Origin: Nitrosopumilus sp.
GTDB taxonomy: Archaea; Thermoproteota; Nitrososphaeria; Nitrososphaerales; Nitrosopumilaceae
Direction of reading: 5' to 3'
Assembly: GCA_965224195.1 (NCBI GenBank)
Contig: OZ245040.1
Location: 960,001 to 1,024,000, forward strand
Length of the DNA stretch: 64,000 nucleotides
In this document: positions 1-64,000 of the stretch, in pieces
Position numbering within the stretch: the stretch's first letter is position 1
Layout of the letters: each line of letters opens with the position of its first letter
Notes under the pieces: generated by a model
Databases searched by the model: none
Told to the model about the DNA's origin: nothing
Seen by the model: the letters and a program-made list of their open reading frames with translations, nothing else
Position numbers and translations under genes: made by a program

Positions 1-954
1 GGCAAAAAAGCATCTTTCGTAAATAATATTATTTTGAATTACACAAATATCTGTATTACTGATTGCAAGTTTTGTGCATTTTATAGATCTCCTGGCGCTG
101 AGGATTCTTACACCTTAACTCTTGATGAAATTGAAACTAGAGTCAAAACATCTTATGACATGTTTAAGATTAGACAGGTTTTGATTCAAGGTGGCCATAA
201 TCCTAATTTAAAAATTGAATATTATGAAGATGCATTTAGAATGATTAGAGAAAAATTCCCCACAGTTGGAGTTCATGGACTATCTACATCTGAAATTGAC
301 ATGATTGCAAGAGTTGAAAAATCCTCAACTAAAGAAATTTTATCTAGATTAAAAGATGCTGGATTACAATCCATTCCTGGGGCTGGTGCTGAAATCTTAA
401 CTGATTCAGTTAAAGAAATTATCAGTCCTAAAAAAATCTCTAGTGCTGATTGGATTAGAATTATGGATGAGGCACATTCTCTTGGTATTCCTGGATCTGC
501 AACAATGATGTATGGTAGTGTAGAGAACAATAATGATATTGTTGAGCACTTTTCTAAAATTGTAAAATTACAAGAAAAAACTAAAGGCTTCATGGCATTC
601 ATTCCATGGAATTTTGAACCAAACAATACCTTGATGCAAGAAGAAGGCATTGTGGATTATGGAACTGGTGGAACCCAGCTACTGAAAATGATTGCAATAT
701 CTAGATTAGTTCTTGATGGACTAATCCCACATATTCAATCTTCATGGCTAACTAATGGAGTTGGTATGGCTCAACTTGCATTACAATATGGTGCTGATGA
801 CTTTGGTGGTACACTCATTGGAGAAGAAGTGGTTTCATGTACTGGTGCATGTTCAACTGAACTAACTGATAAAATAATTATTGATGCTATCCATCAAATT
901 GGCTATCAAGTAGAAGAGCGAGATAATTTCTATAATCCTATTTCTGTATCATAA
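1..954 (+). CDS. mqnC: Radical SAM enzyme, cyclic dehypoxanthine futalosine synthase (MqnC-like); 5' end outside the window
   Basis: Frame open from base 1; NYTNIC-ITDCKFC CxxxCxxC motif; IPGAGAEIL, FIPWNF, QSSW and GADDFGGTL motifs of the CofH/MqnC family; a separate cofH lies at 29 kb; next to ubiD. Confidence 0.8.
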   Translation, partial: GKKASFVNNIILNYTNICITDCKFCAFYRSPGAEDSYTLTLDEIETRVKTSYDMFKIRQVLIQGGHNPNLKIEYYEDAFRMIREKFPTVGVHGLSTSEIDMIARVEKSSTKEILSRLKDAGLQSIPGAGAEILTDSVKEIISPKKISSADWIRIMDEAHSLGIPGSATMMYGSVENNNDIVEHFSKIVKLQEKTKGFMAFIPWNFEPNNTLMQEEGIVDYGTGGTQLLKMIAISRLVLDGLIPHIQSSWLTNGVGMAQLALQYGADDFGGTLIGEEVVSCTGACSTELTDKIIIDAIHQIGYQVEERDNFYNPISVS

Positions 955-2391
955 TCCATAACTGGACCATTTAGAATCTACTAGATCTTTTGTCTTATCA
1001 TCAACTTTGACTAGTTGTTGAATTTCTCTTTCATATCCTTCTTCTTTGGTTTTTTGAGTTGCATCAATTCCCATCTTCGAACCCAGGTTCACTAATGGTG
1101 ATGCTGGATCTAGTGTGTCTGTTGGGGTGTTGTTGATTATTGTAGTGTCTCTTGCTGCATCTGCTCTTATAGTAATTGCCCAAATTACATCATTGATGTC
1201 ATGAACATTGATGTCCTCATCTACAACAACGAACATTTTTGTAAGTGATAACTGTCCCATTCCCCAAAGACCCATCATGACTTTTTTTGCTTGACCTGGA
1301 TACCTTTTTTTAATTGATATGATTGCAAATCCTTGGAACCATCCTGCTGCTGGCATGCTAAAGTCTATTACTTCTGGATGGAACATTTGAATTAGTGGCA
1401 AAAATGAACGCTCAATTACTTTGCCAATGAATGCATCTTCTAGAATTGGCTTTCCGACAACTGTTGTAACGTATATTGGATCTTTCCTTCGCATTATTCC
1501 TGTTAGGGTAAATGTTGGATATGGTTCAACTGGGGTATAGTATCCAGTGTGGTCTCCAAATGGCCCTTCGTCTCTAATGTCTGCTGGATCTACGTATCCT
1601 TCTAAAACAATCTCTGCATTTGCTGGAACATCTAAATCGATTGTTTTGCACTTTACCGTTTTGATTCCTTCTTTTCTTGTAATTCCTGCAAAAAGATACT
1701 TGTCTAACCCTTCTGGAACTGGAGCAATTGATGAAAATATTGTGGCAGGCTCTCCTCCAATGATAATTGCAGTGGGAATTTTCTCTCCTTTCTCTTTTGA
1801 AATATCGCTGTGATGTGCACCTCTTTTGTGTTTTTGCCAGTGCATTAATGCATGTGTTTTATCTACAATTTGCATTCTGTAAACTCCGAGATTTCTAACT
1901 CCTGTTTCTGGATGTTTAGTTGCAACTAGTCCTAAAGTGATGAATCGACCTGCATCATCAGGCCATGATTTTAGAATTGGTATGTCATCAAATGATGCAT
2001 CACTTGATGTAATCTCAGTTACTGGCCCACTTGTTTCTGCTTTAGGAAATGATGCAGTCATTTTGTTAAGTTCTGGAAGTTTTTTAATTTTATTTAGTAA
2101 TCCTGATGGCATGTCCATCTTTGTCATATCTACAATACGTTGACCAATTTCTGTAAAGTCTGTCATTTCTAGTCCAATTTCTAATCTCTTCATAGAACCA
2201 AATGCATTTCCTAAAACTGGAATATTGTATCCTTTTACATTTTCAAAAAGTATTGCTGGACCGTTTGAATACATTTCACGTCTCATGATTTCAGCAATTT
2301 CTAAATCTGAATCAACTTCTGTTTTGACTCTCTTTAGTTCTCCATGCTTTTCAAGTTCTACGATGAAATCTCTAATATCTTCTATTCCCAC
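949..2391 (-). CDS. ubiD: UbiD-family prFMN-dependent decarboxylase (likely menaquinone pathway)
   Basis: NLGVYRMQ, EGPFGDHTGYY, VVVDEDINVHD and LDPAS..GSKMGIDAT motifs. Confidence 0.9.
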   Translation of the reverse strand: MGIEDIRDFIVELEKHGELKRVKTEVDSDLEIAEIMRREMYSNGPAILFENVKGYNIPVLGNAFGSMKRLEIGLEMTDFTEIGQRIVDMTKMDMPSGLLNKIKKLPELNKMTASFPKAETSGPVTEITSSDASFDDIPILKSWPDDAGRFITLGLVATKHPETGVRNLGVYRMQIVDKTHALMHWQKHKRGAHHSDISKEKGEKIPTAIIIGGEPATIFSSIAPVPEGLDKYLFAGITRKEGIKTVKCKTIDLDVPANAEIVLEGYVDPADIRDEGPFGDHTGYYTPVEPYPTFTLTGIMRRKDPIYVTTVVGKPILEDAFIGKVIERSFLPLIQMFHPEVIDFSMPAAGWFQGFAIISIKKRYPGQAKKVMMGLWGMGQLSLTKMFVVVDEDINVHDINDVIWAITIRADAARDTTIINNTPTDTLDPASPLVNLGSKMGIDATQKTKEEGYEREIQQLVKVDDKTKDLVDSKWSSYGL

Positions 2392-2431
2392 ATTGATTCT
2401 CTAGTCAGATCAAGTATAAGCTTAACTGGTT

Positions 2432-2830
2432 TTACATTGGCGGAAGTTCTGTTTTTCTATCATGTCCACCAGAACCAAATTTACAATAAAAACACAATTC
2501 TGATTCCATATACTTTAATTGCTCAACTTGAATTGCTCCTAATTTTAGTGCAATTTTTGTTAGAATTTTATATTTTAATGGCATTGCGGGAATTACTTCA
2601 TCCATGTATACTCTGTAATGATCTGGACAGAACTTTAGAGTGACTTTTGATGGCTCTTTGCCTTTTTCATTAACTTGCTTTGTAAAGTTGATCTGTTCTC
2701 TAATGTATTCATGCTTTGGACATGGACAGTCTTTTCCTCCTGGATGTTTGTAGGCTGGAGTATTCTTCCAATCAAAATCTGGAAATTCTTTTTCAAAGTC
2801 ATCCATGCCATCAAATATCCAAATTAGCAT
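2432..2830 (-). CDS. Hypothetical protein with Cys/His motifs
   Basis: 132-aa ORF; CPCPKH, FCPDH and CFYC motifs; divergent from the repeat-protein gene. Confidence 0.65.
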   Translation of the reverse strand: MLIWIFDGMDDFEKEFPDFDWKNTPAYKHPGGKDCPCPKHEYIREQINFTKQVNEKGKEPSKVTLKFCPDHYRVYMDEVIPAMPLKYKILTKIALKLGAIQVEQLKYMESELCFYCKFGSGGHDRKTELPPM

Positions 2831-2902
2831 ATAAAACTTGATTAAAATTAGTTGGCGTAATCAACCCAAATGTACATAAACCCCAGATTGGTCATCAAAA
2901 TT

Positions 2903-3592
2903 ATGGCAGCTGCTAAAAAGCAAACAAAACAAGATCTTGAAAACAAGATTGCCGAATTAGAAGCAAAGCTAAACAAACTTTCTACTCAGCTAGAATCTAA
3001 ACCAGCTGAAGTAAAGCCAGCAGAAACTAAACCTGCTGAGGTAAAACCAGCTGAGACCAAACCAAAAGGTACACTACCTAAAGGTACGGATACAAAACCA
3101 GCTGAAGTAAAGCCAGCTGAGAGACCTGCAGCAACTACCAAACCAAAAGGTACACTACCTAAAGGAACGGAAGAAAAACCAGCAGAAGCTCCAAAACCAG
3201 CTGAAACTACATCACAACCTCCAGCAACTGTACAAGACGCATTAGAGAATGCATACATGACTGCTCCTATGACATCATTCCATGATTATAGAGCAAAAGT
3301 CACAGGCTATTCTCCAGCTCCTAACAGATACTTTGTCAGACTAACTGCTCCTGTAGGTAAAGTCCCAACCAAAAATTGGAATGATCAAAAAGCAGTAGTA
3401 ACAGGTTACACTGCACCATCAAACCAATACTTTGCAACAAGAGCAAGAATGGCATACCATCCTGCTGATAAAACATTTGGAAGTTTTAGTGGAATCAATA
3501 TGTCAGTTGAAGGCGTTGATGCACCAGCACAACAAACTCCAACTCCAGAACCACCAAAGCCTGCAAAAGGTACACTACCAAAAGGTTTCTAA
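2903..3592 (+). CDS. Low-complexity Pro/Ala/Lys/Glu-rich protein with N-terminal coiled coil and KGTLPKG repeats (copy 1)
   Basis: ATG at 2903; LENKIAELEAKLNKL heptads; KPAE repeats; 3x KGTLPKG; ends KGTLPKGF. Confidence 0.8.
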   Translation: MAAAKKQTKQDLENKIAELEAKLNKLSTQLESKPAEVKPAETKPAEVKPAETKPKGTLPKGTDTKPAEVKPAERPAATTKPKGTLPKGTEEKPAEAPKPAETTSQPPATVQDALENAYMTAPMTSFHDYRAKVTGYSPAPNRYFVRLTAPVGKVPTKNWNDQKAVVTGYTAPSNQYFATRARMAYHPADKTFGSFSGINMSVEGVDAPAQQTPTPEPPKPAKGTLPKGF

Positions 3593-4595
3593 TTCAATTA
3601 CGCCCTTTATTTTATATTTTTAAAAGTAATATTCATCTCTGATCATATTCTATATCATACATGGCTCCAAAAATCAAATGTCCTAACTGTCAACAAAATG
3701 AATGGCTTGAAAACAATGAACTAAGCTATCTCCCAACAGTTATGAAAATGGATGATGGAACTTATGCTGCAGATCCTAATAATGGAATTCACGTTAGATT
3801 GTGGCGTTGTAACAATTGCATGTATATGCTGCAATTTTGGGAACCTGATTAATAACAAACTAATGTAATTTTTACAAAATATTGTCGAATTTTACTAATT
3901 AATTTGAACAAAGATTTTGGATGATCAAAATGTAAATAAACAATGCAATGTTTACTGTAAGGAATGGCAGCAAAAAGCAAAGCAAGTACAAAAAAGGATC
4001 TAGAATCCAAAATTGCTGAACTAGAGGCAAAATTAACAAAATTAGCAACACAGCTTGAATCTAAACCAGCTAAAGTAAAGCCAGCAGAAACTAAACCTGC
4101 TGAGGTAAAACCAGCTGAAGTAAAGCCAGCTGAGAGACCTGCAGCAACTACCAAGCCAAAAGGTACACTACCTAAAGGAACGGAAGAAAAACCAGCAGAA
4201 GCTCCAAAATCAGCTGAAACTACATCACAACCTCCAGCAACTGTACAAGACGCATTAGAGAATGCATACATGACTGCTCCTATGACATCATTCCATGATT
4301 ATAGAGCAAAAGTCACAGGCTATTCTCCAGCTCCTAACAGATACTTTGTCAGACTAACTGCTCCTGTAGGTAAAGTCCCAACCAAAAATTGGAATGATCA
4401 AAAAGCAGTAGTAACAGGTTACACTGCACCATCAAACCAATACTTTGCAACAAGAGCAAGAATGGCATACCATTCTGCTGATAAAACATTTGGAAGTTTT
4501 AGTGGAATCAATATGTCAGTTGAAGGCGTTGATGCACCAGCACAACAAACTCCAACTCCAGAACCACCAAAGCCTGCAAAAGGTACACTACCAAA
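3094..4595 (+). repeat. Direct repeat of about 490 bp (3094-3582 and 4107-4595) shared by the two paralogues
   Basis: Aligned by eye; about 3 mismatches. Confidence 0.9.
3661..3852 (+). CDS. Small zinc-ribbon protein
   Basis: CPNC ... CNNC; 63 aa. Confidence 0.75.
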   Translation: MAPKIKCPNCQQNEWLENNELSYLPTVMKMDDGTYAADPNNGIHVRLWRCNNCMYMLQFWEPD

Positions 4596-4875
4596 GGGTA
4601 TGGGGAAAACATCACCACAACAACAATCAACAAATGTTGCTGATGATGGAAAGTCTAGAGGAGATAAACTTGCAGACTATGAAGCAGATTACTTGCAAAG
4701 ACTTGAACAACAAAGAATAGATGAAGAAAAAGCCTTTGATGAATTACTAGAAGCAGAATCTAAAGCACGCTCTACCGCTAGTAGAGGCACTTTACCAAAA
4801 GGTTTTGAACCAAAACCAGAAGCAGAACCTGAAGCACCAAAAGCATCTAAAGGTACACTACCAAAAGGTTTCTAA
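3964..4875 (+). CDS. Low-complexity KGTLPKG-repeat protein (copy 2) with an extra acidic helical segment
   Basis: Paralogue of 2903-3592; 4x (K/R)GTLPKG; ends KGTLPKGF. Confidence 0.8.
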   Translation: MAAKSKASTKKDLESKIAELEAKLTKLATQLESKPAKVKPAETKPAEVKPAEVKPAERPAATTKPKGTLPKGTEEKPAEAPKSAETTSQPPATVQDALENAYMTAPMTSFHDYRAKVTGYSPAPNRYFVRLTAPVGKVPTKNWNDQKAVVTGYTAPSNQYFATRARMAYHSADKTFGSFSGINMSVEGVDAPAQQTPTPEPPKPAKGTLPKGMGKTSPQQQSTNVADDGKSRGDKLADYEADYLQRLEQQRIDEEKAFDELLEAESKARSTASRGTLPKGFEPKPEAEPEAPKASKGTLPKGF

Positions 4876-4905
4876 TCTATCTACAATCTTTTCTTTTACT
4901 TATTT

Positions 4906-5370
4906 TTATTTTAAATTTAGAAAATCTTCTAAAACATCTTTAGAATGTCCTGCAGGTTTTACCTTGGGATATATTTTAAAAATTTTTCCCTTTTCATTTA
5001 CAAGAAATGTGCTTCTCATAACACCCATGTATTCACGTCCCATGAATTTCTTCTTCCCCCAAACACCAAATGAATTTGAGACTTCTTTGTCGACATCTGC
5101 TAATAGTGGATATTTGATTTTCATTTTATCACAGAATTTTTTGTGAGAGTCTACATCGTCTGGACTGACTCCGATGATTTCTATTCCTTCTTTTTGGAAT
5201 TTTTTATAATCTTTAGAAAACTCATCAGCTTCTGTAGTGCACCCTGGAGTGAAATCCTTTGGGTAAAAGTAGATGACATGTTTTTTGCCGTTAAAATCAC
5301 TAGACTTTACTTTGTTACCATTTGCATCATTTACTGCAAATTTTGGAACAGAATCGCCTTCAGAAACCAT
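4906..5370 (-). CDS. bcp: Peroxiredoxin, BCP type
   Basis: YFYPKDFTPGCTTEA motif; likely start MVSEGD at 5370. Confidence 0.92.
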   Translation of the reverse strand: MVSEGDSVPKFAVNDANGNKVKSSDFNGKKHVIYFYPKDFTPGCTTEADEFSKDYKKFQKEGIEIIGVSPDDVDSHKKFCDKMKIKYPLLADVDKEVSNSFGVWGKKKFMGREYMGVMRSTFLVNEKGKIFKIYPKVKPAGHSKDVLEDFLNLK

Positions 5371-5473
5371 GTATTCTAAAATGGATTTATCCATAATTAA
5401 TTACTTTTTGAGATCAATAGATCCAAATTCAAGGTCGAATCTTTTATATGGATATACGCGAGGCTTTAGCTTA

Positions 5474-6178
5474 ATGGTTAATCCAAGAGCATATCTTGCA
5501 GAAGCAATTGCAACTTATGGTTTAGTATTCTTTGGTCCTCTTTCAGTAATTCTAGCAGTTTCTGCATTTGGAGAAGAACTAACAACACAATCCGTATTGT
5601 TCATTTCTCTTGGACACGGTGGTGCCATTGCTTTGATGGTTTATGCATTCGGACATGTTTCTGGTGCTCACATTAATCCAGCAGTTACAATTCCTATGAT
5701 AATCACAAAAAAGATTGGAATTGTCGATGGAGTTGGGTATATTATTTCACAATTAATCGGTGCAGTAGCCGCAGCTGCAACACTTGCAGCAATATTGCCT
5801 GAGCTTGGCGCCAAAGTTAACTTTGCAACTCAAGGCGGTCCAAGTGACTTAATCAACAATAGTATTGGTTCTGGATTTGCAATTGAGGCAATCTTGACAT
5901 TCTTTCTAGTCACTGTAATCTTTATGGTCGCTGTTCACAAAAAAGCAACTCCTGGAATTCAAGGACTTGCAATTGGTGGAATGGTTTTCCTAATTCACTT
6001 AGTTGCAGTACCTTTAACAGGTGCATCAGTAAATCCTGCAAGAACATTTGGCCCTGCTTTAATTTCTGGATTCTGGGAATTCCATTGGTTATACTGGGCA
6101 GCCCCAATCTTGGGTGGAATTATAGCTGGTTTGATAATGAATTATGTTTATACCAAGCCTGCAGAAAAAGAAGCATAA
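5474..6178 (+). CDS. Aquaporin (MIP family)
   Basis: SGAHINPAVT and GASVNPARTFGP NPA boxes; likely start MVNPRAY at 5474. Confidence 0.93.
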   Translation: MVNPRAYLAEAIATYGLVFFGPLSVILAVSAFGEELTTQSVLFISLGHGGAIALMVYAFGHVSGAHINPAVTIPMIITKKIGIVDGVGYIISQLIGAVAAAATLAAILPELGAKVNFATQGGPSDLINNSIGSGFAIEAILTFFLVTVIFMVAVHKKATPGIQGLAIGGMVFLIHLVAVPLTGASVNPARTFGPALISGFWEFHWLYWAAPILGGIIAGLIMNYVYTKPAEKEA

Positions 6179-6217
6179 TCCTAACGTTTTTAAAAATTTG
6201 AACTTTTAATTTTTCAT

Positions 6218-6655
6218 ATGACATCTTCTGATTCTATTTCTCAAATGTTTGATTCTGAATCTCAAAAACTCCAAAATCTCATTGATACTGCAAATTTAAA
6301 AACTGATATGAATATTCATGAAATTGTAGAGACGTACTACCAAGTCATGAATGTCTCATCTATGGCTACAATGCTTAAACAACAGGCTGATTCTGAGCCT
6401 AATTCTTTGTTGTCAAAAATACAAGAAACTGAGAAAATGATTTCTGACAAATTTGATTCTATAATACATCCAAAAATTTTGGCAAAAATATCTCTAGTAA
6501 TCCAAGAAATGACAAAAAATTTACAATCCGGAAATTCTGGAGAAAAATCAAAAGAACAAACAGAATCTGATGCAAAATTGTTTGAGGAATTACGTCAAAC
6601 TATGAGTACCAAAGAATTTGTTGAACAATATGAGAATGAAATTTCTCATGATTGA
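6218..6655 (+). CDS. Hypothetical helical protein
   Basis: 145-aa ORF overlapping the next gene. Confidence 0.6.
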   Translation: MTSSDSISQMFDSESQKLQNLIDTANLKTDMNIHEIVETYYQVMNVSSMATMLKQQADSEPNSLLSKIQETEKMISDKFDSIIHPKILAKISLVIQEMTKNLQSGNSGEKSKEQTESDAKLFEELRQTMSTKEFVEQYENEISHD

Positions 6656-7469
6656 AGAACTTGCAGAAAACTTAGTTGAACTCAAAAAAGAATTTGTTAG
6701 AATCTATGATGGTAAAAGTCAGATACAAGAAGTAATTCCAAAATCAAAATCAGAACTATTTCCAATTGAAGAAGCTCATTTAGATTTGTTACACCAATTT
6801 GCAACAAAGAATCCCATCTATTACAATTCTTTTGAAAAAAAAATTGGTTCAGTTGATTGTATCGTATATGAGGGAGACATTAACAAATATTGGCTAAACA
6901 GTATTCAGCACGGTTCAAGTAAAGCTCCGTTTTCTCCTACTTGGATATTATCTGGATATATTGGAGCAATGTTTGCAAAGGAATTGGGATACTTGCAAGT
7001 AATTGATATTGGTTCAGGTGATGGACGAATTGCATATTGTGCAAAAATTCTTGATTTGGAATCATACAGTATTGAAATTGATGATATGTTAGTTGATTTG
7101 CAAAATCTCCTAACTTCCATACTGAACTTTCATCCTTACTGTGCAGATGCTATTTCTTTTAATTATTCTTCTCTGAATCTTTTGCAACCTATCTTTTTCA
7201 TTGGAGGATTAGCACAAATGGGTGGAATTTTTCTTGCAACTGGAGTGTTAGATAAAATCAATTCGATATCTAATTTGAAACAGAATTCTGGATGGGTGTT
7301 TGCAGGAACTCTATCTCAAAAATATACGCCTGATCCTAAAAATGAGGCTGGATGGGGTACATTCATTGAAAAAAATAATCTAAAATCAATTCAAAATATT
7401 TCATTACCTGCTGCTTGGACTATTCATGAATCTGATGATGTACAATACATTTTTGCAGAATCTAACTAA
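6648..7469 (+). CDS. Putative class I SAM-dependent methyltransferase-like protein
   Basis: VIDIGSGDGRIA motif I followed by YSIEID. Confidence 0.65.
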   Translation: MIEELAENLVELKKEFVRIYDGKSQIQEVIPKSKSELFPIEEAHLDLLHQFATKNPIYYNSFEKKIGSVDCIVYEGDINKYWLNSIQHGSSKAPFSPTWILSGYIGAMFAKELGYLQVIDIGSGDGRIAYCAKILDLESYSIEIDDMLVDLQNLLTSILNFHPYCADAISFNYSSLNLLQPIFFIGGLAQMGGIFLATGVLDKINSISNLKQNSGWVFAGTLSQKYTPDPKNEAGWGTFIEKNNLKSIQNISLPAAWTIHESDDVQYIFAESN

Positions 7470-7507
7470 TAGCAATCCAAATTAAGCCTAAATTTCCAAA
7501 ACTTTTT

Positions 7508-7582
7508 GGACTCGTTGCATAGCTTGGATAGTGCGATTGCTTGCGGAGCAATAGGTCGTCGGTTCGAATCCGATCGGGTCCG
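7508..7582 (+). tRNA. tRNA-Arg(GCG)
   Basis: Acceptor stem GGACTCG/CGGGTCC; anticodon arm ATTGC-TTGCGGA-GCAAT; GGTTCGAATCC T arm. Confidence 0.95.
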
Positions 7583-7792
7583 TTCTCTTGTCTTGATTAT
7601 AATTTTAAACAATTCAAATTACAATACTAATTGGAAAAATTATGGGTGTGGAACTTGAGCTTGAATCTGGCACCATTATAGACGCACAATTTCAATAATT
7701 TTAGGATTTTTTAGAAACAACTTGTAGGCCTACTCTTTCGTAATATCTTGTGACAGGCATGATCTTAAATTGAATTTTGTGCTAAAGAATCC

Positions 7793-7942
7793 ATGATGAT
7801 AGGTGTCACAAAATTAAGAACACCTCAACAAGTATCAAAAAAGATGATAAATGAAGAGAGAACGATTATGGATTTAGAGCTGGCAATTAAAAAAGAACAG
7901 TTCAGAAATACCCTGATAGAGAAATATGATTTTGATGAATGA
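7793..7942 (+). CDS. Possible 49-aa protein (MMIGVTKLRTPQ...EKYDFDE)
   Basis: Translated by hand; no family recognised. Confidence 0.3.
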   Translation: MMIGVTKLRTPQQVSKKMINEERTIMDLELAIKKEQFRNTLIEKYDFDE

Positions 7943-8068
7943 TATACAAAAGTTACAGACACGGCATCACATGAACTTGATATGTATGCTGTATGCTGGT
8001 GTACAGAATAATCTTGATAATTCCAAATTAATTAAAACTTTATTCTACTAGTCGGGTCAATAAGTTTT

Positions 8069-8752
8069 ATGATCAAAGAAAGTCCAAAAGACCTTGTTCC
8101 GATGTTTTTTAATGATACTTTTAATTCATATGATAAAATCGTAAATTATACTACTTTTGGAAAAGATAGTTTTTGGAAACATAAAATTCTAGAACAGTTA
8201 TCTACTGAAAAAACTGTATTGGATCTTGCTTGTGGTACTGGTATTCTTACAAAACAAATTGCAGAAAAACTCCCTCATGCAGAAATTACAGGTGTGGATG
8301 TTACCAAAAGCTATCTTGAAAAAGCAAAAGAAAAACTAATTTCATTTCAAAAAATTTCTTTTGTAAATCAAGATGCTGAAAAGCTTAATCTAGGAAAAAA
8401 ATTTGACTGTATTACTGCATCATACTTGCCAAAATATTGTATGTCTGATGTTCTAGTCAAAAATTGCATAAAGCATCTTAATGATGGTGGAAAAATAGTT
8501 TTACATGATTTTACATACCCAAAAAATAAATTAATTCAAAAACTATGGAATTTTTATTTCAAAGTGCTTAATTTCGTAGGATTCTTTATTCCTAATTGGA
8601 AACAAGTTTTCCTTGATTTACCTAATCTAATAAGAACCACAAATTGGGTAGAAGATTATAAAGAGACTATGAAAAACTATGGCCTAAAAATACATGCACA
8701 AGATTTGACATGGGGCTCTTCAACTATTATTGTTGGAACCAAGATTAACTAA
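8069..8752 (+). CDS. UbiE/MenG-like SAM-dependent methyltransferase
   Basis: YDKIVNYTTFGKDSFWK and VLDLACGTG motifs. Confidence 0.8.
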   Translation: MIKESPKDLVPMFFNDTFNSYDKIVNYTTFGKDSFWKHKILEQLSTEKTVLDLACGTGILTKQIAEKLPHAEITGVDVTKSYLEKAKEKLISFQKISFVNQDAEKLNLGKKFDCITASYLPKYCMSDVLVKNCIKHLNDGGKIVLHDFTYPKNKLIQKLWNFYFKVLNFVGFFIPNWKQVFLDLPNLIRTTNWVEDYKETMKNYGLKIHAQDLTWGSSTIIVGTKIN

Positions 8753-9157
8753 TCTTATTTCTTCTATTATGGTGAACCAAATTATCCCATTGTGAATAAT
8801 TTCATACTCTCTTGTTACTTTGTTCTCATCCTGATTGCGATTCAAGGAAATTATCTTTCTAGTAGCGTTGATCTTATTTGCATTAAGAATATCTCCAACA
8901 CCTTGTTTTTTCTTTAAAAGATCAGCCAGAATTAATTCTGGTAAACCAGTAGAGTCAAATTTCACGTTAGCTTTTATCACTGGAAATCCTTGTGCAGTAA
9001 TTGAGACCTTTCTCACAAATTGATTGGAAGTTACGGCATTCTGTTCAATTACTTCAAGTTTAATATTATCATCTAAATTATCTCTAAGAACAGTAATTAC
9101 CTTACCTACTGGAGCATCTAATATTTTATCTAACAAATCTTCAGAAAATTTATTCAT
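8720..9157 (-). CDS. Chorismate-lyase (UbiC/DUF98)-like fold protein
   Basis: LEVIEQ..FVRKV, GVGDIL..NKI and TREYEI....IIEE pattern resembles UbiC/DUF98. Confidence 0.5.
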   Translation of the reverse strand: MNKFSEDLLDKILDAPVGKVITVLRDNLDDNIKLEVIEQNAVTSNQFVRKVSITAQGFPVIKANVKFDSTGLPELILADLLKKKQGVGDILNANKINATRKIISLNRNQDENKVTREYEIIHNGIIWFTIIEEIRLVNLGSNNNS

Positions 9158-9181
9158 ACTATTTTATCTTGTTTTAATGAA

Positions 9182-9862
9182 TTAAAGGTACCTTAACATA
9201 AAAAAGAAAATTGTGCCAAATATTACAACAAAACTTATGATTTTTAGAATTACTTCATTTTTGTAATATGTTTTCTGATTTTCTTTTTTTAGTCGTTTAT
9301 ATTTTCTAGATGTAACTATCAAAATATAACTTGCAAAACCCGCAATTGTAGAAAAAATAATGGTTTCACCCGTTATGGAATTAGATTGAATTACAGCTCC
9401 TGCAAAAACAGGTAAAATTCCCCAGGAAATTACAAATGATAAATTGTTGTGAAATTTACCGCGAAATAATTCAAGATTATATGCAAAAAGAAAAAACCCT
9501 TCTGCTATTCCTATTGGAATTAGTAACCAAGAGTCTAAAAATGCGTAATACAGTCCGATAGAAAAAGATATGATTAAAAAAATTATTGCTGTTGACCATA
9601 GCTTTGAATGTGATATGTCTCCCCAAGGCTTTTTCTTACTTCCTACTGCATCAAGACAATGTGCTGATATACCAATTGCAAAAAAATAGAGTAAACCAAT
9701 GGATACTAATCTATCCAGACTAAATTCTACTGAAAGAGAGCCCCATATGGCAAATGATACCACCATTCCAGTATATGGTAGAAATAAAATCCCTATTGAC
9801 AATCTAAAATTTCGAGAACCAAATTTTGGGACAAACCATTCAGATAATCTGTCTTCTGGCAT
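9182..9862 (-). CDS. Integral membrane protein, UbiA-like topology
   Basis: About 7 hydrophobic helices; LPYTGMV, AHCLD and AYNLELF.GKFH; canonical Asp-rich motifs absent. Confidence 0.55.
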   Translation of the reverse strand: MPEDRLSEWFVPKFGSRNFRLSIGILFLPYTGMVVSFAIWGSLSVEFSLDRLVSIGLLYFFAIGISAHCLDAVGSKKKPWGDISHSKLWSTAIIFLIISFSIGLYYAFLDSWLLIPIGIAEGFFLFAYNLELFRGKFHNNLSFVISWGILPVFAGAVIQSNSITGETIIFSTIAGFASYILIVTSRKYKRLKKENQKTYYKNEVILKIISFVVIFGTIFFFMLRYL

Positions 9863-10280
9863 TACTTTTTAATAATAATCTTACATTAAATGATTTGAAT
9901 CCAAAAATACTTCAAGCCTTCATGATTTGATTAAAAGTCCACCATGGTATCGGTCAATTACTGATTTTTCCATGATCCCTATTAACAAATTATTCATACA
10001 CTCTTTGAAGACTGTTGAATATTGAAACACAAATCAAAACATTAGACTCCGAAATGGAGTTTCTTTTCAAAGCTACTAATGATATTTTGATAAAAATTAA
10101 ACAACAAACCACTGGATTATCAAAATAAATCTACACAATCAAATCAATCTGTTTGAATCTATTTCAAAGATTTGTAAAAATCATCCATTATCTGTGAATT
10201 AACCTTATTGGCAGATCTTGTAAAGTCCAGTAAATTCATTTTCTGTAAAACTCTAATAATTCATAATATGACAAATATCA

Positions 10281-10643
10281 TTGGATTATGAAAAATTCTG
10301 CTCTCAAATTTTAGATGTAGACCCTAAGATTCGATTTGCCACAGTATTTGATGAATGGTCAGTTAAAGTAGGCGGTGGAATGAGAGATGGCGTGGAGAGT
10401 TTACTCTCAGAGCGTGCATCAAAAGAACTTGTCAATCTTGCAACCTTTGATTGGAAATCTAGAAAAGATATATCTAAAATGCTAGGGAAAACCAAATACA
10501 CTTTAGCCGAATATGAAACAATTAAGCGTTTTTCATTTTACCTTGGTGATGATTATTTACTTCTTGTAAGTGCTGAAAAAGACTGTGATACTAATCTTGT
10601 AGTTAATCAAGTAATCAAACTTTATTACAAAAATCAAGAATGA
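10281..10643 (+). CDS. Thaumarchaeal roadblock/longin-like protein (DUF6659-like)
   Basis: DPKIRFATV...GGMR, LGKTKYTLAEY and LLVSAE pattern. Confidence 0.65.
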   Translation: MDYEKFCSQILDVDPKIRFATVFDEWSVKVGGGMRDGVESLLSERASKELVNLATFDWKSRKDISKMLGKTKYTLAEYETIKRFSFYLGDDYLLLVSAEKDCDTNLVVNQVIKLYYKNQE

Positions 10644-10695
10644 TACTTTGAAAACCAACTTGAATCTTTTTATGAGTAAACAATAAACTAGTATT

Positions 10696-11211
10696 GTGGA
10701 ATTAAAATCAGAAAAATCCATTAAGGAATACCTGAAAAAATTACCTGATGATACTATAATCAAATATTATCTTGATGTAGAGTATAGTCCATTTCCAATA
10801 CTGGTCATTGAAGAGTATACTAGACGATTTAAAAGAAAAACCAAAAATGAAATTATTAAAGATCTTAAATTACAATCTCGTTTTGCCAAAAAGAAAACCA
10901 AAGAAATAGGTTCTATGGCTAAAAAGCACAAGCTAGTTGATGACGTTACAAGAAAAAAATCTGAAGAAATAATCAAACAAGCAAAGAAGAAAGGCTACAA
11001 AATAAGTAAAAAATTAGCTTCAAAGGGAAGTATTTTGGGTTCTAAATTAAAAAGGAAAACAAAATCTACGCTAAAATCTGGAAGAAATCTAAAATCCTCA
11101 TCAAGTAAAGATCTTGATTTATTGAAAAAGCTTGGAGATTTACAAAAGGCAGGAATAATCACCAAGAAAGAATTTGAAGAAAAGAAGAAAAAGATCCTTT
11201 CTAAAATTTAG
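10696..11211 (+). CDS. Basic protein with C-terminal SHOCT domain
   Basis: LKKLGDLQKAGIITKKEFEEKKKKIL. Confidence 0.8.
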   Translation: MELKSEKSIKEYLKKLPDDTIIKYYLDVEYSPFPILVIEEYTRRFKRKTKNEIIKDLKLQSRFAKKKTKEIGSMAKKHKLVDDVTRKKSEEIIKQAKKKGYKISKKLASKGSILGSKLKRKTKSTLKSGRNLKSSSSKDLDLLKKLGDLQKAGIITKKEFEEKKKKILSKI

Positions 11212-11214
11212 AAT

Positions 11215-12303
11215 ATGACACTCCTTTCTCAATTTTTGCTATTTGGAATTTTTACAACGTCTGTATTATTTTTAGTAGATTTGCCTTTTGCAGAGGCAAC
11301 TCAGGCTGAAGGAAAATCAGGATGGGTAGTAATGTCAGACAAAGTTTGTGGAGATAAATTATGCTCCGAAATTACTTCTGTTTCTGAAAATCCTACTTTT
11401 TCATCTATCGCATATTTTCCTCCTCCTTTAATTCAAATTTCGCAAGGTGTTGATCCTTCTAACATAACATGTACTGAAGGGAAAGTATTGGTTCTAAAAC
11501 AATCAAATGGATTACCTGCATGTGTGAATCCCTCAAGTATTGAGACACTAATTACAAGAGGTTGGGCAATTCATGTTTTAGCTGATTATACAAATAAAAA
11601 TAATAATTCTGAAATATTTGCACTAGGGGAATTTACTGTAACATCTGAAACTGTAACTTATTTTGAGGATGTATCTGGATATTTAGCAAAACCTGTTGAT
11701 GATGGAAATCACCCTGGAGTTATAATGATTCATGAATGGTGGGGATTAAATGATAACATCAAAGAGATGGCAGACAAACTTGCATCTCATGGATATGTAG
11801 TACTAGCTGTTGATCTTTATGATGGAAAAGTTGCAACAACTTCTAATCAAGCACGACAACTAATTACATCATTTGATTCTGAATATGGGATACAAAACAT
11901 GAATTCTGCGGTTTCATTATTGAGTAATGATTATTCTGCAAACACCGTAGGTTCAATTGGTTGGTGTTTTGGCGGTGGTCAATCTCTAAACCTTGCACTT
12001 GATAATAATGAAATGGATGCTACCGTAATTTACTACGGTTCACTTGTAACAAATTCTGAAAACCTCTCTTCTATTGATTGGCCTGTTCTTGGAATATTTG
12101 CTGAATTAGATAAAGGAATTCCAGTTGCCACTGTCAATGAATTTGAATCGGTATTAAATGAAATAGGTGTAGACAATCAAATTTACATCTATGATGGTGT
12201 TGATCATGCTTTTGCTAACCCTTCTGGAGAACGATATGCCCCTGAAGAATCAAAATCTGCTTGGGACCAAACCCTCTCCTTTTTAGAATTAAATTTAAAA
12301 TAA
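11215..12303 (+). CDS. Secreted dienelactone hydrolase-family protein with N-terminal disulfide modules
   Basis: Signal peptide (..PFAEA); IHEWWGLN, GWCFGG and DHAFANP; VCGDKLC and PPLIQ..C..ACV..LITRGW modules. Confidence 0.88.
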   Translation: MTLLSQFLLFGIFTTSVLFLVDLPFAEATQAEGKSGWVVMSDKVCGDKLCSEITSVSENPTFSSIAYFPPPLIQISQGVDPSNITCTEGKVLVLKQSNGLPACVNPSSIETLITRGWAIHVLADYTNKNNNSEIFALGEFTVTSETVTYFEDVSGYLAKPVDDGNHPGVIMIHEWWGLNDNIKEMADKLASHGYVVLAVDLYDGKVATTSNQARQLITSFDSEYGIQNMNSAVSLLSNDYSANTVGSIGWCFGGGQSLNLALDNNEMDATVIYYGSLVTNSENLSSIDWPVLGIFAELDKGIPVATVNEFESVLNEIGVDNQIYIYDGVDHAFANPSGERYAPEESKSAWDQTLSFLELNLK

Positions 12304-12363
12304 TTTAAAAGAAAAGTTATTTGGATATGAAGATCTTAAATATTATAATTCTTTAAACAAACA

Positions 12364-12762
12364 ATGGATCGTGAAGATTTCAGCTATTCCTCTATCAAAA
12401 TTCAAGATATTATGACTAAGGCATTAATCACTGTTAATCGTTCTACCACTGCATTACAAGTAGCAAAAATGATGGAACAAGGCGGAATAGGTGCAGTATT
12501 TGTACAAGATAATGGTAATCCTGTGGGAATTGTAATTGACAGAGATTATGCAACAAGAATTGCTGCAAATGATCTTCCTCTTGCCACTGCTGTAGAACAC
12601 ATAATGTCTACTCCTTTGATCACTATTAATCACAATGAACCAATTTCTGCTGCAGCAGAAAGAATGACCACTAAAAAAATTAGAAAACTGGCTGTTACTG
12701 AAAATGGTAAAATCGTTGGTGTAATTACATCCAGTGATTTAGTAACTCAATTAGCAAAATAA
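12364..12762 (+). CDS. CBS-pair domain protein
   Basis: IQDIMTK..ITV, VGIV.DRD, IRKLAV and VGVITSSDL. Confidence 0.9.
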   Translation: MDREDFSYSSIKIQDIMTKALITVNRSTTALQVAKMMEQGGIGAVFVQDNGNPVGIVIDRDYATRIAANDLPLATAVEHIMSTPLITINHNEPISAAAERMTTKKIRKLAVTENGKIVGVITSSDLVTQLAK

Positions 12763-13188
12763 CTAGAAAGTTTTTGTCTTTCTAAGAAAAACTGTAACTG
12801 ATGTCATGTAGCATCCTGTTGCAATAACTTCTGAAATTAGTGATGCCAAGTATGGTTCAATTCTAATTTCTAAAAAGTAATACAATGTTGGTCATCTTAT
12901 TCCAAGATAAATTATCTCACCTATTCCAAATAATGAAATCAAAGCTAACAGTTCTTTTTTAATTAAATTTGATTTCATAGACTTGTAACGATCTTTATTA
13001 TCGAAATAAAACAAGATTGAAAAAATTCCAAAGTAAATGATGTAACCAATAATTATTGTAATTGTTGTGTTTAGATAATTTTCTTGTTCTTCTAATAATT
13101 GAGCAGCTACTGCTGATAATGATGCTGAAATAATAAAACAAATGAGAAAGTTTCTGTTAATTTGTAATAATTGTGAATTTAATTTCAT
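12763..13188 (-). pseudogene. GtrA-like 4-TM membrane protein with an internal TGA
   Basis: Start MKLNSQLL at 13188; TGA at 12894-12892 (IR*PTLYYFLE); frame continues as hydrophobic sequence to TAG at 12765-12763. Confidence 0.7.
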
Positions 13189-13236
13189 GATGTGTCTTTG
13201 GTAACTGTTATTTTGAATCATCTCATAAACCAAACT

Positions 13237-13791
13237 ATGAAAAAAAGATGTGAATGGGCAAAAGATGAACCTAACACCACATACCATGATGAAGAATGGG
13301 GAACCCCACAACATGATGATCAAAAATTATTTGAATTTCTAATATTGGAGGGGGCTCAGGCTGGCCTTTCATGGGTGACTATCCTCAAGAGGCGAGATGG
13401 GTATAGGAAGGTATTTTCAAATTTTGACCCCAAAAAAGTGGCAAAATACTCTCAAAAACGTGTTGGAAAGATGCTTTTAGACGAATCAATAATTCGTAAT
13501 AGACTCAAGGTAAATTCTGCAATTAACAATGCAAAACAATTCCTAAAAATCCAATCAGAATTTGGCACTTTTGATAGTTATTTGTGGGGATTTGTAAATC
13601 ATAAACAAATTAAAAATAAATTTAAAAAAATATCTGATTTACCTGCAACTAGTGAGATTTCTGAAAAATTAAGTAAAGATCTTAAAAAACGTGGTTTTAA
13701 TTTTGTAGGCCCTACAATTTGCTATGCATTAATGCAAGCAACAGGTATGGTAAATGATCACACTTCTAATTGTTATTTGTACAAAAAATAA
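13237..13791 (+). CDS. tag: DNA-3-methyladenine glycosylase I
   Basis: RCEWA..YHDEEWG, LEGAQAGLSW, FVGPTICYA and NDH...C. Confidence 0.95.
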   Translation: MKKRCEWAKDEPNTTYHDEEWGTPQHDDQKLFEFLILEGAQAGLSWVTILKRRDGYRKVFSNFDPKKVAKYSQKRVGKMLLDESIIRNRLKVNSAINNAKQFLKIQSEFGTFDSYLWGFVNHKQIKNKFKKISDLPATSEISEKLSKDLKKRGFNFVGPTICYALMQATGMVNDHTSNCYLYKK

Positions 13792-13821
13792 TTTTTAAGG
13801 CAGAGTATTTTTCATTTAATC

Positions 13822-14187
13822 ATGGCTGAAGGAAAATTTGCAACATCTGTATCTTGTATGGATGGAAGAATTCAGATTCCATTAAACAAATGGATTAAAG
13901 ACCATTTTTCAGCAGACTATGTCGATACAATAACTGAACCTGGAGTAGATAAAACCATTACAGATATGGTTGAATCAATTAAAACAAAAATTGGAATTTC
14001 TATCAATGCTCATAAATCTGAACTAGTTGTTGTATCAGGTCACTATGATTGCGCTGCAAATCCTGTATCTGATGAAGAGCATATTACTCAAATTAAAAAT
14101 GCAGTAGAAGTAATTTCTTCATGGAATTTTAATGCCAAGATTATTGGTGTCTGGGTTGATGGTTCTTGGAATATAGTCCTTGTTTGA
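13822..14187 (+). CDS. Putative beta-class-like carbonic anhydrase
   Basis: CMDGR and GHYDC Zn-ligand motifs. Confidence 0.75.
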   Translation: MAEGKFATSVSCMDGRIQIPLNKWIKDHFSADYVDTITEPGVDKTITDMVESIKTKIGISINAHKSELVVVSGHYDCAANPVSDEEHITQIKNAVEVISSWNFNAKIIGVWVDGSWNIVLV

Positions 14188-14191
14188 TACA

Positions 14192-15457
14192 ATGAATCAA
14201 AAATTATCTAGATTTTTCAAAACTGCAGGACCTGGTATTTTGTTTGCTAGTACTGCTATTGGCGTTTCACATCTAATTCAATCCACAAGAGCTGGTGCTG
14301 ACTTTGGTTTGTTGATTATGGGCTTTGTAATTTTAGCCATAATATTGAAATATCCTTTCTTTGAATATGGTTCCCGTTATGCTAATTCTACACAAACAAG
14401 TATTATTGATGGTTACAAAAAACTAGGCAAACCTGCATTGTGGTTGTATTTCATTTTAATAATCACTTCAATGTTTTTTGTTACAGGTGCAGTAGGATTT
14501 GTTACTGCGGGATTTTTTGAAAATCTTTTTGGAATTGGTTTTTTAGGTGAATGGACTGTAGTCATTTTATTTGCTATCTGTGTTGTAATATTGGTAATTG
14601 GAAAATATAATGCTCTTGATGGTTTGATCAAAATTGTTGCAATAGTGATGTTGGTATCTACTGTAACTGCTTTTCTTCTTGTTTTATACAATGGACCGAT
14701 AGAACCTGTTGAAGGATTTACGCCAAAAGATTTGCTAACTGTATCTGGTATTTTCTTTTTGTTGGCATTAATGGGATGGATGCCTGCACCCTTAGAGATA
14801 TCTAGTTGGAATAGTTTGTGGACATTAGAACGAATTAAACAATCAAACTACAAACCTCGATTGAAAGAAACTATATTTGAATTTAAATTTGCATATTTCC
14901 TTACAGGTGTTCTTACAATAATGTTTGTAACTTTAGGTTCTTACATTTTTTTTGGGTCTGGAGAAGAACTTCCAAATAACAATGCTCAATTTGCACATGA
15001 AGTAGTTACGTTATACACTCAAACTATTGGGGATTGGAGCCACGTCATAATTTCGGCTTCAGCTTTTGCAATAATGTTTGGGACTATTATTGCAGTATTT
15101 GACGGATATTCTAGGTCTTTGAAAAGAACTATTGAGCTCCTTTTTACTCAAAATGAAAATATCTCAGGCATAAAATCTAGAATTTTGTATGTTGTTCTTC
15201 TCTTGATAATTGCTATTGGCTCACTAGTTGTAATATTTCAGTTTGGTAATAATCTCAAAGCCTTAGTAGATTTTGCTACTGTTTTGTCTTTTGTTGTTGC
15301 ACCTATAATTGCTATTTTTAATTTTAGATTAGTTACTGGAAAATACCTTCCAAAATTAGACCATCCATCTATAATTATGAAAATTACTAGTGTTGCAGGA
15401 ATTATATTTTTAATTGGGTTTGCATTATTATTTTTAATAATCAAGTTTTCTTCTTAA
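14192..15457 (+). CDS. NRAMP-like (APC superfamily) membrane transporter
   Basis: GPGILFASTAIGVSHLIQSTRAGA; about 11 TM helices. Confidence 0.8.
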   Translation: MNQKLSRFFKTAGPGILFASTAIGVSHLIQSTRAGADFGLLIMGFVILAIILKYPFFEYGSRYANSTQTSIIDGYKKLGKPALWLYFILIITSMFFVTGAVGFVTAGFFENLFGIGFLGEWTVVILFAICVVILVIGKYNALDGLIKIVAIVMLVSTVTAFLLVLYNGPIEPVEGFTPKDLLTVSGIFFLLALMGWMPAPLEISSWNSLWTLERIKQSNYKPRLKETIFEFKFAYFLTGVLTIMFVTLGSYIFFGSGEELPNNNAQFAHEVVTLYTQTIGDWSHVIISASAFAIMFGTIIAVFDGYSRSLKRTIELLFTQNENISGIKSRILYVVLLLIIAIGSLVVIFQFGNNLKALVDFATVLSFVVAPIIAIFNFRLVTGKYLPKLDHPSIIMKITSVAGIIFLIGFALLFLIIKFSS

Positions 15458-15532
15458 TCCTTTAAATTTAATAAAAAACCTACAACTAAAAACAATTAAA
15501 CACATTAAAGAGATTTGATAAGAATACACATA

Positions 15533-16213
15533 ATGAAAATATTTACGGTGTTTGGAATAATTTTAATTGCTGGTTTTGGATTATCATTTACCGTTTTTGC
15601 TGAAGACTCTTCAATTCCTGATTGGGTAAAAAATAATGCAAAGTGGTGGTCTGAAGGAACAATTAGTGAATCTGATTATATTACGTCTTTAGAATACTTG
15701 ATTCAAAATGGAATGATTGATTTACCAACTCTAATTACTGAAGTGACTGCTTCTCAAACTATGTATTCTGAAGAAGAACGCGCACAATCCTTTAGAGTTA
15801 CAATTTCAAATATTGTAGAACCATTACCTGTACACTTTTTTGAAAAATTTGAATTAACCTCATCTACTACAGGTGATGCTGATGATCCACGTGGAAGAAT
15901 GTATGAATTTCGTGATTCCCCAAAATTTTTCTTAGAGTCCATTCCTAGTACTGATAAAAAACTATTTTATGATTTTGTATCTGACTGGATGGATAGAGGG
16001 AATTTACTAAATGAATTTGATGTGGATGTAACTGTGCTTGATGGAACTGGTGCTGAAATTCAAACCTGGGCTTTTACTACTTGTGAGATTACAAATTATG
16101 GGACATATCTTCAAGATACTATATTTATCTACCAATTCTCTGGTGAACAAGACTCTGAAATTAGAGATAGGACAAGTTTTTCTTGTGCTGGTATACCTCT
16201 TGAAACTCTATAA
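15533..16213 (+). CDS. Secreted protein: thaumarchaeal IPDWVKNNAKWW module plus beta-rich C-terminal domain
   Basis: Signal peptide (..TVFAE); IPDWVKNNAKWWSEGTISESDYITSLEYLIQNG. Confidence 0.8.
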   Translation: MKIFTVFGIILIAGFGLSFTVFAEDSSIPDWVKNNAKWWSEGTISESDYITSLEYLIQNGMIDLPTLITEVTASQTMYSEEERAQSFRVTISNIVEPLPVHFFEKFELTSSTTGDADDPRGRMYEFRDSPKFFLESIPSTDKKLFYDFVSDWMDRGNLLNEFDVDVTVLDGTGAEIQTWAFTTCEITNYGTYLQDTIFIYQFSGEQDSEIRDRTSFSCAGIPLETL

Positions 16214-16260
16214 TTTTAGCAAGTTATTTTAATACATACAAATCAAGTATGTTATCCGTC

Positions 16261-16776
16261 ATGAAACTTTCTCCTAAAATGAAAAAAGCCCTAAATGATC
16301 AAGTGACTCTTGAAGCATCTGCTGCAAACAGCTATTTGGCAATGGCATCTTGGTGTGAAGTAACAGGGTATCAAGGAGCTGCAAATTACTTTTACGTCCA
16401 ATCTGATGAAGAGCGAACTCATATGCTAAAAATTGTACATTATCTTAACTCACTTGGTATAATTGCAACAATCCCTGCAACAAAAGCTCCATCTGGTTCT
16501 TACAAATCCCTTGAAGTACTAATCAATACTGCACTAAAAAATGAACAAGCAGTAACTAAAGCAATTCATAACATGGTGGAGATTGCACAAAAAGAAAAAG
16601 ATCATTCGACATATGTTTTTCTAGAATGGTTTGTGAATGAACAAGTACAAGAAGAAACAAAGTTTGAAACAATATTACAAAAGTTTGATCTTCTTGGTCG
16701 AGATAAATTAGGAATAAATGAAATTGACAAATTCCTTGCTACAGAGGCTACTGCACCTGCAGATCCTGTCGCATAA
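16261..16776 (+). CDS. ftnA: Ferritin
   Basis: LNDQVTLE, EERTHM and FLEWFVNEQVQEE ferroxidase residues. Confidence 0.92.
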   Translation: MKLSPKMKKALNDQVTLEASAANSYLAMASWCEVTGYQGAANYFYVQSDEERTHMLKIVHYLNSLGIIATIPATKAPSGSYKSLEVLINTALKNEQAVTKAIHNMVEIAQKEKDHSTYVFLEWFVNEQVQEETKFETILQKFDLLGRDKLGINEIDKFLATEATAPADPVA

Positions 16777-16818
16777 ATTTTCTAAAATAATTAATACCTC
16801 GTCATTTTCAACTCTTTC

Positions 16819-17151
16819 ATGACAGTTATTGTAACTAGAAAGCCAGGTGGTATGACTCAACTATTCAATACTGAAACTGGTAGAGTTACCTACAAGTGCA
16901 GGGCAGAATCAGCATTTATGCTAATTGAAGCCTTTGGAGGAATTGTAAAATTCAATCAAAAAGGAGCTATAGCTACTGTCACTGGGCATATTACTGAACT
17001 TGAATCCTGCGATGTAATTAAGAAAGGACATTCAGAATACAAAGAAGCATTGATTGCTATTGTCACAGCACACAAAGAATTTACACAAAACGTTTCTGAT
17101 TCATATCAAAAAGAAATTAAGGAACTTGAAAACAAACTATCTGCTCTTTAA
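16819..17151 (+). CDS. Hypothetical protein
   Basis: 110-aa ORF with ATG and AT-rich upstream region. Confidence 0.65.
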   Translation: MTVIVTRKPGGMTQLFNTETGRVTYKCRAESAFMLIEAFGGIVKFNQKGAIATVTGHITELESCDVIKKGHSEYKEALIAIVTAHKEFTQNVSDSYQKEIKELENKLSAL

Positions 17152-17184
17152 TTTTAGTACATAAAAAAATTCTACAAAATTACT

Positions 17185-17358
17185 TTAACCATAAATCATA
17201 CAGTGTTCGCATTCACAAACTTCTTGTTCTTTTGATTTCTTTAGGCATTTTTTGTGTTGACCTGCTTGGCATTGTACACAAACTTCTTCAATGTTCTCAA
17301 CACTTGTGTATTTTTTAGACTGATCAAATCCAAATCCTCCATCCTGTGGTCCTACCAT
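17185..17358 (-). CDS. 57-aa Cys/His-rich metal-binding small protein (not in ORF track)
   Basis: MVGPQDGGFGF...CVQCQAGQHKKC...CECEHCMIYG. Confidence 0.7.
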   Translation of the reverse strand: MVGPQDGGFGFDQSKKYTSVENIEEVCVQCQAGQHKKCLKKSKEQEVCECEHCMIYG

Positions 17359-17392
17359 ATGTCTACTAAATTGAGGTTCTATTTCTACTTCA

Positions 17393-17692
17393 CTAATTGA
17401 TTGCTGATTTTATTGCTTCTTGTAAATCTATTTTGTGAGTTTCAATTATTCCTCGTATTTCAAAAGTATCTACGTATCCTCCAGCTGATGCTCTAGTTGC
17501 TTTGAGGAGATAACGTAGAGATCCTTCTTCAATTTTTCCCACATAGTACCCGTAGAGAAAATCTACTTCGTCTTTACATTTCCAAATTTGTTTGATTGCT
17601 GGGAATGTTTGTTTAATTTCAGTGGGAATTTCTAAAATTCTTCTTTGAATGTATTGATCTAATGATTTTCTAATTGTTGAATCTTGTAACAA
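17393..17692 (-). CDS. Hypothetical protein
   Basis: 99-aa ORF with DFLYGYYVGKIEE segment. Confidence 0.65.
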   Translation of the reverse strand: MLQDSTIRKSLDQYIQRRILEIPTEIKQTFPAIKQIWKCKDEVDFLYGYYVGKIEEGSLRYLLKATRASAGGYVDTFEIRGIIETHKIDLQEAIKSAIN

Positions 17693-17720
17693 CTCAAAGT
17701 CTTATTGATGTCCTTGCATT

Positions 17721-17867
17721 TTAGTCCTTTTTCTTTTTATCTTTAACTTCGTCTGGTTTGTCCCACATGTGCATTGTACCTCTAACCATGAATGACCCTA
17801 CAATTATGGCAACCAATCCGGTAACTATGAATAAAAATAATTTTCCAATATCCTTGATACTTGCCAC
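17721..17867 (-). CDS. 48-aa single-TM protein (not in ORF track)
   Basis: GTG start; MASIKDIGKLFLFIVTGLVAIIVGSFMVRG...KDKKKKD. Confidence 0.55.
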   Translation of the reverse strand: MASIKDIGKLFLFIVTGLVAIIVGSFMVRGTMHMWDKPDEVKDKKKKD

Positions 17868-17950
17868 ATTATATTCAGTTAATCTGTCTAATTATAATTG
17901 TCTGAGATGGGCAATTAGATTCAATAGTGAGTTTGAAAAAATCTTCTCAA

Positions 17951-18049
17951 ATGTCTAAAATTAAACAAATTGCAGCCTGGATTGCAATTATTGGTGGCGG
18001 AATTGGATTCTTCTTCTTTTCAATTGAGATGGCTGAATTCATGCGATAG
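17951..18049 (+). CDS. 32-aa single-TM peptide (not in ORF track)
   Basis: MSKIKQIAAWIAIIGGGIGFFFFSIEMAEFMR. Confidence 0.45.
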   Translation: MSKIKQIAAWIAIIGGGIGFFFFSIEMAEFMR

Positions 18050-18087
18050 TGTGAAAACTAAATACATTCAATTTTGAAATATTATTT

Positions 18088-18528
18088 GTGATTACTAAAG
18101 AAATTAAGAATTTTTTAAATTTGCAAAACCTTGGATATGTTGCAACTGTCTCCCATGATAGAAAACCAAACATTTCTCCAAAGGGCACTATTATTGGATG
18201 GTCTTCTGAAACACTTGCTTTTGTAGATATTCGTTCACCTGATACTGTGAAAAATTTGGTTGACAATCCAAATGTGGAAATCAATGTAATTGATCCTCTT
18301 CTTCGTAAAGGATACTTGTTTCAAGGAACTGCTAGACTTTTACAAGATGGTACTCTATACCAAGAAATTCTAAATCATTATAGACAAAATGGAATTAAAA
18401 GTCCAATTAGATCAATCATACTAGTAGATGTTTCCTGCGTGTCTGATGTAATTTCTCCCTTGTATGATCTTGTAATTTCTGAAGATGAAATAAAATCAAA
18501 ATGGCAAAAACATTTTTTCACCCTATGA
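18088..18528 (+). CDS. Pyridoxamine 5'-phosphate oxidase-family FMN-binding protein
   Basis: YVATVS..KPNISPKG, TVKNL..NPNVEI and KGYLFQG. Confidence 0.85.
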   Translation: MITKEIKNFLNLQNLGYVATVSHDRKPNISPKGTIIGWSSETLAFVDIRSPDTVKNLVDNPNVEINVIDPLLRKGYLFQGTARLLQDGTLYQEILNHYRQNGIKSPIRSIILVDVSCVSDVISPLYDLVISEDEIKSKWQKHFFTL

Positions 18529-19299
18529 TTTATCAAGTGATTGTGTAGTTTGTTTAAGATTTTCTAATTCTTTTTTTGTTTTTTCATGTTCTGCTCTTTC
18601 TTTTTCTAATAATGACTGAATTGTCTCTAATTCTTTCAGTGTTGTGTTGAGTTTTGATTTTAGTGAGCCTACAACTGCACTTGCAGCCTCAATAATCCCT
18701 GCAGAACTCTTTTGACTTTTATTATCTACTCCGATGAATTTTTTTTCAGATGTTGTGAGAATACTGGTATCCTCAAAAGTGTCTTTTTTATCTAATTCAT
18801 TTTTTGCATTGTATAGTCTAGAATTTGCCTCCTCTAATTCTTTTTCAACTTCTACCTGTTGTTTTTTAATATTGTGTAATGAGGCTTGTTCTTTTTCAAG
18901 TTGCTCTTTAATTTCATCATGTTTTTTTGTAAATCCATCCAACTCTTCCTTTATTTTTGAATGATCCCCTTCTGTTTTGTTAAATTTTTCAACTGATTTT
19001 GAATCTTTAATTAATTCTGCTTTTTTGGCTTTCTCTCTTGTTTCTCTGTATTCTCGTTGAATTATGTCTAGTTCCATCTTTTTTTGATTAAGTTCTTTTT
19101 TTACTAACATCAAGCTGCCAATTGTTGAATCATATTCTTCTTTGACGGTGGTAATCCTTTGAGTGATTTCATCTAACTCTGTTTGTTTTTCTCTGAATGC
19201 TTTTTGTACTTTTTCAACTTCTTCTTCAAGTTCTGTTTTCAGGGTTGTCTCTGCAGTGTTATCTGGTATGTCTTCTTTCTTTTTACCAAAAAATCCCAT
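18523..19299 (-). CDS. Long coiled-coil protein
   Basis: E/K-rich heptads; likely start MGFFGKK at 19299. Confidence 0.7.
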   Translation of the reverse strand: MGFFGKKKEDIPDNTAETTLKTELEEEVEKVQKAFREKQTELDEITQRITTVKEEYDSTIGSLMLVKKELNQKKMELDIIQREYRETREKAKKAELIKDSKSVEKFNKTEGDHSKIKEELDGFTKKHDEIKEQLEKEQASLHNIKKQQVEVEKELEEANSRLYNAKNELDKKDTFEDTSILTTSEKKFIGVDNKSQKSSAGIIEAASAVVGSLKSKLNTTLKELETIQSLLEKERAEHEKTKKELENLKQTTQSLDKS

Positions 19300-19334
19300 A
19301 TCTGTCTCTACCTTTTCCAAAAGATGAACCTTTC

Positions 19335-19535
19335 TTATCCTTGTTTTACTCGCCATCTGAAAAATTTCAGATAGAATCCAATGCTACCAATTGCAATGCC
19401 TGCAATCCATGCAATAGGCCCTAATCCCATCTCATTAGTGCTCTCTTGAGGAGCAAGAAACAGCAATAATGCTCCCAGTATGATTAATGCAAACCCTCCA
19501 CTGTTCTTTGATCTGTTATGTTCTCCGTGAACCAT
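19335..19535 (-). CDS. Small 2-TM membrane protein
   Basis: Two hydrophobic segments; follows lysS closely. Confidence 0.6.
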   Translation of the reverse strand: MVHGEHNRSKNSGGFALIILGALLLFLAPQESTNEMGLGPIAWIAGIAIGSIGFYLKFFRWRVKQG

Positions 19536-19537
19536 GA

Positions 19538-21127
19538 TTAAACATACTCTGAAAGTGTCTTTGCCACTTGCTTTCGTCCAATGTCTGAAATGAATGGGCC
19601 TATTTTTGGTCCTCTTGAGGTTCCAAGTATGATTTGATATAATATCTTAAAGAAATTTTTTGGTTGAATATCATTTGCTTTTGCAATTTGGTATATTGTA
19701 TTTTGAATATCTTCTAGTTCTTTATCTCCGTCTAATTCCTCTACGAGTAATTTCAATGCCTTTTTTGCAGTGTCATCTAAATCAATTTGAATTTTTTCTT
19801 GTTCATCAAATTCATTTGAATAATTTCCTGCAAGTTCGATGAGTTTTTCTATTTCTGGTTCTGGATTTTTTATTACTCCATAATCTAACAATTTTTTCAT
19901 AACTCGTTCACTTCTATCTTCTTTGAAAATTTTTGCTAATTCAATTAACAGTCTATAGTTGACATGTGTGGTTGATTGTTTTGGAGGGTTTAGGAGATTT
20001 ACATATTCATACAATCCTTTATTTTTTATCAGTTTTGCTTGGTTGTCTACTTTGATTCGTCCAAAATAGATGTCTTCTAATTCATTATATTCACTCATCA
20101 ATCCTGGAATATCATCAAATCCTAGTTCTCTTGCACCTGTAATTCTCTTGTAAAGTAATAATAGGATTGATTTTGGACTGCCAAACTCTAACCATTTTTG
20201 TGCAGTGATTACATTTCCTAAAGATTTTGAAATCTTTTTTCCACCTTTATCTAAAAACATCTCATATTTTACATGGTGAGGGTATGGAAATTCTAAAATT
20301 TCATCTGCAACCCAATCATTTACCTTAACTGAATCCATGATGTCTTTTCCATATGCTTCAAATCTAATGTCAAATGCTGTCCATCTTGCTGCAAATTCTA
20401 CTTTCCATGCTAATTTTCCGAGATCTTTTTCGATATCTGCCTCGCCAATATGACCACATCCTTTGACTATTTTTGAGTCAATTTCTGTATCGTGACAAGT
20501 GTACTTTACTTTCTTTTCATCTGCAATGTATTCAGAAGCTTTTGCTGTATAGAGGCAATTACAGTTAGCACAAACTGGAAAATATGGTAGATATTTTTGA
20601 TATTTTTCTTGTCCTACTAATTCTGAAATTTTATCTCCAATTTTTACACTGTTTTGTAAAATTGCATGGATTTGATCTTTTAGCAATCCTTGCTTGTAAG
20701 TGTCAACTGCTCTTCTAAATTCATATTTTATTCCTACTTTGTTTAATCCATCTAATAGAATACTGCTCATATGCATTCCGTAAGAGTCATGACATCCATA
20801 AGGATCTGGAATTAGAGATACTGGTTTTGCAATGTGTTCTTCTAACCCAAACTCTTGCATTCCTTCAGGAATTTTTCTTAATCCATCAAGATCATCTGAA
20901 TATGCAATTAATTCTGATTTGTATCCTAAATTTTCTAATGCAAGTTTAACACCGTATGCCCTTACCGCATCTCCTAAACTTCCAATGTGTGGAATTCCAG
21001 AAGCTCCTAATCCACTTTCAACTCTAAGTAGATCTGTATTCCTTCCTAGGGCTTTTTCTCGTTCGAGTAATTCTGAAGCTAATTTATCAATCCAAGTTCC
21101 TTTTCCGATAATTTTTTGTTCTGTCAT
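19538..21127 (-). CDS. lysS: Lysine--tRNA ligase, class I
   Basis: SGIPHIGS (HIGH-like), KISKSLGN (KMSKS-like), KLAWKVEFAARW and GPKIG. Confidence 0.96.
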   Translation of the reverse strand: MTEQKIIGKGTWIDKLASELLEREKALGRNTDLLRVESGLGASGIPHIGSLGDAVRAYGVKLALENLGYKSELIAYSDDLDGLRKIPEGMQEFGLEEHIAKPVSLIPDPYGCHDSYGMHMSSILLDGLNKVGIKYEFRRAVDTYKQGLLKDQIHAILQNSVKIGDKISELVGQEKYQKYLPYFPVCANCNCLYTAKASEYIADEKKVKYTCHDTEIDSKIVKGCGHIGEADIEKDLGKLAWKVEFAARWTAFDIRFEAYGKDIMDSVKVNDWVADEILEFPYPHHVKYEMFLDKGGKKISKSLGNVITAQKWLEFGSPKSILLLLYKRITGARELGFDDIPGLMSEYNELEDIYFGRIKVDNQAKLIKNKGLYEYVNLLNPPKQSTTHVNYRLLIELAKIFKEDRSERVMKKLLDYGVIKNPEPEIEKLIELAGNYSNEFDEQEKIQIDLDDTAKKALKLLVEELDGDKELEDIQNTIYQIAKANDIQPKNFFKILYQIILGTSRGPKIGPFISDIGRKQVAKTLSEYV

Positions 21128-21136
21128 ATCTTTTCT

Positions 21137-22723
21137 CTAATTCAATGTTTTGGACATGTATGGCCCATATAACGAATACCCTAATTTTTGATAATATTCT
21201 CTTGTACCAACTGCACTGATCACTAGAAGTTTTTTAGCATCAAACTCTTCTCTAGATATTTTTTCAGCTTCTTTCATCAAATTCTTTCCTAATCCTGAAT
21301 GTTGAATTTCTTCTTTTTCTTTTTCTCCTAGTTTCAATGACCTGCCATACACGTGGATTTCTCTTACTATGCATGTATCTTGATTAATTTCATCTCTGTG
21401 TGCGTCAACACTTGGTTTTCTTAATCTCAAAAATCCGTAAATTGATTCATTCTTGTCTTCATATGACAAGAATATTTCTTTTCCGCCAGATGAATCATAA
21501 TCAATTCTGTTTAATTTTATCTCGCCGCCATCTAATTTTTTATTTGAAAGTCCTGCTTCTCTACATCTGATACATTTACACGAAAGTCCTTGTTTTGCAA
21601 GATTTTGATGCACAATTTGCCTCAAATTTCCTGATTTTGGGCCTGCGATTATTTCTTTTGGAGAAATCTCTCTCTGAATTCTCATAATTCTTACCCATTT
21701 TGGAATGTTTCTTTTAGCTTCAGTTAGAACTTTGATCATATCTTCATCTGAATAGGGTGTGTATTTTCCTTGCTTGTATTCTTCGTATAATGGAGTGTTT
21801 TCAATAACCAATGATGGATAAATTTTCAACATATCTGGACGCAATTGTGGATCCGAAAATAATTTTTTAAAATCTGTAATATCTCCTTCCGGAGTCATTG
21901 TAGGTAGCCCTGGCATCATATGTGCAACTAGTTTGTAACCTGCATCTTTTGAAATTTGAAATGATTCTACTACATCATTGTAATCATGTCCTCTGTTAAC
22001 TATTTTGTAAACTCGCTCTTGTAATGATTGAACTCCAATTTCTACTCTTGTAATTCCATAACTTAACATTAAATCAACATGTTCTTTTTTACAATAATCT
22101 GGTTTTGTTTCAATTGTAAAACCTACATTTCTTATTGCAGCGTGTTCGTTGTTTGATTTTGCTTGCTCCAAATCTTTTGAATCTGTTCCGTTTAATGCAT
22201 CATAACATGATTTGATAAAATCTTTTTGATAGTTTTTTGGCATAAATAGAAATGTTCCGCCAACAATTACTATTTCCATTTTAGATGGGTCATGTCCAAA
22301 TGCAATTAGTTTTTCAATTTTTGATGTGATTTGTAATTTAGGATCAAATTTGTTTTCAATTGCATTTAGTGATGATGGTTCTTTTCCTGTGTAACTATTG
22401 GGAGAATTAAATTCAATTCCTCCTGGACAATAAGTGCATCTTCCATGTGGACATGCATATGGTTTTGGCATTAATGCAACAACTGATACTCCTGATGCTG
22501 TTTTAGCTGGTTTTCGTATCAACACTTTTTTTAATTTATCAAAATCTGCTTTTTTTGCCATTGATAATATTTCATAATTTCTTGGAATTCTTTCTAGTGC
22601 GTATTTTGTACAAATTTTTATAATTTCTTCTTTTACCTGCTTTTTACTTGGCTCTTGTATTGTTAGCAGATTCTGAGTGATCTCATCACATGCTTTGGAT
22701 GTGATGGGGTCAAGCTTATTCAT
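21137..22723 (-). CDS. elp3: Elp3 tRNA uridine(34) acetyltransferase (radical SAM + GNAT)
   Basis: CPHGRCTYCPGG, VREIHVYG, QHSGLGK and GTREYY. Confidence 0.95.
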   Translation of the reverse strand: MNKLDPITSKACDEITQNLLTIQEPSKKQVKEEIIKICTKYALERIPRNYEILSMAKKADFDKLKKVLIRKPAKTASGVSVVALMPKPYACPHGRCTYCPGGIEFNSPNSYTGKEPSSLNAIENKFDPKLQITSKIEKLIAFGHDPSKMEIVIVGGTFLFMPKNYQKDFIKSCYDALNGTDSKDLEQAKSNNEHAAIRNVGFTIETKPDYCKKEHVDLMLSYGITRVEIGVQSLQERVYKIVNRGHDYNDVVESFQISKDAGYKLVAHMMPGLPTMTPEGDITDFKKLFSDPQLRPDMLKIYPSLVIENTPLYEEYKQGKYTPYSDEDMIKVLTEAKRNIPKWVRIMRIQREISPKEIIAGPKSGNLRQIVHQNLAKQGLSCKCIRCREAGLSNKKLDGGEIKLNRIDYDSSGGKEIFLSYEDKNESIYGFLRLRKPSVDAHRDEINQDTCIVREIHVYGRSLKLGEKEKEEIQHSGLGKNLMKEAEKISREEFDAKKLLVISAVGTREYYQKLGYSLYGPYMSKTLN

Positions 22724-22779
22724 GAATGATCAATCTGATTTGGACATAAATTCGTTAAATAATTTGGTATATTTGATAT

Positions 22780-22968
22780 CTATTTACGCCTAGTTGTCTT
22801 TCTTTTAGCCGTCTTTCTAGCTGGTTTTCTCTTTACTGCCTTTTTCTTTGCTACAGTCTTTCTTCCGATATTTTTTTTGATGTTTTTTAATTCATTTAAT
22901 TCTGTTTGAATTCTTTTAATTTCAGCAATCATTTCTGTTTTGAATGAATCATTGTTTGTTTCTGACAT
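22780..22968 (-). CDS. Small protein with coiled coil and Lys/Arg/Ala-rich basic tail
   Basis: RKTVAKKKAVKRKPARKTAKRKTTRRK. Confidence 0.7.
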   Translation of the reverse strand: MSETNNDSFKTEMIAEIKRIQTELNELKNIKKNIGRKTVAKKKAVKRKPARKTAKRKTTRRK

Positions 22969-23015
22969 GAGTTGACCTGAAGAATTTTCTATATAATTTA
23001 AGACTTGTTAAGGAG

Positions 23016-24260
23016 TTATTCTGGTTTTTTCTTAATATCTTTTGGAGGTGAATCATTTCCTTTTTGCTCTTTTCTATATTCCATCTTTAACCATATTGGA
23101 GTGATGATTGTTGTTACTGCTACCATAATTACAATTGTTGAATACACTTCAGATGTAAGTATTCCTAATGTAACTCCTACTCCTGCTACAATTAATCCTA
23201 CTTCTCCTCTTGAAATCATTCCAATACCCACTCGCATTCCTTGTTGTTTGCTTTTCAAAAATAACATTGCAGGTAATCCACATCCAAATAGTTTTGTTAC
23301 GACTGCTACTACAATTACAACTGCACTAACGAGTAAAATTTCAACATTAACTGCTCTTAGGTCTACTTGGGCTCCAATAATTGCAAAAAACAATGGTGCA
23401 AAAATTAATCCTATTTTCCCTATGTAATTTTCAATCTTCTCAAACACTTTGGTAGTTGATAATGCCATTCCTACTGCAAACGCTCCCACGATAGGGGACA
23501 ATCCTATGGATCCTGCAAGAGCTGCCGCACCAAAGAACGACGCTGTTGCAATTCCTTCCACACTTCCTTTTGCCTTCCATAATCTTGGTGTGATAATTTT
23601 TGGAATGACTACTACTGCTACTACTAACATTATTGCAAAGAATCCTAATACTTTCAAAATTGTAATTGTAACTTCTGTAATGTCGATACTGTCTATTCCT
23701 CCATCTGAACCTGCAATTGATGACACCACTGATAATACTGCAATTGCCAAAATGTCATCTATCACTGCTGCACCGATGATTAGTCTAGCTTCTGGTGTTT
23801 TGATTTTACCAAATTCAGTTAGTACTTGAATTGAAATTGCAATGCTTGTTGCAGTAAGTGCTGTTGCAATTAACATTGATTGTAACGCATCAAATCCAAA
23901 TAATTGGAATACTGCCAATCCTGCAAAGAATGGAACTACAACACCTAATGTTCCAACTGTAAATGATGCCTTTCCTCCTTTGAGGAATTCTTTTGGAGTC
24001 ATTTCCAATCCTGCCATAAATAAAATTACAATCGCCCCCATTTCTCCAAGTATTTTGATTTCATCATTGATGTGAAGTAATTGTCTTCCATCAACTACGA
24101 AAAATGCTCCTAATGCAAATGGTCCTACAATCATTCCAGCTAATAATTCCCCTAAAACAATTGGAAGTTTTAATCTGAGGAAAACTTCTGCCATTAATTT
24201 AGCTGCAAAAAGTAGTATTCCTACTCCGATGATTGTTTCAATAAATTGAGCCTCGGACAT
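23016..24260 (-). CDS. Cation:proton antiporter (CPA2/NapA-like)
   Basis: LGELLAGMIVGP, TATSIAI, GAAVIDD and GMISRGEVG. Confidence 0.92.
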   Translation of the reverse strand: MSEAQFIETIIGVGILLFAAKLMAEVFLRLKLPIVLGELLAGMIVGPFALGAFFVVDGRQLLHINDEIKILGEMGAIVILFMAGLEMTPKEFLKGGKASFTVGTLGVVVPFFAGLAVFQLFGFDALQSMLIATALTATSIAISIQVLTEFGKIKTPEARLIIGAAVIDDILAIAVLSVVSSIAGSDGGIDSIDITEVTITILKVLGFFAIMLVVAVVVIPKIITPRLWKAKGSVEGIATASFFGAAALAGSIGLSPIVGAFAVGMALSTTKVFEKIENYIGKIGLIFAPLFFAIIGAQVDLRAVNVEILLVSAVVIVVAVVTKLFGCGLPAMLFLKSKQQGMRVGIGMISRGEVGLIVAGVGVTLGILTSEVYSTIVIMVAVTTIITPIWLKMEYRKEQKGNDSPPKDIKKKPE

Positions 24261-24365
24261 CTCTCTATAGGCCTAGAAAAATCTGTCATATAAGGTGATA
24301 TTTTGTGAGAATTCTTTTACTGTTGTTAAAAAACCCTTTTTCAACATGATCTTTATTTTGAAGAA

Positions 24366-24587
24366 TTATTTTTTATCTTTGAGCAAAATTTCCATTATTT
24401 CGGTATTGGATTTGATCCAAACTTTAAGATATTCTGAAAATAAATTTTCTAAGGCATCCATTGGCAAACCTGCAAATCTAGGATCTGCTTATAGATCTAC
24501 AAATTGTTCATGAAGTTGTTCTAAGTTTAATTTCTGTTCTTTGTTTGTCGTATCTAATTTTTCAATAGCATCCATTACTGTGTTCAT
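24366..24587 (-). pseudogene. Small helical hypothetical protein with an internal TAA
   Basis: MNTVMDAIEKLD...FVDL*ADPRFAGLPMDALENLFSEYLKVWIKS...KK; stop at 24491-24489. Confidence 0.55.
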
Positions 24588-24651
24588 TTCATTTTTAGTA
24601 TTTTCTTAAAACTTAAAGTTTTTGTGTATATTTGAATTTTCTAAATTTAAC

Positions 24652-25674
24652 TTAGGCAATTTTTATGGAATTTACAAAAACACCTTTCTTTGAAATGATC
24701 TGTCCGATTTCTTGACTTGAAATTTTATGCTTTTTGAATATTGATTTTATTCTTGTTGCTTGATTTTTTGGTGCAACTACACAGAATCCTATTCCCATGT
24801 TGAACGTTTTGTACATTTCTTCTGGTTTTACCCCCTGCTCTTCTACCAGTCCCATAATTGGTGGAATTTTTGGCAATGAGTCTATTTCATAACCAATATT
24901 TTTGAGACGTAATAATTTGGTAAATGCACCTCCTGTTATGTGTGCAAATCCATTGACTTTACATTTTTTGTTTATTTCAAGAATTGGGTTTGTGTAAATT
25001 TCAGTTGGTTTTAGCAATGCATCACCAATAATTCCAACCCCTTTGACTTTATCTTTTACAGAATATTTTGTTAATAGTGCTTTTCTTGCTAGTGAATATC
25101 CGTTTGAATGAATACCTGAACTATTTACACCTATAATTACATTTCCTGCTTTGATTTTGTTTCCAAGCACCATCTCTTTTTTCTCTAATAGTCCTACTAC
25201 CATGCCTGCCAAATCAAATGCAAATCCTTCACCTTCAATTACATCTGGCATGATTGCTGTTTCTCCTCCAACTATTGGCATTGCTGATTTTTTAGCACCT
25301 GTTACTAGCCCTTCCACAATTTTTTTGAATATTGTTACATCGTTTTTGTTTGCAGCAATATAGTCTACAAATGCAATTGGTGTTGCGCCAATACAAATTA
25401 TATCATTAACGTTCATTGCAACACAATCGATTCCTATGGTGTTGTATTTTTTCATCATGCTCGCAATTATAACTTTGGTTCCAACACCGTCCGTATGTGT
25501 TGCTAATAATTTTCCTCCTGGAATTTCTACAATTCCTGCATAGTGACCAAACCCATGTGTCATTTTGGCTTTTTTCTGAAGTTTATGGGTTGATGAAATT
25601 AATTTGCCAATGGCTTTTTGACTTTGTTTAATTTTAGAAATATCCACTCCTGCTTTTTTGTAAGTTAGAGCCAT
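24652..25674 (-). CDS. purM: Phosphoribosylformylglycinamidine cyclo-ligase
   Basis: YKKAGVD, TDGVGTK, GGETA, SSGIHSNGYSL, HITGG and TFNMGIG; start MALTY at 25674. Confidence 0.95.
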   Translation of the reverse strand: MALTYKKAGVDISKIKQSQKAIGKLISSTHKLQKKAKMTHGFGHYAGIVEIPGGKLLATHTDGVGTKVIIASMMKKYNTIGIDCVAMNVNDIICIGATPIAFVDYIAANKNDVTIFKKIVEGLVTGAKKSAMPIVGGETAIMPDVIEGEGFAFDLAGMVVGLLEKKEMVLGNKIKAGNVIIGVNSSGIHSNGYSLARKALLTKYSVKDKVKGVGIIGDALLKPTEIYTNPILEINKKCKVNGFAHITGGAFTKLLRLKNIGYEIDSLPKIPPIMGLVEEQGVKPEEMYKTFNMGIGFCVVAPKNQATRIKSIFKKHKISSQEIGQIISKKGVFVNSIKIA

Positions 25675-25723
25675 AGTTTGTTGCGCTTTTGCTGTGAATA
25701 AAAGAATTTGCCCTGTGTTTCGA

Positions 25724-26449
25724 TCACATGTACATGCCAGATATCTCTTCTCTATGTTCTGCATATTTCTGAGATAATTCGCTGAATTCTGAATGGATTC
25801 TATCTTTTTCTTTTTTGAGTTCTGAAGTATTGATTTTCATATCATAAAATCGATTTACTGCTTCAATTAGAGTAATTGCTGCTGCTGAATCTGGTGCTTC
25901 TTTATTTGCTTTGGCCAATAGAGTTAACCCTTGAATCTCTCTAACTAGGCACTCATTTAGTATCCCTCCTGGAATTCCAGTGATGAATCCTTGAGGAATC
26001 ATGCTGATATTTTTATCTGCCATTGTTCTAACTAAATCTTCCTCTGCTGCACAGTATGCTTTGTCATCATGCTCTGTACTGGCAACTCCATCTAAAATCA
26101 CAATTTCTTTAGAGCCTTTCTGTGCTGCCCAATCTAAAATCGAAGATACTAATGTGAATAATCCCTCCATTCTTAATGTAATTTCACAAATTATTGCACA
26201 AACGGTTCCTTCCTTATTTGCATAAAATCTGAATGGGTGTCGTAATCTACCCCTCATGAATACTGTTGATGGTGGTAAGTATTTTGATCTCATTACTGCA
26301 ATTTCCTCCATTTTCAATTCTGCAATGATATGATTAATTGCAACTGGACCTACTAGGCCTGCACCTACAAATCCTGCAAAAATTATTGGACTGTTTAATC
26401 CTGTTTTTTTGATTTCAAACACTTCAGCTTCTGGAAATTCTTTTTGCAC
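25724..26449 (-). CDS. PAC2-family proteasome assembly chaperone-like protein
   Basis: GFVGAGLVG..A, PFRFY, GFITGIPG and PDSAAA; C-terminal MYM HbYX-like motif. Confidence 0.85.
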   Translation of the reverse strand: MQKEFPEAEVFEIKKTGLNSPIIFAGFVGAGLVGPVAINHIIAELKMEEIAVMRSKYLPPSTVFMRGRLRHPFRFYANKEGTVCAIICEITLRMEGLFTLVSSILDWAAQKGSKEIVILDGVASTEHDDKAYCAAEEDLVRTMADKNISMIPQGFITGIPGGILNECLVREIQGLTLLAKANKEAPDSAAAITLIEAVNRFYDMKINTSELKKEKDRIHSEFSELSQKYAEHREEISGMYM

Positions 26450-26523
26450 TGTTTACGTCGATTTGTTCTGATTAATTACTTTTGTCAATAAGTAGATTGT
26501 ATATGAAAATAAAAGATGAGGGA

Positions 26524-26880
26524 TTATGCTCCGTAGTTGTTCTTTTGCACAAATAGATTCAACATTATTCGTCCCTTATCTGTAATTGTATAGATCACAT
26601 TTGCACCTCTTGCTTCTTTTTCTATGAATTTGTAATCTACACATAAGTGCAAATAGTTTAGAAATGATTTCTTCATTCTAATCTTTGATTTTGAATACAA
26701 ATCAGAGAATGTCATTGGATTGCCTTTTAGTTGGTATAGCAATTTCAATAAAGATAACGTACTGTAATCTTTTGTTCTTGCTTTTACTGCATCGAGTACT
26801 TGTTCATCTCTATGTATGATAAAATCCTCGAATTGGTCTGCCACTTCTAATGGTACATATGTTAGTCTTGCTCGCATCAT
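26524..26880 (-). CDS. Winged-helix DNA-binding protein
   Basis: MTFSDLYSKS..KKSFLNYLHLC...YTITDKG. Confidence 0.8.
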   Translation of the reverse strand: MMRARLTYVPLEVADQFEDFIIHRDEQVLDAVKARTKDYSTLSLLKLLYQLKGNPMTFSDLYSKSKIRMKKSFLNYLHLCVDYKFIEKEARGANVIYTITDKGRIMLNLFVQKNNYGA

Positions 26881-27061
26881 ACCGTATAGTACGGTACATT
26901 ACCTTATTAGTGTTTGACATGAGTTTTGTTGATCTTCTCAGCTGGTTTTTTTACACCTGATCATGACTAGATCGGCTGTTTTTAAAATTAGCTTGAATTG
27001 TTTGAATTGTGAAATTATAGTATATCACCTGATTTAAACGGTCAAAACTCAAAATCAATTT

Positions 27062-27997
27062 ATGGAAATTGCAATAAGTGCTATACTAACTGTAGTTGGA
27101 TTAGTTATGCTATGCTTTGGTGGTAACTGGTTAGTTAGCGGTGGTGTAGCAATTGCAAAAAAATTCCGTATCAGTAATTTAGTAATTGGTATGACTATTG
27201 TAGCATATGGTACTTCAACTCCTGAGCTTGCAGCAAGTGTTGCAGCAGCTGGAGAATACAGTGCAATAATTCTTGGAAATATCATTGGTAGTAACATTGC
27301 AAATGTCGGTATGGTGGTTGGTATTGCAGCAATCCTTGTCCCACTTGCAGTATACAAATCTACACTACGAAAAGAAATTCCAATAATGTTGGGTGTTTCA
27401 TTTTTACTAATTTTATTATCTATTGATGGTGAGATTTCTCAGTATGACGGCATAATCTTACTTGTTGGTTTGGGGGTATTTGCATATTATACATTCAAAG
27501 ATGCAATGAAACAAAGATCAGAAAATAAAGAACCAGTAGAACCTAGTAAAAAGAATCTCTATTTTAAATCTGCAGGACTAATTGGTATTGGTGTAATTCT
27601 TTTGTATATTGGTGCTAGACTTACAATTGATAATGCCATGGTACTAGCAACAGAATTTGGTTTATCTGAAAAGATAATTGGATTGACTGTAATTGCCATT
27701 GGAACTTCTCTTCCAGAATTAATCACATCAATTATTGCAATCAGAAAAGGTCATACTGATATTGGAATTGGAAATATTATCGGAAGTAACATCTACAACA
27801 TTTTGATGATTATGGGAGTAGGTGCAGCACTTGGAGGTGTGATGGTTGGTGCTGATGTTTATGTTGATTACGCAATAATGATCATATTCAGTTTATCTTT
27901 GCTCATTGCTTTGAAGACTGGAATAATTGGTAGACCGATGGGCATTGCTTTGACTATTGGTTATGCTGCCTATCTTATAGTCACGTTTTTCAAATAA
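27062..27997 (+). CDS. Ca2+/Na+ antiporter (CaCA/YrbG family)
   Basis: GTSTPEL and GTSLPEL alpha-repeats, each with GNIIGSNI. Confidence 0.93.
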   Translation: MEIAISAILTVVGLVMLCFGGNWLVSGGVAIAKKFRISNLVIGMTIVAYGTSTPELAASVAAAGEYSAIILGNIIGSNIANVGMVVGIAAILVPLAVYKSTLRKEIPIMLGVSFLLILLSIDGEISQYDGIILLVGLGVFAYYTFKDAMKQRSENKEPVEPSKKNLYFKSAGLIGIGVILLYIGARLTIDNAMVLATEFGLSEKIIGLTVIAIGTSLPELITSIIAIRKGHTDIGIGNIIGSNIYNILMIMGVGAALGGVMVGADVYVDYAIMIIFSLSLLIALKTGIIGRPMGIALTIGYAAYLIVTFFK

Positions 27998-28004
27998 TTT
28001 ATGC

Positions 28005-29354
28005 CTAAATGGTGTTTACTGTGATGTTTTCTGCCTTTAGTGATGGAGTAATTGATGGAAGGGATGCCCATTGAATGACATTTTTTGATTATTTCCAATG
28101 GCTGAAATATTTTTCAACATGTTTGGAAGGCTGTGAATTATTCTAACTGATTTCCCTGGCCCTACGATTTCTCCATTCTCAATAATCCTAATTCCACTTC
28201 TTGCAGTACATGAAAAATCTCCTCTGATTGGATTTACTGCATATGTATACCATAATCTTCCTACAAGCAAACCGTGTTTTGTTTCTTTTATTATTTCTTC
28301 TTGGGAAAAATCACCTGAAATTATTTTCAAATTATGGGGAGATGATATTGGAATTGATTCAGAACCTCTTCCCATGGGGGATCCGGGACGTGATGCATTA
28401 CCTGTAGATTCTTTCCCTTCTTTGTAACTATCAAATAAATTTGAAAACGTATTTTTGAAAATACCTTTTTCGATTAGATTTTGTTTCTTTGTCTTGACTC
28501 CTTCGTCGTCTATTGATTTTGTTCCAAGCCCTTCTGGAATATGTGGGTCATCAATTAAATTAAATTCTTCAACTGCAATTTCTTTTTTATAACTATTTGA
28601 AAAACAACTTTTTTTTCTGAAAATGTTTTAAAATTAAAATTGGATGCTACAACAAAAGCCAATAATTCTCCTACTGAGTATGGTTCAAAAATTATAGAAT
28701 ATACATCTGAATTAATTTTTTGTGGATTTATTGATTCTATACACATTGTTTTTGCATCTTTGCCTATTTGCTCTGGAGAAAAATTTGACAATGTTCTACC
28801 ACATGCATGTCCAATTCCTGACACTGGTGTTTCTCCATGCTCTGATTCCGCATTAATAATTCCTGAAATGTATGTGGCTTTATCTGAAAAATCAAGTCCG
28901 TTAGAATTCATCAATTCAAATTTTTCAGATACTATGTGAAGAGATCCTGTAATTGTATTTACTTTATCATTATTTGCTGAATCAATCATACTTTGTGCGA
29001 TATCTGTGCATTCAGAGCCTGAAATGCATTCTAATTTTTCATCAAATGTCCCTTCTAATTGAATGTGGTCTGATTTGTATGGCAATCCTCCCCAAAATTC
29101 CCTCGATTTGATGATGCTCTCAAAGCTTTCAGCATTGTTTGTTCAATTTCTTTTTCATTTGTTGTTTGCATTGATGCAATTTTTTTATCATGAATTAATC
29201 TAATCCCAAAACTTTGATCAAAATTCTGTTTAATTTCAACAATCTCTGAATCTGTAAATCTAACTGTGATGATTTTTTTCTTTACTAATGTAACATCGCA
29301 TTCATCTATCTTTAATTTTTTTGCATTACTTAGTACCTTTTCTAAGGCGTACAA
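28005..29354 (-). pseudogene. TldD/PmbA-family protein (PmbA/TldE-like), three frameshifts
   Basis: Fragments in different frames: FGIRLIHDKK; IIFEPYSVGEL; DDPH..DDEG; NPIRGDFS. Breaks near 29105, 28610 (A8 run) and 28085 (A6 run). Confidence 0.85.
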
Positions 29355-29355
29355 A

Positions 29356-30618
29356 TTATTGTTTCCTGGGATTTTTGTAATTGAATTTATTTATTTTAAT
29401 TAATTCAACATATGATCCAAATTGTTTATCCGTAACAGTATCTAGTTTATCTTCTATTTCTTCTCCACCATCGAATTTTTTAAGAATTTCATAATGGGTG
29501 TTTCTTTCAGCAGGAATTCTTCCAATTTCTTTTACCATCCTTCTAATTTCTTTAGGTTTTAGTAACTGACCATATTCTGAACCTGCAGATGTTGAAATGC
29601 TTTCATTGATTAAAGTTCCACCAAAATCATTTGCTCCCCACATGAGTAACAATTGAGACATTTTTTGTCCTTCTTTTACCCATGACATTTGTATATTGTC
29701 AATTGAATTATTCAACATAATTCTTGAAACTGCATGTGTAAGTAAAACGTCATTTCCGCTACCTCCTTGCCTTATTCCTTCATGTAGTCCATGAATGTAC
29801 ATTGGTGCTTCAGTATGAATAAAGTTCAGTGGCACAAATTCTGTAAATCCACCTGTTTCTTTTTGAATCTCTCTTAATTTTACAATATGCTTTACTCTGT
29901 CCTCAAGTGTTTCTACATGTCCAAACATCATAGTTGAGGTTGTGTTAATTCCCATTTTGTGGGCACTTTTGATGACTGTTTCCCAATCCTCTACACTAAT
30001 CCTTCCTGGAGATATTTTGTCTCTTAGTTTTTGATCTAAAATTTCAGCTGATGTACCTGGGAGAGTGTTTACTCCTGCTTCTTTCATTCTTTTCAAAAAT
30101 TCTTCAATTGAAACATTTGAGCGCGTTGCACCATAGAGAATTTCTTCAGGGGAAAATCCGTGAATATGGATATCTGGGATTTCTTTTTTAATGTCTTTGC
30201 AAATTTTTTCATACAAATCCCCCTCCATATCTGGTGGTAGTCCTGCTTGAATGCAAACTTCTGTTGCTCCTAATTGATATGCCTCTTTTGCTCTACGTAC
30301 AATCTCTTCGTTTGGAAGAAAATATCCTTCTTCTTCTCTAAAATCTCTACTAAATGCACAAAAACCACACTGCTTGATACAGACATTTGTAAAATTGATA
30401 TTTCTATTTACCACATATGATACCACGTCTCCTACTTTTCTCTTTCTTAATTCGTCTGCAACAAGCCCAACTAAATGAAATCCAATTCCTTGTGCCTTGA
30501 ATAATTCTAATCCGTCATCTGCAGAAATTTCCTTTTCAGATAATGCATTATTTAGAATTCTTGCTAGTACAGGATCGGCATTTTTGAAAAGTGAATCTAT
30601 GTTAGTAATCATCTCCAA
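29356..30618 (-). CDS. cofH: FO synthase subunit CofH
   Basis: NRNINFTNVCIKQCGFCAF, LPGTSAEIL, IQMSWVKEG and GANDFGGTLINESIS; adjacent to cofG. Confidence 0.93.
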   Translation of the reverse strand: MEMITNIDSLFKNADPVLARILNNALSEKEISADDGLELFKAQGIGFHLVGLVADELRKRKVGDVVSYVVNRNINFTNVCIKQCGFCAFSRDFREEEGYFLPNEEIVRRAKEAYQLGATEVCIQAGLPPDMEGDLYEKICKDIKKEIPDIHIHGFSPEEILYGATRSNVSIEEFLKRMKEAGVNTLPGTSAEILDQKLRDKISPGRISVEDWETVIKSAHKMGINTTSTMMFGHVETLEDRVKHIVKLREIQKETGGFTEFVPLNFIHTEAPMYIHGLHEGIRQGGSGNDVLLTHAVSRIMLNNSIDNIQMSWVKEGQKMSQLLLMWGANDFGGTLINESISTSAGSEYGQLLKPKEIRRMVKEIGRIPAERNTHYEILKKFDGGEEIEDKLDTVTDKQFGSYVELIKINKFNYKNPRKQ

Positions 30619-31778
30619 TACTCCTCTTTTACGAATCCTTCCTCATCTTCAATCACTGATATCTTATCTCTTAACTCTTTGCTAACAAAAGAAAAGTATT
30701 CTGGATATGTTGGGAATCTACATTTCAAATCAAAGCCTGCTTTCTTTGAATATTCATCTACTTTGCTAATTTCTGGCCAAGAAAATTCCGGATTTACAAA
30801 ATCCGGTGTAAGTGGAGATATTCCGCCCCAATCATTTATTCCAATTTTTAAGAAACCCTGATATGATTTTGGAGATAGGTTTGGAGGAATTTGTATATTC
30901 ATTTGTGGCATGATGATTCTTGATAGTGCTACAACTAGTTTGAAGTATCTTTCATCTGCAGATGGTTTATCTTTCATTCTGGTATCTGGCTTTGGTTGAA
31001 AGTTTTGTAAAATCACTTCTTGAATATTTCCGTGTTTATCATTTAGTTGTTTTATTGCAAACAATGAATCAATTATTTCCTCTATTGTCTCCCCAATTCC
31101 TACTAGAATGCCTGTAGTCATTGGGATGCCTATCTTTCCAGAGTTTTCTAAAATTTCTAATCTTGCTTTTGGTCTTTTGCTTGCTGCTAAATGATGCGGC
31201 ATACCTTTTTCTGTTAATCGATCACTAACATTTTCTAGCATTACACCCATTGATACATTAGTTTTCTTCAATTCTTTCATCTCTTCATAATTTAGATTTC
31301 CAGCATTTGTATGTGGGAACAATCCCATCTCTAATGCAATCTCCGAAGAATGAATTAAATATTCTACAGTAGATTTGAAACCGTTTTCTTTTAACCAATC
31401 TCGAGCTTCTTGATATCTTTGTTCTGGTTGTTCTCCTGTAACAAAAAGTGCTTCAACACATTTGTATTTTTTTGCAAGTGTAAGCAATTCAATAATCTGT
31501 TGTTTTGACATCAACGAAAGTTTTGTCTCGCCAAGTTCAGATTTGTAAGTACAGTATGAACAAGTATCTTTACATAGATTCACAATATTGAAAAATGCTT
31601 TTTTAGAAAATGTTACAGAATCTTTTTTGAATTTTTTTCTTAAATTTTGTGAGACTTGAAACAGGTCATCTGGGTTTTTTGTTGCTCTTTGATATATCTC
31701 AATAATATCTTGACGAGAAACTGATTTGTTCTCTAAAATGTTGTTTAAACTCTCTGAATCAAAGACAAGATTGTTCAA
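30609..31778 (-). CDS. cofG: FO synthase subunit CofG
   Basis: LCKDTCSYC, PHTNAG, IQIPPNL and DWGGISPLTPDFVNPE. Confidence 0.95.
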   Translation of the reverse strand: MNNLVFDSESLNNILENKSVSRQDIIEIYQRATKNPDDLFQVSQNLRKKFKKDSVTFSKKAFFNIVNLCKDTCSYCTYKSELGETKLSLMSKQQIIELLTLAKKYKCVEALFVTGEQPEQRYQEARDWLKENGFKSTVEYLIHSSEIALEMGLFPHTNAGNLNYEEMKELKKTNVSMGVMLENVSDRLTEKGMPHHLAASKRPKARLEILENSGKIGIPMTTGILVGIGETIEEIIDSLFAIKQLNDKHGNIQEVILQNFQPKPDTRMKDKPSADERYFKLVVALSRIIMPQMNIQIPPNLSPKSYQGFLKIGINDWGGISPLTPDFVNPEFSWPEISKVDEYSKKAGFDLKCRFPTYPEYFSFVSKELRDKISVIEDEEGFVKEEYWR

Positions 31779-31820
31779 TAGAAGAATTTCTTGTTAGCAA
31801 GTATTTATGCTTGTATTGAT

Positions 31821-32954
31821 TTAATTTCCATTTGGTCTTGCATCTAGTGTAATTGTGACATTTGTAGTCCTTCCATCCCTTAGGATTTCTAAAATCATTT
31901 CATCACCTACTGACTTTGCTCTTTGTAAATGAACTAAGATATCGTCAATTTTTCTAACCTCTTTTCCATCTACTGCTAAAATAATATCTCCACCCATTGG
32001 ATAGTTTACTCCTTTCACCTCGATAGTTTTCTCTGAACCAATCAATCCTGCTTGGAATGCTGGGCTATCTTCTACTACTGTAATCACTAAAAATCCCACT
32101 GCATCTTTTAGATTTAGAACACTTGCCATGTCTGGATCAATGTCTCTACCTGCAATTCCAATCCATGGGTGTTTGTATTCTCCATTTTGAATTAGTGTTG
32201 GAACAATTTTTGCAACAGTTTGTGATGGAATTGAAAATCCAACTCCTGTATTACTTCCTGTTGTAGATTGTATTGCAGTGTTAATTCCAACTATTTCTCC
32301 ACGCATATTCAGTAGTGGTCCACCAGAATTTCCTGGGTTGATTGCAGCATCTGTTTGAATTACATCTGGGATTTGATAGTTTGATTCTGTTGGAAGTAAT
32401 CTACCTAATTGACTAATGATTCCTGAAGTCATAGAGCCTGATAATCCAAACGGATTTCCAATCGCAGCTATTCCTTCTCCGACTTTGAGATTGGATGAAT
32501 CTCCAATGGATAATGGATGTAATAAGGCTAAATCTGCATTGACTTTGATGACTGCAATGTCTGTGTATTGGTCAGTTCCAATAATTTTTGCATTATATGA
32601 TCTACCGTCAAGAAATGTAACTACAACTTTGTTTGCATCTTTTACAACATGTGAATTTGTTATGATGTGCCCTTTCTTGTCAAAAACAAAACCTGAACCC
32701 ACTCCTCCTGCAATTTCTTCTGATTCTCCTCTTTGAACATTGACTCTAACTACTCCTGGTTCTGATTTTTCAAAAATTTCAATTAGTGATAAACTCTTGG
32801 AAACTAATGGAGTTGCATCTACAACTATGTTTGCATCGTTATTACTGATATCCGGTTTCAATGATTCTGGTGGTGAGATAAACAGTACTGCTACAATAGA
32901 TAATACCATTGCTGCTCCTATTGCCCCACCTACAAACATTCCTGATTTGTCCAT
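31821..32954 (-). CDS. htrA: HtrA/DegP-like membrane-anchored serine protease with PDZ domain
   Basis: GSGF, ITNSHV and IQTDAAINPGNSGGPL; C-terminal PDZ. Confidence 0.92.
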   Translation of the reverse strand: MDKSGMFVGGAIGAAMVLSIVAVLFISPPESLKPDISNNDANIVVDATPLVSKSLSLIEIFEKSEPGVVRVNVQRGESEEIAGGVGSGFVFDKKGHIITNSHVVKDANKVVVTFLDGRSYNAKIIGTDQYTDIAVIKVNADLALLHPLSIGDSSNLKVGEGIAAIGNPFGLSGSMTSGIISQLGRLLPTESNYQIPDVIQTDAAINPGNSGGPLLNMRGEIVGINTAIQSTTGSNTGVGFSIPSQTVAKIVPTLIQNGEYKHPWIGIAGRDIDPDMASVLNLKDAVGFLVITVVEDSPAFQAGLIGSEKTIEVKGVNYPMGGDIILAVDGKEVRKIDDILVHLQRAKSVGDEMILEILRDGRTTNVTITLDARPNGN

Positions 32955-32992
32955 GAGATTTTTTATTCCTTATTTTCTATCTAAAAGGCTTG

Positions 32993-34201
32993 CTATACAC
33001 TGATTGAACTTTGAGAATGATCTTTCATTGAATAACTTCTACCTCTCCATGTTATAGCTGATGCTCTTTTAGCTTGTAGTAATCCACTCAAAAATCCTAA
33101 CACTACTACCAAACTTCCAAGTGGTGCAAATATTACATACGCTAGTTTTATCTTTAAACCAATTTTCACTTCTATGATTGCACCAATGTAAATCAAAATT
33201 GAGGCAATTGCAGATGCCATACAAAGTATTTTTGCAGATGTTGTCTCTACTGCTAAAGAAGTTGAAATTGCTAATATTGGAAATGGTACAAACAACAAAA
33301 ATACTATCGCAAAAAATATTCCTATTGCAATTTTTCCACTTTGAAGATACAGTGGCACCATTAGTCTTTTTAGAGCATTCCATAATGTGCCTTTGTCTCT
33401 AGCCCATATGGCATCTACTAAGTGCTCTGCACGCACCATTTTCATTTTATACCCTGCTTCCTTTACTTTTCCCCCTAAAGCCACATCTTCGATAATTTCT
33501 TGCTTGACTTCTTCATGCGTGCCAACTTCTTGGTATGTTGTTTTTTTGAGAATAAAGAAACTCCCAAAAAAATAACCTGTCTTTTTTGCTGGGTTGTTTA
33601 CATTTAGTGCAGAAAATCTAGCATGCAAAAATGTTGAAATCATTGGTAGTGTGATGTTTGTCCAAAAATCAAATGTTAGCATTTTTGGTATTGCTGATAA
33701 TGCATCCAGTCCAAATGAATTCAAGTGAGATACTGCGAGTGTTATGACGTTTTCCGCATGTTTTGTATCTGCATCTGTGAACAATAGTAGTTCCCCTGTT
33801 GCTTTACCATATCCTTCCATACATGCCCAGTTTTTCCCCATCCATCCATCTGGTTTTTTTCTTGCAGAAACTGGGATTATTTTTGGATATTTTTTTGCAT
33901 ATTCTGAAATTATTTCTCCGGTTTTATCTTCTGATGAATCATCAATTACAATGATCTCATAATTTCCATAGTCTTGTTTTACTAACGAATCTAAACATTT
34001 TCCAATAAATCTCTCTTCATTTCTAGCTGGTAAAATTATTGAAACTTTGGGATTTACTTTAGATGTGTTTTCAAATTTATCTAAATATGGAGTAAATCTA
34101 AATGAATCAAGCATTGATTTGAGAAGAAAAATCCATACCCCACAAACCCCGATTAGAATTGCAGTTAATGTATAATTGAAAATATCTAAAATTAATTCCA
34201 T
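32993..34201 (-). CDS. Membrane glycosyltransferase, family 2
   Basis: PARNEE, DDSSED, GWMGKNWAC, FTDAD and IIED. Confidence 0.9.
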   Translation of the reverse strand: MELILDIFNYTLTAILIGVCGVWIFLLKSMLDSFRFTPYLDKFENTSKVNPKVSIILPARNEERFIGKCLDSLVKQDYGNYEIIVIDDSSEDKTGEIISEYAKKYPKIIPVSARKKPDGWMGKNWACMEGYGKATGELLLFTDADTKHAENVITLAVSHLNSFGLDALSAIPKMLTFDFWTNITLPMISTFLHARFSALNVNNPAKKTGYFFGSFFILKKTTYQEVGTHEEVKQEIIEDVALGGKVKEAGYKMKMVRAEHLVDAIWARDKGTLWNALKRLMVPLYLQSGKIAIGIFFAIVFLLFVPFPILAISTSLAVETTSAKILCMASAIASILIYIGAIIEVKIGLKIKLAYVIFAPLGSLVVVLGFLSGLLQAKRASAITWRGRSYSMKDHSQSSISV

Positions 34202-34623
34202 TAAACTTGTCTCTCGATTTCTTCTTTGATGCTTTGCATTGCTTGTTCTGTTCCGCTTTTGATGTGTTTTTTAATAATACCTGTAAACATACCCATCATA
34301 CCTGTCAGTTTGATGTCCCAATATGTTGAAAGTATTATTTTTTCGTTTTTGGTGGTTAATGATACTATTTTCTCACCATCAATTATTCCTTTGGTGAATC
34401 GTGCTTCAATTTTCTCTTTAGGGTAAATTTTTACTTGTTGTAAGCATTTTTGATCTTTAAATGCAATTGTAACTTCTCTATTGATGATGTTTCCTTCTTT
34501 TGAAATATTCTTGACTTCTTTGGTACCTTTCCAAAATTTTGGCTCATTATCTATATCTGAAACAATATCCCACACTTTCTCTATTGATGCATTAATTTCT
34601 ACTTCAACTTGGATTGTAGCCAT
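34201..34623 (-). CDS. SRPBCC/START (cyclase/dehydrase) family protein
   Basis: EINASIEKVWDIVSD..PKFW. Confidence 0.85.
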   Translation of the reverse strand: MATIQVEVEINASIEKVWDIVSDIDNEPKFWKGTKEVKNISKEGNIINREVTIAFKDQKCLQQVKIYPKEKIEARFTKGIIDGEKIVSLTTKNEKIILSTYWDIKLTGMMGMFTGIIKKHIKSGTEQAMQSIKEEIERQV

Positions 34624-34680
34624 AGAATGAAATCAACTATTCCGCATTAAATATATTAGATTCCTACAATGTTTCAAATA

Positions 34681-34759
34681 GACTGTGATCGGTAACATGC
34701 CTAAAATCCGGAACATTAACTCCAGTTCCAATGGCGTTTGCCATTCTTCGGTCACAGTC
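34681..34759. ncRNA. Candidate structured non-coding RNA or cis-regulatory element
   Basis: 11-bp closing stem GACTGTGATCG/CGGTCACAGTC enclosing hairpins GGAAC/GTTCC and AATGGC/GCCATT. Confidence 0.45.
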
Positions 34760-34778
34760 ACTTAAAATTTGAAAAAAA

Positions 34779-34994
34779 ATGAAACCAACAAAATACATGC
34801 CAAAAATTGAAACTTTAGATGGTGCAGGTTTTTGGAAAAATGCATATGCTCATCAACGAGGGAAATTATTAAAAAAAGTCAATGTTCCTGAAGATCAAAT
34901 TGTTGAATTAGTTAACAAAAAGTACATGGAGATTCCTGCAGCATTAAGATATGAAATTGAAACAAGTGGGATTAATAAAAAAGATTTACAATGA
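34779..34994 (+). CDS. Small hypothetical protein
   Basis: 71-aa ORF with FWKNAYAHQRGKLL segment. Confidence 0.65.
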   Translation: MKPTKYMPKIETLDGAGFWKNAYAHQRGKLLKKVNVPEDQIVELVNKKYMEIPAALRYEIETSGINKKDLQ

Positions 34995-35034
34995 AATCCG
35001 AAAATCATTTTAACGGGAGAAATTAGGTTTTATC

Positions 35035-35364
35035 ATGTCTACGATAACTTACGATGATTTTGCAAAGTTGGATATTCGAGTCGCAAAAATTATTGCAACT
35101 GAACCAATTGAAGGTAAATCTAAAATTATCAAAGGTAGAATTGATTTGGGAAATGATGATCAACGTGATGTAATAATTGGAGGAGCGCAATATTATCAAC
35201 CTGAAGATATAGTTGGAAAAACTGTTATTGTAATAGCAAATCTTGAACTAAAAAAAATGGCTGGAGTTAAATCAAATGCCATGTTGTTGGCAGCTGATGT
35301 AGATGACAAGCCTTTCTGGTTAACTGTAACAGAAGATGTTCCTTTAGGAAGCCCAATTAAATAA
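35035..35364 (+). CDS. tRNA-binding OB-fold protein (Trbp111/MetRS C-terminal-like)
   Basis: DFAKLDIRVAKI and ANL..KKMAGV.SNAMLLAA. Confidence 0.9.
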   Translation: MSTITYDDFAKLDIRVAKIIATEPIEGKSKIIKGRIDLGNDDQRDVIIGGAQYYQPEDIVGKTVIVIANLELKKMAGVKSNAMLLAADVDDKPFWLTVTEDVPLGSPIK

Positions 35365-35425
35365 TTTAATTTAAAAATTATTTTTCAAATTAAAATTAAT
35401 AAAAATAGATTTTTGACTTGCAAAA

Positions 35426-35986
35426 TTAATCATAAATCATTAATTCTTTTTCTTCTAGTAATGAGTGTAAATTGTTCACAGAACGATACACATCTTCTTC
35501 ATGTTTAGCTCCTGTACAGACAAGTTTTCCTGATGAGAATAACAAAATGACTGTTTTTGGATCTACCATTCTGTGAATGAGTCCTGGAAATTGTTCAGGT
35601 TCATACATACTTCGTGGTAATGTTCTTGCAGCTTGCTTCAAATGGATTTTTCCACCTAAATTGATAGATGCGACAATATTTTGAATTGTCACCACTGCAT
35701 TTTTTTTGACCTTAATTCCTCCTTTTCGAAGATTCTGCACTACTGTTTTTACTGCCTTTTTCGCCATTTCTTCAGATTTGGAACCAGTACATACCATTTT
35801 ACCTGAAGTGAAAATTAGTGTCGCTGTTTTTGGGGTTTTTAATCTGAACACTAGTCCTGGAAATTGATCCGGATGATATTCCACATCTGGAAATTTCCTA
35901 GTAATGTCATTCAAGTCCATTTTTTGCATTACGTCTGCAGAAGCTACAACATTCTCTACACTCACGATAGGTCTTGTTTGTGGCAT
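35426..35986 (-). CDS. tbp: TATA-box-binding protein
   Basis: Two repeats: NVVAS..YHPDQFPGL..FTSGKMVCTG and NIVAS..YEPEQFPGL..FSSGKLVCTG. Confidence 0.97.
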   Translation of the reverse strand: MPQTRPIVSVENVVASADVMQKMDLNDITRKFPDVEYHPDQFPGLVFRLKTPKTATLIFTSGKMVCTGSKSEEMAKKAVKTVVQNLRKGGIKVKKNAVVTIQNIVASINLGGKIHLKQAARTLPRSMYEPEQFPGLIHRMVDPKTVILLFSSGKLVCTGAKHEEDVYRSVNNLHSLLEEKELMIYD

Positions 35987-36118
35987 ATTCGGTTTTTTGT
36001 CTTTGAACTATAATAAAAGCACTCTCCATTATTTACTTCCAAATACCCCTTTTTCAAATTATTGTGAATTCTGATCTTTGAATTTGAGAACAATGTTTTA
36101 ATTTGGTTCTAAGGGATT

Positions 36119-37249
36119 TTGATTCTAGTGAATTTTACAAATTTTGATTTTGATCAATTGTTTTCGATGAGCGATGACTCTAATCCGATAATGATGTTGG
36201 TATGGATTCTTCCGATAATTCTTTTTGTATTTTATGGGCAACAAATTCAACTATTTGTTACTTCGCGAGAAATTAAAAAAGGGATTAAAAAATTAGAAAA
36301 TTTTAGAGAACAATCTAGAACTGAATTAATTAATTATGTTAAAAATAATTTAAAAGCAAAAGATGATCCTGTAAAAAAAATTGATAAATTTTTGGATTAT
36401 TTCACTATAATGCCTGTGGATATGGATCCTAATGGAATTGTTGACAAAGTTAGACATACAGTAAGATCTAGAGATGATTATACTCGAGAACATGTGAAGT
36501 CACTTTCTCCTGAAATGTCTGATGTTGAATTGACAAAAGTCCAAACTTTGCTTGAGATTGCATCATCACTTCAATTAATTTACAAAATTGTCAATCACAT
36601 GTTCTTAACTGCTAAAAAACAAAACAACTATCCCTTGATTTTACCTCTACAAATGATTCTTCCTTTCATAATGGAGCAGGCAGAGGCAATGAGCGATGCA
36701 ATTTCTGCATTTAAAACAGGTCAACCTGTAGGGGATGGAATCGGTTCAATGGTTGTTGGGAAAATGATGCTAAATAACGAAAAAGAAACTGTTGCTTTAC
36801 AAACATCTCTTGCAAAAATAGATTTTGAAGATAGAAAATTATTTCTTTTAAAAGCTGAAGGTCCTGGTTCAACAGTAGGTAGACCTGCAGATGGTTTAGA
36901 GAAAATTATCTCTGAAAATAAAATTAATGCAATAATTATGATTGATGCTGCATTGAAAATGGAGGGTGAAGATTCTGCATCTATTGCCCAAGGTTTTGGT
37001 GCTGCTATTGGGGGAATTGGAACAGAACGATTTCAAATCGAAGCAGTGGCAACAACTAACAATATCCCAATATTTTCTATTGTAGTAAAACAATCTGTTA
37101 AAGAAGCCATCACTTTGATGACAAAAGATATTGCTGATACTGCAGAAATTGTAAGATTACAAGTAAATGAAATGATTATTGAAAATACCAAACTTGGTCA
37201 ATCAGTTGTAATAATTGGTGTTGGTAATACATCTGGAGTTCCACAATGA
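36119..37249 (+). CDS. DUF1512-family protein
   Basis: PVDMDPNG, PVGDGIG, KAEGPGSTVGRP, DAALKMEGE and GVGNTSGV. Confidence 0.85.
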   Translation: MILVNFTNFDFDQLFSMSDDSNPIMMLVWILPIILFVFYGQQIQLFVTSREIKKGIKKLENFREQSRTELINYVKNNLKAKDDPVKKIDKFLDYFTIMPVDMDPNGIVDKVRHTVRSRDDYTREHVKSLSPEMSDVELTKVQTLLEIASSLQLIYKIVNHMFLTAKKQNNYPLILPLQMILPFIMEQAEAMSDAISAFKTGQPVGDGIGSMVVGKMMLNNEKETVALQTSLAKIDFEDRKLFLLKAEGPGSTVGRPADGLEKIISENKINAIIMIDAALKMEGEDSASIAQGFGAAIGGIGTERFQIEAVATTNNIPIFSIVVKQSVKEAITLMTKDIADTAEIVRLQVNEMIIENTKLGQSVVIIGVGNTSGVPQ

Positions 37250-37428
37250 TTTTCTCCAAGAAAAAAATTACAACTGAATACACTGTAGAACAATGTACAA
37301 AATGTGGTACTTTGACTAAAAGAAAATTCAATAATGGCGATGTCTTGTTTGCAGAACTCTCAAAATGTACTTCTTGTGATGGACTTGCAAGGATTGAGAA
37401 AATTTTTGGTGAAACAATAGAGCAATAA
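37246..37428 (+). CDS. Small zinc-ribbon protein
   Basis: CTKC ... CTSC; overlaps the DUF1512 stop codon. Confidence 0.75.
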   Translation: MIFSKKKITTEYTVEQCTKCGTLTKRKFNNGDVLFAELSKCTSCDGLARIEKIFGETIEQ

Positions 37429-37434
37429 TTTAGA

Positions 37435-37548
37435 TTACTCTGTTTTGTATTTTACATTACATGCTGGACAAAACCATGTTGCAGCTTCCCCTTGCTCTCT
37501 AAACATAAATTCGCCACATTTTGGGCATGCTCTGACTTCTTCACTCAT
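37435..37548 (-). CDS. 37-aa zinc-ribbon microprotein (not in ORF track)
   Basis: MSEEVRACPKCGEFMFREQGEAATWFCPACNVKYKTE; directly downstream of map. Confidence 0.7.
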   Translation of the reverse strand: MSEEVRACPKCGEFMFREQGEAATWFCPACNVKYKTE

Positions 37549-37562
37549 GTTTTCATGCTTTT

Positions 37563-38459
37563 TTATTCGGCCCTGGTTGTTACGGTTACTCCGTTCTCAT
37601 TAGGAATGAATGTGTGTTCTGCTTGTGCTACTTTTTGTTCATTAACTTCGATTAACACAGGATATGCTTGAACTGCTTTTTTCTTTATTAGAAAATCTAA
37701 TAGTTCACGTGCCTCCTTTTCCTCCCATTTTTTTGTTAACCATCTTAGGGCAAATGGCAACATGTTACAATTCTCCCAAATGAAATCAAGTAGTCTGTCT
37801 GCCTCATCATTTTTTGTTTTCTTTCTTGAATTTAATGCAAAAATATTTTTTATATTTCCATTTCTAACAAATCCTCCTGCTTGCTCTGTTGTTACAAATG
37901 GCTCACATGCATAAGCTGAATTCTCTGAAAGTGAAAATCCACCAATTGACCAAATATTTGGAATTGATTTACCTGCATGTATGGTATATTGATCTAATGA
38001 ATGTCCACTAAGATTTGCAATTGGTTTGAAACCCATTTTTTTAATTGTTGTTTCAATAGTTCGCCCAATATCACTTGCTTTCACTCCCGTTTTTATCATT
38101 GACATTGCATTCCCTAATGCTTCTTCAGCTGCTTGAACTAATCCGTCAAACTGTGCATCATAACAAACAGTTACTGCTGTATCTGCAATGTATCCATCAA
38201 TTTGCGCTCCAAGATCAATTTTTACTAAATCTGTATCTTTGATTGTAATTGGATCATTTGGTTCTGCAGTATAGTGAGCTGCAATTTCATTAATACTGGC
38301 ATTTACTGGAAATGCACATTTGGCATCTCTTTTTTTAATTTCATTTTCTACTTCTTCACAAATTTCAAAGACTGTTTTACCTATCCAGTCTTTGGCTCGT
38401 ACCATCTCTCTTACTTCAGCTGCAATTTTACCTGCTTTGATGTATTGCTCTGTTTGCAC
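37563..38459 (-). CDS. map: Methionine aminopeptidase, type II
   Basis: AFPVN..AAHYT, KIDLGAQIDGYIADTA, NLSGH and AQAEHT; GTG start at 38459 (the longer ORF overlaps the tRNA). Confidence 0.95.
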   Translation of the reverse strand: MQTEQYIKAGKIAAEVREMVRAKDWIGKTVFEICEEVENEIKKRDAKCAFPVNASINEIAAHYTAEPNDPITIKDTDLVKIDLGAQIDGYIADTAVTVCYDAQFDGLVQAAEEALGNAMSMIKTGVKASDIGRTIETTIKKMGFKPIANLSGHSLDQYTIHAGKSIPNIWSIGGFSLSENSAYACEPFVTTEQAGGFVRNGNIKNIFALNSRKKTKNDEADRLLDFIWENCNMLPFALRWLTKKWEEKEARELLDFLIKKKAVQAYPVLIEVNEQKVAQAEHTFIPNENGVTVTTRAE

Positions 38460-38531
38460 AATCTCGATCTTGAATTTGCCTTTAAAATGATTATCTGTGA
38501 AGCTTAAATTGGGCAATTTTCTGGTTTTACT

Positions 38532-38608
38532 GGGATCGTGGTCTAGCTTGGTATGATTCTGCGTTTGGGACGCAGAGGTCGCGAATTCAAATTTCGCCGA
38601 TCCCACCA
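38532..38608 (+). tRNA. tRNA-Pro(TGG) with encoded CCA
   Basis: Acceptor stem GGGATCG/CGATCCC + A + CCA; anticodon arm CTGCG-TTTGGGA-CGCAG; T arm GCGAA-TTCAAAT-TTCGC. Confidence 0.92.
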
Positions 38609-38747
38609 TCATCTTCTTATTATCAAATCATATCTATATCCAATTGCCGAGCAATGAGGAAGAGTTAGAGAAATGACTTTGAATGAAGTAAACTAATTGA
38701 GTCTGAGCTCCGGCACGTTTTTATCAATTCTTAGGTTTTTTGTTTTA

Positions 38748-38993
38748 ATGAACTTTGAGAGGCGTGATATCGTTTTGATTGTTGGGATTTTCTTTGTTGT
38801 CCTCGGTATTACTCAATACGTTCCATTTCACTATTCTGCATTGATAGGAGTTGGATTTTATTTTGCAATCAAAATATATGTTGAAAAACGACGAAAATCT
38901 ATTAAAAATACTATTGGAGATGGAATCTGCATGGAATGTGGCTCTAAAATTGTTCAGGCAAAATGTCCCCAATGTGACTATTCTCAAGAATGA
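38748..38993 (+). CDS. Small 2-TM protein with C-terminal zinc ribbon
   Basis: MNFERRD start; CMECG...CPQC. Confidence 0.7.
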   Translation: MNFERRDIVLIVGIFFVVLGITQYVPFHYSALIGVGFYFAIKIYVEKRRKSIKNTIGDGICMECGSKIVQAKCPQCDYSQE

Positions 38994-39131
38994 CTTCTTC
39001 GTACGCCTTATTACTGAAAAATTAAGATAATTTTTGATGGTTTTAAGATCTCTGACTTTAACAATTAGCTCAACTTTTCCTCAATCCCCTTCTAAAATGA
39101 GTCTTTTAGGCAACCAAATTAGGAATTAACA

Positions 39132-42100
39132 ATGAATCGTAACATACCACTAGTATTTTCTCTACTTCTTTTTGCAGGAATTCTTGCTCCGGCATATGCT
39201 CAAACTTCTGAAAATGTTGTAATTAATGAAGTCGACATTAATCCTCCTGGAGATGACTCTACAACTATTTCTGAATGGGTTGAACTTTACAATCCTACTG
39301 ATTTTGAAATTGATATTGGGGGATGGGAAATTGCATCCACCACTGTACTGAAAAAGACAATGACTATTCCACCTAATACTATGATTGAACCAGGACAATT
39401 TTTGACATATTCTTTTCAAAATGTTTGGTTCACTGATGCAAATGAATCAGTTGAACTCCGAGATGAAAATAATATCATAATTGACAAAACTCCTAATCTC
39501 ACTGATATACAAAATGATTTTACTTCATGGCAGAGACTCTATGATGGATATGACTTTGATAGTTCTGATGATTGGAAGTTTGTAGTTTCTACTGCAGGTT
39601 CTTCCAATGGAAAATTAATTCAAACACAAGAAATTAACGGTGTCACAGTATCTGTTTCATCAGAACAACCTTCTTACATCTTTGGTGATGTTGCGGTAAT
39701 TTCAGGTGCTGTTTCTGAAGAAGTCTTTATAATCCAACCATTTTTTCAACCTGAACAAATTATAATTTCTATTACTGGACCTAATTTCAATAAAATAGTT
39801 ACAATGTATCCTGATCTAGATCTTCAATATGAGACAACATTAAGTTTACATCAAGTTTTGGGAATAAACCAAGGATCGTATGATGTTATGGTAAGTTATG
39901 CTGGTTCAATTGATAGTACTAATTTTTCTGTTGGCACTGAAATTATAGAACAAGAAATCAAAGAAGAATCTGATCTTGGAATTTTTACTGATAAATCTCA
40001 ATATCTTCCTGGAGACCATGTTGATATTACTGGATTTGCCTCTGAAATAATACCATTTCAAGGAATGGTATTTACTATGACTGATGCTAGTGGTACATCT
40101 ATTGCAACTGGAAATCTTTTCCCAACTAATGGGGAATTTTCAACTTCTGTGTATCTTACTACTGTGAATCCTAATTATGGAACATATACCATCGAGGCTG
40201 AATATTCTGATAAACTTACATCGACTTCCTTTGAGGTAGTTGAGGATATCAAAGAAGATGTTCCAATATCTCTTTGGACTGATAAAGTAGCATATGGTTT
40301 GGATGATGAGGTCACAATAAATGGTAGATTAAATGATGTTTGGATTGGAAATTTGGATTTAGAAATTGTACAAACAAAACAATCTTCATCCACTACTAGT
40401 GATGCTGGATTTAAAATTTTAGATAGTTTAAAAATAATGGGTGATGGTTTATTTACTTATTCTTTTACAATTCCAGATAATGCCGTTAGATTAGGTGATT
40501 ACAAAATTACAGTATCTAAAGAAATTGGATCTGCCACAATCATTGCTTATGTTGTAGATGATCCAGAAAATTTTGTTCCTACCACTGACCCCTTAACTGT
40601 GGCGACTGATGCAGGTGTCTATGAATTTGCTGATACTGTTGTTGTTAGTGGTTTTGTTAAAGATCCATTTAGTAATTCAAGCTATGGTACTGGAACAGCT
40701 GTAAAAATTTCAATATCTCATGAAGATGGTAGCCCTCTAGAAATTGTTAATTTACAAGAAGCAAAAAGATTGGACGGTAGTGGTGTAATAGGATATGATT
40801 TTACAGCAATTCCTGAAACATCTGGACGATATTCTATTGAACTTGATATTACTAAAAACATCTTTACAGTTGGAAATTATGTTGTAAAGGCCCAATATTT
40901 GTCAGATGTGATGACTTCGACATTTACTGTTGTTGATTCTCTAGATTTAGATGGTGGTGCAATACTGTCTATTGATAAAGAAGTTTATGGTTTAGGTGAA
41001 ACTGTCCATCTTACAGGAATAATGCCTCGTACAGGCGATAATTCTGTTGTTATTTCAGTTACTAGACCTGATGGTACTAGAACTGATTATGGTGCAACTG
41101 TTGAGAATCAAAGATTTTCATGGTCTTGGGATGTTCCAGTATATGAAAAAATACCGTTATTGAAAGAAGATGACGGTCGTGACGTTAGGACATCTAATTA
41201 TGGTATTTACAAAATCAAATCTGCAATTGCTTCTGAAAGTATAGATATTTTCTTCAAAGTATCTGAAGATCCTAAAAATGATTCATTATCTACTACACCT
41301 CTTTTCGTAGAATCTGAAAAATCATTATACAAAGCAGGTGAAGACCTGAGAGTATCTGGTAATGTCATTTTGCGTGAACAAGGTGATGAAGGATTAGTTG
41401 TCAAAGAACGTGTACAATTGAGAATCATCGATGGCACATTCCCATTTAATTTAATCCATGAAGCAAATGTTTATTCAAATCAAGGTGGTGAATTTTCAAG
41501 TCTATTTGAATTACCTGCAACAATATTTTTAGAAGGTGAATACATTGTTCGTGCAAATTATGTAGGCACCCAAGCTGAATCCAGATTTAGTGTAGCAAAT
41601 GACTTTGTGTTTGGTATAGATGATGATTTAGCTTTATTGATTGGTACTGATAAAACAGAATATTATCTTGGTGATACAGTAACAATCTCTGGAAAACCAA
41701 ACAAATTAGTTTATTTGGAAAAATTTGAAGTTGGTGTACTTCAAAAATCTGAATCTGAAATAACTTGTGGCTCCTTTATTTGTGGAACAAATGCTGGCCC
41801 TATTACCACTATTTTTCCAGGTCCATCTGGTTCATTCATTCATGAATTTATAATTCCTGATGATGTATCTTCCATTGGTTTGTATGAAGTAAGTGTAGAT
41901 GCTGATTTTGATACCGGCTCTGTAACTTTTAATGTTCTTGAAAAATCATATACTCCAAAATTAAACACTGTAATTGAAAAACAAAATAGAATTGCAGATA
42001 AAACAATTCCAATTTTTACTGAAGAAAAAACTACTGACAGTATAACCCTTGCTCCAAGAGTTCTAAGTGGATCTTTGATTACTCCTACTAGAGGTGACGA

Positions 42101-42398
42101 ATCAAACGTTGATCTTAAAGTTTCAACTGTTACTGGAACTTGTATAATTGGCCCTGATGCTAATTGTCTAGTACGTGAATCTACACGTAAACAAGGTCAA
42201 ATTTATGATGTTGTAGAAGTTGATGGAGTTAATCTTAATGTTAGATATAGCGGTCCTGATGTACGTCTAGAAAAATTCAGTATTTTACCTGAATCCTCTA
42301 TAGCATTTTTACCTGATGCAAATTGGAATGTTGAGGTTCTCAAAGATGATCAAGTTTCGAGATTTTACTATAAAGTAACTTACAAGACCTTAGAGTAA
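39132..42398 (+). CDS. Large secreted lamin-tail-domain protein with Ig/MG2-like repeats
   Basis: Signal peptide (..APAYA); VVINEV..NPPG..EWVELYNPT; repeated TDK.xY..GD.V.ISG units. Confidence 0.85.
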   Translation: MNRNIPLVFSLLLFAGILAPAYAQTSENVVINEVDINPPGDDSTTISEWVELYNPTDFEIDIGGWEIASTTVLKKTMTIPPNTMIEPGQFLTYSFQNVWFTDANESVELRDENNIIIDKTPNLTDIQNDFTSWQRLYDGYDFDSSDDWKFVVSTAGSSNGKLIQTQEINGVTVSVSSEQPSYIFGDVAVISGAVSEEVFIIQPFFQPEQIIISITGPNFNKIVTMYPDLDLQYETTLSLHQVLGINQGSYDVMVSYAGSIDSTNFSVGTEIIEQEIKEESDLGIFTDKSQYLPGDHVDITGFASEIIPFQGMVFTMTDASGTSIATGNLFPTNGEFSTSVYLTTVNPNYGTYTIEAEYSDKLTSTSFEVVEDIKEDVPISLWTDKVAYGLDDEVTINGRLNDVWIGNLDLEIVQTKQSSSTTSDAGFKILDSLKIMGDGLFTYSFTIPDNAVRLGDYKITVSKEIGSATIIAYVVDDPENFVPTTDPLTVATDAGVYEFADTVVVSGFVKDPFSNSSYGTGTAVKISISHEDGSPLEIVNLQEAKRLDGSGVIGYDFTAIPETSGRYSIELDITKNIFTVGNYVVKAQYLSDVMTSTFTVVDSLDLDGGAILSIDKEVYGLGETVHLTGIMPRTGDNSVVISVTRPDGTRTDYGATVENQRFSWSWDVPVYEKIPLLKEDDGRDVRTSNYGIYKIKSAIASESIDIFFKVSEDPKNDSLSTTPLFVESEKSLYKAGEDLRVSGNVILREQGDEGLVVKERVQLRIIDGTFPFNLIHEANVYSNQGGEFSSLFELPATIFLEGEYIVRANYVGTQAESRFSVANDFVFGIDDDLALLIGTDKTEYYLGDTVTISGKPNKLVYLEKFEVGVLQKSESEITCGSFICGTNAGPITTIFPGPSGSFIHEFIIPDDVSSIGLYEVSVDADFDTGSVTFNVLEKSYTPKLNTVIEKQNRIADKTIPIFTEEKTTDSITLAPRVLSGSLITPTRGDESNVDLKVSTVTGTCIIGPDANCLVRESTRKQGQIYDVVEVDGVNLNVRYSGPDVRLEKFSILPESSIAFLPDANWNVEVLKDDQVSRFYYKVTYKTLE

Positions 42399-42432
42399 AT
42401 CCAAAATACCCTCAATCTTATTCTTTATTGAA

Positions 42433-42924
42433 ATGAAATTACAAGTATTGATGTTTTATCAAGATGATCCAAAAAAATGCACTGCTGCTAAAATGGTAAA
42501 ATTTGGTCTTGCCCAAAACATCAAAAAAATTGGTTCTAAAGGTTTGGTATTAGATCCATTTTCTGAAAAGACTTTACTTCCTAAAGATAAATCAATTATT
42601 AATACAATAATTGGTATAGATTGCTCTTGGAATCTGGCAGACCAGGCATTCTCGAAAAAGTTTTCTGGTATTAAAAGAAAATTACCTCCATTACTTGCTG
42701 GTAACCCTGTAAATTATTCAAAATTAAATAAATTAACTACGGTTGAGGCCTTAGCTGCATCTTTGTTTATTTTAGATTCCAAGGATCAGGCTTTAGAATT
42801 ACTTAACAAATTCAAATGGGGTCATACTTTTTATGAACTTAATCAAAATCTTTTGGAAGAATATTCAAAACTTGAAAATGAATTGCAAATAGATTTGATT
42901 TTAAAAGACTACGGTTTACTTTGA
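42433..42924 (+). CDS. tsr3: rRNA aminocarboxypropyltransferase Tsr3 (DUF367)
   Basis: DDPKKCTA, DCSW, LPPLLAGNPVNY and FKWGHTF. Confidence 0.93.
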   Translation: MKLQVLMFYQDDPKKCTAAKMVKFGLAQNIKKIGSKGLVLDPFSEKTLLPKDKSIINTIIGIDCSWNLADQAFSKKFSGIKRKLPPLLAGNPVNYSKLNKLTTVEALAASLFILDSKDQALELLNKFKWGHTFYELNQNLLEEYSKLENELQIDLILKDYGLL

Positions 42925-45374
42925 TTTCTTTTTTTAAAAAATATTACAATTCCTACTATTGCAATTATTGATATTGCCCAAACCCAATACGATGATTCAT
43001 TTTTGGCAAATTCAATATTTTCATATGTGGTTACTGGCAATTCACTTTTGCTATTTGTAACAATGAAACTTGATTCATAAAAGTCTGGTTTTAATACTGA
43101 GTTTGAAATTGCAAATATTTTGATATTGTTTGCGCCTGTACCTAGTTTATTTGAGGTCTCTGGAGTGATTGTGATGACTGTTTTACCATCTTTTGTGTCT
43201 ATTGTATTTGAAATTATTTTCTCCCCTTGACTATTTGTTAAAAAATACAGTATTGAATCTGAATTTTTGGTTTCAATATTTAGCGTGATTTCTTCTCCTT
43301 TTTGTATTAGTTTTTCTATGTCTATTTTTTCAATTGATGGAAACTGTGTTTCTTCAAATCTTGACCATTCACCTTTTTTGAATGGATATGAATCATCATC
43401 AAATGCCATTACTTTGATTGTTCTTGATTCTGGTGAATATGATTCTAGATAAAATGGACCATTACTTATCACCGCATGTTCTTTAGCCTGAATCCAATTA
43501 ATTGAAGAATCATATCTATTTTTATAATATTCTATACTTTGATTATTTTCTTTTACTGCTTCTGGAATGTAATTAGTTTCTTTAAATTCTTGTAAATAAT
43601 TTTTGATGATGATTGCGTCATTTGGTATGATTAGTGATAACCAATTAACACTTTTACTTACTGCTCCTGATCTTGAAAATGAAACTTTTCCATCCATTAC
43701 TGCTTTCTCCATTGCAGCTGTAATTTCCCACGGTACTGGTGTTGCTATGTCTGCCCAATCTGCAATCTCTCCTTCATCATAATGCCAATAGTCTACATAC
43801 ACTTCAACGGTGTTTTCATCTATTACATTTATTCCTCTAATTGTCTGAATACTTTGTGCTGCTCTGGGGGTAAATTCAGTATCAAAAGTTTTATCATTTT
43901 CATCTACTTGGGTTCCCCACTCTATGGTGAAATATAATGCATGTAAAATATCGTTAATATCCATTTTTTGCCCATTATGCCAATTACTAAGTTTCCAATC
44001 AAATGTTACTTTACTAGTTGCCAATGCATTGGACCCTACATTTTCCCATTGCTGTGATGTTGGATTCCAAATTTTTGCTTCTTGAGGTATACTTAATTTA
44101 TCATTTGGACCTGCTGTTTCAACTTGCCAGTCTGCTCTAATTGGGATTGTTTCTCCTGTAAATGGATGTTTGAATGTGGCCGGATCTGAAATTATTCCCC
44201 AAATCTGTACACTATAACTATCAGTCATACCCATTACTGGATTCCATGCTCCTTGATAGATTTGTTTGACTCCTATTGCTAATTCTTCATGATCACTTTT
44301 AGCATTAATTGGTGTGAATCTACTTGGTACTCCTGCTCCAAAATCATTTACTATTCCATTGATTTTCTCATTTACTACATACTGATCAATTTTATTTGCT
44401 AAAAAAATTCTTACTGATTCATTAATTCCTTCTACTACTGCTTCTTGAATTAATTTTGCTCTTTGTTCTGCCGTTTCAAAATCACTTGTGTATATTTTCT
44501 GAGTAATCGTATCTAATTTTTCATTTTTATAATTCCAATACGTTGGATCATTAAATCCTGGCATGTTTGAAAACCAAGGAGAATACATATGTCCCAATCC
44601 TGTGGAATCATATTTTACAAATGCTGAACGTTGCCATGCTTCTGTGTATAGATTCCATTTCACATCTGATGGATTTGACCCATAGACTATTACAAATGCT
44701 TTATTCAAATCCCCAAAATCTTTTTTTACTGTAAATCCTATTTTTTCTAATTCAACGGCTAATATTTCTCCTATTGATTTTCTTATGGGATCATCACTTC
44801 TGATAAAAATTGTAATTTCTATTGGTTTACTGTTAATCTGCCATTTTCCTTCTTTTTTGATTGCCCCTTTCTCTGTCAATGCTTTAGACATGATTTCTTT
44901 TGCTAATGTTGGATTGTATTTGAAATTGAACATCTCTAACTGTTCAATTATTGTCAGAAATTCTGGACTTGAAGTACCATAATATGAAATACTTGGGGCT
45001 CCGTATCCTCCCATTAACTCGTTTACTATCAAATTTCTGTCTACTAAATAATTTAAAGCAAATCTGGTCTCTTTATCTGAAAAAGGATTGAATTTTTCTG
45101 ATTCGGCAGGATTTACTAGAATGCTATAAAATCTACTTGTTGCATCAAAAACTTGTAATTCTTCTTTGCCTTGATTATTTTCTAATCTATCTGCTGAGAC
45201 TGTATCATAGTATATGTCTAGATTCCCATTTCTGACTTCTTCTAATGCTGTATTTTCATCTAAATATTGAATGAATTTTACTGAATCAAAAAATGTATTT
45301 TTTTCTGCAAATGATTCATTGTGTATTATTGATGCTATTGAAAGAGCTAGTATGATAACTAGCATAATTTTCAT
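42909..45374 (-). CDS. ABC transporter substrate-binding protein (family 5, peptide type), membrane-anchored
   Basis: NPFSDKETRFALNYLVDR, WHNGQ..DINDI and ISNGPFYL; signal peptide and C-terminal TM. Confidence 0.88.
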   Translation of the reverse strand: MKIMLVIILALSIASIIHNESFAEKNTFFDSVKFIQYLDENTALEEVRNGNLDIYYDTVSADRLENNQGKEELQVFDATSRFYSILVNPAESEKFNPFSDKETRFALNYLVDRNLIVNELMGGYGAPSISYYGTSSPEFLTIIEQLEMFNFKYNPTLAKEIMSKALTEKGAIKKEGKWQINSKPIEITIFIRSDDPIRKSIGEILAVELEKIGFTVKKDFGDLNKAFVIVYGSNPSDVKWNLYTEAWQRSAFVKYDSTGLGHMYSPWFSNMPGFNDPTYWNYKNEKLDTITQKIYTSDFETAEQRAKLIQEAVVEGINESVRIFLANKIDQYVVNEKINGIVNDFGAGVPSRFTPINAKSDHEELAIGVKQIYQGAWNPVMGMTDSYSVQIWGIISDPATFKHPFTGETIPIRADWQVETAGPNDKLSIPQEAKIWNPTSQQWENVGSNALATSKVTFDWKLSNWHNGQKMDINDILHALYFTIEWGTQVDENDKTFDTEFTPRAAQSIQTIRGINVIDENTVEVYVDYWHYDEGEIADWADIATPVPWEITAAMEKAVMDGKVSFSRSGAVSKSVNWLSLIIPNDAIIIKNYLQEFKETNYIPEAVKENNQSIEYYKNRYDSSINWIQAKEHAVISNGPFYLESYSPESRTIKVMAFDDDSYPFKKGEWSRFEETQFPSIEKIDIEKLIQKGEEITLNIETKNSDSILYFLTNSQGEKIISNTIDTKDGKTVITITPETSNKLGTGANNIKIFAISNSVLKPDFYESSFIVTNSKSELPVTTYENIEFAKNESSYWVWAISIIAIVGIVIFFKKRNQSKP

Positions 45375-45455
45375 GTTGATACTTTCAAAACCATGTACTA
45401 AAACCTATATCACAATACCCTGATATTATTAGTTGCTAAAACCTATATTTCTATA

Positions 45456-46109
45456 ATGAATCAAAAACTACAATTGAAACTCCATCCTAAAATGAAAATC
45501 GGATTACAAGGAATAATCCCTGGAGGTATGTCTGTACAAGATTTTTCTGCTGTCACAAAAATAAATTCTTCTGATTCTAAAATAATTTTAGATGAATTTG
45601 TTAAAAATGATATTGGAAAAAAACAAGATAATTCATATTATTTTGAAGAGGGGGATAAATTAAAAATTGCAGTAATGTTATTGGAAAAAGGTTTTCCAAT
45701 TGATGAAATTTCTGTTGCTTTGGATTGGAGGAATTTTGAAGGGCTAACTGCTGAAATATTATCTGAAAAGAATTTTGCAGTAATAAAAAATATGATGCTA
45801 ACAAAACCTAGAATGGAAATTGATGTGGTGGGTATTAGACTTGGTGTTGCAATTTTGATTGATTGTAAACATTGGAAACGTAACAGCCCATCTGCCTTAT
45901 CCACTGTGGTAAAAAAACAAATTGCTAGGACAAAACACTATGTTGAAAAAACTCCTGGAGCGTTGGCTGTGCCTGTAATTGTAACTTTGTATCAGGATAA
46001 AATCGATTTTATTGAGAATGTACCAATAGTTCCAATTTTTCAGTTTGCTTCATTTGTTGATGAATTTTATGGAAATATTGATCAAATGAAGACTATAGGA
46101 ACAGACTAG
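45456..46109 (+). CDS. PD-(D/E)XK restriction-endonuclease-like (Mrr-like) protein
   Basis: WRNFEGL..EIDVVG...IDCKHW. Confidence 0.75.
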   Translation: MNQKLQLKLHPKMKIGLQGIIPGGMSVQDFSAVTKINSSDSKIILDEFVKNDIGKKQDNSYYFEEGDKLKIAVMLLEKGFPIDEISVALDWRNFEGLTAEILSEKNFAVIKNMMLTKPRMEIDVVGIRLGVAILIDCKHWKRNSPSALSTVVKKQIARTKHYVEKTPGALAVPVIVTLYQDKIDFIENVPIVPIFQFASFVDEFYGNIDQMKTIGTD

Positions 46110-47841
46110 ATATAAATAATATCATACATCCAATCACAAACCCTTTGGTAATTTTTAATGAATTATCTAATGCTTTGGAATAATCTTCATAAATTCCCTG
46201 ACCCATTACTTTTACGTTTGATTCATTTTCTAAAATCTCAAATTTTGCTGCTGCGGTATTATTTTCTGCACTTTTTGCAATTTCAAAAAACCATTTTGCT
46301 AGTTTATCTGCACTTGTAATTAATCCTAATTGATAGTATCCATTTCTGTTCCTTGGTTTAACTGGTGCATAATGCGTATCTGATGTACAAATTTCAAGTA
46401 GTTGATAATCTCTTTTTGCAAAAATATCTATAATTTTCTCTCTGACTCCATTTTCCATATTGTTGGAATCTGCCCATCCTAAGAAATATTTTTTCTCATT
46501 AATTTTAAGACAAATAATTCCTAACCCTCCCATTCCCAAGTCTTCTGTCCATACATCCATTTCATCCGTATTGGCATAGCCAAACTCTATTGGGAAATTC
46601 TCTTTTGTAATTAGAGTATCCAAACATGATTTAGCAGCTTTTAGCATATCTTCTCCATCTTCTTTTGAAATTTCCTCACCCATTGCATTATGGGTATCCA
46701 CAATCAGGGTTCTTGTATAATTTCTATTATTTGCATACTGGACTATTTCTGTTTTCATGTAACTAGGAAGATCTTCCATACCTTGTGGTGATAATGATAA
46801 AAACAATAGTGGATTATTTCCAAAAAGTAAACCTGTCACTCTAGCTTTGTTTATTTGAACTGTTACTGGCTCTGTACATTGTATGCCCTCTTCTTTGACT
46901 TTACTATTCTCCAAATCCTTCAAAAATTTTTCAACTTCATTTCTTGATGGAAGATTCAATGCATGATCTGAAATACTGTGCATGACCATTGCTGATGATG
47001 ATAAATTTTTGTAAATTAGGTAGGGGATATTGCTTCCTCCTACGGGGTGATATGGTCCTGGATGTATCCCTGGTAATACCATTCTGAATTCTTTTTGGCC
47101 GTTTTGTGTTGAAAATTTTATTTGTGATGTGTCTATTTTGGTTTCACTTGAGCGTTCTTCCATCAGCATTTCGGCATCTTCAAAATCATTCCCTTGTGAT
47201 GCAAGATATGCTTGGATTGTTTTATGGGTGCTCTCCATTCCTGGTCTTCCTGCTCTATCTGTTACAAATGACCATACACTTGCAATAATAATAAAAGATA
47301 TCCCGTATCCTAATCCCACTGGCTCACTAAGTATCGAAATCCATAAATCTTGTGGAACTAATACCAAAAACATTGCTAGTGGTTGAATGAGACAAATGGC
47401 CCAAGCTTTTTTTAGACTTGCACCGAGAGTTGTAGTGTAAATCCCTATTCTAAAACCTGTAAAAAGTAATAATCCAAATGTGATGAAGAATAGTTCTAAA
47501 TCTTTTGATAAAACTATGCTTGAAAGTATTCCCATCAAAAGTGTAACAGTCCATAACATATTTCCAAAAAAAGATGAATGCAATGATTTTGAATATTCTC
47601 TCTTTTTTGCAAATCGTGAATCTAATAATTGTGTTAAAGATAATACTCCTAAAACAATTGGTAATCTGTACCAGTTTTCTTCAAACCCTAAATTTCCCAA
47701 ATATCCAAAATATGTAGCAAAAACTGTAACTGATGCTACTACCATTGAAACTACTAGTGAGAAATATTTTGATGATGGATTAACTAGAGTAAGGGAAAAT
47801 CTATTGTGTATATTTGAAACATCATCTATTTCTTGTTCCAT
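46093..47841 (-). CDS. DUF2070-family membrane protein
   Basis: N-terminal TMs; HPGPY..GGSN, DTHN, DSNNM and TSDTH. Confidence 0.85.
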   Translation of the reverse strand: MEQEIDDVSNIHNRFSLTLVNPSSKYFSLVVSMVVASVTVFATYFGYLGNLGFEENWYRLPIVLGVLSLTQLLDSRFAKKREYSKSLHSSFFGNMLWTVTLLMGILSSIVLSKDLELFFITFGLLLFTGFRIGIYTTTLGASLKKAWAICLIQPLAMFLVLVPQDLWISILSEPVGLGYGISFIIIASVWSFVTDRAGRPGMESTHKTIQAYLASQGNDFEDAEMLMEERSSETKIDTSQIKFSTQNGQKEFRMVLPGIHPGPYHPVGGSNIPYLIYKNLSSSAMVMHSISDHALNLPSRNEVEKFLKDLENSKVKEEGIQCTEPVTVQINKARVTGLLFGNNPLLFLSLSPQGMEDLPSYMKTEIVQYANNRNYTRTLIVDTHNAMGEEISKEDGEDMLKAAKSCLDTLITKENFPIEFGYANTDEMDVWTEDLGMGGLGIICLKINEKKYFLGWADSNNMENGVREKIIDIFAKRDYQLLEICTSDTHYAPVKPRNRNGYYQLGLITSADKLAKWFFEIAKSAENNTAAAKFEILENESNVKVMGQGIYEDYSKALDNSLKITKGFVIGCMILFISSLFL

Positions 47842-47848
47842 TGTTCCT

Positions 47849-48013
47849 TCACGGAGAGAAAAATAAATCGATTATCCATGAAACGGCGATTAAACTAATT
47901 GGGATTGATACTACAATTTTTGGATCTAATTTGAATCCCTTTGTCTCATCTTCAAAGAATCTCATGAGACCTCCACTTGATGCTGGGAGTGGTGCTGATT
48001 TCTTATCTGCCAT
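47849..48013 (-). CDS. secG: Preprotein translocase subunit Sec61-beta/SecG (not in ORF track)
   Basis: MADKKSAPLPASSGGLMRFFEDETKGFKLDPKIVV + TM helix. Confidence 0.9.
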   Translation of the reverse strand: MADKKSAPLPASSGGLMRFFEDETKGFKLDPKIVVSIPISLIAVSWIIDLFFSP

Positions 48014-48048
48014 TACAATTCGTCATCACGGATTTTAACATAAAAACT

Positions 48049-48378
48049 TTATTGTTTTCCTTTCATTTTATCGATTATTTCTAACAACGTATTGATTGTT
48101 TTTAGGATGTTTTGTTGTTTTTCATGATCTTTTTCCTGTTCTAGTTCTTTTGATAGATTCTCCAATTTTTTCTCAAATGTTTTTTCTATTGATGATGACT
48201 CATTTGGTTGATTTTCACTAGGTATTTCTTTTTTTTCTGGTTGTCTACCACAGCTAATGCATAATGCTTGTCCTTCTTTCATCACTCTAACCCCTGCACA
48301 GTATGGACAAGGTTCACTAAGTAATGTGGCTCCTTGAAGAAGCATTTCCGCTGCTTTTTTTGTAAGCTTTTCTGTCAC
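48049..48378 (-). CDS. UPF0148/autoantigen p27-family zinc-ribbon protein
   Basis: LLQGATLLSEPCPYC...CISC. Confidence 0.85.
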   Translation of the reverse strand: MTEKLTKKAAEMLLQGATLLSEPCPYCAGVRVMKEGQALCISCGRQPEKKEIPSENQPNESSSIEKTFEKKLENLSKELEQEKDHEKQQNILKTINTLLEIIDKMKGKQ

Positions 48379-48482
48379 TGTTTTTCTTTAATTTTCTATC
48401 TAAAAAATCCGTTTATTTTTTATTTTTTCATAATATTCAAACAAGGCTTAATAGTGTGAATAATTGAATTTATTTCGAACGA

Positions 48483-48791
48483 ATGGCAGTAATTTGTAAT
48501 ACTTGTGGTCTTCCAGAAGATTTGTGCGCATGTGGTGAACTTGCCAAAGATAGTACTAAAATCATTATTAGATTGGAAACTAGGCGTTTTAAGAAAAAGG
48601 GTACTATGATTGAAGGATTGGATCCTAAAATAAATAATCTAGAAGTTGTGGCAAAAGATCTTAAAAATAAATATGCATGTGGAGGAACTGCAAAAGAGGG
48701 TTACATATTCTTACAAGGAGATCATAGAGATACAATCAAAGACACTTTGATTCATTTAGGATTTGCAGAAGACACAATAGAATTACATTAG
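48483..48791 (+). CDS. sui1: Translation initiation factor SUI1 (aIF1)
   Basis: CGLPEDLCAC and LKNKYACGGTAKEG.I.LQGDHR. Confidence 0.93.
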   Translation: MAVICNTCGLPEDLCACGELAKDSTKIIIRLETRRFKKKGTMIEGLDPKINNLEVVAKDLKNKYACGGTAKEGYIFLQGDHRDTIKDTLIHLGFAEDTIELH

Positions 48792-48792
48792 A

Positions 48793-49788
48793 GTGCAATT
48801 GCAAAATTCAAATAAAATACTTCAGTTAATTGGAATTCCATTTAGCGCATCACTTTCAGTAGTTTTTGGTTTACTTTTGGTTTCATTCCCAATTGGAATT
48901 CATATAGTTTTTGAAACTGATGTTGGAGGTGATATTAATTTTGAATATCCTTTAACTCACTTGGATATTTTTGATGGCACCGATTTTTACAAATCTCCTC
49001 TTGATGTTAGTATAGGTGATGCATTTGTTGTGCTATGGATATTCTATCTTGTTCTTTTTGTAATTGCTATTCTTGGACCTCGTAATGATTTTTTAAAAAC
49101 ACTTTCACTCATTATCTCTTTTGGGAAATACAATACACGCGTAAATTATATGATTGGAATAACTAAATGGTTTTCAATTTTAATTTTAATCTCAACTCTG
49201 ATAAATTATGTTCAAAAAGAAATTGGCCTTGAAATTGTCCCCCCTCTGGCTGAAAATGATTTAATTCAATTTTTTTATGTAAGCTTGGCTCCTATTCTTG
49301 AAGAATTTGGGTTTCGTCTTATTTTAATTGGCATTCCGTTGTTTGCTCTTTATTCTACAAAACCTTTTTTGAAATATTTTGTTAAATGTTTGTGGAGTCC
49401 TGCCAATTTGGATATCTATGATGCAAAAAAAGCATTTCTTTTAGTAGTTTTTGTAGGTGTTCTTTTTGGATTTGCACACATAGCATTTGGTGATTCTTGG
49501 AGTACTGGAAAGTTTGCCCAAGCTGCCGCAAGTGGAATAATTTTAGGTTGGGTGTATCTTCGATACGGTTTTGTTGTTTCTCTTTTGATTCATTGGGCTA
49601 CTAATTACTTTGTTTTTTCATATGCCAATTTTATTTCCCAGATAAATACAATTTCTATTGAAGATGCATTTTCACATTCTTTAATGTCTACTTTAGAAAT
49701 TTTACTGCTTGTTACGGGTATTTTCTCAATTAGTATTTTGTTTGTAAATAGATTTTGTTCTAAAAAAAATACTACCTTAGAGGTCTAG
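48793..49788 (+). CDS. CPBP-family intramembrane glutamic protease
   Basis: APILEEFGFR, LFGFAH and IHWATN. Confidence 0.88.
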   Translation: MQLQNSNKILQLIGIPFSASLSVVFGLLLVSFPIGIHIVFETDVGGDINFEYPLTHLDIFDGTDFYKSPLDVSIGDAFVVLWIFYLVLFVIAILGPRNDFLKTLSLIISFGKYNTRVNYMIGITKWFSILILISTLINYVQKEIGLEIVPPLAENDLIQFFYVSLAPILEEFGFRLILIGIPLFALYSTKPFLKYFVKCLWSPANLDIYDAKKAFLLVVFVGVLFGFAHIAFGDSWSTGKFAQAAASGIILGWVYLRYGFVVSLLIHWATNYFVFSYANFISQINTISIEDAFSHSLMSTLEILLLVTGIFSISILFVNRFCSKKNTTLEV

Positions 49789-50685
49789 TGCTACTTTCAA
49801 TCCTTTGTATCTATTTCTAATTGTTACTTCTGTAACTCCTGCAGCTTCTGCAACATCTCTTTGAGTTTTATTTTCACCATTTGTAACACATGCTACATAA
49901 AGTGCAGCTGCTGCTAACCCCATTGGATCTTTACCTGCTGATATTTTCTGTTCTTCAGCCGTTTGTAGAATTTTTGTTGCTTTTCTTTTTGTTTTTTCTG
50001 ATAACCCTGCTTTACTTGCAATTCTTGAAATGCATTTTACAGGATCAACTACTGGCATTTTCAAATTTAATTCTCTAAGTAATAATCTATAACATCTTGC
50101 AATATCTTTACGTTTAATGTTGCTTGCTTGACCAATATCTTTTAGAGTCCTTGGTGTTTCAGTATCCCTACATGCTGCATAGAGTGCAGATGCAATTAAT
50201 GCTGATATCGAACGTCCTCTTACTAGTCCTTTTTCTAAAGCTTTTCTGTAAATATAAGCTGCTTTCTCAACAACTGAATCTCCTATTACCAGTTTATCCT
50301 TTAATCTGTCTAATTCGCTAAACGCCTGTCTGAAGTTTCTGTCAACTGGTTCATGGACTTGACTTCTACTGTCCCATGTTCTTAATCTTTCAATAGTGCT
50401 TTTCATTGCTGCAGTTAATGGTTTGCCCGTTGCATCCCTGTTTTGGGGATTGATTACTGTGGCTAGCCCCATATCGTGCATTGCAAGTGATGTTGGAACT
50501 CCAGTTCTACTTTTGTTTTCACCCTCGTTTGAAAATGACCTCCATTCAGGACCTGATTCTTCTACTTTATCTGTAATAACAAATCCACATTTACCGCAAA
50601 AATTCTCGCCTGTATTGGCGTCTGTAACTATAGATCCCTTTCCACATCTGGGGCATTTGTCTTTTGGATTAGTTGTTTTAACCAT
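49777..50685 (-). CDS. tfb: Transcription initiation factor IIB
   Basis: CPRC..CGKC zinc ribbon, GPEWRSF, RGRSI, GKDPMGLAAAALY and VTEVTIRNRY. Confidence 0.96.
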   Translation of the reverse strand: MVKTTNPKDKCPRCGKGSIVTDANTGENFCGKCGFVITDKVEESGPEWRSFSNEGENKSRTGVPTSLAMHDMGLATVINPQNRDATGKPLTAAMKSTIERLRTWDSRSQVHEPVDRNFRQAFSELDRLKDKLVIGDSVVEKAAYIYRKALEKGLVRGRSISALIASALYAACRDTETPRTLKDIGQASNIKRKDIARCYRLLLRELNLKMPVVDPVKCISRIASKAGLSEKTKRKATKILQTAEEQKISAGKDPMGLAAAALYVACVTNGENKTQRDVAEAAGVTEVTIRNRYKGLKVALDL

Positions 50686-50838
50686 TTTCTCTCTCAAAAC
50701 CTTTTATCATGATATTTAAGATTTACTAATTCATTGCTTATAAGTATATCTGTGGTTGGCTTTGTAACATCGTCGGTTGAGATCTTCTCCTTGTCTCATT
50801 TCGGTTGGTTTTTGCCAAAATATAGAATTTAATTTTAT

Positions 50839-51609
50839 TTAATCTTGAATCGAATCATGCTTTTCAGAATTTTGTAGTATGATGTCTAATTCCTTTACTG
50901 AGGAGATTAACCAATTAATACAATATCTCATTACTTTTGTGACTTCTTCATCTGCATACTTTTTCAGAAATGAATTAAGTAAAACACGGTAGTTAGTTTT
51001 AATGAAAACAGTAATTATGAAATCTTGGAGATAAGGTGTTTCCAGATATGTTATTGCATTGAATATTTTCCCTGATTGATCTAATTTGAGATAAATTTGA
51101 TTTTTTAAAGGGGATGAAAAAGTAGAACTAGAATTTATCATATTTCTTATTCTTGTATCCATTTCGTCAAAATCATTTTTAATTCCCTTTGCTTCTGCAT
51201 CCAAATCCATTTTTGTTTTATCTTGTCTTGAAACACGCGATTTATCTGCTAAAAATCTACACCATCCAAATCCATATTGTAAATACCAATTAAGGTTTCT
51301 CAAATACTCAAAAACATCGTGGTATTCATTCATTATTGATTTATTTCTTTTATTATTTTGAATTAGAGTGGTAATTAAACTTGAAAGTAATACGGTTGAG
51401 ATTGTAAATGTACCTATAAACAAATTAAAGTCTTTTTGTTCATTAGGGTAGTTGAAAACAATATAGTTAAGAATTATAGTAAAAATTATCAGAGAAATTA
51501 TATAGAGAAATGCTAAAAACCCATTTTTCCATAATGTGTGATTGTATTTTTTATGATAGATTAATTTTGTAATTTCACTCAGATTTCTAAAAGGCATGTT
51601 GGTTATCAA
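50839..51609 (-). CDS. Orphan membrane protein (2 N-terminal TMs + helical domain)
   Basis: 256-aa very AT-rich ORF. Confidence 0.6.
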   Translation of the reverse strand: MITNMPFRNLSEITKLIYHKKYNHTLWKNGFLAFLYIISLIIFTIILNYIVFNYPNEQKDFNLFIGTFTISTVLLSSLITTLIQNNKRNKSIMNEYHDVFEYLRNLNWYLQYGFGWCRFLADKSRVSRQDKTKMDLDAEAKGIKNDFDEMDTRIRNMINSSSTFSSPLKNQIYLKLDQSGKIFNAITYLETPYLQDFIITVFIKTNYRVLLNSFLKKYADEEVTKVMRYCINWLISSVKELDIILQNSEKHDSIQD

Positions 51610-51765
51610 ATTAATAATTATTTAAGATTACATTCAATATTTACTGAATGCAAACCAGATCCTTATCTTCCATGTTTTTTGTCTAAAATCAGAATCGTTG
51701 AGAGTTTTTTGTAATATTTGATAACATAATACCCTTCTCTTTTCAATCTCAAAATACAAGTCAAT

Positions 51766-52047
51766 TTGATGACATTTATCAAATGTCTTGATTGCGGAGA
51801 AATACTAGAAAGCACATCTTTACATGATTTTGTGAAATGTTCGTGCCCAAATCCACTGTTTTTGGATGGGGGAGATGACTATTGCGGATATGGGGGCAAA
51901 GAAAAAGATCGACTTCAGATAATTGATTCTACAACAATTCACTCGTTTATCGTAGATAATTATCCTACATATGATGGGGATATTGATGATAGGTCCATAT
52001 GTGAGGTACTGGATGAAATTCATAGAAAATTAAAAAAATATGTGTGA
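51766..52047 (+). CDS. Phage-type small zinc-binding protein
   Basis: IKCLDCGEILES..HDFVKCSC...LDGG.DY pattern, which I associate with phage/MGE hypotheticals. Confidence 0.65.
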   Translation: MMTFIKCLDCGEILESTSLHDFVKCSCPNPLFLDGGDDYCGYGGKEKDRLQIIDSTTIHSFIVDNYPTYDGDIDDRSICEVLDEIHRKLKKYV

Positions 52048-52085
52048 ATTTATGAAGTTGCATTGATTTATCCTTGTTTAAAATT

Positions 52086-52454
52086 TTAATTATTTAATGG
52101 TGGATTAAGAATTGCTCTGACATAGTCTTCAAAAACTAACCTTTGTTGATCATCTACCATTCTTCTGTATTGAATTCTATATTTTAATGCATTTTGAGGA
52201 TAACTTGGATGGTGTTGAATTTTATTTTTTAGCGTAGAGTTACCATTACCGTTTATGTGTTGACTCATTCTTTCTGGAATGTTTCCTGATTCACCTACGT
52301 AAATTATTTCTCCTGTGTCTGGTCTGCTGAGAATGTATACTCCTGCAAACTGTTCTCTACCTGTCATTGTTTTCACTGTGATTGCAGCAGCTCCTAATAG
52401 TCGCTGCAATGCAATTTTGTGTTCTTTAATTCTACTACTATATTCTCTTTTCAA
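52086..52454 (-). CDS. GIY-YIG nuclease-family protein
   Basis: GVYIL...IYVGESGNIPERMSQH, E..V and LNPPLN. Confidence 0.8.
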   Translation of the reverse strand: MKREYSSRIKEHKIALQRLLGAAAITVKTMTGREQFAGVYILSRPDTGEIIYVGESGNIPERMSQHINGNGNSTLKNKIQHHPSYPQNALKYRIQYRRMVDDQQRLVFEDYVRAILNPPLNN

Positions 52455-52671
52455 AAAAACCGTATATAACTTTTCAAAGTCAGACTAGCCTCAATTTACC
52501 CCTCGACAGTTATCCGTATTAACTGTCACCAGTCAAGTCAGCAGAACCGAAAATGGTTCAGTTATAAAAAGCCCCGACACGCAACACGAATAAGATTATG
52601 GTTCAAGCTCCGCTAATGCAACAGAATCCAAAAATAGGAACTATTATTTACTGTAAAAATTAGAGTCTGAT

Positions 52672-55600
52672 GTGAACTGCCCTTATTTTTTTATCCTTGG
52701 TATAATTACATTGGCTCTAGTCGGCGGAGTCTCATCTGTGGGGGGGGGGTGGCATATGCTGACAATGCTGCTGATGCTGCCGGCGACATTCTAGTTGCAG
52801 ACTCGGGCAACCACCGCATCCAGGTGTTCAATCCTGACCATTCCTTCAAGTTTCAGTTTGGCAGCTCAGGCTCTGGTGACGGCCAGTTTAATACGCCCTG
52901 GAGCACGGCAATAGCACAAAACGGCGACATACTGGTAGTAGATCAGGGCAACCACCGCGTCCAGATATTCAACTCTGATGGCACATACAAGGCAAAGATT
53001 GGCAGCAGCACTTCTGGTGCTGCAGGCAGTAGTAGTGCCAACGGCGAGTTTGACAGCCCCCGAGGCATAACTATAACATCAGGCGGCGACATTCTAGTTG
53101 CAGACACGGGCAACAACCGCATCCAGGTGTTCAATCCTGACTATTCCTACAAGTCCAAGTTTGGCAGTCTGGGCAGCGGCAACGGCCAGCTCAACACTCC
53201 TTATGCTATAACGGTAGCAGCACCAAGCGGCGACATTCTAGTTGCAGACTCGGGCAACCACCGCATCCATATTTTTGACTCTAGCTATGCCTACAAGGCA
53301 AAGTTTGATAATAAAGTATCACAGTTTTTATCCGCACAAGGAGCCCATGCCATAGCAGTAGGGGCTAATGGCGATATCCTCGTTAATACGGGCTATGGTA
53401 GTATCGCTGTTTATGACTCTGCCACCTACGCCATAAAATCACTCCTTTCTAGTAACGCCGGCCAGGCCAGTAGCGGCATACTAGGCATAGCTGTCGCTCC
53501 AAACGGCGACATTCTCTTTACAGATACAGGAAGACATCACGTACAGGTATTCGGCTCTGACTATGTCTACAAGGCAGTTTTTGGCAGCTCAGGCTCTGGT
53601 GACGGCCAGTTTAACACCCCTTACGGCATAACAGTCGCCACTGCTGACAATACCCCGCCAAAATTTGATTCAGCAACACTAGATGAGGAAACCGGAGTTT
53701 TGGCAATAACTTTTAATGAGATAATTGCAAACGAGGGCTTGTCTACTGCCCCCTTTGATTTATCCAAACTGTTCATCAGTGAGACGGGAAGTGCCAGCGG
53801 CAGCAGCGGCGTTCAACTGAGCGGTGCCAGCATTGAAACTGTCGGCAACAGCACCTCCATAGAGATCAAGCTTACTGCACCTCAATTACAGTCAGTCATT
53901 GCATTGACTACTCCAGAACTGGACATCCTAGAAGCGGCAGTATTTGATGTTTCAGGTAATGAGATTCTCGCATCATATGACAATATCATTGCAGTAACTA
54001 ACAGTGTAGCACCAGTATCACCACCACTTGCTGCTCCAACTGGCCTTTCAGTGGCAGTATCTGGCACCACAGCTACCATCACTTGGACTGCACCTGCAAT
54101 ACCGGCCAATTCATTCTATGACATTAATTCCGTATCCTATATCGTGAATGTCACTGATACTGCTGCTGGCACCACCGTACCGTATACCGTACCTGCTGGC
54201 ACTACCGAGCATACGACGAACCTGATATTGGGCCAATTTTATGAGGTAACCGTAGAGGCAACAGCCTTGTTGTCAGATTCAACCGTTCTGTCCTCCCAAC
54301 CTACCGCAGCTGTATCCTTTGCTGTGTCTGAACCACCATCACTTGATGCGCCAACCAACCTTTCAGTGGCTGTATCTGGCACCACAGCTACTATTACTTG
54401 GACTGCACCTACAGTGGATACCAATGACTTCTATACCATTAATGATGTGAGTTATCAAGTGACTGTCGTTGATTCTGACGGTTCTGGTGCTGCATCAAGT
54501 GGTTCTATAACTGGCACCTCATATACGGCAACAGGCCTGACACCGGGTGAGTCATACAATGTATATGTAGTTGCATATGCTGTCGTTGGATCAAGCTATA
54601 CTGTGGAATCAGTTGAGGTATCTGCTTCCTTTAATATGCCAGCAGCAGCAGTAGTAGTAGTAGATAGCGGTGCAGGCACACCGCCATCACCAGATCAGAT
54701 TAAAGTACAAAATTTAGAGATAGAAAAAACAGGTAACAAAAGAGTCACTTTAACATGGAAAGCACCAGCAAATTCAGGTGATAAAGTATTAGATTATTAT
54801 AGTATCTCATACAATTGTCCTGCTACTCATGGTACAAAATATACTGAGATTCATACTGGCTTTACATCTGTGTCTATAGATAATTTGGATATAAGCGGCA
54901 TATGCAGGTTTCAAGTAACTCCAATATATCCTTCTGGTGGTGGTGTTAATAGTCTAATATTTCCTGGTGTTGATGGTGGTGTTACTGATAAAGGATTATC
55001 AGCTCCTCTAAAAGACATACCATTTACTGAAACACCAAAAGACATACGATTAACTGCTGCAATGGATGGCAGTGATGCAATCAAGGTGTCATGGCTTTCA
55101 ATATCCAGTGATATAGCTTTTTATGAACTGTCTTTGGGTGATGGTGATGACTCAAGAGGACTTGTGCCTTTAAAGGACTTTAAATATGAAGATGATAGGC
55201 CAACATCACAAATAATTAAAAACGTTGATCCTGGACGTACATATACTATTTACTTGGTTCTATACAATTATGAGGGCTCGGTACATTCTACTACTTTTAT
55301 TAAATATACAGTACCTGTTGACAGCATCCCGCCAAAATTAGAGTCAGCCGCACTGGATGAGGAAACAGGAGTCCTGACAATAACTTTTGATGAGATAATA
55401 GCAAACGAGGGCTTGTCTACTGCCCCCTTTGATTTATCCAAACTGTTCATCAGTGAGTCGGGAAGTGTTAATGGTACCGGCACGGCACTGAGCGGTGCCA
55501 GCATTGAAACTGTCGGCAACAGCACCTCCATAGAGATCAAGCTGACCGAATCCCAAAGACTGGCAGTCATTGCATTAACTGTCCCAGAACTGGACATCCT

Positions 55601-58001
55601 AGAAGCGGCAGTATTTGATGTTTCAGGCAATCAAATAGCTGCGGCACTAGACAATGCCATTGCAGTAACTAACAGTGTACAGCCGCCATCACTTGATGCG
55701 CCAACCAACCTTTTAGTCAATGTCATAAACGACACAGCCGCTGAAATTACCTGGACTGCACCTGCAATACCTGCCAATCCATTCTATGACATTAGTGACG
55801 TATCCTATCTCGTGAATGTTACTGATACTGCTGCTGGCACCACCGTACCGTATACCGTACCTGCTGGCACCACTACCACGCATACGGCAACAAACCTGAT
55901 ACCGGGCAAGTCCTATAATGCATCTGTAAAGGCAATAGTCTTGCTAGATTCAGGCGATGATTTGGAATCATCTGCCACAGCTGTATCCTTTGATATGCCG
56001 CCACCACTTGATGCGCCAACTAACATTTTAGTCAATGTCATAAACGGCACAGCCGCTGAAATCACTTGGACTGCACCTACAGTGGATGCCAATGAGTATT
56101 ATACCATTAATAATGTGAGTTATCAAGTAATTGTCCTTGATTCTATCAATGCTCCTACTGCATCAAGTGGTTCTATAACTGACACCTCATATACGGCAAC
56201 AGGCCTGACACCGGGTAAGTCATACAACGTATTTGTAGTTGCAGATGCCGCCGTTGGATTAACATATACTGTGCAATCATCTGCGGTATCTGCCCCCTTT
56301 GATATGCCTGCAGCAGATGCCCAAGCCGCAGCAGATGCCCAAGCCGCAGCAGATGCCCAAGCCGCAGCAGATGCCCAAGCCGCAGCAGATGCCCAAGCCG
56401 CGGCAGATGCCCAAGCCGCAGCAGATGCCCAAGCCGCAGCAGATGCCCAAGCCGCAGCAGATGCCCAAGCCGCAGCAGATGCCCAAGCCGCAGCAGATGC
56501 CCAAGCCGCAGCAGATGCCCAAGCCGCAGCAGATGCCCAAGCCGCAGCAGATGCCCAAGCCGCAGCAGATGCAGATGCCCAAGCCGCAGCAGATGCCCAA
56601 GCCGCGGCAGATGCTATAGATCCTGCACCAGTTGTTGTAACAGTAAATGCTGCAATGTATAACAGCACTGCAATCTTACTGACGTGGACCCAGCCGCCAT
56701 CATTAGAGGTAACTGGCTATGATTTATCATGGGTATCAGAGGATGCTAATGGTGACCCACATACTGGTGGTTACATATCACTTGACGGTGTAATAGGTGA
56801 TGTATTAGAATCCCACATATTTAATAAAGTTAATCCTGGAGAGACATACCACTTTACATTGGGTGTATTTTTCAATGTAGAAGGTCTTCCACAGCCTTTT
56901 GGCTCTTATGATGTGACATATACAGTACCAGATCCTAACGCAGATTCACTAAAAGATCACAAAAAGAAGAGGAGTACTGGCAGCTCAAATGAGCACTACA
57001 AAAAGCCAACCTTTGGACTGTCCCATCTGACAGAAAGTCTGATTGTAAATAATGGCATGTGCCTTAATGACAGCTGCGTTGACGTTGTATCATGGCACAC
57101 AAAATATCCGGAGGATAAAATATTAATAGACACCACAAACTATCTGCAGGCCAAAATGTACACTGATAAAACTTTGCGATATGTAGAGTTTTTCTTTGGA
57201 GTGCCAAGGCCTGGAGATGCATCTAATGCAGAGGTATTCGTAAAGGTAAGCCTGTCTAGAAACTATACCAGTCCAAATAACTATGATGTAACTGGCATCA
57301 GTACCATTGATGCAGAAGGTTTGCTGGATGGTACTGTAACTGCTGCAACCATACAGCCAAGCAAATGTCTTAGTGCAGATGCCGAACCAAACTGTCACAC
57401 TGTAACATTGCAGTTTGACTTCAACGAGGCGCCAATACACAGGGCATTTGCCATAGCGGCAGTTGACATGGACAGACGAGTCCATACAAATTACTTTAAT
57501 GACGGCTTTGTGGTACTTGGCGAATCACTAAATCCGGCAGACATGCACCATGTTGCAAACAGTGGCAAGTATCACTCTAATGAATATGCAAGTACGCACC
57601 AGCTGACACTGACCCAGACAGACAGGGCCAAGAACCTGTGGGCTGACCAGTGGGGATTTGCCTGGACACAAAATGACCATGGTACATGGCTCCAGCTGGA
57701 ACGAGATGAGTTTGTACGACACCAGGATGACATTAGCAGCGTAATGACCAGAACAAACTCTAACTATGACAGTATGATATCCCATGAGAAGGACCGCGCA
57801 TTGCAGCATGCAAAGGATATGTATGGCAGCATATATGACAAACCATCCTCTGATCTGGCAGAGCCTGTAACCATATGGATTGTGCCCTCACCAACAAGCA
57901 AGCTGCAAAACCCGGAGATACTTGATGCAATGAAACTGGAGGAAGCAAAGGCAATGAGCTATTTGCAGCATATGGTACGCGCAGACATGTCGCGCAAATG
58001 A
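52672..58001 (+). CDS. Large cell-surface protein: six NHL repeats, FN3/Ig-like domains, ADAQAA repeat and thaumarchaeal-type C-terminal domain; signal peptide out of frame at a G10 tract
   Basis: Main ORF 52749-58001; GDILVADSGNHRIQVF repeats; APTGLSV..TATITWTAP..YxV; upstream GTG 52672 gives MNCPYFFILGIITLALVGGVSSVGGG in another frame. Confidence 0.8.
52740..52749 (+). repeat. Poly-G tract (G10) between the signal-peptide core and the AYA cleavage site
   Basis: TCTGT-GGGGGGGGGG-TGGCATATGCT. Confidence 0.9.
53646..56310 (+). repeat. Intragenic module duplications (53646-54008 ~ 55320-55679; FN3 pair ~54020-54640 ~ 55683-56310)
   Basis: Near-identical DNA, e.g. GAGGGCTTGTCTACTGCCCCCTTTGATTTATCCAAACTGTTCATCAGTGAG occurs twice. 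Confidence 0.85.
56313..56615 (+). repeat. 18-bp tandem repeat GCAGATGCCCAAGCCGCA (ADAQAA), 16 full units plus partials
   Basis: 14 units, a 6-nt partial, 2 more units, then a partial; in frame. Confidence 0.95.
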
Positions 58002-58127
58002 TATCCCGTATTTTTTGAATGTTATGTTATCTGATACTTTGGTCAAAACTAGGCCGGATTTTTAACTGATGGTAAATTCGGGTGACAGAGTGGTTCAGTT
58101 AGGGTGATGGTAAAATTATTGGCATGA

Positions 58128-58352
58128 TCATTTTTTATCATCATCTAATAATTTTTTCAAACCATAGCCTGCTATGCCTAAAAATACCCCTACAATGGCA
58201 AATCCAGATGCATGTGTTGGATTATCTGGTTTTTTGATTTTTCTGTCCAAGCATGTGTTTGGTATTGGATTTATAATATCATATTCAATTTTTGCTTTGC
58301 GTAAAACTTTTTCTGTTTCTTGATGTGCAGAATAACTAGATGAGTTGTGCAA
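58128..58352 (-). CDS. Small protein with C-terminal TM helix
   Basis: GFAIVGVFLGIAGYGLKK. Confidence 0.5.
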   Translation of the reverse strand: MHNSSSYSAHQETEKVLRKAKIEYDIINPIPNTCLDRKIKKPDNPTHASGFAIVGVFLGIAGYGLKKLLDDDKK

Positions 58353-58393
58353 TTAGTCCAATTTGAGCATAATCTCAACATTTTCTAATCATA

Positions 58394-59406
58394 AGATCCA
58401 AAGCTAAGGCTGAATTATTTTCAATTCATGTTTAATTGCACAAAACTGGCAAAAAAACCAAAGCAATTTCTGCCAATAGCAGGACTAACTGTTCCACAGT
58501 TTGATTCCCCATACAAGGAAACAAAGAAAAATTACAAAACTGCAGAACAAAAGGGACTGTCCAAAAACAGAGAAAGGGACATTGGTGCAGGACACAAGTT
58601 TGACTTGTCCTTCAAAGGCAGAATTCTAATGTTTTTCATGTACTACAGAATGTACACAGCATATGACATGCCAGGGATGACATTTGATTTGGACAAACCA
58701 AACGTAATGAGAAACATCGGATGTTTGGAGCCTGCAGTGAAGCAGTCCATTGTAATTGCTGCCAAAAAATATGCAGACTCAAAAGAGATTAACGGCATGC
58801 AGGAACTGCAGGAATTCTTTCCGGAATTAGTTGCAATCACTGATGGCACAGAACAGCCCATCCCAAGACCAAAAAACAAAAAGAAAAGAAAGGCACGCCA
58901 TTCAGGCAAAAAGAAAAAGCATGCAGTACAAAATCAAGTCGCCATAAATCCTGATGGGATAACAATCCACAAATCTGCACATTCGCCTGGCAGCCATCAT
59001 GATTACGGAATTTACAAACCAAGGCATCCAACATTGTCTGAAGAGCTGCTGCAGTCTTATGATCCTGGATGTTTGGGGATGGAAAAGGACTTTCCAGAAC
59101 AGGCAAGTGTTTTGCCATGCAAGAAAAAGAAAGGAAAAAAATTGACTGTTGCTCAAAAGGAGTGGAACAGGATGCAGTCAAAAATTAGAATAAAAGTTGG
59201 ACGTGTCATTGCACAAGTCAGGCAATTTCGGATAAATCGCGATGTGTTTAGAAACAAATTATGCAGATATGATGTGACAAGTGAAATTGTTTGTGGGACT
59301 GTCAGTTTCAAGATTAAATGGAAAGAAGAATTCATTGCAATTCCATAAAATTAAGAATTAAATGACAGAAAAGTTAGATTTTTGTTTGTAATTACGCAAC
59401 TCATCT
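58394..59406 (+). mobile_element. IS5-family (DDE_Tnp_4 type) insertion sequence, probably inactive; ends approximate
   Basis: Short inverted ends ATAAGAT (58391) and ATCTTAT (59403-59409), possible TA target duplication; single transposase ORF. Confidence 0.65.
58428..59348 (+). CDS. IS5-family transposase with degenerate catalytic motif
   Basis: DGTEQPIPRP, HSGKKKKH, PGSHHD and YDPGCLG; RIKVGRVI where RxxVE is expected. Confidence 0.85.
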   Translation: MFNCTKLAKKPKQFLPIAGLTVPQFDSPYKETKKNYKTAEQKGLSKNRERDIGAGHKFDLSFKGRILMFFMYYRMYTAYDMPGMTFDLDKPNVMRNIGCLEPAVKQSIVIAAKKYADSKEINGMQELQEFFPELVAITDGTEQPIPRPKNKKKRKARHSGKKKKHAVQNQVAINPDGITIHKSAHSPGSHHDYGIYKPRHPTLSEELLQSYDPGCLGMEKDFPEQASVLPCKKKKGKKLTVAQKEWNRMQSKIRIKVGRVIAQVRQFRINRDVFRNKLCRYDVTSEIVCGTVSFKIKWKEEFIAIP

Positions 59407-59412
59407 TATAAG

Positions 59413-59991
59413 ATGAAACATCATGATGCCATGAAAGACAAAGCTCATGACAAAATGTCTGATGCAGCAAAAGACAAAATGAAAATGAAATTATCTGACA
59501 AATCTGACCGTATCAAGGCAATGATCATGGACAAACATGACATTTCTGATGAGCGTAGAGAAGAAATCAAGATGAAATACATTGAGAAACATGGTGATCT
59601 GACTGACGAGAAAAAGTCTGAACTCAAAATGAAATTCAAAGATCATATGAAAAATATGAGAATGGAAATCTCTGATGAGCGAAAATCTTCAATTCATGAT
59701 AGACTAGCTGAGATGAAAGCCTTCAAGGCAGAACTCCGTGATAGAGCATCTGAAATGACTGACGAGGAAAAACAGGAACTTGGAGCAGAATTCATTGAAA
59801 AGGCAAAAGACATGCAATTAGCATGGATTTCCCCACGCACACAAATGACTGCCGGCATTGATGCTGGAGATGTAGAATGTAGAGAAGGATTTAGCCTGGT
59901 AATGAAAGCATCAAACGGTGTTGCAATGTGCCTTAAAGCAGATACAGCACTTAAGATGATAGATAGAGGACTAGTAGTTCCTGCTAACTAA
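59413..59991 (+). pseudogene. Probably 5'-truncated Met/His/Lys-rich helical protein with a C-terminal thaumarchaeal disulfide module
   Basis: Begins right at the IS end, no signal peptide; ISPRTQM..VECREG..LVMK.SNG.AMCLK..A.KMIDRG. Confidence 0.6.
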
Positions 59992-60072
59992 TTTTTTTAT
60001 TTTTTATTTATTTTGTTTTAGACTGCAAGAGTAAAAGGAATTCTTTAAAAGAAATAAATATTTTATGACGTT

Positions 60073-61031
60073 ATGACTGGAAAAAAAGATAATGTTGTTG
60101 CAATTTCTGAATTTTTAGAAGGGTATTCAAAACTAAATAATATTTTCAAGGATTATGGTCCCACTTTTGAAAAACTAATAACTTCTAAGCAAAAATGCCC
60201 CGATTATTGAATCCAAAAACTGCTGAGAGTATCAAAAAATCATATGACCGGCTATCTTCGTTTAGTGAAATAATTAATCAAAATAGAAATGTGTATAATT
60301 CTATATCTAATTCAGATTCATCCAAATTTTGGAAAACATATTCTTCATCATTGAAAGAAACTGTACAAGACTCTGGGAAAATCCAAAAAATAGATAAAAA
60401 AATTTCTGAAAAAATTGTTAAGGAATTAGATAATGCTAGTAAAAAATTTGATACTGCAGAAAAAGGATTTATAAAAGAGACTAAAATTGATGATGCTTCT
60501 GAGCGAATTCAAGATTATAATCTAGCAATGGCTGAGGTTGGATTAACATCCAAATATTTGACATCCATGGCAACTGATTTTTCAGATTTGTATGAAGATG
60601 GTGCCGGTAAATCAATATTGAAGAAAATCATAGAAAAATTATCTAAGATTTGGAATAGAAGCACTAAATCTATTTCAACAATTATAGACAGAATGAAAGA
60701 ATATGTTTTTGATTTGGGTGATGATATAAAATCACACTTAATAGAATTACAACAATCTCTTTCAGGAACCTTGAAATCCACTAAAAATAAAATAACTGAA
60801 ATTTTTGAAAAAATTTCTGAAAAATTTCATAAATTGATAGAAATATTGCTTCGTAAAATGTTTGAATTTCTTAACCGATTTTCTTCAATTGCAAAAACTC
60901 ATGGTTATGGAGTAACTAAAATTCAAGTCAAACTTCCTTCTATACGATTAAAACCTCATGGACTATTTCCTATTCCTATACCTACTATAGATCCACCTGA
61001 TATCATTGTGGATATCACTGCAACTCCCTAA
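60073..61031 (+). pseudogene. Helical orphan protein with an apparent one-base loss in an A5 run at 60191-60195
   Basis: ATG 60073 gives MTGKKDNVVAISEFLEGYSK...SKQK; adding one A joins it to the 60195-61031 ORF. Confidence 0.55.
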
Positions 61032-61122
61032 AACTAATTGAAGAGTAGACTATTCTTCCCGCGAAGAGTAAAAGAATAGTTATAACCGATAATCCTAAAA
61101 TTAACTTCTTTCAATTCTTGGT

Positions 61123-61314
61123 ATGGGAGGTTATGGGGATTGTGGAATCTGTAAAGAATACAAACTTCTCACAGAACACCATGCTAAAGAGTTAGGAAAA
61201 GATTCAACTGGTAATTTCCCTGTAATTATGATTTGTAATGAATGTCATGTATTTCATGAAAAGTATGTTAATTTGCTAAAAGATAGACATGGTTATGATC
61301 CTGATAAAGAGTAA
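61123..61314 (+). CDS. Minimal HNH-like zinc-binding protein
   Basis: CGIC...LTEHH...ICNECH. Confidence 0.55.
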   Translation: MGGYGDCGICKEYKLLTEHHAKELGKDSTGNFPVIMICNECHVFHEKYVNLLKDRHGYDPDKE

Positions 61315-61551
61315 AAGATAATTTTCTTGATATGTACTAAAAACCAGAATGATGAAAAAACAAAAATCTAGTCCTTCAAAATCTAATTTTCAACCATCTA
61401 CTCTAGTTGATTTAATATTTTTCGGTAAACATGATTAAAAAAATGATTTTAGACTTTTCTAATTAATTTAATTTTAAAATTTTAAATGATTGTTTTAATC
61501 TCTTAGTTGATTTCTAAAAAATATCTAGTTTGTATAGATTTTGCTTAAATA

Positions 61552-62604
61552 ATGGAAATACTCTTTGGTTTGAATATGTGTTCAAGTTATTTTCGGTTTA
61601 ATTTGATATTGGGAAATACGGTGTTATTGGTTATTTCTTTATTTTTTAATCCTATTGACGCTCAATCTTCCGAAGATATTGATCTTGTGAAAGATGTTGT
61701 CCGGAATCAAGAAATGATAAAACATCTAGAACAGCAAATTCAACAACTTCAAGATGAGGTGTCTACAAATCTATTGTATGGTTTAATTGCTGTATTCATA
61801 TCTGTGGGTATTTCGTCAATAATTTTGTATGCTATACATACCAAAGAAACTTCTAAAGAAACCTCTCAACATCATCTACAAGATCTTAAAGATTATGCAG
61901 TAAATCCCTTACTGGAACATTTTGATACATTTTCACGCACTTGGCCTCATAAAAGAATTGAAATTGGTTGTAGGGAAAACGTAGTGACAGAAGAATCTTT
62001 AGGATATAGGCATACAAGAAATGGAATATCTGATATTGGAGGTGATTTAGTAGTTCCTCTTTTAGAGGATTTATTGGATAATCACTATAAAAAAGTCAAT
62101 GATATGTGGAAAAATATTTGTGAGTTAGCATCTGATCATAACAAATTATTAGAAAAATTCCACAGTTTGATTCAATCTAAAACAAACAAACTTTTGGAAA
62201 ATGAATTTGATGAGATCAACCGTGGGGAAAGTCCCGCATCTGATTCTACTATTGGCCAAATAAATGAATCATCAAAACAAAATTATGTTTCAGTATTGGC
62301 TAAAATGTTACTTGAGGGATTATCTGCTGATGATGTTGGATTTAATGAATCTCAAGACAAACGATCTTTGTCAATTGGTAATTCAAAAATAGGTTTCAAA
62401 CAAATTGTATATACTAACAAATCTATTATTAATCAAAATAAAGACAAAGTTTTAGAAATAACAAAAAAATTAATTGATGACAAAGAATTTGAATCATCAA
62501 AACAAATTCTACAAAATTATACTGAATTTAGAAAAAACATTGATTCTATGAATTTGGCATTGCGAAAAATATCTAAAAAAACAGTATTAAAAAAACAGTA
62601 TTAA
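61552..62604 (+). CDS. Orphan membrane-anchored helical protein; C-terminus disturbed by a tandem duplication
   Basis: Signal-like segment, coiled coil and TM LLYGLIAVFISVGISSIILY. Confidence 0.6.
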   Translation: MEILFGLNMCSSYFRFNLILGNTVLLVISLFFNPIDAQSSEDIDLVKDVVRNQEMIKHLEQQIQQLQDEVSTNLLYGLIAVFISVGISSIILYAIHTKETSKETSQHHLQDLKDYAVNPLLEHFDTFSRTWPHKRIEIGCRENVVTEESLGYRHTRNGISDIGGDLVVPLLEDLLDNHYKKVNDMWKNICELASDHNKLLEKFHSLIQSKTNKLLENEFDEINRGESPASDSTIGQINESSKQNYVSVLAKMLLEGLSADDVGFNESQDKRSLSIGNSKIGFKQIVYTNKSIINQNKDKVLEITKKLIDDKEFESSKQILQNYTEFRKNIDSMNLALRKISKKTVLKKQY

Positions 62605-62621
62605 AAAAACAAAGTATTTTT
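62575..62621 (+). repeat. 14-bp tandem repeat AAAAAAACAGTATT x2 plus a degenerate third copy
   Basis: Read directly from the sequence. Confidence 0.8.
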
Positions 62622-62797
62622 AAAAAATGTGAATATCTGAAAGAAGATATTTGATTTAGAATCCCTAGTCAAATTTGCACGGTCTATAATTCTAATTTAT
62701 GAGGTTAACATGATTCTAAACTCATCTCGCCATCTTTGCTTGTATTAATTGGAATCTTGATTGTTGAATTAAGGTTCAATTTGAAACCTAAAATTCT

Positions 62798-62826
62798 AAA
62801 AATGGGTACAAATTACACCCATTTTT
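62798..62826. other. Perfect 10-bp inverted repeat between convergent genes
   Basis: AAAAATGGGT-N9-ACCCATTTTT. Confidence 0.5.
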
Positions 62827-62872
62827 GATACATGGGTTCCTAAATTTTTAAAATTATTTTTTTTATCAATTC

Positions 62873-63582
62873 CTAAATAACATAGTTTGTTCGATCGATC
62901 CGGGCTATCGAATTTACAGTGACATCGTTATGTGCTAATATCAAATCTAAAACATCTACAATTTTGTCAAGGAAAAATATGATGTCTTCCCAATGCACAT
63001 GTTCTACGGATGTATTGTGTGTGAAATTAAATGTATGTCCCTCTATAGTTCTACTCTCATTTTGATTTTGATATCCTACAAAAAGACCTCCGTTATGAAG
63101 AGAATTTCTGACAATGGATGGGAGAATTAGTTTATCTATGTTTTCCTGCGTGTCTAATCTTAATCCTTTCAAAACATCATTGCACACATTAAAGTAGCCA
63201 TTACCTGACGGTGTAATCCCCAAGCGGTTCTAATCTCTTTTAAGAAAACTTCAAAATCAAATAAAAAAGTAGTAAGAATTTGACGTTTGGTAAATATTAT
63301 GGCATTTTTTCGAAGTCTTTCTATTGCATCATTTGAATTATTAGGAAATATCTCTTGAATTGGTTTTGCTTTTTGAACAAACCAAATATCTCGTAGTGCT
63401 TTTGTTTGATAAAGAAAAAAAGCTAATAATTGTTGCATATTAAAACTAGCAAATAATCTAGCATCTCTGTCTGGATAACTTTCACGTTGATGTAGTACTT
63501 CTATACGATTTCCAATTCTGTCAAATTCTTTTAGAGACCATTCTTCTGACTGTGACTCACTTCCTGAATATGTTAATGTCAA
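62873..63582 (-). pseudogene. Frameshifted HEPN-like helical protein
   Basis: Overlapping ORFs 63169-63582 and 62873-63223 join near 63223; FDFEVFLKEI upstream and IVRNSLHNGG downstream. Confidence 0.55.
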
Positions 63583-63739
63583 TAAATTTTATTATTCTAA
63601 TGTTTTAAGAGTATTTTTATTTTAACAAGATTCTAAACTATCTCCCCATCTTCATTCGGTTTTATTAGAATTTTGATTTTATTCCCAAAATTGGAACGTT
63701 TGCTGTTGGTTTATATCAAAAATATTACTATCATATTAT

Positions 63740-63880
63740 ATGAGTAAACGTGTAACAATCATGATTGATGAGGATCTTGACAAAAAATTAAGATTTCGTC
63801 AAGCAAAAATGATACAGAAAAATCAAACTTCGTTTAGCTATTCTAAAACACTGAATGAAGCATTGCGAAAAACTCTATAA
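63740..63880 (+). CDS. 46-aa ribbon-helix-helix DNA-binding protein (not in ORF track)
   Basis: MSKRVTIMIDEDLDKKLRFRQAKMIQKNQTSFSYSKTLNEALRKTL. Confidence 0.75.
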   Translation: MSKRVTIMIDEDLDKKLRFRQAKMIQKNQTSFSYSKTLNEALRKTL

Positions 63881-64000
63881 TTTTGTACCTAAAATGATGA
63901 TTTTTTTTATGTTTTGAGAGATTTTTTTTATTTTAAATCTATGACTTTTTTGATTTTTTCTGATATCTCTGGCTTTTCATTTTGTTCTAGTAAAAATTTG

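Follow-up and report, generated by a model that had tools for sequence, protein, structure and literature searches.

Phase variation at many simple-sequence loci is widely seen as a hallmark of bacterial pathogens adapted to a host. In Neisseria gonorrhoeae and Neisseria meningitidis, pilC has a poly-G run in the region coding for its signal peptide, and the opa genes of Neisseria carry CTCTT repeats at the equivalent place, whereas fim2 and fim3 of Bordetella have a C-stretch in the promoter. Cj0031 and others are phase-variable Type IIG restriction-modification enzymes, and Campylobacter has no MutSL mismatch repair. Long homopolymers can also act at the level of RNA, as transcriptional slippage on them rescues frameshifted genes of insect endosymbionts, and several genes of bacteria make use of it. 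For Campylobacter jejuni, sections of two published reports describe a set of poly-G/C phase-variable genes (PMC8355987, PMC8437040). As for archaea, contingency loci are said in a recent preprint to be known there, the sole archaeal reference noticed in its list being a simple-repeat hybridisation study of 1987, and part of another published text calls for surveys of simple-sequence phase variation across archaeal phylogenies. Our literature search found no description of such poly-G switching in Thaumarchaeota or other archaea.

Here we describe a locus in a stretch of 64,000 nucleotides of Nitrosopumilus sp. DNA (the window) at which a run of ten G residues separates a putative signal peptide from a giant secreted protein. 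This G10 run is probably a slipped-strand contingency locus, currently OFF, and one member of a multi-locus set.

A G10 tract within the signal-peptide sequence of a giant-protein gene

The features of the locus are listed below in window coordinates, with the basis of each in parentheses where there is one.

52566..52626, + strand: upstream element, matched at other surface-protein genes (DNA search of relatives)
52645..52661, + strand: 17-nt A/T-rich block TATTTACTGTAAAAATT, 11-27 nt 5' of the start codon (invariant columns in 4/4 paralogous 5' regions)
52672..52739, + strand: GTG start and signal-peptide n/h-region MNCPYFFILGIITLALVGGVSSV (sequence, ORF list, paralogue alignment)
52740-52749, + strand: G10 homopolymer, the proposed slipped-strand switch, with t (52739) before and t (52750) after
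52750..58001, + strand: mature-protein frame, stop at 57999-58001 (translation and Pfam)
52792-52794, + strand: TAG at which the signal-peptide frame stops when the tract is G10, for a 40-codon product
56310..56614, + strand: tandem repeat in frame, 18 nt x 16.6 copies, AAADAQ (repeat scan and peptide repeat in the translation)

The GTG at 52672, which aligns with the ATG start of paralogue C1:1399814, opens a 40-codon ORF reading M/V-NCPYFFILGIITLALVGGVSSVGGGWHML..., with a hydrophobic core whose 11-residue Kyte-Doolittle mean reaches up to 2.96. After this core comes AYA|D, an arrangement shared with the paralogues. The long ORF (52749..58001, 1750 aa) begins VAYADNAADAAGDILVADSGNHRIQVF... 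and lies in a frame that differs from that of the GTG. By codon counting, the two frames are joined by G11 to give ...SSVGGGVAYA|DN and by G8 to give ...SSVGGVAYA|DN. The tract lies at codons 23-26 of the gene, within its signal-peptide coding part, and adds Gly codons made of G alone to the c-region, immediately ahead of AYA|D. We took a G/C homopolymer of about 8 or more as long enough to slip, and a G10 in the 5' coding region is of that kind. A change of one unit is also sufficient to toggle the gene: in the G10 state the mature part would be out of frame and translation would stop after 40 codons (OFF), whereas G11 or G8 would yield the signal peptide plus 1750 aa, that is, the full secreted protein (ON).

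Much of this had been proposed in a sequence-only reading of the same DNA. Its statement that the G10 at 52740-52749 is the only long G run in the window is borne out, as it is the sole G/C run longer than 6 and the next is a single C6. That the GTG at 52672 opens a hydrophobic signal peptide agrees with both the hydrophobicity profile and the in-frame paralogue at C1:799816, and codon counting, together with the same paralogue, upholds its claim that the main ORF lies in another frame which G11 or G8 fuses and G10 leaves OFF.

That paralogue (G000:C1:799816) is intact and contains no tract; it begins MFDVNCPYFFILGIITLALVGGVSSVAYADNADAAGDILVADSGNHRIQVF, with signal and mature part in a single frame, from which it follows that the signal peptide at our locus belongs to the 1750-aa ORF. 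The two 5' regions are 90-92% identical (BLAST, gaps included), and relative to the tract-less copy the tract is an insertion of 11 nt, where 12 nt would be in frame. Two of four paralogues that share a common promoter and signal cassette contain a G10 tract, at different positions, which suggests from the alignments that tracts in this set arose repeatedly. The gene is thus one unit composed of a candidate promoter block, the GTG start, the signal peptide, the tract, and the mature protein.

The 17-nt A/T-rich block is a candidate archaeal promoter (TATA/BRE region), a role proposed from its position and conservation. A sigma-70 promoter scan of the locus gave nothing, that model not being applicable to archaea, and no RNA families or terminators were found around the locus. 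The upstream element (query positions 7-67) matches five places in genome G017 with 85-91% identity, as well as sites in G009, G015, and G081; it also matches G000:C1:1545959-1546036, and a related block lies 5' of the paralogues. Directly 3' of the putative adhesin gene is a DDE transposase gene (58428-59348).

The mature part consists, in order, of the (V)AYA|DN cleavage-type motif, an NHL beta-propeller, five fn3 domains, the linker formed by the 18-nt repeat, and a C-terminal domain. Pfam supports the fn3 (4.9e-48, five stretches) and NHL (2.5e-40, five stretches) assignments; the C-terminal domain of ~350 aa matches no Pfam family, and an atlas search with it gave scores of at most 0.84, which is chance level. 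The closest database proteins to the first 200 aa are generic NHL propellers with at most 50% identity. The translation shows no C-terminal membrane anchor; three sister giants end in a hydrophobic stretch followed by KKK. Domains of an extracellular binding type are present, and the protein may act in adhesion. The 18-nt repeat is possibly a second in-frame, length-variable element.

A genome-wide set of poly-G tracts

The genome (2.07 Mb, 34% GC, 99.85% complete on marker genes) is assembled with a main contig of 2.06 Mb. G/C runs of 6, 7, 8, and 9 nt number 48, 17, 4, and 0, and those of 10 to 14 nt number 3, 4, 4, 2, and 1, a bimodal distribution; the 14 runs of at least 10 compare with 0.062 expected on the 2.06-Mb contig under an order-0 model. 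In all 14 the sense strand of the neighbouring gene carries the G, and all lie at genes for giant secreted proteins or for a restriction-modification methylase, with fn3, NHL, and propeller domains recognised by Pfam at the tract genes. Five are inside coding sequence, four of them in surface-type genes and one in a methylase gene, and the remaining nine are found 9 to ~110 nt upstream of start codons, where the ORFs behind them (857 to >1973 aa) begin with signal peptides. The tracts fall into two chromosome arcs. The replication origin is clear from AT skew and Cdc6 and not from GC skew. A search for poly-G at paralogues elsewhere in the genome, which the sequence-only reading had put forward as a check, therefore came out positive, with the 14 runs of at least 10 forming one set.

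Among intragenic tracts, one is in frame (G11 at 1673851) and five are out of frame (G10, G13, G8, G10, and G11), requiring +1, -1, +1, -1, and +1, respectively. This share of 5/6 is above the random expectation of two in three, and the excess could reflect erosion. In the tract gene at 1399814 only 194 aa are open after the tract, and this gene may be decaying. Tract length differs between paralogues whose surroundings are nearly or wholly the same: the pair 666773/1611514 has G12 versus G10 with identical printed flanks (120 nt upstream and 90 nt downstream), and the pair 113407/170249 has G8 versus G13 with 1 mismatch in the printed flanks. The 7.4-kb contig C2 was considered as a variant copy of a C1 region and rejected, as it matches none.

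The methylase locus (G000:C1:1500241-1503359) contains an N6_Mtase gene of the Eco57I/MmeI type split by a G11. Profile positions 4-76 are encoded before the tract and 76-266 after it, so that the gene is cut exactly at the tract. No close orthologue of the split methylase was found in the 80 other genus genomes, and tract lengths could therefore not be compared; its best matches, in 3/80 of these genomes, are single ORFs of up to 1128 aa with 33-44% identity. Profile searches of this 99.85%-complete genome did not find MutS (MutS_V) or MutL (DNA_mis_repair).

Poly-G tracts in relatives

At least 10 matches to a G10 pattern occur in 17/81 genus genomes and none in 38/81; in other families, 14/16 genomes have no match. 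The tracts of G017, G007, and G009 are associated with NHL/propeller/fn3 giants, two N6_N4 methylases, a GmrSD endonuclease, an integrase, and a sulfotransferase, so that the same classes of gene recur in other species. In G017, loci L046 and L048 have G12 (out of frame) and G11 (in frame), respectively, between identical flanks (70 nt upstream and 46 nt downstream). In three genomes every tract is polarised alike relative to replication. Genome G018, with 11 tracts, was rejected as an example because its flanks look GC-rich and its tracts are not gene-linked.

A DNA search of the 80 other genus genomes gave no orthologue of the 5' end of the adhesin gene, the upstream element alone being matched, and the flank plus G6 had 0 matches among metagenome contigs, a set from which records near this genome may be excluded. 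As neither these sources nor database proteins gave an orthologue of the 5' end, the locus itself allows no comparison of tract length between strains.

We lean towards the wider reading that a subset of the genus, mostly with genomes of 1.9-2.6 Mb, runs a phasome of 13-23 poly-G contingency loci per genome that stochastically switches giant surface-protein families, DNA methylases, restriction enzymes (possible archaeal phasevarions), and a sulfotransferase. Archaea would then have their first described system of simple-sequence phase variation at multiple loci, and its bearer would be a chemolithoautotroph, not a pathogen. The distribution of tracts may be linked with host association.

Assembly accuracy and alternative explanations

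The read comparison covered 44000-56300, with X2, X3, and X4 as contigs and X5 as raw reads; at the tract the contigs are confounded by the paralogue. The assembly has 0 differences and 0 gaps relative to the run contigs over 44000-52610 (X2) and 44000-52477 (X3), and this identical stretch of 8.5-8.6 kb holds 14 homopolymers of at least 7 nt. The X2 contig (depth 245.8) spans 52748-52772 with no indel among the rows listed. Its depth lies below the 372-427 of flanking single-copy contigs; this dip was rejected as evidence, since contig depth is not read count. The only indels at the tract, among those listed, are an 11-nt plus 3-nt omission and two 3-nt omissions in X4. The former was rejected as a deletion allele, as it is paralogue C1:799757. 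The latter, at 52748 and 52772 of the X4 contig (depth 34.2), leave the frame relation unchanged, and by its sequence X4 is a strain or paralogue in the same predicted OFF phase as the assembly. The X5 raw reads are 6-8 deep at the tract, with no length variant in at least 3 reads. Run X1 is marine sediment (share 0.05), which is no evidence of habitat. Elsewhere in the window, the TldD/PmbA gene has three frameshifts, two of which are single-base losses from A runs (A9->A8 and A7->A6), showing that plain homopolymer decay happens in this genome.

Should the assembly or consensus be in error and the tract really be G11 or G8, the gene would be intact and constitutive and the tract no more than a Gly run. 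Long G runs are the hardest homopolymers on all platforms, and the sequence-only reading pointed to other one-base homopolymer breaks, to which the A-run losses in TldD/PmbA can be added; however, two independently built run contigs match the window without a difference over a stretch with 14 long homopolymers, X2 crosses the 3' edge of the tract with no indel listed, and the genome is nearly complete on marker genes. In addition, one systematic miscall is insufficient to account for out-of-frame tracts that deviate by both +1 and -1, and even a G11 would stay slippage-prone. The caveat of sequencing error that the sequence-only reading attached to its own claim is accordingly weakened, chiefly by the identical contigs of two runs and the deviations in both directions, and we regard such an error as highly improbable. 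In another alternative the gene died through a real one-base loss in a run that plays no part in switching, while genes decay more widely in this genome. TldD/PmbA is broken three times, a transposase gene lies directly downstream, 5/6 intragenic tracts do not keep the frame, one of the tract genes ends 194 aa after its tract, and the related X4 contig keeps the same frame relation, all of which would suit a plain pseudogene. Decay, however, does not explain why a G10 is there at all, given that chance predicts 0.062 runs of this length or more per genome at 34% GC and that the tract, which the paralogue lacks, is inserted sequence and so had to be built up; nor would it leave the 1750-codon frame after the tract fully open, place 14 sense-G tracts at 5' ends within a single functional class of genes, or do so at the same classes in other species. 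We therefore consider a plain pseudogene unlikely.

Alternatively, the G10 could be fixed in the DNA, with RNA polymerase stuttering or ribosomal frameshifting on it giving a low constitutive level of protein and no heritable switch. The same out-of-frame phase in the assembly and in X4 fits such a maintained design, but a fixed design does not predict the occurrence of both in-frame and out-of-frame tracts among paralogues and relatives, and frame is irrelevant to the nine tracts upstream of start codons. As the sole explanation it is very unlikely, although slippage by RNA polymerase or ribosome could operate alongside DNA slippage. The slipped-strand contingency locus proposed in the sequence-only reading fits the anatomy of the gene and is strongly supported by the tract-less paralogue, the tract set, the lengths in paralogues, the relatives, and the lack of detected MutS and MutL; as for a mixture of lengths, X5 at 6-8 deep has no variant in at least 3 reads.

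The proposed switch and comparison with known systems

Under slipped-strand switching, the polymerase would slip on the G run at replication and, with no MutS or MutL found, the resulting one-base loop would be left unrepaired. From this combination we infer that a G would be gained or lost at high frequency, so that a population would be a mixture of ON and OFF cells. Acting together, the 14 tracts would let cells vary their surface and their DNA defence in many combinations, presumably an advantage in dealing with hosts or viruses. If the tracts switch, ammonia-oxidising archaea would bet-hedge on surface and restriction-modification systems, and the mechanism would work with the replisome and promoters of an archaeon; the idea is directly testable via tract-length counts in existing reads. 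There is also a consequence for annotation, in which such genes are called N-terminally truncated or pseudogenes, hiding the main surface repertoire.

The closest parallel in anatomy is pilC, where, as here, a G homopolymer lies in the signal-peptide coding sequence of a surface or adhesion gene, so that one base more or less separates the mature protein from its export signal. Unlike pilC, which belongs to a bacterium with a bacterial replisome, this locus belongs to an archaeon and encodes an unrelated NHL/FN3 giant, and its switching is proposed only. The opa genes are similar in that they form a family encoding surface proteins, keep their 5' cassettes conserved, and have a leader-peptide repeat that switches each member independently (proposed here), but the opa repeat is a pentamer in genes for small outer-membrane proteins, whereas ours is a homopolymer. 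For the nine tracts upstream of start codons, the promoter C-stretch of fim2/fim3 provides the model; fim2/fim3 depends on sigma-70 promoter spacing, however, and archaeal TATA/BRE promoters work differently; any effect of tract length here is putative. The counterpart of Cj0031 is the sister locus at G000:C1:1500241-1503359, separate from the adhesin locus, with its Eco57I/MmeI-type N6 methylase split by a G11.

As a set, the tracts most resemble those of Campylobacter. As far as the sections of the reports cited above describe it, that is likewise a low-GC genome with over-long G/C tracts (a couple of dozen there), both intragenic and intergenic, concentrated in genes for surface structures and restriction-modification, and the failure to find MutS and MutL in our genome is a further likeness. 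In Campylobacter most targets are genes for glycan-modifying enzymes, flagella, or capsule, whereas in our genome most encode giant secreted proteins with repeats. Unlike in Campylobacter, all tracts here are G on the sense strand and lie in two chromosome arcs, and the organism that carries them is an ammonia oxidiser and not a gut pathogen.

The G10 tract and the putative adhesin gene

The ten-G run at 52740-52749, which has a T on either side when the sequence is read directly, lies between two open frames. One starts at the GTG at 52672, reads (M)NCPYFFILGIITLALVGGVSSVGGGWHML... and is closed after 40 codons by the TAG at 52792-52794; its core is strongly hydrophobic (Kyte-Doolittle mean over 11 residues as high as 2.96). 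The other is a 1,750-codon ORF (52749..58001) with the N-terminal reading VAYADNAADAAGDILVADSGNHRIQVF, in which Pfam identified five NHL repeats and five fn3 domains; neither Pfam nor an atlas search returned a family match for its final ~350 residues. By codon counting, the two frames are joined at G11 (one G added) or G8 (two removed) and are unjoined at G10. A sequence-only reading had proposed a slipped-strand ON/OFF switch of an archaeal adhesin here, and every detail of its description was confirmed: the position of the tract, the GTG-led hydrophobic peptide, the long ORF out of frame, and fusion at G11 or G8. Its remark that this is the only long G run was also borne out, as no other G/C run in the 64-kb window exceeds 6 nt.

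Features of the locus
52086-52454, minus strand, GIY-YIG domain ORF directly 5' of the adhesin gene
52566-52626, upstream element of ~60 nt, found before several genes of this genome (also G000:C1:1545959-1546036)
52645-52661, plus strand, A/T-rich 17-nt block, invariant in 4/4 aligned paralogous 5' regions
56310-56614, plus strand, in-frame tandem repeat inside the adhesin gene, 18 nt x 16.6 copies, 94% match, encoding (AAADAQ)n
58428-59348, plus strand, DDE_Tnp_4 transposase gene directly 3' of the adhesin gene

The 5' region of the locus was compared by BLAST with the window's own genome (G000; a 2.06-Mb chromosome contig, C1, and a 7.4-kb contig, C2; 33.6% GC). A paralogue at C1:799757 has an unbroken ORF of more than 2,228 aa, a single frame reading MFDVNCPYFFILGIITLALVGGVSSVAYADNADAAGDILVADSGNHRIQVF, and in alignment it is almost identical to the locus in the promoter region, the signal peptide, and the first NHL repeat. 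Relative to this paralogue, the tract is an 11-nt insertion between ...TCATCT and GTGGCATATGC; an in-frame insertion would need 12 nt, which corresponds to G11 and would add Gly-Gly-Gly-Val. Judged by sequence, the signal-peptide frame and the 1,750-codon frame are one gene. The GTG at 52672 is aligned with the start codon, an ATG, of another paralogue, C1:1399814. Looking for poly-G at the same position in paralogues, as the sequence-only reading had suggested, gave a divided answer: C1:1399814 has a G10 tract of its own, but ~12 codons downstream, and C1:799757 has none. As the tracts lie at different places in two of the four genes of this cassette, the two genes appear to have acquired them separately.

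The A/T-rich block is a putative promoter. The ~60-nt upstream element recurs at 85 to 91% identity in at least five places in a related genome, G017 (L005, L012, L016, L019, and L022), and more weakly in three others (G009, G015, and G081); one possibility is that surface-protein families share this element as a regulatory or recombination cassette. The 18-nt repeat could allow in-frame length variation, and a region similar to (AAADAQ)n is also present in a sister gene (C1:666865-672372).

Long G tracts across the genome

G/C homopolymers in G000 have a bimodal length distribution, with counts of 48, 17, 4, and 0 for lengths 6, 7, 8, and 9 and of 3, 4, 4, 2, and 1 for lengths 10, 11, 12, 13, and 14. 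The 14 runs of at least 10 nt compare with 0.062 expected from composition and 0 to 2 under an order-5 Markov model for which the genome, with its tracts, served as training sequence. Each long tract was oriented with G on top and then read in three frames. In 14/14, the G is on the strand that is sense for the neighboring gene, and the genes concerned are giant secreted-protein genes or a restriction-modification methylase; five lie within coding regions and nine upstream of the start codons of giant secreted proteins.

Long tracts of G000, with one shorter paralogous tract
52740-52749 (window), G10, intragenic, out of frame
C1:170249, G13, signal/mature junction of a 655-aa fn3 protein, out of frame
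C1:113407, G8, paralogue of the C1:170249 gene, likewise out of frame
C1:1399814, G10, intragenic, out of frame, ORF open only 194 aa past the tract
C1:1673851, G11, about codon 113 of a 2,886-aa protein, in frame
C1:1501840, G11, intragenic, splits an Eco57I/MmeI-type N6 methylase
C1:529829 and C1:1056970, upstream, 12-13 nt before the start codon
C1:1718514, upstream, 36 nt before the start codon
C1:1619091, upstream, 9 nt before the start codon
C1:3336, 666773, 1423668, 1611514, and 1732857, upstream, five-member family, ~110 nt before the start codon
C1:666785-666810, 1611490-1611513, 1423640-1423667, and 3320-3335, second repeats in that family

In the five-member family, a second variable simple repeat directly follows the poly-G, (TG/CG)n in two members and (AG)n in three. 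Contig C2 (7,434 bases, 31.2% GC) shares no similar sequence with C1 and may represent a small extrachromosomal element.

Tract length differs between otherwise matching copies. C1:666773 is G12 and C1:1611514 is G10, their printed flanks matching exactly over 120 nt upstream and 90 nt downstream, and C1:113407 (G8) and C1:170249 (G13) are separated by one flank mismatch; a third pair shows no difference, both copies being G12. In G017, L046 (G12) is out of frame and L048 (G11) in frame, with identical flanks of 70 nt and 46 nt.

The G11 at C1:1501840 divides a 518-aa ORF from a 552-aa stop-to-stop frame (533 codons past the tract) in the following locus (L078):
G000:C1:1500241-1503359, split methylase, Type IIG-like restriction-modification enzyme
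Pfam matches positions 4-76 of the N6_Mtase profile before the tract and 76-266, plus Eco57I 1-171, after it, which shows both ORFs to be parts of one Eco57I/MmeI-type N6 methylase. Homologues in two other genomes (G064 and G007) are unsplit open frames of 1,111 to 1,128 aa. G12 or G9 would fuse the halves, making this enzyme a candidate phase-variable defense or epigenetic switch.

All 14 tracts fall into two arcs (P = 0.011 under random labels): the plus strand carries poly-G in one, between 0.53 and 1.06 Mb, and poly-C in the other, which runs from 1.40 Mb through the contig ends to 0.17 Mb. The arc boundaries coincide with the peak (155 kb) and the trough (1,365 kb) of cumulative AT skew. 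The same pattern is present in G017 (23/23 tracts, P = 6e-5) and G009 (13/13, P = 0.019), and long ORFs overall show only a mild strand bias. If the origin lies at the Cdc6/Orc1 gene at 195 kb, the nascent leading strand would always be the one with the G, and the genes would be co-directional with the fork. This polarity may reflect slippage mechanics, or it may keep giant genes from being transcribed head-on; we rank neither above the other. Searches of G000 (99.85% complete) detected neither MutS domain V nor the MutL DNA_mis_repair domain; the controls matched 11/14 reference genomes. Two ORFs have a NucS_C domain; NucS/EndoMS acts on base mismatches and is not known to act on insertion loops.

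Tracts in related genomes

Because G000 encodes an archaeal AmoA, it is the genome of an ammonia-oxidizing archaeon. The G10 pattern was present in 16/41 genomes of a first draw and in 2/16 from other families of the order, with one match per strand in each. Among 81 genomes of the genus, 43 had at least one match, 38 none, and 17 at least 10, a tract of length L yielding L-9 matches; many of the 17 are 1.9 to 2.6 Mb in size. One of them, G062, has 285 matches, including contig-end runs and a run of ~42 G; these runs are probably sequencing artifacts rather than biology, and draft-genome counts of the pattern should be treated with caution.

We retrieved 40 tract regions from G017, G018, G007, and G009. 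G017 has 23 tracts. They fall within the sequence coding for the N-terminal part of a giant NHL/propeller protein family, in frame in L042, L048, L049, L036, and L041 and out of frame in L046 and L047; others are found at two N6_N4 DNA methylases, ~150 nt 5' of a GmrSD restriction endonuclease, and within a phage-type integrase and a sulfotransferase. Those of G007 and G009 are located at DUF285/Ig-like and fn3 giants. G018 was dropped as a further example, since its tracts are in GC-rich DNA and show no clear link to genes.

Accuracy of the assembly and alternative explanations

A lost base in the assembly would give the same picture as an OFF allele. Contigs from two public sequencing runs have 0 differences and 0 gaps against the window, over 44000-52610 in X2 (depth ~400) and 44000-52477 in X3 (depth ~100); as the matched stretch holds 14 homopolymers of at least 7 nt, the assembly rests on accurate reads. 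The out-of-frame tracts of G000 need shifts of +1, -1, +1, -1, and +1 to restore frame, and shifts of both signs are not explained by a uniform homopolymer miscall. One-base losses do occur in the window, as the sequence-only reading had cautioned: a TldD/PmbA-type metallopeptidase gene (28037-29354, minus strand) departs from a 466-aa orthologue in G003 by three frameshifts. Two of these are single-base A-run losses (A9 to A8 and A7 to A6, at ~28609 and ~28085); the third (~29106) is outside any long homopolymer. The gene is otherwise 64 to 85% identical and, because the reads are accurate (judged over 44000-52610), is probably a real, recent pseudogene. We regard assembly error at the G10 as very unlikely.

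The contig graph fragments over the tract. An X2 contig of depth 245.8 spans 52748-52772 with no indel among the indels listed, and a contig omitting 11 nt at 52738 and 3 at 52766 was rejected as a length allele, since by alignment it is paralogue C1:799757. In X4, from a separate study (0.49 of words), a contig of depth 34.2 has paralogue-type substitutions and two omissions, both of 3 nt, so that the frame relation is unchanged. Raw reads from a Hi-C library (X5, 2% of the run) gave no length variant in at least three reads among the variants listed, at a tract depth of only 6 to 8. A plain pseudogene is unlikely, and slippage at the RNA level, rather than in the DNA, slightly more so. We consider it probable that the G10 marks a slipped-strand contingency locus, which would belong to a set of 14 such loci and be OFF in the majority state that was assembled.

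Discussion

The records of the runs containing the window sequence name organisms rather than metagenomes, and the best-matching study includes a 93-Gb Hi-C library, which may mean that the microbe lives with a eukaryote. In the accessible text of two sponge Thaumarchaeota genomics papers (PMC7848895 and PMC6790972), the terms "phase varia," "homopolymer," "frameshift," and "poly-G" are absent; the former describes enrichment of restriction-modification genes. A full-text search, with subscription journals and supplements outside its scope, found no simple-sequence phase variation in Thaumarchaeota. As far as the available portions of these sources go, Orsi et al. 2010 (PMC2831843) reported poly(A)/poly(T) tracts of up to 7 nt in 18 archaeal genomes, long G/C tracts at surface genes not being among them; Lin and Kussell 2012 (PMC3315296) included two archaeal species within pooled statistics; a 2025 review (PMC11868660) describes multi-locus phase variation as apparently restricted to pathogens and calls for archaeal surveys; and a preprint (10.1101/2025.10.21.683753) states that contingency loci have been studied in archaea, citing a 1987 hybridization study.

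The slipped-strand mechanism itself is of a known kind. A multi-locus system of this type, in which switching is proposed, is as far as we could find new for an archaeon and for a nitrifier, and the functional spectrum of the tract-bearing archaeal genes is the same as that of bacterial phase-variable gene sets.
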